Assembly (NCBI GenBank): GCA_963740355.1
Contig: CAVUDW010000002.1
Location: 1,536,001 to 1,600,000 of the forward strand
Direction of reading: 5' to 3'
From: an uncultured Gemmatimonadaceae bacterium
GTDB taxonomy: Bacteria > Gemmatimonadota > Gemmatimonadetes > Gemmatimonadales > Gemmatimonadaceae
DNA: 64,000 bases
The position numbers were made by a program, and so were the translations under genes. The notes beneath the pieces were generated by a model, which did not search any database, was not told the origin of the DNA, and saw only the letters and a list, made by a program, of their open reading frames with translations. The first letter of the stretch is position 1; each line of letters opens with the position of its first letter. Shown here piece by piece: positions 1-64,000 of the stretch.

Positions 1-2
1 TC

Positions 3-890
3 CTCGACCCCGGGCAGGAGATCGTGACGCTGCGCGGTCGTACGGCAGAATCGAATCGCATCTTCAAGGACAAACTGCCACAGAAGTGGCCCGCACTGCC
101 GATCGTGGTGCTGGTCGATCGGGGCAGCGCGAGCGCAGCCGAGATCGTGGCCGGTGCACTGCAGGACCATGATCGCGCCGTCGTGGTTGGGACGACGACC
201 TATGGCAAGGGCAGTGCGCAGAGCGTCTTCGATGCCGGGACGGTTGGCGCGCTCAAGCTCACCACATCGCTCTGGTTCACGCCTGCCGGGCGAAGCATCT
301 CGATCCGTCGTCGCTACAACGATGATGCGGCCACGTTGCGCACCGGTGTCGAGGAGACGGATTCGCTGAGCCATGAAGTCGACTCGCTGGTCACCAAGCG
401 ACAGGCGTTCAAGACCGACAAGGGCCGCATCGTGTACGGCGGTGGTGGCATCACCCCCGACGTGATTGCGCGCGACAGCGCGGCCATCGTGCAGGGTGCG
501 GTGCTGCAGGCGGCGCTCGGTCGAGCGGTGCCACAATTCCGCGACGCACTCACGGCGCTGGCGTTGCAACTGAAGTCCACCGGTGCGTTGACGAACACCA
601 CGTTCACCGTGACACCGGAGATGCGGGCCTCGCTGCTCGCTGGCGTGCGCGCGCGAGGTGCCGTGGTTCCCGACTCGACGTTCGACGCCAACGCCACCGT
701 GGTGAATCGCTTGATCGGGTACGAGGCATCGCGCTACGTGTTCGGTCGCGATGCGGAATTCTCGCGGCGTACGGCGGACGATCCGGTGATGCAGCGCGCG
801 TTATCGCTTTTGCGCGATGCGCCCGGTCGCGACCAGTTGCTGGTGCGCGCCAGTGCCGAGCATCCGAGCAAGGTGGGCAGTCGCTCGTGA
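3..890 (+). CDS. S41 family carboxy-terminal processing protease (5'-partial)
   Basis: Motifs VLVDRGSASAAEIVAGALQDHDRA, GTTTYGKGSAQ, LKLTT..WFTPAGRSI and GGGITPD; frame open to the window start. Confidence 0.9.
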   Translation, partial: LDPGQEIVTLRGRTAESNRIFKDKLPQKWPALPIVVLVDRGSASAAEIVAGALQDHDRAVVVGTTTYGKGSAQSVFDAGTVGALKLTTSLWFTPAGRSISIRRRYNDDAATLRTGVEETDSLSHEVDSLVTKRQAFKTDKGRIVYGGGGITPDVIARDSAAIVQGAVLQAALGRAVPQFRDALTALALQLKSTGALTNTTFTVTPEMRASLLAGVRARGAVVPDSTFDANATVVNRLIGYEASRYVFGRDAEFSRRTADDPVMQRALSLLRDAPGRDQLLVRASAEHPSKVGSRS

Positions 891-1765
891 GCATCATCGC
901 CGGTTCCATGGAGCCGGTAGTGCTCGTGGGGGCAGGGCGTGCAGGTCGTGCGCTGGCAGCGGCATTGCGCGCCGCCGGCGTGGCGCACGCGTTGGTCGAT
1001 CGCACCAGCATCATCGAGCAGCACGGCCCGCCGGTTTTCTCCAGCCGCACTGACGCTGTGGCGAACTCGCCGGCGGTGCTGGTCGCCGTGCGTGATGGAC
1101 AGCTGGATGTGGCGCTCGACGAACTGCGTGACCGCGACGGCATCCAGCCAGGCACCGTGGTGCTGCAGGTGAGTGGAAGTGCGGAGCCGGCAGCGCGCGA
1201 ACGGATCACGGCCTCAGGAGTGTTTTACGGCACGTTTCATCCACTGCTGCCGCTGATCGATCCCTCGCTGGCGTCGTTCCGCCTGCAGGGCTCCGTGATC
1301 GGTATCGAGGGAGACGCCGCCGCGCACAGCGTCGCCTCACGCCTCGCCGCGCGACTTGGTGCCACCACCATCGAGATTCCGCGCACCGATCGGGCGGCGT
1401 ATCACGCGGCGGCGGTGATCGCCAGCAATTTCCCCGTCACACTCGCGGCGCTGGCGGAAGGCTTGTTGTCGCGTATCGGGGTCGATTCGGTGGCCGCGCA
1501 TCGTGCCGTCCGGGCGCTGATGGCAGCCAGCGTCGAAAACCTGGCGGCCGCGCCCCGTGCGCTGGATGCCCTCACCGGCCCGATCGCACGCGGTGATGTG
1601 TCAACGGTCCTGGCACACACCACGGCACTCCACGGATCGCGGCCATACCACGATGTCTACGAGGTACTGTCGCGGGCGACGCTGGCACTGATGCGCGAAC
1701 GAGGGGACGATCTGCGTGCGGTGGCGGCGCTCGAAGCCGCTCTCGACGCGGATGGACTGCGCTGA
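887..1765 (+). CDS. Rossmann-like/DUF2520 family oxidoreductase
   Basis: GAGRAG nucleotide-binding motif, FHPL, YHAAAVIASNF, ALTGPIARGD; GTGA overlap with the upstream stop. Confidence 0.85.
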   Translation: MSIIAGSMEPVVLVGAGRAGRALAAALRAAGVAHALVDRTSIIEQHGPPVFSSRTDAVANSPAVLVAVRDGQLDVALDELRDRDGIQPGTVVLQVSGSAEPAARERITASGVFYGTFHPLLPLIDPSLASFRLQGSVIGIEGDAAAHSVASRLAARLGATTIEIPRTDRAAYHAAAVIASNFPVTLAALAEGLLSRIGVDSVAAHRAVRALMAASVENLAAAPRALDALTGPIARGDVSTVLAHTTALHGSRPYHDVYEVLSRATLALMRERGDDLRAVAALEAALDADGLR

Positions 1766-1911
1766 GAACTGGCTCGCAGCGGGCCATCTCCTCGCGCCCT
1801 GCCGTTCCCTCCGCTCGTGCACGTTGCGACATTCCTTCCAGCGGCTGCCATTCGTCTGGCGCCCTCCCGCGACCTGCGGGCCTCGACTTCGACGCTCATC
1901 CGGTACCCTGC

Positions 1912-2874
1912 ATGCGACGCATTGCCTCACTTGGACTGGCGCTCTCGCTTTTCACGCCGGCGGCCACCTTCGCCGTCACACCATCGCCTGCCATTTCCGC
2001 CGCAATCCCCGGCGAGGAGATGATCGGGCACTGGGACCTCACGGCGACAGGCGCCAATGGTCGAACCTATCCGTCGTGGCTCGAAGTGAAGCTCTCCGGC
2101 AATCGTTCGCTGGTTGGGGCGTTCGTGTCATCCGGCGGAAGTTCACGACCGGTGGCGAAGGTCACGTACACCGGGAACACTTTCCGCTTCGCGATTCCAC
2201 CGCAGTGGGAGCAGGGCGATGGTGACCTGGTGGTCGAAGGCACCTACGCCGACAACAAGATCAGCGGCACGATCACCGAACCGAATGGCCGCACGGCGAA
2301 CTTCGTCGGCGTACGCGCACCAACGCTCGAGCGCACCGCTGCGCCACAGTGGGGCGCACCGATCAACATCTTCAACGGTCGCGACCTGACTGGATGGAAG
2401 ACGTCGCCCGGCACCAGTCAGTGGAGTGTCGTGGGCGGCATTCTCACGAATGCCCGCAACGGCGCGAACCTGATCACGGAGCGTACCTTCACCGACTTCA
2501 AGCTGCACGTCGAGTTCCGTGTGCCGAAGAATGGCAACAGCGGGATCTACCTGCGTGGTCGTCATGAGTTGCAGGTCGAAGACAGCAAGGGGATGGAACC
2601 ACTCAGCACGCACACCGGCGGTATCTACGGTTTCCTGATCCCGAACGAGAATGCGGCACTCGATGCCGGCGCCTGGCAGACGTATGATGTGACGCTGGTC
2701 GGTCGCCGCATCACGGTGGTGCTCAACGGCAAGACGGTGATCTCGATGCAGAACATTCCCGGCATCACGGGCGGCGCGCTGGACAGCAACGAAGGGGAGC
2801 CGGGGCCGATCTACCTGCAGGGTGATCACACGGCCGTCGAGTACCGCAAGATCGTCCTCACGCCGGCGCGGTAG
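1912..2874 (+). CDS. Exported DUF1080 (3-keto-disaccharide hydrolase-like) protein
   Basis: Signal peptide; FNGRDLTGW, F.DFKLHVEF, NSGIYLRG..ELQV, GPIYLQGDH..VEYR. Confidence 0.9.
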   Translation: MRRIASLGLALSLFTPAATFAVTPSPAISAAIPGEEMIGHWDLTATGANGRTYPSWLEVKLSGNRSLVGAFVSSGGSSRPVAKVTYTGNTFRFAIPPQWEQGDGDLVVEGTYADNKISGTITEPNGRTANFVGVRAPTLERTAAPQWGAPINIFNGRDLTGWKTSPGTSQWSVVGGILTNARNGANLITERTFTDFKLHVEFRVPKNGNSGIYLRGRHELQVEDSKGMEPLSTHTGGIYGFLIPNENAALDAGAWQTYDVTLVGRRITVVLNGKTVISMQNIPGITGGALDSNEGEPGPIYLQGDHTAVEYRKIVLTPAR

Positions 2875-2879
2875 TCGCA

Positions 2880-2907
2880 GCGTCGGAAGCGGGCCCGTTT
2901 CCGACGC
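2880..2907 (+). terminator. Hairpin after the DUF1080 gene, possible terminator
   Basis: GCGTCGGAA/TTCCGACGC inverted repeat just after the stop; no clear U-tract. Confidence 0.4.
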
Positions 2908-3053
2908 GCGCACACGCAGGTGCTGAGGATGACGCGTCACATGGCTTTCGAGCCATGTGGCGCGTTTTCTTTGCGCGCTCACCGTGGTCGCTACCGCTAC
3001 CGCTACCGCTGACGTTGACGCGTGTCCCGTGCACCGGAGAGGCGATCCGGCGC

Positions 3054-3112
3054 ACTACGGGAAAACCAGTTGACAGAAGGCAGTGCCTGTCGCATACTAC
3101 GGAAAAACCAGT
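3054..3112 (+). promoter_or_regulatory. Sigma70-type promoter (TTGACA-17-CATACT) bracketed by two 17-bp direct repeats
   Basis: TTGACA at 3070-3075 and CATACT at 3093-3098; ACTACGGGAAAACCAGT at 3054 and ACTACGGAAAAACCAGT at 3096. Confidence 0.65.
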
Positions 3113-3203
3113 ACTAACCGCCGGAATGCAGCGCTGACACAACCTTTTCGCACCGGCGTATGTCAGACCGCAGATCACGAGCCCACCCTCGAGCCCCGTT
3201 GCC

Positions 3204-6200
3204 ATGCTGGTCCGTTCTCTCCGTCGCGCAGCGCTGCTGCTCGTCGCCGGCGTCACGCTCCTGCGTGCCCAATCCGTCACCGACATCATTCGCGGCCGCA
3301 TCACCGATGACTCCGCCCGCACGGTGGTCGGAGCCAGTGTCTTCGTCACGCGCGGTCCGGATCGGGCGTTCAAGCAAACCACCACGGACAGTGCAGGGCG
3401 TTACGTGGTGTCGTTCGAGGACGGCACAGGCGACTACCTGGTGGCCGTGTCATCGGTCGGGCTGAAGTCGGCGCGACGTCGAGTGCAGCGACAGAACAGC
3501 GAGAAGGAACTCGTCGCGGATTTTGTGCTTGCGCACGACGCGTCGACGCTGGCGGCGGTGAAGGTCACGGCGGACAAGCCCGAACGTGCGAATACACAGG
3601 TGGACCCGACCACGCTCGAAGCGGGGGCGTCGGAACGCTGGTTGGATGGTGTGAACGGGCAGGTCGCGCCTTCACTCGCGGGCAACCTGAGTGCGATTGC
3701 CGGCAACACCCCTGGTGTGACACAGGGCGTGAATGGCCCATCGATTCTTGGCAGCGGGGCGGAGTCGAATCTCACGACGCTCAACGGGATGGCACTCCCT
3801 GGTGGCTCCCTGCCACGTGCCGCGCGTGTCGATACGCGCGTGACCGGTGCCACCTTCGATGTGGTCCGTGGCGGATTCTCCGGCGCAAACACGGACGTGC
3901 AGTTGGGCGCCGGCAGTCGCAACTATCAGGATCGCAACGCCTACCTAACGTTCGACGCGCCATCGCTGCAGTTCACCGATGCCGTCGGGCAGTCACTGGG
4001 CGCGCGATACGGTTCCTATCGCGGCAGCGTTGGCGCGAACGGGTATCTCGTGCCGCACGTCGCGACCTATAACGTCGCCGTCGAGCTGTCGCGGTCGACC
4101 TCCGACCCGGCGACGCTGTTTTCAGGCGATGCGCGTGCCTTGCAATCCGCTGGTGTCTCGCGTGATTCGGTCGCGCGTCTGCAAACTGCGGCGCTCGGCG
4201 TCGGGCTTCCGACCGCGGGCAACGGCATACCCCTGTCGCGTGAACGCAGCGGCATTACGTGGCTGGGGCGGATCGACGATATCCGTGACTCGCTCAACTC
4301 GCGCCAGATCACGAGTTATCTGAGCCTGTCGCGTGACGGTGCGCTCGGGTTTGCACCGCTCAACGCCACCTCGACCGGCGGCAAGTCCACCGATCGTGGG
4401 CTGGGTGCACAGTTCCAGATGTCGAATTTCATCGGCGACGGTCGGCGTATCCTGAACCAGACCAAGCTCGGGGCGAGCCAGACCCGCCAGTCGGGGGATC
4501 CCTACCTCGTTTTGCCTGGCGCCAGTGTGCTGGTGCGGTCCACAGGCACCACCGGCGATGGCATCACCTCGCTCGACCTCGGGGGGAATTCCTTCCTCGA
4601 TCGGACGGAGACGCGAGTGACGGTCGAAGCCAGCAACCTCACGGCGTGGAACGCGAAGGGCCGTCGGCACACCTTCAAGGCCTTTGGCTGGGGTCGCGTC
4701 GATGCCATGGAAACGCAGGGCGGCGCGAACCTGCTCGGTCAGTACGCTTTCAATTCGATCAGCGACTTCTCCGCCGGACGCCCGACCAGCTTTTCGCGCA
4801 CACTGACGCAGCCGAAGAGCGATGGCACCGTGTGGAATGCCGCCACGGCCTTTGGCCATCAGTGGAACGCCACCAAGCGATTCAACCTCCTCTACGGTGC
4901 GCGCATCGAGGGCAATGGGTTTGCGTCTGCGCCAGCAAGGAACGCGCAACTGGAAAGTGCGCTCGGTGTGCAAACGGGCCAGGCGCCGACGATGGTTCAC
5001 GTCAGTCCGCGCGTCGGATTTTCGTACAGCTACAGTCGCAGCAAGGAAAACGGCAACGGTATGGCGATGACGCAGGCCGGGACGTACTTCCGCACCACCA
5101 GTGGTGTGGTGCGCGGTGGCATCGGTGAATTCCGCGACCTCTTGCGTCCTGATATCCTGGCCGATGCATCATCGCGAACCGGCCTTGCGGGAAGCACCCA
5201 GTCGTTGCTCTGCACAGGTGCGGCGGTGCCGGTACCCGATTGGTCTGCGTTCCTGCAGGACCCGAACACCATTCCACGTTCGTGCGTCGACGGCGGCGGT
5301 GTGCTCACCGACAACGCACCACCGGCCACGTTGATCGCGAAGGACTATCAGGTGCCGCGCTCGTGGCGTGCGTCCCTCGACTGGTACACGAACTTCGACT
5401 GGTTGCAGCTGCGCTGGAACAACCTCGCGTCGTGGGACTTGTCGCAGGCGTCTGTCCGCGACGCCAACTTTGCCGGCGTCCAGCAATTCGCGCTGGCGGC
5501 AGAAGGGGGCCGACCGGTGTATGTCTCCACCGCAGGCATCGATGCCGGCACGGGAGCGGTGTCGGCCACCGAGTCGCGTCGTTCCGCCGCATTCGGCCGT
5601 GTCGGTGTGCGCGGAAGCGAACTGCGCGGCTACGGTGGTCAGACGACCATCACGCTCTCCCCCGATGTGTTCCGGATGCGCAGCGTGCCACTCGGCATTT
5701 ATGCGTCGCTGTCATACACGCTGCAGTCGTCGCGCCGTCAGTTCATCGGCTTCGACGGAACGACCGCTGGTGATCCGCGCCTTCGCGAATGGGCGCCAAG
5801 CATGAATGACGCACGGCATATCTTCTCTTTGCAGGGCGCATTCACCATACCGCACTTCGGCACGACGACGTTCTTCACGCGCGCGCAATCCGGCCTGCCG
5901 TTCACGCCGATCGTGCAGGGTGACATCAATGGTGATGGGCGATCTGGTGATCGCGCCTTCATTCCTTCGACGTCCGCCCCCGGGCAAGCGGATCTCGCGG
6001 CGCAGCTGCTGGCATTGCAAACGAATGGCTCAGCGACGGCGCGAAAGTGTCTCTCATCGTTCGCCGGCCAGATCGCATCGCGCAACGGGTGCCGCGGTCC
6101 GTGGACCGCCACGATGAACATGCAGTTTTCGCCGACCATGCCCAAGGCACTGCGGCGCATCAACGCCAGCCTGTACCTCGAGAATGTGCTCGCGGGCGTC

Positions 6201-6968
6201 GATCAGCTCGTGCACGGCTCGAGCGACCTGCGCGGTTGGGGTGGTGCGGCGATGCCAGACCCGATCCTGCTGGTTCCGCGCGCGTTCGACGCGGCGTCGC
6301 GTGCCTTTGCCTACGATATCAATCCGCGCTTCGCCGAGACGCGTCCGTCGCGCTCGACGCTCCGGTCACCATTCCGCGTCACGATTGATTTCCGGTTCCG
6401 TTTGTCGACGGACTATCAGCTGCAGGAGCTGCGTCGCGCACTCTCGCCGGTGAGGGTGGGCAAGCGATGGGAGCCACGGAACGCAGACTCCCTGACGGCG
6501 CTCTATCTCCAGGAGACCTCGAGCATCCACACCGCGGTGCTCTCGGAGAGTGATTCACTCTTCCTGTCGGCGGAGCAGATCGCCGGGCTGCGGAAGGCGG
6601 AAGGCGAGTTCGGTGCGCAGGTGCGGAAGATCTACGGCGACCTTGGACAATACCTGGCGCAGTTTGCCGGCGGCGGGGTGACCAAGGCCGCCCTCGACAG
6701 CACGGGGAAGGCGAAGAAGGCGTACTGGGCGGTGTTCTGGGAGCAGCCGGAAATCGCCGCAGCGCTGCTGACCCCGACCCAGCGCGACCTGATGCCGATC
6801 CTGCGCGACATGTTCGCCACCCCGAAGGCTCAGCGGAAGAATGCGCAGTGGATGTTCGGGAACGAGGTGAAGTTCGTGAAGCCGGCGCCGGCGCAGACCG
6901 CGGCACCGGCGGTCCCGGCCGGGGGGCTCGCCCCCCCGGCTGACGCCGCCGGATGGCGAGTCGGTTAG
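3204..6968 (+). CDS. TonB-dependent receptor-like outer membrane protein with N-terminal carboxypeptidase-regulatory-like domain
   Basis: Signal peptide; IRGRITD...GASV...TTTDSAGRY; plug-like region; Oar-type barrel motifs (SGLPFTP...GDINGDG..DRAFIP, RN.CRGPW); helical C-terminal tail. Confidence 0.75.
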   Translation: MLVRSLRRAALLLVAGVTLLRAQSVTDIIRGRITDDSARTVVGASVFVTRGPDRAFKQTTTDSAGRYVVSFEDGTGDYLVAVSSVGLKSARRRVQRQNSEKELVADFVLAHDASTLAAVKVTADKPERANTQVDPTTLEAGASERWLDGVNGQVAPSLAGNLSAIAGNTPGVTQGVNGPSILGSGAESNLTTLNGMALPGGSLPRAARVDTRVTGATFDVVRGGFSGANTDVQLGAGSRNYQDRNAYLTFDAPSLQFTDAVGQSLGARYGSYRGSVGANGYLVPHVATYNVAVELSRSTSDPATLFSGDARALQSAGVSRDSVARLQTAALGVGLPTAGNGIPLSRERSGITWLGRIDDIRDSLNSRQITSYLSLSRDGALGFAPLNATSTGGKSTDRGLGAQFQMSNFIGDGRRILNQTKLGASQTRQSGDPYLVLPGASVLVRSTGTTGDGITSLDLGGNSFLDRTETRVTVEASNLTAWNAKGRRHTFKAFGWGRVDAMETQGGANLLGQYAFNSISDFSAGRPTSFSRTLTQPKSDGTVWNAATAFGHQWNATKRFNLLYGARIEGNGFASAPARNAQLESALGVQTGQAPTMVHVSPRVGFSYSYSRSKENGNGMAMTQAGTYFRTTSGVVRGGIGEFRDLLRPDILADASSRTGLAGSTQSLLCTGAAVPVPDWSAFLQDPNTIPRSCVDGGGVLTDNAPPATLIAKDYQVPRSWRASLDWYTNFDWLQLRWNNLASWDLSQASVRDANFAGVQQFALAAEGGRPVYVSTAGIDAGTGAVSATESRRSAAFGRVGVRGSELRGYGGQTTITLSPDVFRMRSVPLGIYASLSYTLQSSRRQFIGFDGTTAGDPRLREWAPSMNDARHIFSLQGAFTIPHFGTTTFFTRAQSGLPFTPIVQGDINGDGRSGDRAFIPSTSAPGQADLAAQLLALQTNGSATARKCLSSFAGQIASRNGCRGPWTATMNMQFSPTMPKALRRINASLYLENVLAGVDQLVHGSSDLRGWGGAAMPDPILLVPRAFDAASRAFAYDINPRFAETRPSRSTLRSPFRVTIDFRFRLSTDYQLQELRRALSPVRVGKRWEPRNADSLTALYLQETSSIHTAVLSESDSLFLSAEQIAGLRKAEGEFGAQVRKIYGDLGQYLAQFAGGGVTKAALDSTGKAKKAYWAVFWEQPEIAAALLTPTQRDLMPILRDMFATPKAQRKNAQWMFGNEVKFVKPAPAQTAAPAVPAGGLAPPADAAGWRVG

Positions 6969-7021
6969 GTCCAGCCCGGCACACTTTACGGTACGCGGTA
7001 CATCCGTCAGTCTTCGGCATC

Positions 7022-7891
7022 ATGACTGACCGTAGAGACTTCCTCCGTGTACTTGGCGCATCGGCTGTTGCCGGCGCCCTCTGGCCTAAGACCGCGCTCG
7101 CCTCTGGCGCGGATCAGCTGTCGGCCAACGCCTCGATCCGACGGATCGGCGTGCAGCTCTACTCCGTGCGTGGCGCGATGCAGAAGGACGGGGTCGAGCC
7201 GACCCTCGCCCGCATCGCAAGCCTCGGATACAAGGAAGTCGAGTTCGCCGGATATTATGGCCGCACCGCGGCCCAGATCCGTGACACGCTGAAGGCGAAT
7301 GGCCTCACGTCGCCGTCGACCCACGTCTCGCTGGAACAGATCAAGTCTCCCGACTTTCCGAAGCTGGTCGAGACGGCCCAGACCATTGGGCACAAGTGGA
7401 TCAATCTGGCCTTCCTGATGCCGAACGATCGCGGCTCGGCGGAGAAGTACAACGCGCACGCCGATGCCTTGATTGCGGCACAGGCCATCGCCAGCCAGTC
7501 GGGGATCACGCTCGCGTACCACAACCACGACTTTGAATTCGAGAAGCTTGGCAACACCGACGGCTACGAGATTCTGCTGGACCGGACGAAGGGCACCGGC
7601 GTCCAGTTCGAGATGGACTTGTACTGGATGAGTGTGGCCGGCAAGGATCCGGTGTCGTACTGGACGCGGTTCCCGGGACGCTTCCCGATGGTGCACGTGA
7701 AGGACAATGCTGGGCCGCCAACGAACGAGATGCGCAGCGTGGGGCAGGGGACGATCAACTGGGCTGCACTGTTCGAGCAGCGGAAGCTGGCCGGCATCGA
7801 GCACTTCTACGTCGAGCACGACAATCCGCCCGATCCCTGGGCTTCGATCACCACCAGCGTCGCGTACCTGAAGCAATTGCGGTTCCGGTAA
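7022..7891 (+). CDS. Tat-exported sugar phosphate isomerase/epimerase (xylose-isomerase-like TIM barrel)
   Basis: DRRDFL Tat motif at ATG 7022; GVQLYSVR, YHNHDFEF, FEMDLYW, HVKD, YVEHD. Confidence 0.9.
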   Translation: MTDRRDFLRVLGASAVAGALWPKTALASGADQLSANASIRRIGVQLYSVRGAMQKDGVEPTLARIASLGYKEVEFAGYYGRTAAQIRDTLKANGLTSPSTHVSLEQIKSPDFPKLVETAQTIGHKWINLAFLMPNDRGSAEKYNAHADALIAAQAIASQSGITLAYHNHDFEFEKLGNTDGYEILLDRTKGTGVQFEMDLYWMSVAGKDPVSYWTRFPGRFPMVHVKDNAGPPTNEMRSVGQGTINWAALFEQRKLAGIEHFYVEHDNPPDPWASITTSVAYLKQLRFR

Positions 7892-7960
7892 TCAGCGTTC
7901 ACTTGCTTCACTGACAGGCGTGGTCGCTCCAGCGGCTGCGCCGTCCTTCTCTGTGCCCCA

Positions 7961-9289
7961 ATGAATCCGCGCATTCTCTTCTGGTCGATCACGTCGGCGC
8001 TGGCTGGTTTTCTCTTCGGATTCGACACCGTCGTCATCTCCGGGGCCGAGCAGAAGATCCAGGCGATCTGGGCGCTGGGCCCCGGCATGCACGGCGTCGC
8101 GCTCGCCTCGGCGCTCTACGGGACGGTGGTCGGCGCACTCTTCGGCGGATGGCCTGCTGACAAGTTCGGGCGCAAACCGACGCTGATCGTCATCGGTGTC
8201 CTCTACCTGATTGGGGCGATCTGGTCAGCGCTGGCGGGTGATGTCTACTCGTTCATCATCGCGCGCGTCCTTGGCGGGCTTGGGATCGGGGCCTCGACGA
8301 TCGCCGCCCCGTTGTACATCTCCGAGATCGCACCGCCGGCCAAGCGCGGATTCCTGACCGGCATGTTCCAGTTCAACATCGTCTTCGGCATCCTGATCGC
8401 ATTCCTCTCCAACGCGCTGTTGGCAGGCGTGGGCGAGAATGCCTGGCGCTGGATGCTGGGCGTGGCGGCATTCCCGTCGGTGATCTACGCGCTCTGCTGC
8501 TTTGCCATTCCCGAGAGCCCGCGCTGGCTGCTGACCATTGGCGGTAAGCGTGACGAAGGGCTGCGCGTACTGCGGCTGATCGAGCCGCAGGCGACGGATG
8601 CCCAGATCAATGCGACGGCGGCAGAGATCACGGCGTCAGCCGTGATGCGCACTGGAGGGTCGGAGAAGTTCTGGACGAAGGAACTCCGCGTGCCGATCCT
8701 GCTCGCGTTCCTGATTGCGTTCTTCAATCAGCTTTCCGGCATCAACGCGATCCTGTACTTCGCGCCACGCATCTTCGAGATGACGGGTCTCGGCGACAAG
8801 GCGGCGTTGCTGCAGTCCACCGGCATCGGCATCACGAACCTGATCTTCACCTATGTCGGGCTGCAGCTCATCGACCGCCTCGGTCGGCGCACGCTGCTCT
8901 ACATCGGCTCGTTCGGCTACATCGCCTCGCTCGGCCTCGTTTCGTGGGCGTTTTTCACGGGGCACTACGCGATCGTGCCGGCGTGCATCTTCGCCTTCAT
9001 TGCCGCGCACGCCATCGGGCAGGGAGCGGTGATCTGGGTGTTCATCTCGGAGATCTTTCCCAACCGTCATCGCGCCGCGGGGCAGGCACTTGGGTGTTCG
9101 ACGCACTGGATCTTCGCGGCTCTCATCACGACGTTCTTCCCGAGCATGGTCACGGCCTTTGCCCCCGGATACGTCTTTGCCTTCTTCTGCTTCATGATGG
9201 TGTTGCAGCTCATCTGGGTGCGCACGATGGTGCCCGAGACGAAGGGCGCCTCGCTCGAGGCCATTCAGCAGCAGCTCGGGCTCGCCTGA
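7961..9289 (+). CDS. Sugar porter family MFS transporter
   Basis: LAGFLFGFDT, DKFGRK, YISEIAP, PESPRWL, NQLSGINAILY, PETKG; about 12 hydrophobic segments. Confidence 0.95.
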   Translation: MNPRILFWSITSALAGFLFGFDTVVISGAEQKIQAIWALGPGMHGVALASALYGTVVGALFGGWPADKFGRKPTLIVIGVLYLIGAIWSALAGDVYSFIIARVLGGLGIGASTIAAPLYISEIAPPAKRGFLTGMFQFNIVFGILIAFLSNALLAGVGENAWRWMLGVAAFPSVIYALCCFAIPESPRWLLTIGGKRDEGLRVLRLIEPQATDAQINATAAEITASAVMRTGGSEKFWTKELRVPILLAFLIAFFNQLSGINAILYFAPRIFEMTGLGDKAALLQSTGIGITNLIFTYVGLQLIDRLGRRTLLYIGSFGYIASLGLVSWAFFTGHYAIVPACIFAFIAAHAIGQGAVIWVFISEIFPNRHRAAGQALGCSTHWIFAALITTFFPSMVTAFAPGYVFAFFCFMMVLQLIWVRTMVPETKGASLEAIQQQLGLA

Positions 9290-9365
9290 GCTTTCGTTTG
9301 TGAGTCGCACCGATGTCCGGCGCGGCACTGACTGCGTGTAGGAACCGCTCACTCTGGAGTCTCAC

Positions 9366-10259
9366 GTGCAGTATCGCATCGTCGGGATCGGCGAAGTTCT
9401 CTGGGACCTGCTGCCTTCCGGCGCGCAGCTTGGTGGTGCGCCAGCAAACTTCGCGTACCACGCGGCGGCCCTTGGCGCCGACTCGTTCATCGTGTCACGC
9501 GTCGGTGACGACACCCTCGGCCACGACATCCGCGAGCGCATCGCCGCGACCGGTGTCCACGTCGAGACGATCCAGTGTTGCGCTGTTCGCCCAACGGGCA
9601 CGGTGGCCGTGACGGTTGATGCGCTTGGCCAGCCGCAGTACGACATCCGTCGCGATGTGGCGTGGGACTACGTCGAGGCCGATGCTGCGGCTCATCGTGC
9701 CGTCGGTTCAGCTGACGCGATCTGTTTTGGCACCCTCGCACAGCGAGGTGATGTCTCGCGCGCGGCCATTCGTGAACTCGTCGCCGCGTCACCGTCCAAT
9801 TCGCTGCGCATTCTCGACGTCAACCTGCGGCAGCAGTACTACTCGCGGGCGATCATCGAGGACTCGCTCGCGCTGGCGACGGTGCTGAAAGTGAACGACG
9901 CCGAGCTGCCGAAATTGGCGGAGATGTTCTCGCTCACCGGTGACGTCCGATCCCAGATCGATCAGCTGGCGGATCGCTGGCAGCTTCGTGCGATTGCCTA
10001 CACTCGCGGTGAGTGTGGCAGCGTGCTGCGCACGGCGCACGAGTGGTCGGAGCATCCGGGCGTGGTGACGACCGTCGTCGACACCGTTGGCGCCGGTGAC
10101 TCGTTCACGGCGGCGATGACGATTGGCCTGTTGTCCGGTTGGGCGCTCGATGACGTGAATGCGCTGGCCAACCGGGTGGCAGCGTTCGTTGCGTCGAGTG
10201 CTGGTGGCATGCCTCCGCTTCCTGCCGACATCCAGGCGCCGTTCGCGGCGCGCGTCTAG
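9366..10259 (+). CDS. PfkB family carbohydrate kinase (fructokinase-like)
   Basis: GEVLWD, GGAPANFA, DVNLR, DTVGAGDSF PfkB signature. Confidence 0.92.
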   Translation: MQYRIVGIGEVLWDLLPSGAQLGGAPANFAYHAAALGADSFIVSRVGDDTLGHDIRERIAATGVHVETIQCCAVRPTGTVAVTVDALGQPQYDIRRDVAWDYVEADAAAHRAVGSADAICFGTLAQRGDVSRAAIRELVAASPSNSLRILDVNLRQQYYSRAIIEDSLALATVLKVNDAELPKLAEMFSLTGDVRSQIDQLADRWQLRAIAYTRGECGSVLRTAHEWSEHPGVVTTVVDTVGAGDSFTAAMTIGLLSGWALDDVNALANRVAAFVASSAGGMPPLPADIQAPFAARV

Positions 10260-10266
10260 CTGGCGG

Positions 10267-11403
10267 CTACTGCGGCGTGATTCGCCAGATCTGACCGCCG
10301 CCGTTGCCAACGTCGGTGGTCACGTAGAGTGAGCCGTCAGGCCCCTGAACCGGTGTGCGCAGGCGAACACCGAGTGATGCATAGAGTGGTGTGGCCGTCT
10401 TCAGGGCGCCGGCACCATCGAACGTCAGGACCATCAGCTTGGTGCCGGAGAGCTGGCCGATCACGAGTGCGCCGTCCCACGCCTTCCACGCGGCGCCACT
10501 GATGAATCCGCCGCCTGACGTTCCGCGCGCCGGGCTGCCGCTGCTCCACACCGCTTTCATCGCCGATGGATACCTGGTCAGATCGGTCATCGGCACCGAC
10601 TCATTGTACCCAGGTACCGGGTTCCATCCGGCATTCGCGCCGGCCACCAACTTGTTCACTTCGTCGTCCACGGAGCTTCCCTGCTCGATGGAGAAGGGTG
10701 CACCCGTGCCAGGCTGAAAGGCGATGCCCTGCACATTGCGATGGCCGTACGTGTAAATGCGCGCGTCGCCACCGGCGATCGATGGATTGCCAGGTGCAGC
10801 GGCGCCATCACGCGTGATGCGAAGCACCTTGCCGCCGAGCGTGGTGACATCCTGCGGGTTGGTGCCGACAGCGGCATCGCCGGTGCCAAGCCAGAGCTGA
10901 CCGTCGGTGCCGAATCGTGGACGGCAGCCGCTGTGCCTGCCCCCGTTCGCATAGGGGAGGCCAGTCACGATGTCGCGACGTGATCCGAGTGCCGACCCAT
11001 CGGCGGCGAGCGTCCACCGGACGAGCCGATTATCGGTGGTGCCGCCCGCGTTCGACGAATAGCAGGTGTAGACGAATCGATTGCTCGCGAACTGCGGGTC
11101 GATCGTCATGCCGAGCATCCCGCCTTCGCCGCCAAGCACCACATCGGACGGCTGGGCCACGGTAATAACGTCGCCATTCGTGCGCCGTAGTCGCAGCCTG
11201 CCTGGACGCTCGGTGATCAACACCTCACCATTTGGAAGGAACGCCAGGTCCCACGGATTGCTCAGCCCACTCACGAACACTGCGCGGTCCAGCGTCGGGA
11301 TGGTGGTGTCCGAGGGAGAGGGTGATGGCTGCGGATCCGTCGGCGAGTCCTGCCCACACGCCGTGCCGAGCAGGGCACCGAGGACGATGAGGCGGCGAAA
11401 CAT
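10267..11403 (-). CDS. PQQ-dependent aldose sugar dehydrogenase (glucose/sorbosone family) lipoprotein
   Basis: Lipobox LLGTAC; GLSNPWDLAFLP, ITERPGRL, GEGGMLG, YGHRNVQG, DDEVN; start placed at MFRRL. Confidence 0.88.
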   Translation of the reverse strand: MFRRLIVLGALLGTACGQDSPTDPQPSPSPSDTTIPTLDRAVFVSGLSNPWDLAFLPNGEVLITERPGRLRLRRTNGDVITVAQPSDVVLGGEGGMLGMTIDPQFASNRFVYTCYSSNAGGTTDNRLVRWTLAADGSALGSRRDIVTGLPYANGGRHSGCRPRFGTDGQLWLGTGDAAVGTNPQDVTTLGGKVLRITRDGAAAPGNPSIAGGDARIYTYGHRNVQGIAFQPGTGAPFSIEQGSSVDDEVNKLVAGANAGWNPVPGYNESVPMTDLTRYPSAMKAVWSSGSPARGTSGGGFISGAAWKAWDGALVIGQLSGTKLMVLTFDGAGALKTATPLYASLGVRLRTPVQGPDGSLYVTTDVGNGGGQIWRITPQ

Positions 11404-11672
11404 CGGAAGCGGCATGACTACAGAGGCAGAGGTGACCAGCGTCGGTCGGGCGGTGTGACCGGACAGCCCCACCTGAAAAACACCTCGGCATGCAGGAGTC
11501 GTTCCAGTGCGGCCGATCTTCCCCTGCTGAGGGCACAGGAGAGCGTGGCCTTGGTGCAGTTGCCCTGGCGTCCGACACGCAAGCGGCTGTCCCGAGCGGT
11601 GTGACTATCGGCACAGCTGTGCAGGGGACTATTTAGCAGATTGGTCTCCACTCCTGCCTCTGGCTCTCCCCC

Positions 11673-13193
11673 ATGAAGCGTACCGCACTTCTTTCCGCTG
11701 TGACCGGCATCGGTCTCCTCGCCAGTGTCGGTGCTGGCACATCGCGCCGCGAATCGGTGGACATCCTCATCACCGGTGGCACGGTGATCACGATGGATTC
11801 CGTCCGGCGCGTCCTCGACGACGGCGCGGTGGCGATCCGGGCGGATCGGATCGTCGCGGTGGGCAACACCGCTGAACTGGTCGCGAAATACAGTGGACGA
11901 CAGGTCATCGACGCGAAGCGCAAGATCGTCATGCCGGGGCTGATCGATGGGCATGGGCACGCGGGTCATGGCCTCGTGAAGTCGCTCGGCATGGACATGG
12001 ACCAGTTCTATCCGGCCACCGAGAAGATCTACGCACGCGGTTCGACGGTGGATTTCTGGCGTGCCGAAGCGTTGCTCACCGGCGTCGAGCGTGTGCGATT
12101 CGGTGTCACCACGGCGCTCAGCATGTTCGGCGGTGGCGACATGATCATGCGCACCGATGACGAGAAATACGGCGATGCGTATTTGCAGGCCACGAAGGAT
12201 GTCGGCATCCGTTATTTCCTCGCGGTCGGTCCGCGACGTCAGCCCTTTCCGAATACGTTCACCGAATGGAGTGGCGACAGCGCGCGCGATGTGGCGGTCA
12301 GCTTCGAAAAGGAGCTCGCGGTTTCGGAGGCGTTGATCAAGCGGTGGCAGGGACAGGGGGATGGTCGTATCAATCTCGCCGTGACGTTCCCGACCCACAT
12401 CCCGGCCGAGCACAACGTCACCGGTGACGCACTGGAGGAGCTCAAGGTGCGTGCGCGCGCCACGCGAGCCCTGTCACGCGAGTACGGTCTGCGCTTTACG
12501 CAGGACGGTCACACCACCGGGTCGGTGAAGTTCGCCGACGAGATCGGCTTGCTGGGCCCCGATGCGATCCTGTCTCACGCCACGGAGTTCACGCCGGAAG
12601 AAATCGCGATTCTCGCGCGCACGAACACGCGGATCGTGCACAATCCCAGCGCCAACGCCGCCACGCGACGTCGATTCCAGCTCGTCGAGCTGCTCGATGC
12701 GGGAGTGACCGTGATGCTGGGCTCGGACGGCGTGGCACCGGATCGCAGCTACGACATGTTCCGCCACATGTTCCAGGCCATGCGGTATCACCGCTTCTAC
12801 TGGCGGGATACCAATGTGCTGCCGCCTGGCAAGGTGCTGGAAATGGTCACCGTCGATGCGGCGAAGGCGCTTGGCCTCGAGAAGGAGATCGGCTCGCTCG
12901 AGGCAGGGAAGAAGGCAGACGTGATCCTGATCGACTGGTGGCGGCCGCACATGGTGCCGATGAACATGCCGCTCTATCGCGTGGCGTATTTTGCGAATGG
13001 CAACGATGTCAGCACCGTGCTGGTGAATGGGCGCGTGTTGATGCGCGACCGGAAAGTGTTATCGGTGAACGAGGACGCCGTGTTGGCGTTGGCGCAGCGC
13101 GAAGCCGACGCGGCGATCAAGCGGACCGGGTTGGCTCCGCTGTTGGCGACGCCGGAGGGGTTCTGGGGGCGGAGTCGGTTTCCGAAGCGGTGA
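11673..13193 (+). CDS. Amidohydrolase superfamily (AtzA/MtaD-like) with N-terminal signal
   Basis: MPGLIDGHGH, VHNPSAN, LGSDG, GSLEAGKKADVI. Confidence 0.88.
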   Translation: MKRTALLSAVTGIGLLASVGAGTSRRESVDILITGGTVITMDSVRRVLDDGAVAIRADRIVAVGNTAELVAKYSGRQVIDAKRKIVMPGLIDGHGHAGHGLVKSLGMDMDQFYPATEKIYARGSTVDFWRAEALLTGVERVRFGVTTALSMFGGGDMIMRTDDEKYGDAYLQATKDVGIRYFLAVGPRRQPFPNTFTEWSGDSARDVAVSFEKELAVSEALIKRWQGQGDGRINLAVTFPTHIPAEHNVTGDALEELKVRARATRALSREYGLRFTQDGHTTGSVKFADEIGLLGPDAILSHATEFTPEEIAILARTNTRIVHNPSANAATRRRFQLVELLDAGVTVMLGSDGVAPDRSYDMFRHMFQAMRYHRFYWRDTNVLPPGKVLEMVTVDAAKALGLEKEIGSLEAGKKADVILIDWWRPHMVPMNMPLYRVAYFANGNDVSTVLVNGRVLMRDRKVLSVNEDAVLALAQREADAAIKRTGLAPLLATPEGFWGRSRFPKR

Positions 13194-13348
13194 GTCGTTA
13201 TGGGTCGTGGCGGTGACTGGGGCAGGTAGGTCAGTGGACGGGATCAGCCATTCGACTGTTCGCCGATCTCGGCCGGGATCCTGGCTCGCGCATCTGGTGT
13301 TGATGTGATACGATACATGACGCGGCCACCGTCCACACGGAGTTCCTG

Positions 13349-14164
13349 ATGCGGGATGCGACCATGAGCACGAGCATCGCGAGGCTCCTGCGCGTCGTAC
13401 GATCGGAACCGGCAGGTCTGATATTCCAGTCTGCGATTGCCTGCATGTTCGCCGCGGTCGTTTCGACGCAGGCGGTGGCGCAGCTTCCATCCAGCGGAGG
13501 CGATGGCTTCCTTTTCAGCCCGCCACGCCTCATGCTCACCGTGCGAGGGGGCTACGACCAGCCTCTCGGGAATGGTGATGTATTTCAGAGCGCGCTCAGC
13601 CAGCTGACGCTGAGTCGCGGCAGCCTGGCAGCTGCCAACTATCAGATTGACATCGGTGTCCGGCTTTCCGATCGGCTCGAGGTTGTGGCCACGTCTGGGG
13701 AAGCGCAGCGCATAACGCGCTCGGAATACCGGAGCTTCGTGGACAACAACGATCTCCCGATCCAGCAGTCGACGCGACTGCGACGCGTTCCGGTCTCGAT
13801 CGGGCTGAAGTACGCGCTGGCACCGGCAGGAAACCGCGTCAGTCGGTTGGCGTGGATTCCGTCGCGATTCATTCCGACGGTCGGCGCGGGTGTCGGCGCC
13901 ATGCACCACATCTTCCAGCAGAACGGTGACTTCGTCGACGCGCCGACGCTGAATGTGTACCGTCGTGAATTTCGGTCGAGCGGGTGGACGCCGATGGGGT
14001 ACGCGAGTGTTGGTGCGGAGGTGCGGCTGTCACCGTTCATCTCCACTACCGGTGATGTGCGCTACACCGCCGCACGCGCGACCCCGAATGGCACCGTCGT
14101 GGGTTTCAGGATGATTGACTTGTCAGGGGTGGCGGCGTCTCTCGGCTTCACCTTTCGGAGGTAG
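13349..14164 (+). CDS. Hypothetical outer-membrane beta-barrel protein
   Basis: Signal-like segment, amphipathic beta pattern, C-terminal LGFTFRR; start uncertain. Confidence 0.6.
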   Translation: MRDATMSTSIARLLRVVRSEPAGLIFQSAIACMFAAVVSTQAVAQLPSSGGDGFLFSPPRLMLTVRGGYDQPLGNGDVFQSALSQLTLSRGSLAAANYQIDIGVRLSDRLEVVATSGEAQRITRSEYRSFVDNNDLPIQQSTRLRRVPVSIGLKYALAPAGNRVSRLAWIPSRFIPTVGAGVGAMHHIFQQNGDFVDAPTLNVYRREFRSSGWTPMGYASVGAEVRLSPFISTTGDVRYTAARATPNGTVVGFRMIDLSGVAASLGFTFRR

Positions 14165-14168
14165 TGCA

Positions 14169-15461
14169 ATGTCACCCGTCTCAGCCAGGCACGGCGCGAT
14201 GATCATCGCTGCTGCAATGCTTGCGACGACCGTCGCAGTGGCCCAGCAGGATTCTGCGCCACGCTTCGATGCTCGCTGGCGAGCCTTCATCGGCTGCTGG
14301 GCCACGAGCACCGGCGAACAGGTTGGGCCGATGGTGTGCATCATGCCGACACGTGATTCACAGACGGTTGAATTCGTGCAGGTTGCCGGCGACAGCATCG
14401 TCTCGCGCGAGCCGCTGACCGCCAGCGGGGAGCGCGTCACGATCGATCGTGCGGACTGCACCGGATGGATGAGCGGGATCTGGTCAGCGGATGATCGCCG
14501 ACTGTTCATGCGATCCGACGCACGGTGCGGCAGTGGGCCATCGGTGACGATGAGCAGCATCTACTCATTCGACAACTATCGAATGTTCACGCGGGTCGAG
14601 CGCGCTGCGACACCTGCTGGCGCTGCCGTGCGCGTCACACGCTTGACCGCGGTCAGTGCAGTGGCAGACGTGCCGCCCGTGGTACAGTCCGTGCTCGCGA
14701 TCGACTCGTTGCCGGCGACGTACTCGGCTCGCATCGATGCGTCAGCGTTGGTGTCCACGGCGGATGTCGCCGATGCCACGCAGCGGGTCGAGGCACCGTT
14801 GGTCGAGGCCTGGCTGGGCGATCGAAAGCAGTCGTTCTTGTTGGGCGCACGCGACTTGATTGCGTTGCAGGATGCACATGTCCCGCCGAGCGTGATCGAC
14901 GTGATGATCGCCGTGTCGCGGCCGGACATGTTCACGCTGGTTCCGTCCGCGGAGTCTCGTGGGCCGCGTGCTACGCGGCGGCTGCTGCCGGCTGACTCGG
15001 TCGAAATCGCGGCAGTGCAGGCAGCGGCCCGTACTTTCGGTGGCCTGTCGGCGACGAGCACGACGGAGTTGTTCTATCCGCTCCTGCGCGGCGGCTATGG
15101 CCTTGACACTCGGTACAGTCAGAATGGCCCGCCTGGCGCGCCGTGGTTCAACCCGTTTCTCGAATGCTACGGCAAACTCGATTGTCGGATCATGCCTCCG
15201 GATTGGACTCGGACGTCAGGTGAGAGCGTGTATCTCCCGCAGAGGACTGGGTCATCTGCGGGGAGCAGCGACGTCGGTGCGGGATGGACGCCAGGCGCTG
15301 GGGGCGGGCGAAGTGCCTTCCCGTCCGGTGGGATTGATTCACCGGGGATGACGTCCGGTGGCGTGGCTGCGTCGGTTGGCAGTTCGACCAGCGGCGGCGC
15401 ATCTGGCGGTGCTGCACCGTCTGCGGCACCGGAACAGCGCACAGCAAAACCGCGCCCCTGA
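14169..15461 (+). CDS. Hypothetical exported protein with Gly/Ser-rich tail
   Basis: ATG 4 nt after the upstream stop with GGAGG RBS; signal peptide (AVA-QQ); W..FIGCW start of the mature domain. Confidence 0.65.
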   Translation: MSPVSARHGAMIIAAAMLATTVAVAQQDSAPRFDARWRAFIGCWATSTGEQVGPMVCIMPTRDSQTVEFVQVAGDSIVSREPLTASGERVTIDRADCTGWMSGIWSADDRRLFMRSDARCGSGPSVTMSSIYSFDNYRMFTRVERAATPAGAAVRVTRLTAVSAVADVPPVVQSVLAIDSLPATYSARIDASALVSTADVADATQRVEAPLVEAWLGDRKQSFLLGARDLIALQDAHVPPSVIDVMIAVSRPDMFTLVPSAESRGPRATRRLLPADSVEIAAVQAAARTFGGLSATSTTELFYPLLRGGYGLDTRYSQNGPPGAPWFNPFLECYGKLDCRIMPPDWTRTSGESVYLPQRTGSSAGSSDVGAGWTPGAGGGRSAFPSGGIDSPGMTSGGVAASVGSSTSGGASGGAAPSAAPEQRTAKPRP

Positions 15462-15476
15462 GCGCGGGGCGCGGTT
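15448..15476 (-). terminator. Intrinsic terminator between convergent genes
   Basis: Perfect 11-bp stem AACCGCGCCCC/GGGGCGCGGTT, running into TTTT on the minus strand. Confidence 0.6.
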
Positions 15477-15542
15477 CACGATGCCAGCGACGCGACCACT
15501 ACCGCGGCGCGAGAGCAGCACCGTACTCGGTGCGGTCTCGGC

Positions 15543-16190
15543 CTAGCCGAACAGCTTCTTCAGCAACCCCGGCGGGCGAATCTTCACCTGTGGCTTGAAC
15601 TCGATGCGGCCCTGGCTTGCGCGCTCGCGTTCGACCTGCTTGCCCTTCACGTTTTCGCGGATGTAGTGGTGCTTGCCCTGCGTGCCATCCTTGGCGAACG
15701 AGTCGATCGATCCGACGTAGCCGTAGAACGAGCAGTTCTTGTAGCCGCGTGAATACATCTCGTCAGCCACCTGACGGGCGAATGGTGGGCCCGCCACTTC
15801 GGGATCGGAGCCGATCTTGCCACTTTCCGCGCTGTGGCAGTTGAACAGCTTGATCTTGCCTGAATAAGCCTTTTTCAGGCCGCTCTCGATGAGGCGATCC
15901 ACGACCGTCTCGACATCGATTCGTTCACCACCGCGACCACCTTCGATCGACTTGAAGCCCGGCATGCCGTGACCGCGGATGTAGATCTGGCCCGTGCTCA
16001 TCGATGACATGAACGGATTCTTCGTCTTCGGCTTGTACCAGACCGCGACGGCGGTGTTGCCCTTGGTCAGCTCGTGGTCGATATCCTGCTGCAGCTTGTT
16101 CATCCCACCCTGCGCGGAGCCGTATTCGGTCTGCGCCGCGAGATACATGTGGTGATTGGGATCGTAGGGCATGAAGAACGCTTTGTTCAT
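15543..16190 (-). CDS. Putative clan CD (C80/OspB-like) cysteine protease, candidate T6SS effector
   Basis: IYIRGHG ... KIKLFNCHSA ... FARQVA ... FYGYVG pattern; ATG at 16190 (MNKAFF); no signal peptide. Confidence 0.65.
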   Translation of the reverse strand: MNKAFFMPYDPNHHMYLAAQTEYGSAQGGMNKLQQDIDHELTKGNTAVAVWYKPKTKNPFMSSMSTGQIYIRGHGMPGFKSIEGGRGGERIDVETVVDRLIESGLKKAYSGKIKLFNCHSAESGKIGSDPEVAGPPFARQVADEMYSRGYKNCSFYGYVGSIDSFAKDGTQGKHHYIRENVKGKQVERERASQGRIEFKPQVKIRPPGLLKKLFG

Positions 16191-16531
16191 TGCCGTGAGC
16201 CTCGAATGGGTGGTGACCTGTGGAACGGAGACAGCGATCCGGCGGCGGGGGAGGGCGGTCGCCCCGCGTGAAGGCACAATTGTGGGGGGTGGGGCGCGAA
16301 GTCGCCACTGGCCGGTCCGGACGATGGATGCGACGACGTGACACTGCGCTCGCGTTTGCGGAAGCCGCTCAGAGGTGGCGCTGCCGACGCTCTGGCGCTT
16401 TGCCGAACCGAGCGACATCCTAATGGATGGGCTTGGTGCGGCAGGGCGTCGCCGATGGTCAGCGCAGGCAGAACTCCCAAGAGCGTACAGAACCCTCGCT
16501 GGCCCCTCACCCCTCCACACCAAACGACTTC

Positions 16532-17140
16532 ATGTCAAACGCGTCGGCCGCAGCAAAGCTTGGTGATCCCGCGAAGAAGCTGGCGAAGGCGCAGTTTCAG
16601 GCCTGGCTCGAGAAGAACGTGAAATCAGCCGACGCGACGGTGATCAAGTTCATGCTCGACTACTTCGAGCTGACATGGGACCTTCTCAGCGAGTCAATCA
16701 AACAGGGCAAGGTGCCTGCCAAGGGCGACATCATCCGCTACTTCGGCAACAAGGCCGTTGCGCTGAGTGGATTTTCCGAGGACAACGCCGTGGCCTGTGT
16801 CTCCTCCGTCGTATCCTTCGGCATCACTGCTAGCAATCTTGAGACCGCGGCAGGCGGCGTGCCCGGCGTCGTGCTGTACATCAGCCTGTTGATGCTGGAC
16901 GGTTTGGACGTGGGCGGGAACTGCTACCTCGCGTACCTCGATCAATCGAACGCGCAGAAGATCGAGCAATTGAAAGTCGATCTCGAAAAGCGCCGAGCGA
17001 GGGCGTTCGCCCAAGCGCGCACAAACATGACCGGCACCGCGCCGCAGGCGGACCCGCTGGCCGCATTGCTGCAATACGAAGGACGGCAACCGCAGCAGTG
17101 TATGAGTTCGCCAGCGATCGCCGTGCCGCGACTTCCATAA
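16532..17140 (+). CDS. Hypothetical helical protein with central hydrophobic hairpin
   Basis: Coding-like codon usage from ATG 16532; hydrophobic stretch flanked by two Cys, then a coiled-coil-like segment. Confidence 0.65.
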   Translation: MSNASAAAKLGDPAKKLAKAQFQAWLEKNVKSADATVIKFMLDYFELTWDLLSESIKQGKVPAKGDIIRYFGNKAVALSGFSEDNAVACVSSVVSFGITASNLETAAGGVPGVVLYISLLMLDGLDVGGNCYLAYLDQSNAQKIEQLKVDLEKRRARAFAQARTNMTGTAPQADPLAALLQYEGRQPQQCMSSPAIAVPRLP

Positions 17141-17146
17141 CTCTGC

Positions 17147-20100
17147 CTACTGCGCCACCTGCCCCGGACACGCCTGCCCAGCCAACCCGCCACGCTGCAC
17201 CACCGGCCCACCACCGGGCGCCCACAACTCCAGCACCACCGGCGCCGCACCGCTGAACGTCAGGCGCCCGGTGTTGGCGCGGCCCCCTTCGTAGGACGTC
17301 GCGCGCGCCATCACGCGGAACAGCGCCCATGGCCCATCCGCGCGCGCCAGCTCCTGGTCGCGGCCACCGGACATGACTGACAACCGCGCCGCGCGCCCAC
17401 CGCTCGGCGGCCAGGCCACGCCCTGTGCTTCACCGCCTGGCACGAACCGAGGTGTGCGGTCGCCATGAGAAAGCGTCACCGGCCCCGCGTCTGGCGTCGC
17501 AAGCACCTTCACCGTCAGCGCCATGCGCGGTGTTTGCCCCTTGTCTGCGTAGAGCGCACCTGATGCACGCGCCATGCGCTTGAAGAAGCCGACGAATTGC
17601 GGCGTCAATGTCACGCCGTTGGCCGGCCTCGACACATACGTGCCATTCTCGAGAGGCAGCAGCGGCTGCAACCGCTCATCGTAGAACTGCCAGAGCGATC
17701 CGGTGCCTGGAGCCAGCAGCGCATTGACATCGCGCAAATCCGCATCGCCCTGTTCGGGATCGAATGGGAATTTGCGCAGGATACGCTCCATCGCCTTGCA
17801 CAGTTGCTTGCCGCGATCGTTGAGGATCACGGCCAGTTCTGGTCCGGTGGCGCTGCCCGCGGCGTCGGAGCCGGCCGGCGCTGCAGGCGCGGGTGCTGCA
17901 CCACCGCCGCCGACTGCGGGCGTGGGCACCGCGGGCGCCATCGCCACTGGTGCTGCGGCGCCTGGTCCCGCGCCCGCCTTGCTCGGGGTCCTTGGCAGCG
18001 GTGCGTTGGACGCCTTCTGCAACGTCGCCTCCGCGCCATCGATCGGGGCCTGCAGCAAGGTCGCAACCACGCGGCCAATCGCCGCCGCATCGGGATCCAC
18101 TGCGAACTTCTGCTCGAGTTGGCGCGCCGCAATCTTCGCCGTTGACGATGGGCCCATCAAGACGTTCTGCGCCGCCAGCTTCTGCGCGGCGATCGTCGCG
18201 GTGTCCGTGCCCGGTGGAAGATTGCCGAGCTGCTCCATCGCGCCCTGCAGCATCAATAACGCATTGGCATACGGCTCATTCGCCTCGCTCACAAACTTGC
18301 CCTGCACACTGGCCGGCGTCACGCTGTGCACTGGTTGAAACGCGCGCGTCAGCGAAGTGTCGACGCTGGTGTTGTGCGCCACCATCGAGAGGATCGCGAG
18401 CAACGGTGATTGCGCACCGCCCAGCTTCCCCAGCCGCGCTGCCGATTCCTTGACGCTCGGAGGACGCGGCACACTCACGGCGCGCAGTGCATTGCGCCAC
18501 TGCGTCGCATAGTCGGCGACATACCGCTTGCGGATCTCCGCCAGGTCCTGCTCCCGGTTGCGGCTCGACACAGCGCTCCGTTCGCCAAGCACCCACTGCT
18601 CACCCTGGAAGAAACGATCCGAATCCTTCAGCACCTCTTGCATCGTGCGCCAGCCAGCGCTGGTGTAGGGGCCGAGCACGATGGCACCTCCCGTGCCCAC
18701 CACACCTGCCGCCTGCGGCACGGTATCCGCCAGCTTGACCTGCTTCACCTTCGCCGACACGGTCGAGAGCATCGAGACGTAGATCGGGTCGATGCCGGCA
18801 AAACCGTTGAGGTAGTCACGCGTGTGACCGACGAGCTTCACATCACCGGTCACGGGCCAGAGGGGCTCTGCAGCCTGCAGCGACGCGTAGGTGTCGAACT
18901 GGCGGCGAGCGAGTTCCGTCACGGCGGTGTCGGTCGCGATACCGCGCTGCCACGCCGACAACAGCACCGGCGTCACGAACGACGCAGAACTCCTTGCATG
19001 TTCTGCCGTGCCGACGAGGTACGTCTTCAGCATGTCATACGACAGGCCGTAGTCAGAGGTCGCGACGGGTTTGTCAGGCAACGCGCGCAACGAGTCGGTC
19101 AGCGTGCGCCAGGCATCGTCGTGCAACTGGCGGCGGTATCCCGCGACCCAGGCCGGCCGTGCGGATGCGATCAGGCCCTTGCCATTCCAGAGTCCGAATC
19201 GCATCGAAAACGGTGCGCCGACGCTATCGATCGCGGCGATGGTATCGATCAGGCTTCGCAGGCGCTCCAGCGTGCGCAGCGCTTCACCGCTGGGCAACGC
19301 GATCGTGCCAGGTGCTGCTTGCACCACCGGCAACGACGCCACGCTCCGTGCCGCGTCCAGCGTGCGCGCAGTGAGCGCACGATTGCCAAGCCAACTCACG
19401 GTGACACCAATTCCAAGCAATACGCCGGCACCGATCACGCTGCCAAGCAACACGCGGCGCATCCCGGAGACGCGCACACCACCGATCGCCGCGGCGCGTC
19501 CACTGCGATCGCCAAACACCACATCGGTGAAGAAGCGATCGATGAACACCCACTCCGGTACCTTGCGCGCCGCTGCCACTGGCTCAGGCGCCATCGCGTT
19601 GCCAGGCACCCCCGGACGAAACAGCCCGGTGGCGCCGGCCGCAGGCGCCTGCATCGCAGCCGCCGCTGGCGCAGCGTCGCGCACCAGCACCGGGCGCGCG
19701 CCAGTGAACCAGAACCCGCGCAGCTGCGGCGTCATGCCCATCTGCGATGGCCGCGTCACCTCCACCATGAACCGGATCGCCGCCGGCGCAAGCTTGCTCA
19801 TCTCGCGCGGCACTTCGTACGACGTCAAACGCTGTGCGTCGACCGACTCCCGGGTCAGCAGTTCGCCGCGCCGTGCACCCAATGCGGCAATCAGCGTGGC
19901 GAAGGCACTCTCGAGACGTGGGACCAGGCGTTCGGCATAGGCGCCAGCAGCGCCGCTGTCGAACGGCAACGCCGCGCCCAGCGGCACTCGCGTCTCGTCA
20001 CGCGTCAGTGGGGCAAGCCATCCCTCGAGATACGGAATGCGATCGACACGCGTGAAGAGCACGTACACCGGCACCCGCATGCCGAGCTGATTGGCTGCAT

Positions 20101-20749
20101 CGGCGAGCCGTTCGCGCAGGGTCGGCGCCAGGGCGTCGAGCTGTTTCGCTTCGTCGGCGCCGGCGAGAAAGTCGCATGGAATGCAGAGCACGATGGCGCG
20201 CGGCGCGGGCTCGCGACGGCCAAGCGCCACGGCCAGTCCGGGGGCGCGCATCGCACGCACGAAGCGTGTGAAACGACCAGCATCGGCGATCAACGCGCCC
20301 GGCGCTTCGACCACCGCGCCGCCTCCCGCAAGCCAGATGTTCGCCGCCTTGGTCGGCTCTTCTGGTCCGGTGCCGCGCGCATCACCAGCCAGCAGCTGTG
20401 CATCGAGCCCACTGCGCGTGATGACGGTGGTCTTGGTACTCGTCGGCGGACCAATCACGAAAACCAGCGACTTGCGCAGCAGTTCACCGCGCGGCAGGCG
20501 ATCCGCCGCCTGTCGCAGCGCCAGGATGGCATCGTCCTTCTCGGCCTTCGAGACGGCATCGGTGGGACGCAAGACGTGCCACGTGAGCATGGCGCCTGCT
20601 GCGCCGAGCACCGCGAGCCCGAGCAGGATTGCCGTGCGCTCGCCGCCGGTGAGCTTGAGGAGCCAGATCACGATGATCGCGATCAGGATGAACGCGAGCA
20701 GCACGCCGAGGCTGGCCAGCCAGCGGGTGGTGCGCGAGGAATGAGTCAT
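17147..20749 (-). CDS. tssM: T6SS membrane subunit TssM (IcmF)
   Basis: Two N-terminal TM helices, P-loop-like GPPTSTKTT, PVYVLFTRVD, LRGFWFTG, third TM, Y..LK.YL, KFPF, GPWALFR; next to tssL. Confidence 0.92.
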   Translation of the reverse strand: MTHSSRTTRWLASLGVLLAFILIAIIVIWLLKLTGGERTAILLGLAVLGAAGAMLTWHVLRPTDAVSKAEKDDAILALRQAADRLPRGELLRKSLVFVIGPPTSTKTTVITRSGLDAQLLAGDARGTGPEEPTKAANIWLAGGGAVVEAPGALIADAGRFTRFVRAMRAPGLAVALGRREPAPRAIVLCIPCDFLAGADEAKQLDALAPTLRERLADAANQLGMRVPVYVLFTRVDRIPYLEGWLAPLTRDETRVPLGAALPFDSGAAGAYAERLVPRLESAFATLIAALGARRGELLTRESVDAQRLTSYEVPREMSKLAPAAIRFMVEVTRPSQMGMTPQLRGFWFTGARPVLVRDAAPAAAAMQAPAAGATGLFRPGVPGNAMAPEPVAAARKVPEWVFIDRFFTDVVFGDRSGRAAAIGGVRVSGMRRVLLGSVIGAGVLLGIGVTVSWLGNRALTARTLDAARSVASLPVVQAAPGTIALPSGEALRTLERLRSLIDTIAAIDSVGAPFSMRFGLWNGKGLIASARPAWVAGYRRQLHDDAWRTLTDSLRALPDKPVATSDYGLSYDMLKTYLVGTAEHARSSASFVTPVLLSAWQRGIATDTAVTELARRQFDTYASLQAAEPLWPVTGDVKLVGHTRDYLNGFAGIDPIYVSMLSTVSAKVKQVKLADTVPQAAGVVGTGGAIVLGPYTSAGWRTMQEVLKDSDRFFQGEQWVLGERSAVSSRNREQDLAEIRKRYVADYATQWRNALRAVSVPRPPSVKESAARLGKLGGAQSPLLAILSMVAHNTSVDTSLTRAFQPVHSVTPASVQGKFVSEANEPYANALLMLQGAMEQLGNLPPGTDTATIAAQKLAAQNVLMGPSSTAKIAARQLEQKFAVDPDAAAIGRVVATLLQAPIDGAEATLQKASNAPLPRTPSKAGAGPGAAAPVAMAPAVPTPAVGGGGAAPAPAAPAGSDAAGSATGPELAVILNDRGKQLCKAMERILRKFPFDPEQGDADLRDVNALLAPGTGSLWQFYDERLQPLLPLENGTYVSRPANGVTLTPQFVGFFKRMARASGALYADKGQTPRMALTVKVLATPDAGPVTLSHGDRTPRFVPGGEAQGVAWPPSGGRAARLSVMSGGRDQELARADGPWALFRVMARATSYEGGRANTGRLTFSGAAPVVLELWAPGGGPVVQRGGLAGQACPGQVAQ

Positions 20750-20766
20750 GACGCGTTCCGGAAGCG

Positions 20767-21462
20767 TTAGCGTGAAGAAGCGTCGGTGATGGCGCGAATG
20801 TCCTGCTGGCCGCCTGCAAGTGTTGCGCGTCCTGCGCCCCACACCGCAGCGACCAGCACGACGACGAGGACGGCACCCACCGCCAATCGCCGGATCCAGG
20901 GATCCTTTGCCGCGACGGCATCGTCCACCGGTCGCCATGCCGGCGCGAGGTCACCCGAGGCGCCACGAATCCGAGTGATACGGTCGCCAACGCGGTGCGC
21001 AATCACCTTCAGCGCGCCTGCATCGCTGCCGTACCGCCCGCGAAAGCCGAGCAGCAGGGCGTGGTGGAACACTTCGAGAACGTCGGCCAGCGCCGGTTCA
21101 TCCGAGCGTGCCAGCTGTTGCTCCAGATACTGATAAAACAGCTCGCCGCCCATGTGCCCACCAAACAGCTCGTCCTGCAGCGGACGTCGTGACCATTCCG
21201 CGAGTGCCGGTTGCGCAGAGTTGAGTACCGATTCGTCGAGGAAGGCGACCGCGGCGAAGAGTGCCACACGCACGTCGGTGGCGGCGTAGCCTGTGGCGGC
21301 ACCTGCCTGTTCCGCCTTCGCCAGCAGCGTGCGAGCCTGTTGGCGAAACGACTCGGCATCACGGACTGGGGCGCGATCACTCCGCAGCCGCGCAATCACC
21401 GTGAACAGATCCTGAAGCGAGAGCGCCAGACGTCCTGGCGCAGCAGTCGCGGGCGTGGTCAT
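20767..21462 (-). CDS. tssL: T6SS TssL (DotU family)
   Basis: AFLDESVL, W..RPLQ.ELFG...GGE.F, EVF...LLLGFRGRY, C-terminal TM; no OmpA domain. Confidence 0.93.
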   Translation of the reverse strand: MTTPATAAPGRLALSLQDLFTVIARLRSDRAPVRDAESFRQQARTLLAKAEQAGAATGYAATDVRVALFAAVAFLDESVLNSAQPALAEWSRRPLQDELFGGHMGGELFYQYLEQQLARSDEPALADVLEVFHHALLLGFRGRYGSDAGALKVIAHRVGDRITRIRGASGDLAPAWRPVDDAVAAKDPWIRRLAVGAVLVVVLVAAVWGAGRATLAGGQQDIRAITDASSR

Positions 21463-21517
21463 GAGTGCGGGGGCTGGCGACGAGACGGTGACGATGGCGG
21501 ATCGATCGAGGACGACG

Positions 21518-22888
21518 TTACTCAGGCACCAGCACGGCGATCTCGATCACCGCATCTGGCAACGAATCAGGGACATAGACGCCGACTTCACGCGTCTGCA
21601 GCAGGGCCTGTGCGCAGGGGCCGTCACGCGTGATGGCGAAGTAGCTCATCTCGGCGCGCGGGGCGATCCCGGTCGGCGGCGTCGGCACCGACTCGATCGT
21701 GAGGCCGGCGTAGGCGCGGCGCACCAGTTCGAGGACGAACTTGGCGGCGCAGACCTTGGCGTGCTGCGGGAACTGCGTCGCAGTGAGCAGCGGTCCGAGG
21801 CTCGTGCGGACGCCAACGTACCAGCGTGCCGAGGGCTCGAAGCAACGCGCGTCGGTGATCGCGGCCGTGTGCAGCGTCGATGACGTTTCCGTCAATCGCA
21901 CGACCACAGCGCGCGCGGACACGACGGCGTCGAGGTGCGAGCGGAGGTGGTAGTCCAGCGCGCCGAAGCACCCTTCCAGGTCCTGATGGTCGTACATCGG
22001 CAGGTCGCGCGCCTGCACCGTGAGCGAGAAGGTGCAGAGCGCGCCGGACAGCCGCGACAGTTCCACCCAGAGCCGCTCCGGATGTGCGGTGCGATTCGAC
22101 AGCAGGTGCCGCAGCGGCGCCTCGGCACTGCGAATGGCGTGCAACAACCAGCGGATCGCGACTTCGTTGCCCACGTAGGCCTGCGCCGACGCGGCACCCG
22201 CATCCGCGATCGCCGATGCTAACGCCGCGCTTTTCGCCTCGAGGATCGCGACGGTGTGTTGCAGGAGCGCCACCAGCCGCGGACTGGCGCCGTAGTGCAG
22301 GCAAGGCGGGATATAGTCGCGATCTACGACAAAATGGCCGCCGGCATCACGACGGATGCGCGCCAGTGGCAACGTGATGTCGCCCGCGGACAGTTCGTCA
22401 TCGAGCAGTAGCCGCAGGTGCTTGGTCGTGACCGTGACCGCGAGGGCGTCGGTGCCGGTGGTTTCGTCCACCAGTGTCCGTTCGTCCCGACGGAATCGCG
22501 TGGTCGCCGATGGCAGTGCTGACGCAGGGGCGACGTTTGGCGCATCGTTCAGCCACGGCGCGAGCGCCAGGTGCACCAGGTGCGACTCGCGTGTCGGCGA
22601 AAACCGCGCGGCCAGTGCCGTGGCGAGGGGCAGGGGATCGGGATCGGGCACCTGCAGCGGCGTGCCATCAGGGAATCGGCCGCGTGCATGCACCAGCGAG
22701 AGCGTTCCGCCGCGCAGCGCATCCGTATCCAGCTCCACGCCGGCGACGCCCCACGCGAATGGGATCATGGCATCAATTGCACGTCGCGCCTCGTCCTCGA
22801 GCCATCGACGCTGTGCCTGAAAATGCTGCGGGGCCAACGCCATGCCTTCCTGCCACACCGGCCGTGCCGGCGACAGCGGCTGGCTCAT
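21518..22888 (-). CDS. tssK: T6SS baseplate subunit TssK (copy 1)
   Basis: VWQEGMALAPQHFQAQ, FAWGV, GRFPDGT, YIPPCL, HPERLW, YDHQDL. Confidence 0.93.
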   Translation of the reverse strand: MSQPLSPARPVWQEGMALAPQHFQAQRRWLEDEARRAIDAMIPFAWGVAGVELDTDALRGGTLSLVHARGRFPDGTPLQVPDPDPLPLATALAARFSPTRESHLVHLALAPWLNDAPNVAPASALPSATTRFRRDERTLVDETTGTDALAVTVTTKHLRLLLDDELSAGDITLPLARIRRDAGGHFVVDRDYIPPCLHYGASPRLVALLQHTVAILEAKSAALASAIADAGAASAQAYVGNEVAIRWLLHAIRSAEAPLRHLLSNRTAHPERLWVELSRLSGALCTFSLTVQARDLPMYDHQDLEGCFGALDYHLRSHLDAVVSARAVVVRLTETSSTLHTAAITDARCFEPSARWYVGVRTSLGPLLTATQFPQHAKVCAAKFVLELVRRAYAGLTIESVPTPPTGIAPRAEMSYFAITRDGPCAQALLQTREVGVYVPDSLPDAVIEIAVLVPE

Positions 22889-23142
22889 GGTGCCCACGTT
22901 GCGAACACGCGTCGTGTGCCGGATCTGCAGGCAAAGCGAACGGTCAACATGCGTTCAGGGGGGAGTCGGCGTGGAGGACGAGGCACAGCTGGCGAGCGGC
23001 CCGGTCCGCCGATCCGGAGAGTGCGATTGCGCCAGCGGTTCGTCAAGATAACATACAGCGAAGAGTAGACTGCCTTGAAGGTTACACTGGGACCTCGGCG
23101 GCGCGACCGGTGGTTCGACCGCGTTTTCTCGACACCTGAGCT

Positions 23143-25050
23143 GTGATGATTGAACCCGCTGCACCCTCGCGTTATCGCTTGTCGATGGCCATCGCGCAGC
23201 AGGATGGCGTTCGAACCTATATCGCGGTGGATACCGTTGCGGGTGATTCGGTCCTCGCGCATGTGCTGACCGATACGTCGCCGGCGGCTCGCACGCTGAT
23301 GACGGCGCGTCTGGCGCAACTCACGGGAACCGATGCCGCGCAGGTGCTGGCGACGGTGGTCACTGACCGCGGCTGGGCCGTGATCACGCGTGCCGAGGAC
23401 GGGCTGAACAACTTTGGTGCGTGGTTGCATGCGCGCACGGTTGAGCCCCCCGCGCCATCGGGGACGATGGAGTTCAGCGCGTTTTCGTTCGCACCGCCGG
23501 CGGCACCATCGGCAGCCGCAGCCCCGGTTGCCGCTCCACCGACGGCGCCGCCGCTTGCGATGCCGAGTGTCGCCGCGCCTGTCGACAAGACGGTCGTCAT
23601 TCCACGGCCGCCGAGCACGCCGCCGGTCACGCCGCCGCCGATGGCCGTGCAGCCGGTCGCTCCGCCGCCGATGGCCATGCCGCCAGTTGCCATGCCGCCG
23701 GTTTCGCTGCCATCAGTGCCTCCAACACCGGCCGCGGTGCCAGCGCCTGCACCGGTGATGCCGATGCCGATGCCCGGTGGCGAGGCGATGGTGCTGCCGG
23801 TGGTGCTGTCATCGTCCCCGCCGCCCCCACCACCGAAGGCGCCTGCACCAGGGGAATTCACGCAGATGTTCGCGCCACTCGGCGCGCCGCCATCGAGTGG
23901 CGCGTCGACGCCGTCGCCGGTAGTTCCGATGCCGGTAGCGCCGATGCCGGTTGTCGCGCCGCCAGCACCGGTTGTTTCGCCGGTCGTGTCGACGCCGATT
24001 GCCCCACCAGTGGCGCCGTCGCCGATTGCCGCGGCGCCAGTTGCACCACAGCCAACATTCGACGGGCCGACACAGGCGCCAGCGCAGCAGTCGGTCACTC
24101 GACCCGATCTCGTGTTGCCGCTGCCACCGGCCGACGATGTGCGACCGGCAGCGCCACCACCCACGCCACCACCCGCGCCACCTGCGGCCATTCCGTCGCC
24201 GTCGGTCGTCACACCGGCGCCGCCTGTGACGCCTGCCGCGCCGGCACCCGGTGAATTCACCGCGATGTTCTCGCCGGGCGCCCACTTGAGCGGTCCACCG
24301 CGACCGCACATGTCACCGCCTGCTGCGGCGCCGCCACCAAGCGCGTACACGCCACCGCTCGCGCCACCTGCGTACACGCCACCGCAGGCGCCGCCACCGT
24401 ACACTCCACCGGTCGCGGCACCACCCGCGTACGTGCCACCGGCACCGCCGCCGGATCGTTTCCCGAGTCCGCCGCCTGACACCCGTCCGCCGGCCTTTGG
24501 TGCGGGTGCGGGCGTGAGCGCGTTGCCGCCGCTGCCGCCCCCTGCGACACCGCGTCCGGTGACGGCGCCGCCGATGTCGCCGCCTCCCCTGTCGCCGCCA
24601 TCACTGGCGATGCCGCCAGCCGGTGCCGCAGCGCCTGCACCGGCGCCTGGTGCGAGTGTACCGCCGGTATTGCCGCCGCCGCTGTTCGGTTTGCCTGCGG
24701 CGGGTGGGCCACCTCCGGCGAAGGCGGGGCGCGCTGCCGCCAGTGAGTACACGATGGTGATGCAGGCGAGCGTGAAGCCGATCGATGCGCCGGCACCTGC
24801 GAAGGAGCCAGCCGCCGATGCCACTGCGTCGACTGGTACGCGTCGACTCACGTTACCGGTGATCCTGATGATCAACGCCGTGGTGTTGCTGACGCTCGGA
24901 TTGATTCTCTACTTCGTGTTGCGAAATCCGCCTGCGGCCGTGCCGACGGTGAAAGGCGCACGAGCTTCGGCGGACAGTGCCGCGAAGGGTGCGGTCGACT
25001 CAGCCAAGGTGCAGGGTGATTCTGCCGGAGCGACCGCGCCAAAACCGTAA
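23143..25050 (+). CDS. Pro/Ala-rich membrane-anchored protein with degenerate kinase N-lobe-like N-terminus
   Basis: About 100-aa globular N-terminus (RYRL...TYIAVD...VLAHVL), about 460-aa Pro-rich linker with repeated PGEFTxMF, TM LPVILMINAVVLLTLGLILYFVL. Confidence 0.75.
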   Translation: MMIEPAAPSRYRLSMAIAQQDGVRTYIAVDTVAGDSVLAHVLTDTSPAARTLMTARLAQLTGTDAAQVLATVVTDRGWAVITRAEDGLNNFGAWLHARTVEPPAPSGTMEFSAFSFAPPAAPSAAAAPVAAPPTAPPLAMPSVAAPVDKTVVIPRPPSTPPVTPPPMAVQPVAPPPMAMPPVAMPPVSLPSVPPTPAAVPAPAPVMPMPMPGGEAMVLPVVLSSSPPPPPPKAPAPGEFTQMFAPLGAPPSSGASTPSPVVPMPVAPMPVVAPPAPVVSPVVSTPIAPPVAPSPIAAAPVAPQPTFDGPTQAPAQQSVTRPDLVLPLPPADDVRPAAPPPTPPPAPPAAIPSPSVVTPAPPVTPAAPAPGEFTAMFSPGAHLSGPPRPHMSPPAAAPPPSAYTPPLAPPAYTPPQAPPPYTPPVAAPPAYVPPAPPPDRFPSPPPDTRPPAFGAGAGVSALPPLPPPATPRPVTAPPMSPPPLSPPSLAMPPAGAAAPAPAPGASVPPVLPPPLFGLPAAGGPPPAKAGRAAASEYTMVMQASVKPIDAPAPAKEPAADATASTGTRRLTLPVILMINAVVLLTLGLILYFVLRNPPAAVPTVKGARASADSAAKGAVDSAKVQGDSAGATAPKP

Positions 25051-25065
25051 GTCGGTGATCGCGCG

Positions 25066-26406
25066 TCAGCGCAGTTGGATCACCAGTTCGAGGCGGGCGT
25101 CACCGAGGTCGGCCGGCACGTACACCGCGAGGTTGCGCGCACGTTCGATGGCTTCCCACGCCGGCCCGCTGCGGCGCAGCACGAAGTACTGCTGATCGAG
25201 CTTGATCGGCAGTCCGGCTGGCGGTTGCGCCACGTGCGTCACTTCGACGCCGGCCAGCGCCTGACGAATGAGGGTGTCGACGACGTCGGAGGAGGCGATC
25301 TTGCAGCCGCTGATGACTTTCGTCACGATGTCGATCGGCCGCACCGACGAGGCGACGGCGAGATACCACTGCGGCGCCTGAAGCCACGACTCCTGCTCCA
25401 CGGCCACCGCGTGCACCGAGTGTCGCACCACGCGCAGCGGTCGAGCGACGGCCGTGTCAGGGACGGCGGTGTCGAGCAACTCATGCACTCGCGCGTCGAG
25501 CAGTGTGAAGACCTCGCCGAGCCGCAGATGGTCGTAGGTCGGTAGCGGCGTCGGCATCGCGGAGAAGGTCGTCAGCGCACCGGCGAGGGCGATCATCGCT
25601 TCCCACAACGCCGCCGGGTGTCCACGTCGCACCTCGTACAGGTGCCGCAGCGAGGGTAGGTGGGTGTTGAGCGTGTAGAGCAACCAGAAGCCGGCGACAT
25701 CGGTCACCGAGAAGTCGGCCAGCCCTTGATTGCGTTGCCGCCGCGTGCCGGACACTGCGCTGGCCTTGGCGGCGACGCGTTCGACGAGCCGTCGCGTGAT
25801 GCCCACCAGGTATTCGTTGGCGGCGATGTCGAGCATCGGTGGCACGTATGACAGATCCAGCGTCGTCACGCCAGCCGCATCTCGCGTCAGGCGCATGATG
25901 GGCAAGGTCGTATAGCCATCCAGCGCCTCGCCTTCGAACAGCAGCCTGAGATTGGCGCGTGCCACACTCACTGGGCGTTCGTTGAGCCCCGTCACCTCGT
26001 CGCGCCGCTGCACCTCATCCCCGTGCCACCTGGCGATCGCACGCTCACCGACTTCCGCGACATTACGGCCGCCGGGCCGGTACTCCGGGACGGCGAGATG
26101 CACCACGAGCGAGGACTGATCCGGCGCCCAGGCATCGGTGAAGGCGCGTGGTGCCGGCGACGGGTCGCCGGCGGGGGCGTCGATCACCAGGCCGTCGGGA
26201 AAGCGTGCGGTGACCGCCGTGACGACGACGCTGCCGGCGGCGAGCGCCGCTCGGTCGAGCTCCAGTCGTGCCAGTCCCCACGGGCAAAACGTCAGCGTGG
26301 CGAGCTGGAAGGCCAATGCCTCCTCGTGTGCGCGATCCTGCTGCTGCAGGTGTTGCGGGGCGAGCAGGGTCCCCTTGGACCAGAGCACGGGATGGGCATG
26401 CGGCAT
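25066..26406 (-). CDS. tssK: T6SS baseplate subunit TssK (copy 2)
   Basis: VLWSKGTLLAPQHLQQQDR, PWGL, RFPDG, YVPPML, FWLLYTLN, HPAALW, YDHLRL. Confidence 0.93.
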   Translation of the reverse strand: MPHAHPVLWSKGTLLAPQHLQQQDRAHEEALAFQLATLTFCPWGLARLELDRAALAAGSVVVTAVTARFPDGLVIDAPAGDPSPAPRAFTDAWAPDQSSLVVHLAVPEYRPGGRNVAEVGERAIARWHGDEVQRRDEVTGLNERPVSVARANLRLLFEGEALDGYTTLPIMRLTRDAAGVTTLDLSYVPPMLDIAANEYLVGITRRLVERVAAKASAVSGTRRQRNQGLADFSVTDVAGFWLLYTLNTHLPSLRHLYEVRRGHPAALWEAMIALAGALTTFSAMPTPLPTYDHLRLGEVFTLLDARVHELLDTAVPDTAVARPLRVVRHSVHAVAVEQESWLQAPQWYLAVASSVRPIDIVTKVISGCKIASSDVVDTLIRQALAGVEVTHVAQPPAGLPIKLDQQYFVLRRSGPAWEAIERARNLAVYVPADLGDARLELVIQLR

Positions 26407-26591
26407 TCGACGAACCTATGCGCGTGTGCCGCTCACAGCCAATGCAGGTGGTGGGGTTCGCGCGGTCGTGTCGCGCGTCACCAGCCGCGCGAGTTGGCGC
26501 GACGATCCGGCGTTATCAGCGGCTTTGTGCGTGGCTGGACTGGCCGCCACGCACGCCATCAAACCGTGACCTGATCCCCGCGTGCACTGGC

Positions 26592-26620
26592 TTGACGCCG
26601 CGTGCGCTCCATGCCACCAT
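26592..26620 (+). promoter_or_regulatory. Possible sigma70 promoter for the tssB operon
   Basis: TTGACG-17-CACCAT with extended TG in the divergent tssK/tssB intergenic region. Confidence 0.35.
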
Positions 26621-26766
26621 AGGGCAGCCGAGACGGAATCAGGAGGTCGATCACCGTCTGAAAGTGGGCAGTTCAGACGGTGCCCGGCTCTTTGAAATTG
26701 CGTGTTCGTGCTCCAGCGTTCACTCCCTTCGTGAACGTCTTTTCCATTACTTCCGGAGCGTTGGTC

Positions 26767-27282
26767 ATGGCCGACAGCACGCAAAAGAAACTCGAGCGAG
26801 TGCGCGCTCCCCGCGTGAACATCAGCTACGATGTGGAGGCGGGCGATGCGATCGAGCAGAAGTCACTTCCCTTCGTGATGGGCATCCTGGGCGACTTTAC
26901 CGGTATGCCCGTCGAGCCGCTGGCGCGCGTCAAGGACCGCAAGTTCGTCGAGGTCACCCCCGACAACTTCGACGACGTCCTTGCCAGCATGAAGCCGCAT
27001 CTCGCGTTCTCGGTCGAGAACAAGCTGAGCGAGGATCCGAATGCCGCGAAGCTTGGCATCGACCTCACGTTCAAGAGCCTCGATGATTTCGCTCCGGATG
27101 CCGTTGCACGCCAGGTAAAGCCACTGCGCGAACTGCTCGACCTGCGCACCAAGCTGGCCGACCTTCGCGGCACGTTGCAGACGAACGAGAAGCTCGATGA
27201 GTTGTTGCAGGAGACGTTGCACGACGATGCGAAGCTGGCGGCGCTGAAGGCCGAACTCGGCCTCGATAAGTCGGAGGGTTGA
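26767..27282 (+). CDS. tssB: T6SS sheath small subunit TssB
   Basis: STQKKLERVRAPRVNISYDVE, LPFVMGILGDF, F.SLDDF.P..VA.QV..L..LL. Confidence 0.97.
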   Translation: MADSTQKKLERVRAPRVNISYDVEAGDAIEQKSLPFVMGILGDFTGMPVEPLARVKDRKFVEVTPDNFDDVLASMKPHLAFSVENKLSEDPNAAKLGIDLTFKSLDDFAPDAVARQVKPLRELLDLRTKLADLRGTLQTNEKLDELLQETLHDDAKLAALKAELGLDKSEG

Positions 27283-27286
27283 TCTG

Positions 27287-28777
27287 ATGGCTGACGCACA
27301 GGCGAGCGCAGCTGGCGCCGCACCGCAGGCTGAAGCCCGCGAAGTCGGGTTGCTCGACCAGATCGTGGCCGAAGGCCGCTTCGGTGCCGACACGCAGTCG
27401 CAGACGCGCGGCAAGGACCTCGTCACCCGCTTCGTCTCCGAGGTGCTGGAAGGCGCCGTGACCGTGGGACGCGACACGGAGGCGATGATCAACGCCCGCA
27501 TCGCGCAGCTCGATCACCTGCTGTCGCTGCAGGTGAACGAGATCATGCACAACGCGGAATTCCAGAAGCTCGAGGCGAGCTGGCGCGGCTTGAAGTACCT
27601 GCTCAACCAGACCGAGACGGGCGAGCAGCTGAAGCTGAAGATCTTCAACGTCAGCAAGAAGGAATTGCTGCGCGACCTGCAGCGCGCCCCGGAGTTCGAC
27701 CAGAGCGCGTTGTTCAAGAAGGTGTACGAGGAAGAGTACGGCGTGTTCGGCGGCGCCCCGTTTGGCGCGCTGCTCGGCAACTACGAGTTCAACAAGAGTG
27801 GCCAGGACATCGAGCTGCTGGAAAAGATCTCGAACGTCGCCGCGGCAGCACACGCCCCGTTCATCACGGCGGCGTCGCACGAGATGTTCAACCTCGAGAG
27901 CTACGCGCAGCTGGATCAGCCGCGCGACATGGCGAAGGTGCTCGACAGCACCGAGTACGCGAAGTGGAAGGCGTTCCGCAACACGGACGACTCCCGCTAT
28001 GTCGCGATGGCACTGCCGCGCATGCTGTTGCGTGAACCGTACGGTGCCAAGACCGTGCCGATCGAGGCGTTCAACTACGACGAGCACGTCGACGGGACGG
28101 AGCACGAGTCCTACCTCTGGGGCTCGGCCGCCTGGGCCCTCGGCGCGAAGATCACCGATGCCTTCGCCAAGTACAGCTGGTGCGCGGCCATCCGTGGCGT
28201 GGAAAGCGGCGGCCTCGTGACCGGCCTGCCGGTGCACAATTTCCAGACCGACGCTGGCGAGACGGTGATGAAGTGCCCGACCGAAGTGTCGGTCACCGAT
28301 CGCCGCGAGAAGGAACTCGCGGATCTCGGCTTCGTGCCGCTGGTCCACCAGAAGGGCACCCCGAACGCCGCGTTCTTCAGCGTGCAGAGTGCGCAGAAGG
28401 CGAAGGTGTACGACCAGCCGCAGGCGTCGGCCAACGCACGCATCTCGGCGCAGATTCCCTACATCTTCGCCACGTCCCGCTTCGCGCATTACCTGAAGGT
28501 GATGATGCGCGACAAGATCGGCGGGTTCATGACCGCCTCGGAAGCGACGTCGTTCCTCAATCGCTGGATCTCGCAGTACGTGGTGTCGAACGACGATGCA
28601 TCGTTCGAAACGAAGGCAAAGCGGCCGCTGAAGGAAGCGCGCATCGATGTCGTGGAAGTTGCGGGCAAGCCTGGCGTGTTGCGCGCCGTCGCATTCATGC
28701 GCCCGCACTTCCAGCTCGATGAGCTGTCCATCTCGATGCGCCTCGTTGCTGAGCTGCCGCCGCCGGCTGGCGGCTGA
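27287..28777 (+). CDS. tssC: T6SS sheath large subunit TssC
   Basis: FQKLEASWRGL, LFKKVYEEEYG, AAAAHAPF, SRFAHYLK.MMRDKIG, PHFQL. Confidence 0.98.
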   Translation: MADAQASAAGAAPQAEAREVGLLDQIVAEGRFGADTQSQTRGKDLVTRFVSEVLEGAVTVGRDTEAMINARIAQLDHLLSLQVNEIMHNAEFQKLEASWRGLKYLLNQTETGEQLKLKIFNVSKKELLRDLQRAPEFDQSALFKKVYEEEYGVFGGAPFGALLGNYEFNKSGQDIELLEKISNVAAAAHAPFITAASHEMFNLESYAQLDQPRDMAKVLDSTEYAKWKAFRNTDDSRYVAMALPRMLLREPYGAKTVPIEAFNYDEHVDGTEHESYLWGSAAWALGAKITDAFAKYSWCAAIRGVESGGLVTGLPVHNFQTDAGETVMKCPTEVSVTDRREKELADLGFVPLVHQKGTPNAAFFSVQSAQKAKVYDQPQASANARISAQIPYIFATSRFAHYLKVMMRDKIGGFMTASEATSFLNRWISQYVVSNDDASFETKAKRPLKEARIDVVEVAGKPGVLRAVAFMRPHFQLDELSISMRLVAELPPPAGG

Positions 28778-28857
28778 TGCGGGCGCAGTATTGCTGGGCA
28801 GTGCCGGGATTTCGAGGTTCACGCGGTCTACAATTTCATTCGTAAGGAGTCGAGCAG

Positions 28858-29355
28858 ATGCTGTTCCTGACTTTTGACAAGGCGGAAGGCCTCGTCGGCA
28901 GTACCACCGATGCCGGGCAGTCCAAGACGGGCGCGTCCGAAATCACGAGTTTCCAGTTCGGCGCCGGCACTGGCGTGAGCAAGGAATCGGGTCGCCTCAA
29001 GGCGAGCGTCGTCTCGCTGTCGGATGTGACGCTGACCAAGGCCTTCGATTCCATGTCGCCACCACTGTTTTCGGCGTGCAGCCGCGGCGCCTCGATTCCG
29101 AAGGCGTCGGTCATCTTCTGCAAGCCGAACGCCGACGCCAAGGCGGGCGCGATTCCTTACCTCACCGTCCTGATGGAGAACGCGGTGATCTCCGGCGTAT
29201 CCTGGAGCAGCGGCGGTGACATGCCGTCAGAGAGCATCTCGCTGACGTACGAAAAGATCACGTTCACGTACGAGGCCGCGCCGGCCGTCGGGAAGGAAGG
29301 TCAGGGCAAGCCGGTCGTCACCGGTTGGGATGCGATGCAGAACGTCAAGATCTGA
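28858..29355 (+). CDS. hcp: T6SS tube protein Hcp (TssD)
   Basis: TK.FD.MSP.LF..C..G, ESISLTYEKI...Y, GWD; AAGGAG RBS; follows tssC. Confidence 0.92.
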   Translation: MLFLTFDKAEGLVGSTTDAGQSKTGASEITSFQFGAGTGVSKESGRLKASVVSLSDVTLTKAFDSMSPPLFSACSRGASIPKASVIFCKPNADAKAGAIPYLTVLMENAVISGVSWSSGGDMPSESISLTYEKITFTYEAAPAVGKEGQGKPVVTGWDAMQNVKI

Positions 29356-29358
29356 TCA

Positions 29359-30075
29359 GTGCCGACCGCCATTGATGCGTTCCGGGCTGGACGCCTGTCG
29401 GAGGCGGTCGAGGCGTTGGGCATCGAACTGCGACACAATCCGTCCGATGCCCGACGTCGCACGTTTCTGTTCGAACTCCTCTGCTTCGCCGGCGACTATG
29501 AACGTGCCGTGAAGCAGCTCGACGTGCTCGGTTCGGCTTCGAAGGAAGCCGAACTGGGCGCGCTGTTGTACAAGGGCGCAATCCGTGCCCAGCGTGAACG
29601 CGAATCACTCTTCGCCGATCACGCCTTTCCGCTCGATCCCGCACCAGCCGTGCGCGGGACGCTCAACGGCAAGCCATTCGAGTCGCTCGAGGACGCGGAT
29701 CCGCGCATCGGTGCGCGGATCGAGTGCTTCGCCGCCGGCAAGTACATGTGGTTGCCGCTCGCGCATGTCGCGCAGATCACCATGGCCGCGCCGGCCTCGG
29801 TACGTGACACGCTCTGGCCAACAGTCCACGTGCGCACTGGCCCGGGATTCAAGGGGATGGAGCTGGGGCAGGTCCTGCTGCCGGTCATCGCTGCGGGCAC
29901 CACCAGCCAGGCCGATGAGCAGGTCCGTCTCGGGCGGGTCACCGATTGGGCCACGCTGCCGGATGGTGCGGAGGCGCCCGTCGGTCTCAAGTACTGGCTG
30001 GTCGACGGTGAAGAGTTCTCGCTGCTCGAATTGCGCGACCTCGTCATCGAGCGGCCGCCTGTCGTCGAGGCCTAG
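29359..30075 (+). CDS. tagJ: T6SS accessory protein TagJ (ImpE/SciE)
   Basis: R.FLFELLCFAGDYERA.KQL, F..L.DAD.R.G, Y.W.P, RD.LW, RLGR.TDW. Confidence 0.93.
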   Translation: MPTAIDAFRAGRLSEAVEALGIELRHNPSDARRRTFLFELLCFAGDYERAVKQLDVLGSASKEAELGALLYKGAIRAQRERESLFADHAFPLDPAPAVRGTLNGKPFESLEDADPRIGARIECFAAGKYMWLPLAHVAQITMAAPASVRDTLWPTVHVRTGPGFKGMELGQVLLPVIAAGTTSQADEQVRLGRVTDWATLPDGAEAPVGLKYWLVDGEEFSLLELRDLVIERPPVVEA

Positions 30076-30203
30076 TGCGGGCCGCCCCTCGCACGCACAC
30101 GAGTTGATCACGCTGACCTGACGCGCGCGCACGGCGCCGCCAATCCGTCGCGTGGTCTGCCGGGCTTCCGGCGTCGCGTTTCTCTTCCTCGCTTCTGATC
30201 GCA

Positions 30204-31985
30204 ATGCCTGCACGCGCCGAAATTCTCGATCCGCTCCTCGCCCCGATTCCTGGCGACAATCCGTCCGGTCGATCGGTACGCGATGAACCTGTGTACGAGA
30301 AGATCCGGGAAGCGCGCCGCGAGGAAGACGACGCTGATCAGGGCGCCTGGAAGCGCGCACGCAAGGTTGCCGATCACGCGCTGGTGATCAAACTCGTGTC
30401 CGAGGTGCTCACCTCGACATCGAAGGACCTGCAACTCGCGTCCTGGTGGACCGAGTCGATGCTGAAGCGTGAGGGCGTCGCCGGACTGCGCGACGGCGTG
30501 GCGCTGATGCGCGGGCTGGTCGAAGGATTCTGGGACACCGTCTATCCGGAACTCGAAGACGGCGACGCCTCGCTGCGCGCGGGGCCACTCGACTTCATCG
30601 GCATCAAGCTGGTGGACGCATTGAATACGGCACCGCTCAATGCCGCGCGCCACAGCTTCCGTCAGTACGACGCTGCGTTTCTTGCGGGGACCGAGGAGGA
30701 AGGGCGCGGCGACGACGACCGACGCAAGTTGCGCGAAACGCTGGCCGAGAAGTCTGAACCGCTGATCGAGCAGGTGCTGGCGTCTGCCGATGCCACGCCG
30801 AAAGCATGGTACGTGACGCTGGCTGCCGACATTCGCGAGATCATCGCTGATCTCTATGAGCTCGACACTTTCGGGAACGAGCGATTCGGCGAAGAAGCGC
30901 CAAGCTTCCGGCGCCTGCTCGATGCCCTCGAGGTCGCGCAGCGATCGGCGGATGCGTTGCTCGCACGTCGACGCGCACAGGAGCCTGACGGCGACGACGG
31001 ATCTGTCGGCGACACTGCCGATGCCGCAGGTGGCCAGACTGATGCCAGCAGCCTGGTGACGGCCACTGTTGGCGCAGTCCCGACCAGCGACAGCGACGCC
31101 GGCCTGCGAGTCGTGATTGCTGCGCGCTTCCTGCGCCGCGCGCACCCTACCGATCCAACGCCGTACGCCTTGCTCCGCGCACTGCGCTGGCAGGCCCTCA
31201 GGGCTGGTGGTCGCGGCGAGGATACGCCGGCACCGGCCCTGATGCACGCCCCTCCCACGGCGGAACGCGCCCGCCTGAAAGGGCTCATGCTCGAGCAGCG
31301 ACATGAAGACCTGCTCGATGGGGTCGAGGAGTTGCTGGGTGCCACCAGCGGCGGCGCGTGGCTCGACGCGCAACGTTGGGCGCTCGACGCCGCCACCGCA
31401 CTCGGCGATGACTATGCACCCGTTGCACACGTGATGCGCACGTCATTGCGCCAGCTGCTGGCTGACTTTCCCCGGCTCCCGCAGGCGATGCTGCTCGATG
31501 ACACACCGGTCGCGAACGCCGAAACGATTGCGTGGCTGGATCGGGCCGGGCTGCTGAGCGCGGCACGTGGCGCTGACGCGCCGCCACTCGAAGGGATGCC
31601 CACGGTCCCGCATCGCCCGATGCTGGAGCGCGCACGGGCCGAAGCGGCGGGCGGTCGTCTGGATCGTGGCGTCGCGCTGCTGATGTCCGATGTCGTGCGT
31701 GAACGCAGCGAGCGCGCGCGCTTCCTGCGCCGACTCGAACTGGTGACGATGCTGGTCGATGCGGCCCGGGCTGAGATTGCGATGCCCATCGTCGAGGAGC
31801 TGCTCGAACAGCTGGACACGCACAAGCTGGAAGCGTGGGAAGACGGTGGTGTCGTCGCGCAGGCGCTGGTGCTGGCCTGTCGGGCGATCGATGCCACCGA
31901 AGGCGACCAGCGTCGTCGTGGTGAACTGTACTTGCGGATCTGTCGCCTCGACCCGATCGCCGCGCTCGCACTCGGCACGGCCTGA
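30204..31985 (+). CDS. tssA: T6SS TssA (ImpA_N domain)
   Basis: LLAPIPGDNPSG, Y..IREAR, SKDLQLA.W..E, FWDTVYP, WLD.QR, DDTP.AN.ET..W. Confidence 0.93.
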   Translation: MPARAEILDPLLAPIPGDNPSGRSVRDEPVYEKIREARREEDDADQGAWKRARKVADHALVIKLVSEVLTSTSKDLQLASWWTESMLKREGVAGLRDGVALMRGLVEGFWDTVYPELEDGDASLRAGPLDFIGIKLVDALNTAPLNAARHSFRQYDAAFLAGTEEEGRGDDDRRKLRETLAEKSEPLIEQVLASADATPKAWYVTLAADIREIIADLYELDTFGNERFGEEAPSFRRLLDALEVAQRSADALLARRRAQEPDGDDGSVGDTADAAGGQTDASSLVTATVGAVPTSDSDAGLRVVIAARFLRRAHPTDPTPYALLRALRWQALRAGGRGEDTPAPALMHAPPTAERARLKGLMLEQRHEDLLDGVEELLGATSGGAWLDAQRWALDAATALGDDYAPVAHVMRTSLRQLLADFPRLPQAMLLDDTPVANAETIAWLDRAGLLSAARGADAPPLEGMPTVPHRPMLERARAEAAGGRLDRGVALLMSDVVRERSERARFLRRLELVTMLVDAARAEIAMPIVEELLEQLDTHKLEAWEDGGVVAQALVLACRAIDATEGDQRRRGELYLRICRLDPIAALALGTA

Positions 31986-31987
31986 CG

Positions 31988-32560
31988 ATGGCACGGGACG
32001 AGCGTGGGAGGTCCGGCGATGGTGAGTGGAGCAGCACTGGCGCAATGCCGATGCAGCGGTCGGATACCGTGGCGCGCCCGGTGCAGTCGTCACTCCTCGA
32101 TCGGCTGACTGACGACGCCCCGGGCGTGAGCCGCGAGGCACTCCCGACACACACCGAAAGCATGGCGGCGCTGCGGAGCGCGGTTCGGCACGACCTGGAG
32201 TGGTTGCTCAACACGCGGCGCGACCTGGTGACGATCGACGACACCATGCCGGAAGCACGACGCTCGCTGCTGCGCTATGGTGTGCCTGACTTCAGCTCGA
32301 TGTCGCGCGACGGCAGTGATACGCTCCAGCGACTGGTGCGCGAGGTCGAGGAATGTGTGGCGAACTTCGAGCCACGGCTGGCGAATGTTCGCGTGCGCGC
32401 GCACGCGGATCCCGGTATGGGTGGGCGACCGGAGTTGCGATTCTCCATCGAGGGCATGTTGCGCGTCGATCCGGCACCGGAACGCGTCGTGTTCGACACG
32501 GTGCTCGAGACGGCACGCGGGGAATACCTCGTGCGTGCAGGACGCCCCGACGATGCGTGA
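31988..32560 (+). CDS. tssE: T6SS baseplate TssE (gp25-like)
   Basis: SLLDRLTD, DLEWLLNTR, YGVPD, FEPRL; start may lie at a downstream Met. Confidence 0.95.
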   Translation: MARDERGRSGDGEWSSTGAMPMQRSDTVARPVQSSLLDRLTDDAPGVSREALPTHTESMAALRSAVRHDLEWLLNTRRDLVTIDDTMPEARRSLLRYGVPDFSSMSRDGSDTLQRLVREVEECVANFEPRLANVRVRAHADPGMGGRPELRFSIEGMLRVDPAPERVVFDTVLETARGEYLVRAGRPDDA

Positions 32561-34406
32561 CGAACTGCTTTGGTATTACGAGCGCGAACTGGGCTACCTC
32601 CGTCGGCTCGGTGCGGAGTACGCGCAGCGTTATCCGAAGGTCGCGGGCCGCTTGCAGCTCGAGGCCACCAAGTGCGAGGATCCACACGTCGAGCGTCTGC
32701 TCGAGGGTTTCGCGTTTCTGGCGGCGCGAATTCACCTCAAGCTGGACGACGACGTCTCGCAGGTGGCCGAGTCGTTGCTGGCCATCGTGGCCCCGCAGCT
32801 GGTGCGTCCAGTGCCTTCGATGTCGATCGCGGAGTTCGTCGCCGACCCAGAACGCGCATCGATGCCCGAGGGGGTCGCCGTGCCTCGCGGCTCGCTGCTC
32901 CGAACACGATCTGTCGGTGGCATGCGCTGCACGTTCCGTACGGCGGCACCGGTGCACCTCTGGCCGGTGAGCGTTGCCGACGCGCGTTGGGTCACGCCCG
33001 ATGCGCTCGTGCCGCCGGTCCGAGCCACCGACGCGGTCGGTGCGTTGCGGATCGAGTTGCGCGCCTTCCCCGGCGTGTCGCTCTCGTCGCTGGCGATGGA
33101 GTCGCTGCGCATTCATCTGCACGGTGACGGTTCTGTCGCTTCGACGCTGCACGAAGTGCTGTGCCGCGATACCACCGCCATCCTGGTGCGGTCGCTTGAC
33201 GATGGCGACCGGAATCAGGCGGTGCGCATCGAAGTGTCGCCTCGCATGCTCAGCGCCGGCGGCTTCGGTGCCGATGAACGAATCCTGGAGGGCGGCGCGC
33301 CGTCGTTGGCCCCATACGGTCTGCTGCAGGAATACATGGCCTTGCCGGCGGCGTTCCGCTCCGTCGACCTCGCGATTGGCAATGCCTTGCGCGCGTCGAA
33401 TGCGCGGGCCGCGGCGGAAGTCGTGATCCTGGTGGGGGCCTTCGAGCGAGGCGATCGTCGCGCGGTGCTGGCGGCCGGCGTGACGCGCGAAACGATCCGG
33501 CTCGGCTGCACCCCCGTGGTCAACCTTTACGACCACGTGGCGGAGCCGATCCTGCTCACGCACCGTCGCGACGAGTATCCGCTCGTGCCGGACGCGCAGC
33601 AGCGCCTGGCGACGGAGGTGTACGCCGTGACCAATGTGGTCGGTGTGCCGGCCGGTGGTGGTGAGGCGACGCGCTACGAACCGCTCTACGGGTTGAAGCA
33701 CGATGTGCCGGCAGGCGAGCAGCCGGTATTCTGGGTCGCACGCCGGCATCCGGCACCGGAGCGTGGCGCGCGTGCAAGCGACCTGTCGCTGGCGTTCGTG
33801 GATCGCGGTGGACGCACCTTCCAGCCGCGTCATGACGTGGTCACGGCACGAACGCTCTGCTTCAATGGCGACCTGCCGTCGCGGTTGCCGGTCGGCGATG
33901 CACGCGGCGATTTCGAGCTGGTGGGCGGCGGACCCCTGACGCGCATTGCCGCGCTGTTACGGCCGACCACGGCGGTGCATCCGCGCCTTGGTTCGGCGTT
34001 GGCGTGGCGCATGGTGTCACAACTGTCGCTCAATCATCTCTCGCTCGGTGATGGCCCGGACGCGCTGCGCGAACTGCTCCGGTTGCACGATCACGGCGAG
34101 TCGCCAGACATCGAGCGACAGGTGCAGGGCGTCAGTGATGTGAGCAGCGAAGCCGTCCACGCGCGCATTCCTGGACTGTCGCGCGGCGGTGGGTTGGCCC
34201 TGGCACGCGGGCGCCGGATCTCCATCACACTCGATGAGGATCACTTCGCCGGTGACGGCGCCTGGATCTTTGCCAGCGTGCTGGATCGCTTCTTCTCGTT
34301 GTACGCATCGCTCAACAGCTTCACGCAGCTGACGGTGAATACCCGTCAACGACGCCGTCCGCTCGGTGAGTGGTCACCGCGCGCCGGGAGCCGCGCCCTC
34401 GGATGA
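32553..34406 (+). CDS. tssF: T6SS baseplate TssF
   Basis: LLWYYERELGYLR, YPKVAGRL, DPHVERLLEGFAFL, LGCTPVVNL, YASLNSFTQL, W.PRAG. Confidence 0.97.
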   Translation: MRDELLWYYERELGYLRRLGAEYAQRYPKVAGRLQLEATKCEDPHVERLLEGFAFLAARIHLKLDDDVSQVAESLLAIVAPQLVRPVPSMSIAEFVADPERASMPEGVAVPRGSLLRTRSVGGMRCTFRTAAPVHLWPVSVADARWVTPDALVPPVRATDAVGALRIELRAFPGVSLSSLAMESLRIHLHGDGSVASTLHEVLCRDTTAILVRSLDDGDRNQAVRIEVSPRMLSAGGFGADERILEGGAPSLAPYGLLQEYMALPAAFRSVDLAIGNALRASNARAAAEVVILVGAFERGDRRAVLAAGVTRETIRLGCTPVVNLYDHVAEPILLTHRRDEYPLVPDAQQRLATEVYAVTNVVGVPAGGGEATRYEPLYGLKHDVPAGEQPVFWVARRHPAPERGARASDLSLAFVDRGGRTFQPRHDVVTARTLCFNGDLPSRLPVGDARGDFELVGGGPLTRIAALLRPTTAVHPRLGSALAWRMVSQLSLNHLSLGDGPDALRELLRLHDHGESPDIERQVQGVSDVSSEAVHARIPGLSRGGGLALARGRRISITLDEDHFAGDGAWIFASVLDRFFSLYASLNSFTQLTVNTRQRRRPLGEWSPRAGSRALG

Positions 34407-35497
34407 ACAGCGAGTTGCTCGAACAGGACGCGCTCGACGCGCTCATCTCCCGCATCGAGAGTGCGCCTGGCGCGTTCGAGTTTGCGCAGATCGTTCGCCT
34501 GCTGGCACGGATCGAGCCGGGGATGTCGGCAGTGGGTGAGTTTGGCGACCCGGCACTCGAGGCGGTGCGTTTCGGCGTCAATCCCTCGTTGGCGTTCCCT
34601 CCGGGCGATGTGCAGCGCGTGAACGTGACGCCGGGTGGGCCCGGTGTCACCGATGAAAGCGAACTATCCACGCCGCGTACGCGCGCGTCGCGCGCTGGGA
34701 TGCGTGGCGCGCGCGGCCAGCCGTTCATGGAAGTGAACTTTCTCGGCCTGGTCGGACCCGCCGGTGTGCTACCAAAGAGCTACACCCAGTTCGTCGCAGA
34801 ACGCGTGGCGCTCAAGGACACGGCGCTCCGTGATTTTCTCGACCTGTTCCATCACCGGCTGATTTCGCTCTTCTATCGCGCGTGGCGGACGACGCGGCCG
34901 CATGTGGCAGCCGGTGAAGGTGCGGAGGATGACGCGCTGTCGCAGCGCTTGCGCAGCGTCGTGGGGCTCGGCACGCCGGCGGTGGCTGCTGCGCTTCCGG
35001 TCGATGATTCCGTCTTGTTGCGTCATGCGGCGCTGCTTGCACCACATGCACGATCGGCCAGCGCGCTGAAACAGTTGCTCTCCGCCTATCTGGAAGTGCC
35101 CTGCGAGGTCGAGGAGTTCGTGCCGGCGTGGTATCGATTGGCGCCCGGCACACAGTGCGCGCTCGGCGAGGACGATGACACCACGGTGCTCGGCTTCGGG
35201 AGCGTGGTTGGTGATGCCGTGTTGGACCATGGCGCACGGGCGCGTGTCCGCATCGGGCCCATGTCGCGTGCGATGTTCGATGGCCTGTTGCCCGGTACGA
35301 AGGGGCATGAGGCATTGAAGTCGATCGTGCGTTTCGTCGCTGGCGATGCCGTCGAAGTTGAAGCCTGCCTGATTCTCGAGCGTGATGCCGTTCCCGCCAC
35401 AGTCCTCGGTACCGGGAGCGGTCAGCTCGGGTGGGGGACATGGCTTCGTACACGTCGGCCGGCGCGTGACCCCGACGATACCGCGTTCCTGTTCTGA
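34370..35497 (+). CDS. tssG: T6SS baseplate TssG
   Basis: FEFAQ.VRLL, SLAFP, FLGL.GP.G.LP, DFLDLFHHRL.SLFYRAW, LGWGTWL; start GTG 34370 (overlapping tssF) or ATG 34403. Confidence 0.95.
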   Translation: MVTARREPRPRMNSELLEQDALDALISRIESAPGAFEFAQIVRLLARIEPGMSAVGEFGDPALEAVRFGVNPSLAFPPGDVQRVNVTPGGPGVTDESELSTPRTRASRAGMRGARGQPFMEVNFLGLVGPAGVLPKSYTQFVAERVALKDTALRDFLDLFHHRLISLFYRAWRTTRPHVAAGEGAEDDALSQRLRSVVGLGTPAVAAALPVDDSVLLRHAALLAPHARSASALKQLLSAYLEVPCEVEEFVPAWYRLAPGTQCALGEDDDTTVLGFGSVVGDAVLDHGARARVRIGPMSRAMFDGLLPGTKGHEALKSIVRFVAGDAVEVEACLILERDAVPATVLGTGSGQLGWGTWLRTRRPARDPDDTAFLF

Positions 35498-35591
35498 TCC
35501 TGCATTCGGATACTGCGTGCTGTAGCCCCGTTCGGGAGCCTTGCCGGTCCCGTCATGCTGGTCCAGTCCTTCTGCCCTGAGCCCCAGACCG

Positions 35592-38267
35592 ATGGTCACC
35601 CTCCGCGCCCTCATCGCCAAGCTGGATCCAGAACTGCGCAACGCCGTCGAGGCGGCAGCCGGCACCTGCCTCTCGCGCACTCACTACGACATCGAGATCG
35701 AGCACCTGCTGCTGAAGGCGCTGGATGCGACCGATACCGACCTGTTCTTCGCGCTCCGACATTTCGGTGTCGACCGCTCGAAGCTGGCCACGGAAATTCA
35801 ACGGGCGCTGGACAAGTTGAAGACGGGCAACGCACGCACGCCGTCGCTGTCACCATCGTTGGTCAAGCTGTTGACCGAGGCGTGGACGATCGGCTCGATC
35901 GACTACGGCGCGCAGAAAGTGCGCACGGGACATGTGCTGGTCGCGCTCGTAACCGATGAGGACATCGCCCGTCGTATCCTGGCTGAGTTGCCCTCGCTCG
36001 CGTCGGTCAATCCGGAAGCGTTGCGCTCGACGTTCGATGCGATCGTGGTCGAGAGTGTGGAATCCCGCGCGCAGATGGCCGCCAGCGGTGGTCCGGTGTC
36101 TCCCGGCTCGGCTGGTGCAGGCGGTGCCGCTGGCGGCGCGAAGCCGGGTGGCCAGACGCCATTTCTCGATCAGTACACGGTTGACCTGACGGCCAATGCC
36201 CGCGCTGGCAAGATCGATCCGGTGCTCGGCCGCGACACCGAAGTGCGACAGGTGGTGGACATCCTCACCCGTCGTCGGCAGAACAATCCGATCCTCGTTG
36301 GCGAAGCCGGTGTCGGCAAGACGGCGGTGGTCGAGGGCTTCGCGCGTCGCATCGCCGAGGGGGATGTGCCGCCGCCACTGCAGGGCGTGACACTGCGCAC
36401 CCTCGACCTGGCCTTGCTGCAGGCCGGCGCGGGTGTGAAGGGTGAATTCGAGAATCGCCTGAAGGGATTGATCGACGAAGTGAAGAAGTCGCCGATCCCG
36501 ATCATCCTGTTCATCGACGAAGCGCATACGATGATTGGCGCCGGCGGAGCGGCGGGCCAGAATGACGCCGCCAACCTGCTCAAGCCGGCACTGGCTCGCG
36601 GTGAACTGCGCACGATCGCTGCCACCACGTGGAGTGAATACAAGAAGTTCTTCGAGAAGGATCCGGCACTTTCGCGTCGATTCCAATTGGTCAAGATCGA
36701 CGAGCCGTCGGAGACCACCTGCATGCTGATGCTGCGTGGTGTGGTGCCGTCGCTCGAGAAGCATCACAATGTCCGCATCACCGACAGCGGACTCGAGGCG
36801 GCCGTGCGCCTGTCGCATCGCTACCTCCCCGATCGCCAGCTGCCGGACAAGGCGGTCAGCGTGCTGGACACCGCCTGCGCGCGCCTTGCACTGGGCCAGA
36901 GCAGCACGCCGGCCGCAGTGGAAGACGCCCGTCGTGTGATGCAAGACCTGGAAGTGCAGGAGCGTGTGTTGCGCCGCGAAGTGGCCGTCGGTGTGAACCA
37001 CGCCGAGCGCCTTGCGTCGATCGAGACGCTGCGCGCGGCCACGGCGACTCGATTGACCGAGATGGAAGCACGCTGGGAACAGGAGCGTGCACTGGTCGAG
37101 ACGATCCGCGGGCTGCGCCAGCAGCTGGAAGCGGGTGTGCAGTCGCCCGCCATCGATGACGAAGGTGCGGCGGACAAGCTGCGTGTCGAACTGGCCTCCA
37201 AGCAGGCCGAGCTCGATGTGATGCAGGGCGAAACGCCGCTGGTGCGGGTGACGGTCGATGCGTCGATCGTTGGCGAAGTGATCGCCGGCTGGACGGGGAT
37301 TCCCGTCGGCTCGATGATGCGCGACGAACTGGGCACGCTGCTCGAGCTCGAATCGCATCTCGGCAAGCGAGTCATCGGTCAGGACCATGCGCTGGAAGCA
37401 ATCGCACGTCGCATGCGCACCAGCAAGGCTGGTATCGAAGATCCCAACAAGCCGAAGGGCGTCTTCCTGCTGGTGGGGCCGTCCGGCGTCGGCAAGACGG
37501 AGACGGCGACGACCGTGAGCGAGATGCTCTACGGCGGCGAGCGCAACATGATCACGATCAACATGAGCGAGTTCCAGGAGCCGCACACCGTCAGCACGCT
37601 GAAGGGGTCGCCTCCGGGCTATGTGGGGTACGGCGAGGGTGGCGTGCTCACCGAAGCGGTGCGCCGTCGACCGTACAGCGTGGTGCTGCTGGACGAGATC
37701 GAGAAGGCCCACCCCGACGTGTTGGAGCTGTTCTTCCAGGTGTTCGACAAGGGTGTGATGGAGGATGGCGAGGGGCGGCAGATCGATTTCCGCAACGCGG
37801 TGATCATCCTCACCACCAATGCCGGCACCGAGACGATCATGAAGTTGACGGCGGATCCCGAGACGATGCCGTTCCCGGCGGCCATGGCGGCGGCGCTCAA
37901 GCCGGAACTCGACGCGGCCTTCAAGCCGGCCTTCCTCGGCCGCACCGTGATCGTGCCCTACTACCCGATTCGGGACGAAAACCTGAAGTTGATCGTACGG
38001 CTGAAGCTGGCGAAGATCGCGCGACGGCTGCACGAGGTGCATCGTGTCACACTCGAGTACGGCGACGACCTGGTCAATCAGGTGGCCGCCCGCTGTACGG
38101 AAGTCGAAAGCGGGGCCCGCAACGTGGACAACATCCTCACGAACACGCTGCTGCCCGAGGTGTCGACGCTGCTGCTGACGGCCCTCGTCGAGGGGCACCA
38201 CGCGACCGCGGTCAAGGTCAGCGTGGACGAAAACGGTGAGTTCGCGTACGATGCAGTAACGGACTGA
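35592..38267 (+). CDS. tssH: T6SS ATPase TssH (ClpV)
   Basis: RRRQNNPILVGEAGVGKT, LLQAGAGVKGEFENRLK, second Walker A GPSGVGKT, ESGARNVD. Confidence 0.98.
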   Translation: MVTLRALIAKLDPELRNAVEAAAGTCLSRTHYDIEIEHLLLKALDATDTDLFFALRHFGVDRSKLATEIQRALDKLKTGNARTPSLSPSLVKLLTEAWTIGSIDYGAQKVRTGHVLVALVTDEDIARRILAELPSLASVNPEALRSTFDAIVVESVESRAQMAASGGPVSPGSAGAGGAAGGAKPGGQTPFLDQYTVDLTANARAGKIDPVLGRDTEVRQVVDILTRRRQNNPILVGEAGVGKTAVVEGFARRIAEGDVPPPLQGVTLRTLDLALLQAGAGVKGEFENRLKGLIDEVKKSPIPIILFIDEAHTMIGAGGAAGQNDAANLLKPALARGELRTIAATTWSEYKKFFEKDPALSRRFQLVKIDEPSETTCMLMLRGVVPSLEKHHNVRITDSGLEAAVRLSHRYLPDRQLPDKAVSVLDTACARLALGQSSTPAAVEDARRVMQDLEVQERVLRREVAVGVNHAERLASIETLRAATATRLTEMEARWEQERALVETIRGLRQQLEAGVQSPAIDDEGAADKLRVELASKQAELDVMQGETPLVRVTVDASIVGEVIAGWTGIPVGSMMRDELGTLLELESHLGKRVIGQDHALEAIARRMRTSKAGIEDPNKPKGVFLLVGPSGVGKTETATTVSEMLYGGERNMITINMSEFQEPHTVSTLKGSPPGYVGYGEGGVLTEAVRRRPYSVVLLDEIEKAHPDVLELFFQVFDKGVMEDGEGRQIDFRNAVIILTTNAGTETIMKLTADPETMPFPAAMAAALKPELDAAFKPAFLGRTVIVPYYPIRDENLKLIVRLKLAKIARRLHEVHRVTLEYGDDLVNQVAARCTEVESGARNVDNILTNTLLPEVSTLLLTALVEGHHATAVKVSVDENGEFAYDAVTD

Positions 38268-38289
38268 AACACACCCGGGAATCCCGAGC

Positions 38290-40323
38290 ATGCCCAAGTA
38301 CACCCAGAGTACGCGCGACTTTCAGCTCACGACACCGTTGGGAACGGACGTGCTGCTCTGCGCGAGCTGGAGCTGTGCTGAAGCGGTGTCGTCATTGTTC
38401 GACCTGCGCATCGTGGCGCTCAGTGAGCGCCGCGACATCACGCCGAAGGAGTTGCTGCTGAAGACCGTGTCGCTGCTCTGCAAGACCGGGAGCGGCGAGC
38501 GGCACTTCACAGGCATCGTCCGACATGTGGAACGGTTGTCGGATGTGGCGGGGCCGTTCGCGGAGTACGTGTTGCATGTCGTGCCGCCCGCCTGGTTGCT
38601 CACCCAGGGCTCCGGCTACAAGGTCTATCAGGACAAGGACCTGCAGGCGATCCTGCGCGACGTGCTGGCGGGTGTGACGGTCGACTGGCAGTTGCAGGGC
38701 TCGTTCGATCCGGTGCCGAGTCGCACACGATTCGACGAGTCGCGCTGGAGCTTCGCGACCCGACTGCTCGAACGTGACGGCATCTGGTTCACGTTCACCC
38801 ACACCGCATCGGCGTGCACGATGGTGTTGGCGAATTCGATGGCGTCCGCCAGTGTGCGTCATGGGCTGACCGAGTTGCGCGACACCGGCTGGGATGGCAA
38901 CGCCGAGTTGCTTGGCTTGACCACGCACCAGCAGCCGTTCATCAAGAAGGTCGTCGTCGGCACGTCGCAGCCTGGACTCTTCGGGCGGGAAAATCGTGAG
39001 GAAGCGCAAGCACCCGCGATGCAATCCAGCCCCGGGAACTGGCCGCTGGATCCCTCCGCGTTCCCGGCTGAATTCGAGACGCAGTTGTACGAGTTCGTCG
39101 CAGGGCAGGGACGCGATGGCGCGGACAAGGGTGGCGGCGCGACGGCGTCGGAGTTGGGGAAGCTGGTCACCGACCTGCGACATCAGGCACTCTTGCACGC
39201 GCAGGCAAGCACGGCGACCTCTTCCCGTGCCGTGGGGTCGAGCCGCGCGACGGGCTTGGCGGCCGGCGCCAAGGTCGGCATCCATCGCACCGGCGAGTCA
39301 GCGGCCAACGGGCAGTACTTCATAACGTCGGTGGAGCATGCCGGTTCCAACGGCAGCTATCTCGGCGGTGACGACGCGGCTCCGTCGTATCACAACGAGT
39401 TCACCTGTGTGCCGCACAGCGTGGTGTATCGCCCGCCGCGCCAGACGCAGTGGCCGGTTGTGCAGGGGGTGCATGTCGCGACGGTCGTCGGCCCTTCCGG
39501 CGAGGAGATCTTCACCGACAAGCTGGGTCGGGTGCGCGTCGTCTTCGAATGGAACCGCGACGCGTCGGCGCCGAACGGACCGGGCGACGCGTGTTGGGTC
39601 CGCGTGGCGCAACTCGTCTCGGGGGCCGGCTGGGGCGCCTTCTTCCTGCCGCGTGTTGGGCACCAGGTGCTGGTGAGCTTCCTTGGTGGCGATCCCGATG
39701 CGCCGGTGGTGGTTGGCAGCCTGTACAATAATACCAACATGCCACAAATAAAGCTCCCGGATGACAAGACGCAGAGCGCGGTGCGCTCGCGATCGTCACC
39801 GCAGGGGAGCGCGGAGAACTACAACGAACTCCGATTCGAGGACAAGAAGGGCGAGGAGGAAGTCACCTTCCAGGCGGAGCGTGACTTCATCGCGCTGATC
39901 AAGCACGACTCGACGCTGACGGTGAAGGAAGGCAACCAGAGCATCACGATCCAGAAGGGCGACCAGACGCTGACGGTCGAGAAGGGCAAGTACTCGATCA
40001 CCGTCGAGAAGGATGTGGCGACCGAGGTGAAGTCCGGCCACTGGCTGACGACCGTCAAGGCCGGCGATTCGACGACGAAGGTGTCGGCGGGGAAGTCCCT
40101 GCTCGAGGTGGCGAAGGACATCACGATCGAGAGCAAGGGGGGGAAAGTCTCCATCACGGCGCCGATGGCGATTGAGCTCAAGTGTGGTCCCAGTACGATC
40201 AAGATCAGCCCGAGCGGTGTCGAAATTTCCGGTCCCACGTTCAAGGCCAGCGCCAATGCGACTGCTGAAGTGTCGGGCAGCGCAATGCTGACCCTGAAGG
40301 GCGGCATTGTCATGATCAACTGA
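38290..40323 (+). CDS. vgrG: T6SS spike VgrG (TssI) with no effector extension
   Basis: ES...F..RLLE.DGIW, G...A.VVGP.GEEI..D..GRV, WVRV.Q..G.GWG..F.PR.G..V, NELRFEDKKG.E, beta-helix tail ending GGIVMIN. Confidence 0.97.
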   Translation: MPKYTQSTRDFQLTTPLGTDVLLCASWSCAEAVSSLFDLRIVALSERRDITPKELLLKTVSLLCKTGSGERHFTGIVRHVERLSDVAGPFAEYVLHVVPPAWLLTQGSGYKVYQDKDLQAILRDVLAGVTVDWQLQGSFDPVPSRTRFDESRWSFATRLLERDGIWFTFTHTASACTMVLANSMASASVRHGLTELRDTGWDGNAELLGLTTHQQPFIKKVVVGTSQPGLFGRENREEAQAPAMQSSPGNWPLDPSAFPAEFETQLYEFVAGQGRDGADKGGGATASELGKLVTDLRHQALLHAQASTATSSRAVGSSRATGLAAGAKVGIHRTGESAANGQYFITSVEHAGSNGSYLGGDDAAPSYHNEFTCVPHSVVYRPPRQTQWPVVQGVHVATVVGPSGEEIFTDKLGRVRVVFEWNRDASAPNGPGDACWVRVAQLVSGAGWGAFFLPRVGHQVLVSFLGGDPDAPVVVGSLYNNTNMPQIKLPDDKTQSAVRSRSSPQGSAENYNELRFEDKKGEEEVTFQAERDFIALIKHDSTLTVKEGNQSITIQKGDQTLTVEKGKYSITVEKDVATEVKSGHWLTTVKAGDSTTKVSAGKSLLEVAKDITIESKGGKVSITAPMAIELKCGPSTIKISPSGVEISGPTFKASANATAEVSGSAMLTLKGGIVMIN

Positions 40324-40982
40324 TGAGCGCCTCCATGAGCCCTCGCACCGACGCCCCGCTCGATCCATCCACCACTATCGGCTTCGTGGTGGAGCGTGCC
40401 GGCGTTCCGGACGCATGGCGCGAGATTGCGCACTGTACCGACGATCCTTCCGCGCTGGTGGATTCACTGGCGCGCGCCGGCCTGTCCACCGAGGCGATTC
40501 GGTGCATCGCGGTCGCAATTCCATCGCGCCAATGCATCTGGTGGGCCTGGGTCACCGCACGACACACCCTGGCGTCCGCCGAGACCGACGGCGCACCGGC
40601 GTCGCCGCGGCATTCGGAATTGTTGACGATGATCGAACGCTGGATCGCGGAGCCTGACGATGTCCGTCGACGTGAGATCTGGGGACTCGCACAGTCGCTT
40701 GGGATCAAGCACCCGGTGACGCTGGTTGCGGCCGCGCTCTGGTTCAGCGGCGGCAGCATCGCGGCGGCGGAAGGTTCTGCGCCGGTTCCCGCGCCGCCGG
40801 GCATGGTTGCCACCTTCGTTTCGGCAGCAGTTTCGGTGGCGTCGCTGCAGGGAGACCCGCAGCATGCGGACGATCGTGTGCATGCCTCCATCGCGCAGGG
40901 CACGGAGATCGTGACCAAGCTCGGTGGGTGGGCGACGTCGATCAGTTATGTCCGGCAGGAAACGTCTGCGCAGGGGGCCTGA
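40323..40982 (+). CDS. DUF6931-like VgrG/PAAR-associated protein
   Basis: P.R..IWWA, WI..PDD..RR, AA.WFSGGS, PVP.P pattern; lies between vgrG and PAAR with coupled stops and starts. Confidence 0.75.
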   Translation: MSASMSPRTDAPLDPSTTIGFVVERAGVPDAWREIAHCTDDPSALVDSLARAGLSTEAIRCIAVAIPSRQCIWWAWVTARHTLASAETDGAPASPRHSELLTMIERWIAEPDDVRRREIWGLAQSLGIKHPVTLVAAALWFSGGSIAAAEGSAPVPAPPGMVATFVSAAVSVASLQGDPQHADDRVHASIAQGTEIVTKLGGWATSISYVRQETSAQGA

Positions 40983-48340: not shown

Positions 48341-50356
48341 CTATCGCCGCACCCACACCGAATCGACGATCACCACCCCGTTGTTGTGCTGCGTCAGTCG
48401 CCATGCGCCGGCGCCGCGACGCTCGAGGTGGAAGGCGCTCTGGGTGTCCTTCAGCCGCTCCTGCTGTGCTGGCGTGAATGCCCCGCTGGTCCGGGCGGTC
48501 TCCCACTCACGAATCGCATCCAGCAGGGCGGGGGTCGCTGGGTTCGTGCGCAAGGCGCCAGGCCGCGCCACCATTGCGAACCCGGCGTTGTACGCGGCCG
48601 CGCGCGCCAGCATCCACTCCATCTCGCCCATCGTCGTACTGTCGGTGAGGAGATACCAGCCGAGCATGTGCGGCATGTAGTTCCGGTCGAACAGGGCCTG
48701 GTTATCGATGCGATACTGCTGCATGCTCTCGCGAAAGCCGCCATACCACGGCTCGCCCCAGTTGTAGTACGATCCGATGTGCCAGTAAAACGTCTTGCTG
48801 ATGCTGGTGCCGTTGACCAGGTCATGCTTCACCGCGCGCATCACATCCTCGGCGAAGACCGTCACGCCATAGTCCCCCTGACCTGACGCCAGCCCACCTT
48901 CGAACCCGTCGAAGTCGATGTGGTCCACTCCGGTCTCGTTGAGGAACGCGGCGAGGTTTGCCGCCACTTCGCGTTGCATCGCAAAGTTGGGGAAGAACAC
49001 CTTGTAGCTGTGATCGAACAGCTTGCCAACGACGCTCGCGGCGGGATGGCTTGACGCTGTGGTGCCGAACGCACCACGCTTGGCGCCGAGCAGTCGAAAC
49101 GGAGCGGTTACCGTCACACTGTCGTATTGCACCAACTCGCGATCGATGCGCACCGTGTGCAGGTGATTCTCCTTCACCTCGCCGAAATACTCCGCCGATG
49201 CAACATCGATCTCCGTCTGCTGGCGATCGATCCCGCGTACCAATGTCGAACTCCCCGTGATGCTCAACCGTGCATCGGGGACAGGCGTGACATACGGATC
49301 GTTGGTGTTGATGAAGTTGGTCAGCGTGTGAACGCCGAGGTGCAGTCCTGCGGCGCGCGCCTTCTCCACCGCGCGTCGAACTCCGGCGCGGCCACTCGGG
49401 AACTGGGAGTCTGCGAGGATGAAATGGCCCCAGCTCTTGAACGGCCCTTCATGGTACAGTGAGTAGAGCCCAGCGCGCTTCGTGTACGCCAGCATCTCAT
49501 CGACATCCCGCTCGCCGAATGACGAGATCAGGTATGATCGACCGTAGAGCGGTGACCGCTTCATCCAGACGCCATTGATCGTGGGATGGGGCAGGTGCTC
49601 CGCAAGTTCGATCCGCTCCAGCCAGTCGAGCGTGGACGACTCCGCGCAGCTGAACAGCGCAATGCTGCTGCCGACCACGGTCTCGCCGGGAATCGGCGGC
49701 ACAGGCATGTTTTTCTGGTTGCCGCCCCACGCATCGACGCGCCGCGCTCGGCTCCGATCGATGGCATATGCCTGCAGCGTGCTGCCCCACGGCGTGGCCG
49801 TCGCCGCGAGGCCGCGCGCCCAGGTGCTGCCTTCACCGTTGGGCAAGTCACCGCCGAGCGTCTTTGCGTTCAGCACCTGCAGACCGAGAGCCACCGATCC
49901 ATCTCGCACCACGCCGATCACCTCGCCGACCGTGCTGCCGATGGTCGTCGGGTACGGCCCCCAGATCACCGCGTCGACGTGCCTCGCTGGCCTTGCGCTC
50001 AGGATCGTGAGTGTGAGATGTGTCGCCCGTGCGCGCACCTGAAGCACCAGTCGCACCTTCGGCTCGGCATAGTCCAGCGTCAAGCGAGTGCCGACCAGTG
50101 TCAGCTTCGTCGGTGTGCTGCGGCGCCCGGCGCTGACGATGCTCACCAATGGCGCCGGACTCGCTGAGTACAAGTAATCCTTGCCGCTGGCGGTGTTTCG
50201 CAGTGCAGCGACGGTGCCATTCGGATTCAGTTCGAGTTGCAACGCTCCAGCCGAAAGACGCATCTGTGCGCCAAGCCCGCCCGCCCACAGCAGCATGAGC
50301 ATCGCAACACTTGCCAGACTGGCCGTCAGCGTGGACCGCAGAATCCTCGACGGCAT
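48341..50356 (-). CDS. Exported hypothetical protein, possible TIM-barrel glycoside hydrolase
   Basis: Signal peptide; QFPSG.AG....V.KA...GL.LGVHTL; DHIDFDGFE; divergent from the fucosidase. Confidence 0.6.
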   Translation of the reverse strand: MPSRILRSTLTASLASVAMLMLLWAGGLGAQMRLSAGALQLELNPNGTVAALRNTASGKDYLYSASPAPLVSIVSAGRRSTPTKLTLVGTRLTLDYAEPKVRLVLQVRARATHLTLTILSARPARHVDAVIWGPYPTTIGSTVGEVIGVVRDGSVALGLQVLNAKTLGGDLPNGEGSTWARGLAATATPWGSTLQAYAIDRSRARRVDAWGGNQKNMPVPPIPGETVVGSSIALFSCAESSTLDWLERIELAEHLPHPTINGVWMKRSPLYGRSYLISSFGERDVDEMLAYTKRAGLYSLYHEGPFKSWGHFILADSQFPSGRAGVRRAVEKARAAGLHLGVHTLTNFINTNDPYVTPVPDARLSITGSSTLVRGIDRQQTEIDVASAEYFGEVKENHLHTVRIDRELVQYDSVTVTAPFRLLGAKRGAFGTTASSHPAASVVGKLFDHSYKVFFPNFAMQREVAANLAAFLNETGVDHIDFDGFEGGLASGQGDYGVTVFAEDVMRAVKHDLVNGTSISKTFYWHIGSYYNWGEPWYGGFRESMQQYRIDNQALFDRNYMPHMLGWYLLTDSTTMGEMEWMLARAAAYNAGFAMVARPGALRTNPATPALLDAIREWETARTSGAFTPAQQERLKDTQSAFHLERRGAGAWRLTQHNNGVVIVDSVWVRR

Positions 50357-50499
50357 GAACACACCTTGGGAATGGGTCTGGTCGCGGAATCCACCGGTCG
50401 ACGAGCGACGCATGCTCGGGCGTCGAGGGTCGTGGCCTCGGCGGTGCTGCACGGGCGTAACTTGCACCGCTCGCGCCACAGCGCTAGCGTCTCGCCACA

Positions 50500-51894
50500 A
50501 TGCAACGACGCGAGTTCCTCGGGCAGATGGGGGCCAGCACGGCGGGCCTCGCCCTCGGCGCGCGCGCGGCGACGACGTCAATCTCCCGCTGGTTCGATCC
50601 GGCGCGAAGCAGCACCGATCGAATGGCGTGGTGGCGCGACGCACGCTTCGGGATGTTCATCCATTTCGGTCTCTATTCCTCCCTCGGTGGTGAGTGGAAG
50701 GGCAAGCCGACTGGATCGCACGAGTGGATCCGCAACAATGCGAAGATCCCCCACGAGGAGTACATCCCGCTGGTTCGCGACTTCAACCCGAGTCAACTCG
50801 ACGTTGACAGCTGGGTGCGGGCCGCCAAGGATGCTGGGCAGAAGTATGTCGTGTTCACGACCAAGCACCACGAGGGCTTCTCGCTCTTCGATTCTCGCGT
50901 GACGTCGTATGATGTGATGTCAACGCCCTACAAGCGCGACGTCGCCCGCGATGTCGCGCGCGCCTGTCGCAGGCATGGGATGCGTATCGGATGGTACTAC
51001 TCCATCATGGACTGGTATCACCCTGACTACCTCCCACGCCGCGACTGGGAGACGCGAGATGCCTCCACCGCAGACTTCACGCGTTACGTCGCGTTCATGA
51101 AGGCGCAGTTGCGGGAGCTTCTCACCCACTACGGCGACATCTCCGTGCTCTGGTTCGATGGGCAGTGGGAGAGTACCTGGACGCATGAGATCGCCCAGTC
51201 GCTTGGTGCCTTCTGCCGATCGATTGCGCCAGACATCATCATCAATGACCGAATAGATGTGGGTGTCCCGAAGCAGCCCGCGCCCGATCCGTCGTACCAC
51301 GTCGTGGGCGACTACACGACGCCTGAACTGACGGTACCAGAGAGTCAGCTCGCTGGTGTGGACTGGGAGACGTGCATGACGATGAACAAGAACTGGGGAT
51401 ACTCGAAGGCCGATCACGACTTCAAGTCGGTACCGACGCTGGTGAAGCTGTTGATCGAGACGTCGTCCAAGGGCGGAAACCTGCTGCTCAACGTTGGACC
51501 CATGGGCGACGGCCGAATACCGCAGGAGAGCCTCGATGGCCTCGCGGGTATCGGCGCGTGGATGCGGGTGAATGGCAGCGCCATCTATGGCACCCGCGCC
51601 ACTCCCTTCGCCGGCGCACCGCTTCGAGTGACGTCTCAACCTCGGCGATTGAACCTGTTCGTCGAGGAGTGGCGTGGTGGTGGCGTGACCATGCCAACGC
51701 TTCGGACGGTGCCACGCGAAGCGTACCTGCTGGAGGATCGGTCGCTCCGAATTGCCACCAGTCTCTCGGAGGATGGGCTGAGCGTCGTGCTTCCAGATCG
51801 CGGTCCCGGGACACTCGTGCCAGTGGTGGTGCTCGAGTTCGATGAACCACCGCAGGTCGGTGGCGCCACACACCAGCCTCACCCCCGATCATGA
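50500..51894 (+). CDS. Tat-exported alpha-L-fucosidase (GH29)
   Basis: QRREFL; WWRDARFGMFIHFG, TTKHHEGF, LWFDG, WETCMT, GGNLLLNVGP. Confidence 0.95.
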   Translation: MQRREFLGQMGASTAGLALGARAATTSISRWFDPARSSTDRMAWWRDARFGMFIHFGLYSSLGGEWKGKPTGSHEWIRNNAKIPHEEYIPLVRDFNPSQLDVDSWVRAAKDAGQKYVVFTTKHHEGFSLFDSRVTSYDVMSTPYKRDVARDVARACRRHGMRIGWYYSIMDWYHPDYLPRRDWETRDASTADFTRYVAFMKAQLRELLTHYGDISVLWFDGQWESTWTHEIAQSLGAFCRSIAPDIIINDRIDVGVPKQPAPDPSYHVVGDYTTPELTVPESQLAGVDWETCMTMNKNWGYSKADHDFKSVPTLVKLLIETSSKGGNLLLNVGPMGDGRIPQESLDGLAGIGAWMRVNGSAIYGTRATPFAGAPLRVTSQPRRLNLFVEEWRGGGVTMPTLRTVPREAYLLEDRSLRIATSLSEDGLSVVLPDRGPGTLVPVVVLEFDEPPQVGGATHQPHPRS

Positions 51895-53540
51895 CGCCGC
51901 GTCGAGTGCTCCAGATTCACCCACATGATTCCGTGCTCGTGGCGTTGGCCGATCACGCCGTAGGTGATGTGATCTGGCACGACGGTGCCGACATCACGCT
52001 CGTCACGCCCGTGAAGGCAAAGCACAAGGTGGTGCTGCGCGATGTCGCGGTTGGTGATCCCATCATCATGTACGGCGTGTTGGTTGGCCGTGCCACGCAA
52101 CCCATCGCACGCGGTGCGGCGCTCACGACGGACAACGTGCGCCACGACAATGCGCCAATCGACTTGTCGGCGCCGGTAGCGCGACCGTGGCAGGCCCCGG
52201 ACGTCTCGCGAGTCGCGAATCGAACCTTCGACGGCTATCACCGGGCCGATGGTCGAGTCGGGACGCGCAATCTCTGGCTCGTGCTGCCGCTGGTGTTCTG
52301 CGAAAACCGGAACGTGCGCGCGCTACAGGAGGCGTTCGACCGCGAACTCGGCTACGCCGCGCCGCAGCGGCACCAGCGTGCCGTGCGCGAGATGGTGCGA
52401 CGGTACCAGCAGGGCGAGGCCATCGACGTCGCCCCGTTGCCAGCCGACGCGGCTGCTGCGACGCAAACGAGGACATTCCCCAATCTGGATGGGATCCGCT
52501 TCCTCACCCACGACGGGGGCTGTGGAGGCACACGCGACGACACGCGGGCGCTGTGCGGACTTCTGGCTGGCTACCTCGTGCATCCGAACGTCGCTGGTGC
52601 CACGGTGCTCTCGCTGGGGTGCCAGCATGCGCAGGTCGACCTCCTGCGAGAGGAACTCGCGCGTCGGGATCCTGCCTTCGCCAAGCCGCTGCTCACCTTC
52701 GAGCAGCAGCGAATGGGAACCGAGGACGCACTGATGACCGCAGCCATTCATGAGAGCTTTGCCGGCTTCATCGAGGCGAATCGTGCCGTCCGCACGCCAG
52801 CTCCACTGTCGGCTCTCTCGGTCGGGCTCAAGTGCGGCGGCTCGGACGGCTTTTCGGGAATCTCCGCCAATCCTGCGATCGGCTACACCTCCGATCTGCT
52901 CTGTGCGGTTGGAGGAACGACGCTGCTGGCCGAATTCCCCGAACTGCTGGGGTCCGAGCAGGAGTTGATCGAGCGCTGCACACGACCAGACCTCGCCCTG
53001 CGTTTCGCTGAGCTGATGCGTGCCTACGATGCACAGGCGCACGCCGTCGGTTCCGGGTTCGAGATGAATCCGTCCCCCGGCAACATTCGCGATGGGTTGC
53101 TCACTGATGCGATGAAGTCCGCCGGTGCGGCACGGAAGGGCGGAACCTCGCCCGTGACGGATGTCCTCGACTATCCCGACCGCGCCCAGACGCCGGGGCT
53201 GAATTTGCTCTGCACACCGGGCAATGATGTCGAATGCACCACCGCACAGGCGGCAGCGGGGGCGAACATCATCCTGTTCACCACAGGGCTCGGGACGCCG
53301 ACTGGCAACCCGGTCGCTCCGGTGCTGAAGCTGGCGACGAACACGCCGCTCGCTCGACGCATGCCTGATACGGTGGACATCGATTGTGGCGATGTCGTCT
53401 CAGGGGATGCGACACTGGAAGAGATGGGCGAACGCATCCTCGACCTGGTGATCGAGACGGCCAGTGGTCGGCATGTGACAGCCGCCGAGCGCCTTGGGCA
53501 ATGGGACTTCATACCGTGGAAACGAGGGGTATCGCTGTGA
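51891..53540 (+). CDS. UxaA/GarD family sugar-acid dehydratase (probable L-fuconate dehydratase)
   Basis: N-terminal SAF domain; GY.R.DGRVGTRN, H..GCG, GLKCGGSDGFSG..ANP, NPSPGN, FTTG.GTP. Confidence 0.9.
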   Translation: MTPRRVLQIHPHDSVLVALADHAVGDVIWHDGADITLVTPVKAKHKVVLRDVAVGDPIIMYGVLVGRATQPIARGAALTTDNVRHDNAPIDLSAPVARPWQAPDVSRVANRTFDGYHRADGRVGTRNLWLVLPLVFCENRNVRALQEAFDRELGYAAPQRHQRAVREMVRRYQQGEAIDVAPLPADAAAATQTRTFPNLDGIRFLTHDGGCGGTRDDTRALCGLLAGYLVHPNVAGATVLSLGCQHAQVDLLREELARRDPAFAKPLLTFEQQRMGTEDALMTAAIHESFAGFIEANRAVRTPAPLSALSVGLKCGGSDGFSGISANPAIGYTSDLLCAVGGTTLLAEFPELLGSEQELIERCTRPDLALRFAELMRAYDAQAHAVGSGFEMNPSPGNIRDGLLTDAMKSAGAARKGGTSPVTDVLDYPDRAQTPGLNLLCTPGNDVECTTAQAAAGANIILFTTGLGTPTGNPVAPVLKLATNTPLARRMPDTVDIDCGDVVSGDATLEEMGERILDLVIETASGRHVTAAERLGQWDFIPWKRGVSL

Positions 53541-54322
53541 GTGACGGAGGAAAGGAGGCCTTTACGCTGACTGGTCGCGTGGCGGCGGTCACGGGTGCCG
53601 CGAGCGGCATCGGTCGTGCAATTGCCGAGGAGTTCGTGCGGGCCGGCGCGTTCGTGCACTGCCTCGATCGCGACAGCGAGGCGGTCCAGTCGGTTGCTGC
53701 GGCTCTTGGCGCGAGTGCGCAGGCACACCAATGCGATGTGACTGATCTCGAGTCGGTGACGCGTATCTTCGAGCGCATCGAGAAGGAAATGCCGGTGGAC
53801 ATCCTCGTGAACAACGCGGGCGTCTCGCACATCGGGAACGTCGGCAATACCTCACCTGAGGACTTCGATCGACTCTTCCGTGTCAACGTGCAGGGTGTCT
53901 ACCTCTGCACGCGCGCCGTGATCAGCGGCATGGCAGCTCGAAAGTTCGGCGTGATCATCAACATGGCGTCGATCGCCGCGTCGGCCGGGCTTGCCGACCG
54001 CTTCGCCTACGCCATGACGAAGGGGGCCGTGGTCGCGATGACCTACTCCATTGCGCGCGACTACGTGCACGATGGCGTGCGCTGCAATTGCATCTCGCCG
54101 GCGCGCGTGCACACTCCCTTCGTGGACGACTTCCTCGCGAGGACCTACCCGGGGAACGAGGCTGCCGTCTTTGCACGGCTGGCTGCCGCGCAACCGGTTG
54201 GACGCATGGGGCGCCCCGATGAAGTGGCGACGTTGGCGCGCTTCCTCGCCAGCGATGAAGCAGCCTTCCTGACCGGCACCGACTATCCAATCGATGGCGG
54301 CTTTCTGCGGCTGCATGGCTGA
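53537..54322 (+). CDS. SDR oxidoreductase (probable 2-keto-3-deoxy-L-fuconate dehydrogenase)
   Basis: TGAASGIG, NNAG, DRFAY..TKGAV, RCNCISP.RVHTPFV, QP.GRMG; GTG start overlapping the upstream stop. Confidence 0.85.
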   Translation: MSDGGKEAFTLTGRVAAVTGAASGIGRAIAEEFVRAGAFVHCLDRDSEAVQSVAAALGASAQAHQCDVTDLESVTRIFERIEKEMPVDILVNNAGVSHIGNVGNTSPEDFDRLFRVNVQGVYLCTRAVISGMAARKFGVIINMASIAASAGLADRFAYAMTKGAVVAMTYSIARDYVHDGVRCNCISPARVHTPFVDDFLARTYPGNEAAVFARLAAAQPVGRMGRPDEVATLARFLASDEAAFLTGTDYPIDGGFLRLHG

Positions 54323-54358
54323 CAGCACGAGCCTCGGCCACAACAGCGTGACGCGATA

Positions 54359-55189
54359 GTGCGCGTCGACAGCCACCAGCACTTCTGGCATTTCGATCCT
54401 GTGCGTGATGCCTGGATCGATGACAGCATGCCTGTGCTTCGCCACGACTTTCTCCCTCGTGATGTCGAGCCGCTGATGCGTGCCGCCGGCGTGGACGCGG
54501 TCGTGGCCGTGCAGGCCGATCAATCCGACGCTGAAACTGACTTTCTGCTTGATCTGGCCGCGCGGTACCACTGGATTCGGGGCGTCGTTGGCTGGATCGA
54601 CCTGCGGGCGACGGATTTGCGCGCGCAGCTCGAGCAACGGCAGCGTGCTGGCCTCCTGAAAGGATTTCGGCATATCGCGCAATCGGAGCCGGATGACTTT
54701 CTCGCACGGCCGGAGGTGCGTGCCGGCATAATCGCGTTGGGAGAGGCCGACTTCACCTACGATGTCCTGGTTCACGCCCGGCAGCTTCCCGCGGCGGATG
54801 ATCTCGTGGCGCGGTGTGGCGGCGTGCAGTTCGTCCTCGACCACGGTGCGAAGCCGCCGATCGCAAGCGGCGCGCTCTCAGAGTGGGAGCGGGGGATATC
54901 ACGAATCGCTCGGCACTCGAATGTGACGTGCAAGATGTCCGGCTTGATCACGGAGGCCAGCTGGAGCCATTGGCGGCGTGAGGACATCGCGCCTTGTTTC
55001 GACATGCTGGCCGAGGCGTTCGGACCAGAGCGGCTCATGTTCGGTTCTGATTGGCCCGTATGCCTGTTGGCCGGTGAGTACGCCCGCGTGATCGATATTG
55101 TGGAGACGTGGGCGTTGTGCTTGACACCACTCGAGCGCGCGCGTGTCTTTGGCGGCACTGCGGTGGCCGTGTACCGTCTGGAGGGGTGA
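54359..55189 (+). CDS. L-fucono-lactonase (amidohydrolase_2)
   Basis: DSHQHFW, VAVQA, GVVGWIDL, KGFRH, VLDH..KP, RLMFGSDWPVC. Confidence 0.9.
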   Translation: MRVDSHQHFWHFDPVRDAWIDDSMPVLRHDFLPRDVEPLMRAAGVDAVVAVQADQSDAETDFLLDLAARYHWIRGVVGWIDLRATDLRAQLEQRQRAGLLKGFRHIAQSEPDDFLARPEVRAGIIALGEADFTYDVLVHARQLPAADDLVARCGGVQFVLDHGAKPPIASGALSEWERGISRIARHSNVTCKMSGLITEASWSHWRREDIAPCFDMLAEAFGPERLMFGSDWPVCLLAGEYARVIDIVETWALCLTPLERARVFGGTAVAVYRLEG

Positions 55190-55975
55190 ATGGAGCTCGG
55201 ACTCGAGGGGCGCGCGATCCTCGTTACCGGCGGCGCCAAGGGTATTGGCGCGGCGATCGCGCGCTTGCTGGCCGCAGAGGGCGCCCGTCCCATCGTTCTC
55301 GATCGCGATGAAGCGGCCCTGTCCGCGATGCGCGAGAGCGTGCGGGATGTGATTGCGATTGTCTGCGATCTGCGGGATCCGGCGGCCTGCCGCGACGCGG
55401 TGTCGGATGCAGTCGCGCGAGCTGGCGACATTGCGGCGCTGGTCAACAATGCCGGCGTGAACGATGGGGTCGGGCTGGAGCATGGGGATCCCGATCGATT
55501 CCGGGAGTCGCTTCGCACCAACCTGCATCACTACTACGACGTTGCGCACGCCGCATTGCCCTCGTTGAAGGCTGCCACGCGAGGCGGCTGGAAGGCGGGC
55601 ATCGTGAACATCGCGAGCAAGACCGCGGTGACGGGGCAGGGTGGCACCTCCGGCTACGCCGCGTCGAAGGGAGCGATCCTCGCCCTCACGCGCGAGTGGG
55701 CGGTGGAGCTGCTGCCGTATGGCATCCGCGTGAATGCGATCGTGCCAGCCGAGGTGAAGACGCCGCTGTATGAATCCTGGTTGCAGACATTCCCGGACCC
55801 GGCGGCGCAGGAGGCGAAAGTCCTCGATCGGATCCCGCTCGAGCAGCGCATGACACACCCCGACGAGATCGCATCGATGGCCTGCTACCTGCTGTCGGCG
55901 CGTGCAGGACACACTACCGGACAGCATCTCTTCGTCGATGGTGGCTATGTCCATCTCGATCGGGCGCTCCGCTGA
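55190..55975 (+). CDS. L-fucose dehydrogenase (SDR)
   Basis: NNAGVNDGVGL, NL.HYY..AH, SKTAVTGQG.TSGY.ASKG..LALTREWA, VDGGY.HLDRAL, typical of SDR L-fucose dehydrogenases. Confidence 0.88.
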   Translation: MELGLEGRAILVTGGAKGIGAAIARLLAAEGARPIVLDRDEAALSAMRESVRDVIAIVCDLRDPAACRDAVSDAVARAGDIAALVNNAGVNDGVGLEHGDPDRFRESLRTNLHHYYDVAHAALPSLKAATRGGWKAGIVNIASKTAVTGQGGTSGYAASKGAILALTREWAVELLPYGIRVNAIVPAEVKTPLYESWLQTFPDPAAQEAKVLDRIPLEQRMTHPDEIASMACYLLSARAGHTTGQHLFVDGGYVHLDRALR

Positions 55976-56005
55976 CTGTCTGACTCACGATCGACTGGAG
56001 ACCGG

Positions 56006-57274
56006 ATGTCCGATCGCAGCGCCCCGCTCACGGACCGACAGTATGTCGTGCCGTTCGTGCTCGTCACGTCGCTCTTCTTTCTCTGGGCGATCGGCGTCAA
56101 CCTGAACGATGTGCTGGTGCCGCACCTGAAGAAGGCGCTCGACCTCAGCGACTTCCAGTCATCGCTGATCCAGACGGCATTCTTCAGCGGCTATTTCCTG
56201 ATGGCGCTACCGGCGGGATGGCTGATGCGCCGGCTTGGATATCGGCGCGGGATCCTGATCGGACTGGCATTGTGTGCCGCAGGGACACTTCTCTTTCAGC
56301 CGGCCGCTTCGGCGCGCTGGTATCCGTTCTTCCTGTTGGCGCTGTTCGTGATGGCCTGCGGGCAATGTGTGCTCGAGGTGGCGGCGAATCCGTACGTGAC
56401 GGTGCTTGGTCCGACGGAATCGGCGGCGCGTCGGCTGAATGTGGCACAGGCGTTCAACGCAGTCGGCGCGGTGCTGACACCGGTGCTCGGGTCGCGATTC
56501 ATCCTCTCCGGGGTGGAGCATTCGTCGTCCGACATCGCCAGCATGTCGCCGGCTGCGATCGAAGCCTGGCGCTCGGCGGAGGCGATGGGCGTGAAGGGGC
56601 CATACGTCGTGATCACCGCGCTGTTCGTGCTGGTTGGGATGATGATCGCGTTCGCCAATCTTCCCGAGGTGTCGGAAGCCGGTGTGGGGGGCGGTCGCGG
56701 GCTGGCCAGTGCGTGGCGGCATTCGCAACTGCGCAACGGTGTCATCGCGCAATTCTGTTATGTCGGCGCACAGGTCGGTGTCGCGTCGTTCGTCATCCGC
56801 TTCGTGCAGCAGGCGATGCCAGGCACGGGTGAACGCGACGCCGCGAGTTTTCTGCAGTGGCACATGGCGGCGTTCCTTGTCGGGCGCATCGGTGGGGCGT
56901 TGGTGATGACGCGTGTGCCGGCGCCGAAACTCCTCAGCGTCGTGGCGGCACTGGGAATCGTATCAGCCGCCGGCGCAGCACTCGGCGCAGGCTCGCTCTC
57001 CGTGTGGCTGGTGGTGCTGCTCGGACTGTGCCACTCAATCCAGTTCCCGACGATCTTCGCCCTCGCCATCGATGGGCTGGGCGATGATACCAAGTCGGGG
57101 TCATCGCTGGTGGTGATGAGCATCGTCGGCGGCGCCATCATTCCGGCGGCCATGGGCGCATTGTCCGACGCGCGTGGTATTCAGTCGGCATTCTGGATTC
57201 CGGTCGCCTGCTATGCAGCCGTCTTGTACTTCGGGCTGCGCGGCCATCGACACACGACGGAGGAGCGCGCATGA
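56006..57274 (+). CDS. fucP: L-fucose:H+ symporter
   Basis: VTSLFFLW, LEVAANPY..VLG....A..RLN.AQAFN, YVGAQV, SIQFPTIF, MSIVGGA. Confidence 0.9.
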   Translation: MSDRSAPLTDRQYVVPFVLVTSLFFLWAIGVNLNDVLVPHLKKALDLSDFQSSLIQTAFFSGYFLMALPAGWLMRRLGYRRGILIGLALCAAGTLLFQPAASARWYPFFLLALFVMACGQCVLEVAANPYVTVLGPTESAARRLNVAQAFNAVGAVLTPVLGSRFILSGVEHSSSDIASMSPAAIEAWRSAEAMGVKGPYVVITALFVLVGMMIAFANLPEVSEAGVGGGRGLASAWRHSQLRNGVIAQFCYVGAQVGVASFVIRFVQQAMPGTGERDAASFLQWHMAAFLVGRIGGALVMTRVPAPKLLSVVAALGIVSAAGAALGAGSLSVWLVVLLGLCHSIQFPTIFALAIDGLGDDTKSGSSLVVMSIVGGAIIPAAMGALSDARGIQSAFWIPVACYAAVLYFGLRGHRHTTEERA

Positions 57275-57621
57275 ACGCGACGTCAACCGAGCGGTGGTGC
57301 CTTGCGCTCGACCTGAAGGATGATCCGGCGCTGATCGACGAGTACTGCCGTCTTCACGAGGACATCTGGCCGGAGATCGCGACCAGCATTCGCGACGCGG
57401 GCATCGTCGGCATGCAGATCTGGCGGACGGGTAATCGGCTCTTCATGGTGATGGAGACCGATGCGCGTTTCGATCCCAAGGCAAAGGCGCTCGCCGATGC
57501 CACCAATCCGAGGGTGCAGGAGTGGGAGTCGCTGATGTGGCGGTTTCAGCAGCCGCTGCCGTGGGCGGCGGCGGGCGAGAAGTGGGTGTTGATGGAGCGA
57601 ATCTTCGATCTCGACGCATGA
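57271..57621 (+). CDS. L-rhamnose/L-fucose mutarotase family protein
   Basis: LDLKDDP.LI.EY...H..IWPE, GNRLFM, VQEWE.LM..FQ, KWVLME.IF. Confidence 0.9.
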   Translation: MNATSTERWCLALDLKDDPALIDEYCRLHEDIWPEIATSIRDAGIVGMQIWRTGNRLFMVMETDARFDPKAKALADATNPRVQEWESLMWRFQQPLPWAAAGEKWVLMERIFDLDA

Positions 57622-57704
57622 TGCTGGCGTGAAAATCGGTTGCCGAGACGCGTGTCGTCGTCTCGCCGTTCTTACTTACGAACGCTTCGCCAAAGGGCCT
57701 GCGC

Positions 57705-58430
57705 TTAGCGATCCGGAATCGAGGTCTCGAGCAGCTTGGCCTGCAGATTCACTCGATGGGTGAGCGCACCGGTCGTCAGCACATGGGCGAACGCCGTCCC
57801 GTCGAAGCTGACAGCCGCGTGCGTCGCAGTGCGAACGGGCCGCTGTTGGGCCTTGCCGACCATGTTGGTGAGTTCGAGCACCACTATACCCGTCAGCGGC
57901 CAGAGGAAGCGCGGGTCATTCACGAGATAGCGAACATCGGCGTAGCGATGCACCCGCACGAGCGTAGTGGGTTCACGGCCGGCGGCACCGCGGTCGATCT
58001 TGACGATCGAGTCGAGCCCATTCATCACCACGTGCCCGCGATCATCGAGCGCGTACTGACGCGTGAATGCGCGCGACTCGGTGGCGCCGTCGGCGAGGGT
58101 GGCTCGCGTGTGCCGGATCGTCTCGATGACCGAACCCGGCTTGCCGTCATAGACGGGCACGGTGCCGCCCGAGGAGTCGGCGAAGTGCACCTGTGAGCTA
58201 TCGCTGGATCCGCACGCCGGTGTGACCTTGCAGGCCGCGAGGTCAGCCATCGACGGCCGTTCGTAGGCTGCAGCGAGGCCGAAGAAGTCGATCATCGCCG
58301 GCGTGAGCTTGGTCGAGAGCGGGATGCCTTCCTGCGCCGCCGCCTCGCGTGGGCGTGGCGTGGCGACGATGCCTGCGGCTGCAATGGCAACGGCGGCGAG
58401 CGTGAGCAGGAACGGCTTGGTGGGCGGCAT
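57705..58430 (-). CDS. Hypothetical exported protein
   Basis: 241-aa ORF with signal peptide filling the gap between genes. Confidence 0.6.
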   Translation of the reverse strand: MPPTKPFLLTLAAVAIAAAGIVATPRPREAAAQEGIPLSTKLTPAMIDFFGLAAAYERPSMADLAACKVTPACGSSDSSQVHFADSSGGTVPVYDGKPGSVIETIRHTRATLADGATESRAFTRQYALDDRGHVVMNGLDSIVKIDRGAAGREPTTLVRVHRYADVRYLVNDPRFLWPLTGIVVLELTNMVGKAQQRPVRTATHAAVSFDGTAFAHVLTTGALTHRVNLQAKLLETSIPDR

Positions 58431-58583
58431 CGCGAGGGGGCAGGGCGGAGGTCGATGGTGCTGAGGGGTGACGACGCGCCGACCACCAGCGTCACCGGCT
58501 GAGCTATCGGTCGCGCCGGGTCATCGGCGACCGCGTCTCCGATGCGCCGTGCCGCCGCGGGCCAGGATCGGGTACACTTCGGC

Positions 58584-64000: not shown

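Follow-up and report, generated by a model that had tools for sequence, protein, structure and literature searches.

To our knowledge, the control of type VI secretion system (T6SS) assembly has been worked out almost only in the Proteobacteria, where Fha, PpkA and PppA are the central players. In the H1 cluster of P. aeruginosa, fha1 lies next to the tssK-tssL-tssM block. Kinases of the PknB type form back-to-back dimers through their N-lobes, and PknB regulates Rv3910 (MviN/MurJ), the FhaA partner of M. tuberculosis, which is a membrane-tethered protein with a catalytically dead kinase-like module and which, judged by entry titles, takes part in a Thr-phosphorylation circuit. A further well-described element is the N-terminal ETTSVF phospho-acceptor of GarA and OdhI, with an acidic residue at −2, the Thr, and hydrophobic residues at +2/+3 ending in Phe; in GarA the single copy of this motif is bound by the protein's own FHA domain. 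According to the accessible portion of a preprint, Fha itself is formed of an FHA domain (residues 1–101), an intrinsically disordered region (102–561) and, at the C-terminus, an amphipathic helix that binds the membrane and is required for assembly (bioRxiv 10.1101/2023.12.21.572528). In Agrobacterium, TssL (DotU) is a Thr-phosphorylated kinase target that recruits Fha, as described in the available text of PMC3953482.

The gene considered here, referred to as gene X, is located within a 64,000-nucleotide stretch (the window) of the genome of an uncultured Gemmatimonadaceae bacterium. As far as the accessible portion of the same preprint describes them, the Fha/TagH proteins, for example Acidovorax citrulli Fha and P. 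aeruginosa Fha1, resemble the product of gene X in having a signalling-type N-terminal domain of ~100 aa, a disordered region of ~460 aa and a C-terminal membrane element, and in being encoded in a T6SS cluster (bioRxiv 10.1101/2023.12.21.572528). Both are also found beside a tssK-tssL-tssM block and are linked to a Hanks kinase. The likeness is one of analogy, with no sequence homology: gene X has no FHA domain, its N-terminal domain being a kinase N-lobe remnant, its membrane element is a true transmembrane (TM) helix rather than the amphipathic helix given for Fha in that portion of the preprint, and its linker contains a strictly repeated motif. With TssL, gene X shares a cytoplasmic N-terminal part, a single C-terminal TM helix and the same gene block, but TssL has no motif array and gene X has no DotU domain, PF09850 matching instead the neighbour at 20767–21462.

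The T6SS cluster around gene X

Gene X (23146–25050, forward strand) encodes a tail-anchored T6SS accessory protein of 634–635 aa. The mechanically called open reading frame begins at a GTG at 23143, but homologues begin MTEPA... and the start is therefore probably the ATG at 23146. The 635-aa product of the frame at 23143–25050 contains 26% Pro and 19% Ala and has no family in Pfam (E 0.01) or NCBIfam. A 552-aa antisense frame (23217–24875) was rejected as a high-GC shadow, since the N-terminal domain, motifs and TM helix of gene X are kept in the forward frame across two phyla. A promoter and terminator scan of positions 22800–26800 gave nothing above shuffled controls.

The T6SS cluster that holds gene X is complete. 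Divergent from gene X, across a 245-bp gap, a TssK1-type baseplate gene (21518–22897, reverse strand) heads a tssK1-tssL-tssM block, in which the membrane complex (17147–21462, reverse strand) was recognised by profile matches as TssM (17147–20938) and TssL/DotU (20767–21462). On the other side, a TssK2-type baseplate gene (25066–26406, reverse strand) is convergent with gene X and separated from it by 15 bp. Both of the flanking tssK genes are full-length (PF05936, E 5.6e-119 and 5.1e-126, with TIGR03353 matching too), and the shoulder and head domains are present in both paralogues. Beyond these lie tssB, tssC, hcp, tagJ/impE, tssA, tssE, tssF, tssG, clpV and vgrG (26680–40323, forward strand) and then a gene (41332–42972, reverse strand) for a Hanks Ser/Thr kinase, composed of a kinase domain (42103–42972), a TM helix and a C-terminal domain, which is the candidate writer of the motif Thr discussed below. 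The genome to which the window belongs yielded no TssJ.

An N-lobe remnant, a Pro/Ala-rich linker and a membrane anchor

The product of gene X consists of a cytoplasmic N-lobe remnant, a disordered Pro/Ala-rich linker of ~460 aa and a C-terminal TM anchor. The N-terminal domain (aa 9–99; 23167–23439, forward strand) is identified as a degenerate protein-kinase N-lobe by AlphaFold2 (AF2), structure searches and profile alignment. Its AF2 model (pLDDT 79, pTM 0.66) has the N-lobe topology, a five-stranded sheet with an αC helix, in the order β1-β2-β3, αC, β4-β5, αD. All of the Foldseek matches listed are kinases or pseudokinases (best E 6e-3), the top ones among those listed being S. aureus PknB and, as the best, the pseudokinase domain of Rv3910 (3otv_D, 3uqc_A, 3oun_B). 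The wide VIA-align search, which is independent of Foldseek, returned kinases in all 50 of the 50 rows listed (Z 6.9–8.7), including PknB (1mru_A, Z 8.5, rmsd 2.5 over 83 aa) and the T6SS kinase PpkA (5hnv_A, Z 7.1). In hhalign the domain falls in register with the locus kinase(s) at E 0.0012 and a probability of 20%, such that RYRL...A.D...G..V..H.L of gene X is aligned with the cluster Hanks kinase. A sequence-profile search of the PDB gave E values of 0.18 or worse, with kinases in 21 of 29 rows, and the Atlas neighbours are mostly hypothetical proteins, with kinase families in 5 of 30. The statistical support for kinase homology is modest.

The domain is a Hanks-kinase N-lobe remnant that cannot be catalytic. 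His40 occupies the position of the β3 catalytic Lys, aligning to Lys39 of the cluster kinases, and His takes this place in 153/153 family members. The Gly-rich loop GxGxxG is absent, with IAQQDGVRTYI standing opposite LGSGAMGQVW of the cluster kinase, and so too is the C-lobe with its HRD and DFG motifs, the fold ending near aa 100 where the Pro/Ala-rich linker takes over. These are the features that separate gene X from the Hanks kinases PpkA and PknB, and the Pkinase model is blind to it: no Pkinase or other kinase match was obtained among 18 family members in a Pfam search at E 10, and a PF00069 scan of the genome did not pick up gene X. Whilst Rv3910 has a complete two-lobe kinase-homology domain (246–257 residues) and FhaA as its partner, gene X has ~90 residues, the N-lobe plus αD, and no known FHA partner. 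Several surface and core residues of the domain are invariant in the family, and fused forms of greater length were not seen among 596 candidates, which is weak evidence.

The protein has a single C-terminal TM helix, LPVILMINAVVLLTLGLILYFVL (aa 571–593; 24853–24921, forward strand), with conserved Pro, Asn and Tyr-Phe residues. It is followed by a tail of 42 aa in gene X, against a family median of 4 aa, and the median distance from the last motif to the TM helix in the family is 44 aa. The first-pass annotation had likened the N-terminus to a kinase N-lobe lacking the Gly loop, the catalytic Lys and the C-lobe, which is borne out by AF2, Foldseek, VIA-align, hhalign and the universal His; it had also proposed an undescribed membrane-anchored T6SS component, and the conserved TM helix, the T6SS cluster and the lack of any Pfam or NCBIfam family agree with this.

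The linker carries two full copies of a Thr motif. The first, PGEFTQMF (aa 236–243; 23848–23871, forward strand), matches the family logo and is invariant in 4/4 close homologues, and the second, PGEFTAMF (aa 369–376; 24247–24270, forward strand), is kept in 3/4. Just after the N-lobe there is a degenerate first motif, GTMEFSAFSF (23461–23490, forward strand), with Ser for Thr, where relatives have a canonical GEFTxLF. A juxtamembrane variant, SEYTMVM (aa 534–540; 24742–24762, forward strand), lies 31 aa before the TM helix and takes the form S-[ED]-[FY]-T-[RM]-[IV]-[IL] in the family. The run of three YTPP and one YVPP (aa 402–433; 24346–24441, forward strand) is lineage-specific, such Y-x-P-P runs occurring mainly in the same genus, and DKTVVI at aa 148 falls in a gap of a four-sequence alignment. 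The peptide strings quoted by the first-pass annotation, with motif cores GEFTQMF at aa 237 (nt 23851) and GEFTAMF at aa 370 (nt 24250), are found where it had placed them, in a frame lying between two full-length tssK genes as it had said. Of the five Thr-centred islands that it had singled out, both GEFTxMF sites and SEYTMVM are conserved linear motifs, whereas DKTVVI and YTPP are not conserved.

The family consensus is P-G-E-F-T-[RQ]-[LM]-F. Thr stands at the centre of 435 of the 438 copies, with Ser there in two and Glu in one, and the only invariant residues are Thr, Phe and Phe. The Glu at −2 is replaced by Ala throughout one genus (PGAFTQMF), and an acidic determinant for a kinase is thus missing from part of the family. 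At least one copy is present in 76 of the 82 TM-bearing family representatives, the mode being 3–4 copies. Within the whole 5.45-Mb genome, a six-frame scan for GEFT.[MLIF]F gave three matches, two of which are in gene X, and the recurrence of the motif is therefore far beyond chance. The pattern is also that of the GarA/OdhI phospho-acceptor, although gene X has no FHA domain to bind it. The idea that the motif mimics another T6SS protein was rejected, as no [FYW][TS]x[MLIV][FILMVW] site with motif-like flanks is present in the other cluster proteins. In an AF2 model of a short full-length relative (L027), two motifs are drawn as one-turn helices at low confidence, with no confident docking on the N-lobe and a linker pLDDT of ~45–70. 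A complex prediction combining the cluster kinase domain, the N-lobe, a 35-mer motif alignment and ATP, run without controls, scored 0.00 and bears on binding in neither direction.

A family fixed in one T6SS lineage

The gene X family is real and hitherto unnamed. It comprises 991 clusters at 50% identity, is unannotated, and is found almost only in the Gemmatimonadota and Acidobacteriota. Across a sample of 401 genomes it is practically restricted to those with a T6SS, and 39 of the 40 that have two tssK genes contain it, usually between the two. This position was observed in 25 fetched loci (16/20 in one set and 9/9 gap loci), giving 26 loci with the window. When region 120–560 of L032, a relative with nine repeats, served as query in a word-based search, three proteins only were found. 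The pattern PGEFTR[ML]F was also sought blindly at the DNA level in one genome each of 185,579 species, and 80 loci were fetched; these represent 76 distinct contigs, 73 of which have a reading frame holding at least two motifs. The N-lobe is present in 57 of these 73 frames and T6SS core genes occur in the locus for 61, so that the scan recovered almost only the gene X family beside T6SS genes. Gene X has every feature that defines the family, namely the N-lobe remnant, the PGEFTxMF array, the C-terminal TM helix and the linkage to a two-tssK T6SS. The search for GEFTxMF-repeat proteins and their gene neighbourhoods that the first-pass annotation had proposed thus yields a large family with conserved motifs and T6SS linkage.

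In a tree, the TssK1-type proteins of both phyla form one clade with a long stem. The Gemmatimonadota and Acidobacteriota have in common a T6SS lineage with two ancient TssK paralogues, TagJ, ClpV and a linked Hanks kinase and without a canonical Fha/TagH, and the gene X family is a fixed part of it. TIGR03354, the model for the canonical T6SS Fha, was above its cut-off in 0 of the 401 sampled genomes, and Pfam and NCBIfam detect no FHA domain within the window. The genome's nearest FHA protein, an FHA+SLT protein (G000:C2:1607257–1609317), was rejected as a reader of the motif: its distribution does not follow that of the T6SS, with just 3 of the 14 strong orthologues in T6SS-positive genomes, and a T6SS-positive genome of the same genus (G350) has none.

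The arrangement is not uniform. In the Acidobacteriaceae both tssK genes adjoin each other and gene X is elsewhere in the genome or cluster; the form found there keeps the motifs, the TM helix and the kinase without the N-lobe, which is therefore dispensable in this group. In one further genome (G244) the tssK genes are likewise adjacent, gene X lies outside the T6SS cluster and an orthologous kinase is found ~5 kb from the relocated gene.

The T6SS lineage of two abundant soil phyla is accordingly one with no canonical Fha, two ancient TssK proteins and an unannotated gene X, and neither genome annotation nor T6SS classifiers currently include the family definition. In literature searches the gene X motif strings did not turn up in any paper, nothing relevant appeared on T6SS in Gemmatimonadota or Acidobacteriota, and there was no paper joining at least three of T6SS, Acidobacteria, two tssK/tssK paralog, pseudokinase and threonine phosphorylation pathway. 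In the available text of a 2026 review of T6SS accessory factors (PMC13584744), the terms pseudokinase, Acidobacteri, Gemmatimonad, proline-rich and disordered are all absent.

Possible roles of the motif array

The reading favoured here, with a probability of roughly 0.45, is that gene X encodes an Fha-like, membrane-tethered multivalent scaffold, probably Thr-phosphorylated, that would stand in for Fha. Positioned beside TssL and TssM, the protein would gather cytoplasmic T6SS parts via its repeated motifs, each of which most likely forms an amphipathic F-x-x-[LM]-F helix of one to two turns. The invariant Thr, in most copies flanked by Glu at −2 and Phe at +3, may be the acceptor of the cluster kinase, phosphorylation then switching motif binding, and the N-lobe remnant may be the module with which that kinase docks or dimerises. 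In 15 of the 21 loci with enough flank a Hanks kinase is encoded on the far side of tssM at no more than 5 kb, as against roughly one kinase per 130 kb over the genome of the window, and the Acidobacteriaceae cluster includes a PP2C phosphatase. Against a kinase switch are the 6/21 loci in which the kinase is absent from this position and the unlinked gene X of L113 and L118, which has no kinase nearby. No phospho-Thr reader co-distributed with gene X was found, and a structural role, helix capping for instance, could also account for the conservation of the Thr. Gene X offers a testable handle on T6SS membrane nucleation, on the function of an isolated N-lobe and on the reader of a strict Thr motif.

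A more elaborate proposal, distinctly unlikely in its full form, is an FHA-less phospho-switch in which the N-lobe would dock the kinase, which would then phosphorylate the many copies of the F-T-x-x-F motif along a single membrane-tethered chain. The phospho-state of this array would gate the capture of baseplate parts, for example the extra TssK paralogue, at TssL/TssM, possibly in a condensate-like manner. If true, the task of Fha in Proteobacteria would have been solved a second time by independent evolution, and this would be the first known instance of a bacterial secretion machine that employs a lone kinase N-lobe as a separate module.

The scaffold may instead act without phosphorylation, which is viewed as unlikely. 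The motif array would then tether a part of the baseplate constitutively and multivalently; this part would most plausibly be one of the two TssK paralogues, held as trimers at the membrane complex, with the Thr playing a structural role. The co-occurrence of gene X with the tssK duplication, its position between the two genes, the single long-stemmed TssK1-type clade and the intact shoulder and head domains of both paralogues are all consistent with such a tether. Gene order is by itself weak evidence, however, and in G244 and the Acidobacteriaceae the tssK genes are adjacent with gene X elsewhere; moreover, the window's other T6SS proteins have no similar motif to suggest mimicry.

It is quite improbable that gene X is primarily a pseudokinase regulator, in which the N-lobe remnant would pair with the N-lobe of the cluster kinase and toggle its activity, the linker being a membrane spacer. 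The fold, the invariant surface and core residues and the linked Hanks kinase would fit this arrangement, but it does not account for how strictly the motif is conserved or for how many copies of it there are, and the Acidobacteriaceae form retains motifs, TM helix and kinase without any N-lobe.

A little less probable again is a role for the motifs as recognition or modification sites of a HemK/PrmC-like methyltransferase (DUF7059-MTS-DUF7782) whose gene is frequently a neighbour of gene X. This enzyme lies within 3 kb of gene X in 17 of the 52 motif-scan loci with enough flank, being listed within 50 bp in 12 motif-scan loci, and in 3 of 26 Gemmatimonadota loci; it also adjoins the T6SS-unlinked gene X of L118 and L083. 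Among named families, protein Gln methyltransferases come nearest to it, though none reaches its cut-off, its C-terminal domain has a weak PqqD-like match, and the literature searches found no mention of DUF7059 or DUF7782. Loci that have the enzyme more often show Gln as the residue immediately following the motif (67/153 vs 99/391), an enrichment confounded by phylogeny. Neither the genome of the window (completeness 94.5%) nor most Gemmatimonadota loci were found to contain the enzyme, and the invariant motif residues are Thr, Phe and Phe alone.

Finally, it is very improbable that gene X serves these phyla in a general envelope or cytoskeletal role and is linked to the T6SS incidentally, for although a single gene X lies amid housekeeping genes in some Bryobacterales and one weak relative occurs in a genome without a detected TssK (G116), those Bryobacterales genomes hold a T6SS with gene X as a single copy, in keeping with the near-restriction of the family to T6SS-positive genomes.

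Gene X and its surroundings

Gene X (23143–25050, + strand) is a mechanically defined open reading frame of 635 amino acids, of which 26% are proline and 19% alanine, and every motif string quoted from it in the first-pass annotation lies where it had been placed. GC content by codon position does not separate X from a 552-amino-acid antisense frame, a measure that is uninformative for this gene because proline and alanine codons dominate. The + strand is assigned from conservation in homologues and, since these begin MTEPA..., ATG 23146 is the likely start.

A complete type VI secretion system (T6SS) cluster surrounds X. The genes tssM (17147–20938), tssL (20767–21462) and tssK1 (21518–22897), the last divergent from X, lie on the - strand, as does tssK2 (25066–26406), which converges with X, and tssK2 is followed on the + strand by tssB, tssC, hcp, tagJ/impE, tssA, tssE, tssF, tssG, clpV, vgrG and a DUF6931 gene. 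The cluster kinase (41332–42972, -) is a Hanks-type protein with a kinase domain, a transmembrane (TM) segment and a small C-terminal domain. Compared with the solved E. coli TssK (5m30), both TssK1 and TssK2 are full length. TssJ (PF12790) was not found in the window's own genome, which is 94.5% complete.

Domains and motifs of the X family

An alignment of the first 112 residues of 18 family proteins gave a predicted structure (pLDDT 79, pTM 0.66) in which the elements run b1-b2-b3, helix, b4-b5, helix, as they do in a kinase N-lobe and the aD helix after it. Foldseek returned no match against the PDB at E <= 0.001; the matches listed (ranks 1–49) are all protein kinases or kinase-homology domains aligned over about 80 residues, the best being the M. 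tuberculosis Rv3910 pseudokinase and S. aureus PknB. VIA-align, which is independent of Foldseek, compared the model with 48,161 representative chains, and its best 50 entries are kinases without exception (Z 6.9–8.7), where a Z of 7–8 is middling by the tool's own warning and the weight rests on the uniformity of the list. Its matches include PknB (1mru; Z 8.5, rmsd 2.5, 83 residues), the JAK2 and TYK2 pseudokinase domains and the T6SS kinase PpkA (5hnv; Z 7.1).

Profile-profile alignment with T6SS-linked kinase domains extends over 95 columns in exact N-lobe register (2–97 on 2–104), with an E value of 0.0012 and a probability of only 20%. It places RYRL opposite RYRI, IAQQDGVRTYI of X opposite the kinase Gly loop LGSGAMGQVW, and the His of VLAHVL opposite the catalytic Lys. 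This His is found in all 153 family members, amongst which Trp94 (151), Ala28 (150), Val37 (148), Leu60 (148), Thr82 (145) and Tyr11 (143) are near-invariant. A PDB sequence-profile search gave E values of 0.18 or worse, with kinases in 21 of 29 rows; no Pfam kinase family matches the X N-domain, the position of X is not among the PF00069 matches in its genome, and support for kinase homology from sequence alone is weak. The pseudokinase lobe proposed earlier thus holds as a structural statement, on the basis of the model, the fold searches and the in-register alignment, and the N-domain is what remains of an N-lobe, incapable of enzyme activity.

A word-indexed search yielded only three close relatives of X, all of which keep the N-domain, GEFTQMF, SEYTM[IV]M and the TM segment, with GEFTAMF kept in three of the four aligned sequences. 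These threonine motifs from the first-pass annotation are conserved, which is not the case for DKTVVI, found in an alignment gap, or for YTPP, which is lineage-specific. The Y-T-P-P / Y-x-P-P runs (24346–24441), found in linkers of the genus to which the window belongs, and a separate S-Y-P-P-P run in locus L024 are lineage-specific linker additions.

At E <= 0.001 an exhaustive search with the N-domain profile reached 991 clusters (50% identity), of which 448 also pass E <= 1e-10. Nearly all of the best 150 of these clusters have the domain at their N-terminus or close to it (latest start, residue 73), and 82 of the 150 have a C-terminal TM segment. At least one copy of the motif is present in 76 of these 82 TM-bearing proteins, the mode being three to four copies, with a logo of P-G-E-F-T-[RQ]-[LMI]-F-[G]-A. 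When the central position is left free, 435 of the 438 copies have Thr there, two have Ser and one has Glu. The final copy takes the variant form S-[ED]-[FY]-T-[RM]-[IV]-[IL] and lies at a median of 44 amino acids upstream of the TM segment, which is itself conserved (basic-basic-x-[IL]-P...L-[IL]..[IL]-N....L-Y-F) and is followed by a tail with a family median of 4 amino acids. In the window's X a degenerate copy, GTMEFSAFSF, directly follows the N-lobe, where relatives have a canonical one. Source records name the family 'hypothetical protein' or not at all, and neither Pfam nor NCBIfam has a model for it; X is confirmed as a member of a large, unannotated protein family.

A T6SS lineage with two tssK genes

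Within a sample of 401 genomes of the window's phylum, TssK (PF05936) occurs in 50, with two full copies in 40, and a single-sequence query with the N-domain gave a match in 35. Twenty of these 35 places were fetched as loci. In 16 of them X has a TssK1-type gene on one side and a TssK2-type gene on the other, in one (L015) it has only TssK1 beside it, and in two (L025, L028) it is remote from any T6SS gene; L030, a 1167-amino-acid repeat protein with neither motifs nor TM segment, was a false match. For eleven further genomes the coordinates put the match beside a tssK gene or in the interval between two. The query missed ten two-tssK genomes, in nine of which a motif-bearing frame occupies, on the opposite strand, the 1.4–3 kb gap between the tssK genes, while in the tenth (G309) a contig break falls in the gap. 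X is hence present in 39 of the 40 two-tssK genomes, a count that leaves out weak N-domain matches in G138, G320, G372 and G351, which do not have two tssK genes and of which only G138 was inspected; four of the genomes in the tallies (G157, G057, G182, G097) carry an unpublished flag and enter as negatives only. The L028 match is a distant, acidic relative encoded in G116, a genome where TssK was not found, and two genomes of another family (G011, G020) have a distant, single-tssK type of T6SS and no X in their fetched loci. The X frame in L019 (G257) and L022 (G136) loses the family sequence part-way, so that the C-terminal motifs and TM segment are absent, a loss that a frameshift, faulty assembly or a pseudogene could explain; both were excluded from the alignments.

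A blind scan for DNA encoding PGEFTR[ML]F, in one genome for each of 185,579 species, found at least 124 stretches. The 80 loci fetched among them represent 76 distinct contigs, which by record title belong to Acidobacteriota (59; chiefly Bryobacterales and Solibacteraceae, with some Acidobacteriaceae and Terriglobia), Gemmatimonadota (12) and others (5). A frame with at least two motifs is present in 73 of the 76; the other three look like chance hits (two single-copy frames, one without a frame). The N-lobe profile matches 57 of the 73 multi-motif frames, and T6SS core genes share the locus in 61. Twelve multi-motif loci have no T6SS neighbours, and seven of these are on contigs under 10 kb. 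In L118 and L113 the neighbours of X are housekeeping genes, and as the source genomes contain TssK and exactly one N-lobe match each, X is single-copy and merely unlinked there.

A rapid, preliminary maximum-likelihood analysis of 58 TssK sequences groups the TssK1-type proteins of both phyla in a single clade, with support of 100 and a long stem (1.07), separate from the TssK2-type. The two-tssK-plus-X cluster is therefore one T6SS lineage common to both phyla, and the tssK duplication is old. Possession of both full-length TssK paralogues, which share about 34% identity (window; loci L013–L042, L047–L126), is a fixed trait of this lineage in Gemmatimonadota and Acidobacteriota; no paper on the trait was found in the literature searched.

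The Acidobacteriaceae form of X has no N-lobe and retains the motifs, terminal variant and TM segment, in genomes where two adjacent tssK genes lie about 15 kb away. The motif array and anchor are consequently the family core and the N-lobe an accessory. This form (L048, L065, L075, L097, L111; Acidobacteriaceae records) begins MTED...DPLSATGMFLNAF and is located between the gene for the HemK/PrmC-like methyltransferase described below and tssL.

A putative Fha-like scaffold and its neighbours

A preprint on Acidovorax Fha (bioRxiv 10.1101/2023.12.21.572528) describes an FHA domain (1–101), an IDR (102–561) and a C-terminal domain with a membrane-binding amphipathic helix, which is needed for membrane complex, baseplate and sheath formation; it also describes Fha condensates that recruit T6SS parts. 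X has the same plan at nearly the same dimensions, with a domain of about 100 amino acids, a linker of about 460 and a membrane element, and both are encoded in the same block of the T6SS cluster, X in a lineage without Fha. The likeness is one of analogy, not homology. Because of this analogy in plan, size and cluster position, the best explanation of X is that it may act as an Fha-like, membrane-tethered multivalent scaffold. The undescribed T6SS membrane scaffold proposed earlier is right in outline, with phosphorylation and TssK docking as its putative mechanism.

The strict motif Thr would be a likely target of the cluster kinase. When set against mycobacterial kinase motifs and FHA specificity, three features fit a Hanks-kinase acceptor with a phospho-Thr-specific read-out, namely the Thr centre (Ser in 2 of 438), the usual acidic residue at -2 (Ala in one genus) and Phe at +3. 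Of the 21 loci with at least 3.5 kb of flank beyond tssM, 15 have a Hanks kinase no more than 5 kb from tssM on that side; the window's genome has, for comparison, 43 Pkinase matches in 5.45 Mb. In the window's genus the kinase is at the opposite end of the cluster. G244 has adjacent tssK genes in a T6SS cluster without a kinase, and its X is encoded on a separate contig, about 5 kb from the orthologous kinase. The Acidobacteriaceae T6SS cluster, that of the N-lobe-less X, contains a PP2C phosphatase gene and a DUF4280 (PAAR-like) gene.

No phospho-Thr reader for the motif was found, and the suggested FHA-based read-out gains no support. The window contains no FHA domain, and the four FHA matches of its genome lie elsewhere. 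The canonical T6SS Fha model, TIGR03354, reaches its cut-off in none of the 401 genomes, its 277 sub-cut-off matches cover only the generic FHA part, and in the window's genome it has no match at all. A 686-amino-acid protein encoded 7.3 kb beyond the window end (G000:C2:1607257–1609317; L172:7257–9317) combines a cytoplasmic-type FHA domain with a C-terminal SLT lytic transglycosylase domain, and is not co-distributed with the T6SS. An FHA-trypsin protein adjoins the kinase in the G249 cluster (Gemmatimonadota), an arrangement that is not general.

A frequent immediate neighbour of X is a HemK/PrmC-like methyltransferase of about 490 amino acids (DUF7059-MTS-DUF7782; L065:6314–7783, L118:6554–8026, L023:12159–13676 and others), whose C-terminal part has a weak PqqD-like match. 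Of 52 motif-scan loci, 17 encode it no more than 3 kb from X; in 12 motif-scan loci the listed distance is at most 50 bp, and the two genes adjoin even where X has no T6SS linkage. No copy was found in the window's own genome, and the enzyme may modify X in some lineages.

A CsgG-like lipoprotein gene adjoins the T6SS-linked kinase in several Gemmatimonadota clusters (L016:1099–1917, L023:1016–1735, L171:4420–5172) and is a possible outer-membrane substitute, the window's genome having no detected TssJ. Four frames (271, 448, 326 and 237 amino acids) between an amidohydrolase gene and tssM (13349–17140) match no Pfam or NCBIfam family, and two of them, judged by eye, have a secreted or outer-membrane look. 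The cluster kinase is followed by an 807-amino-acid Big_2/TolB-like protein (41332–45402 for both), and a kinase with a Big_2 protein nearby occurs again in G249 (L171). Just beyond the T6SS cluster, the frame at 47450–48226 encodes a YopT-type cysteine-protease domain (Peptidase_C58) and is flanked by several unassigned frames (45663–47286, 48341–50644), making this a possible effector region.
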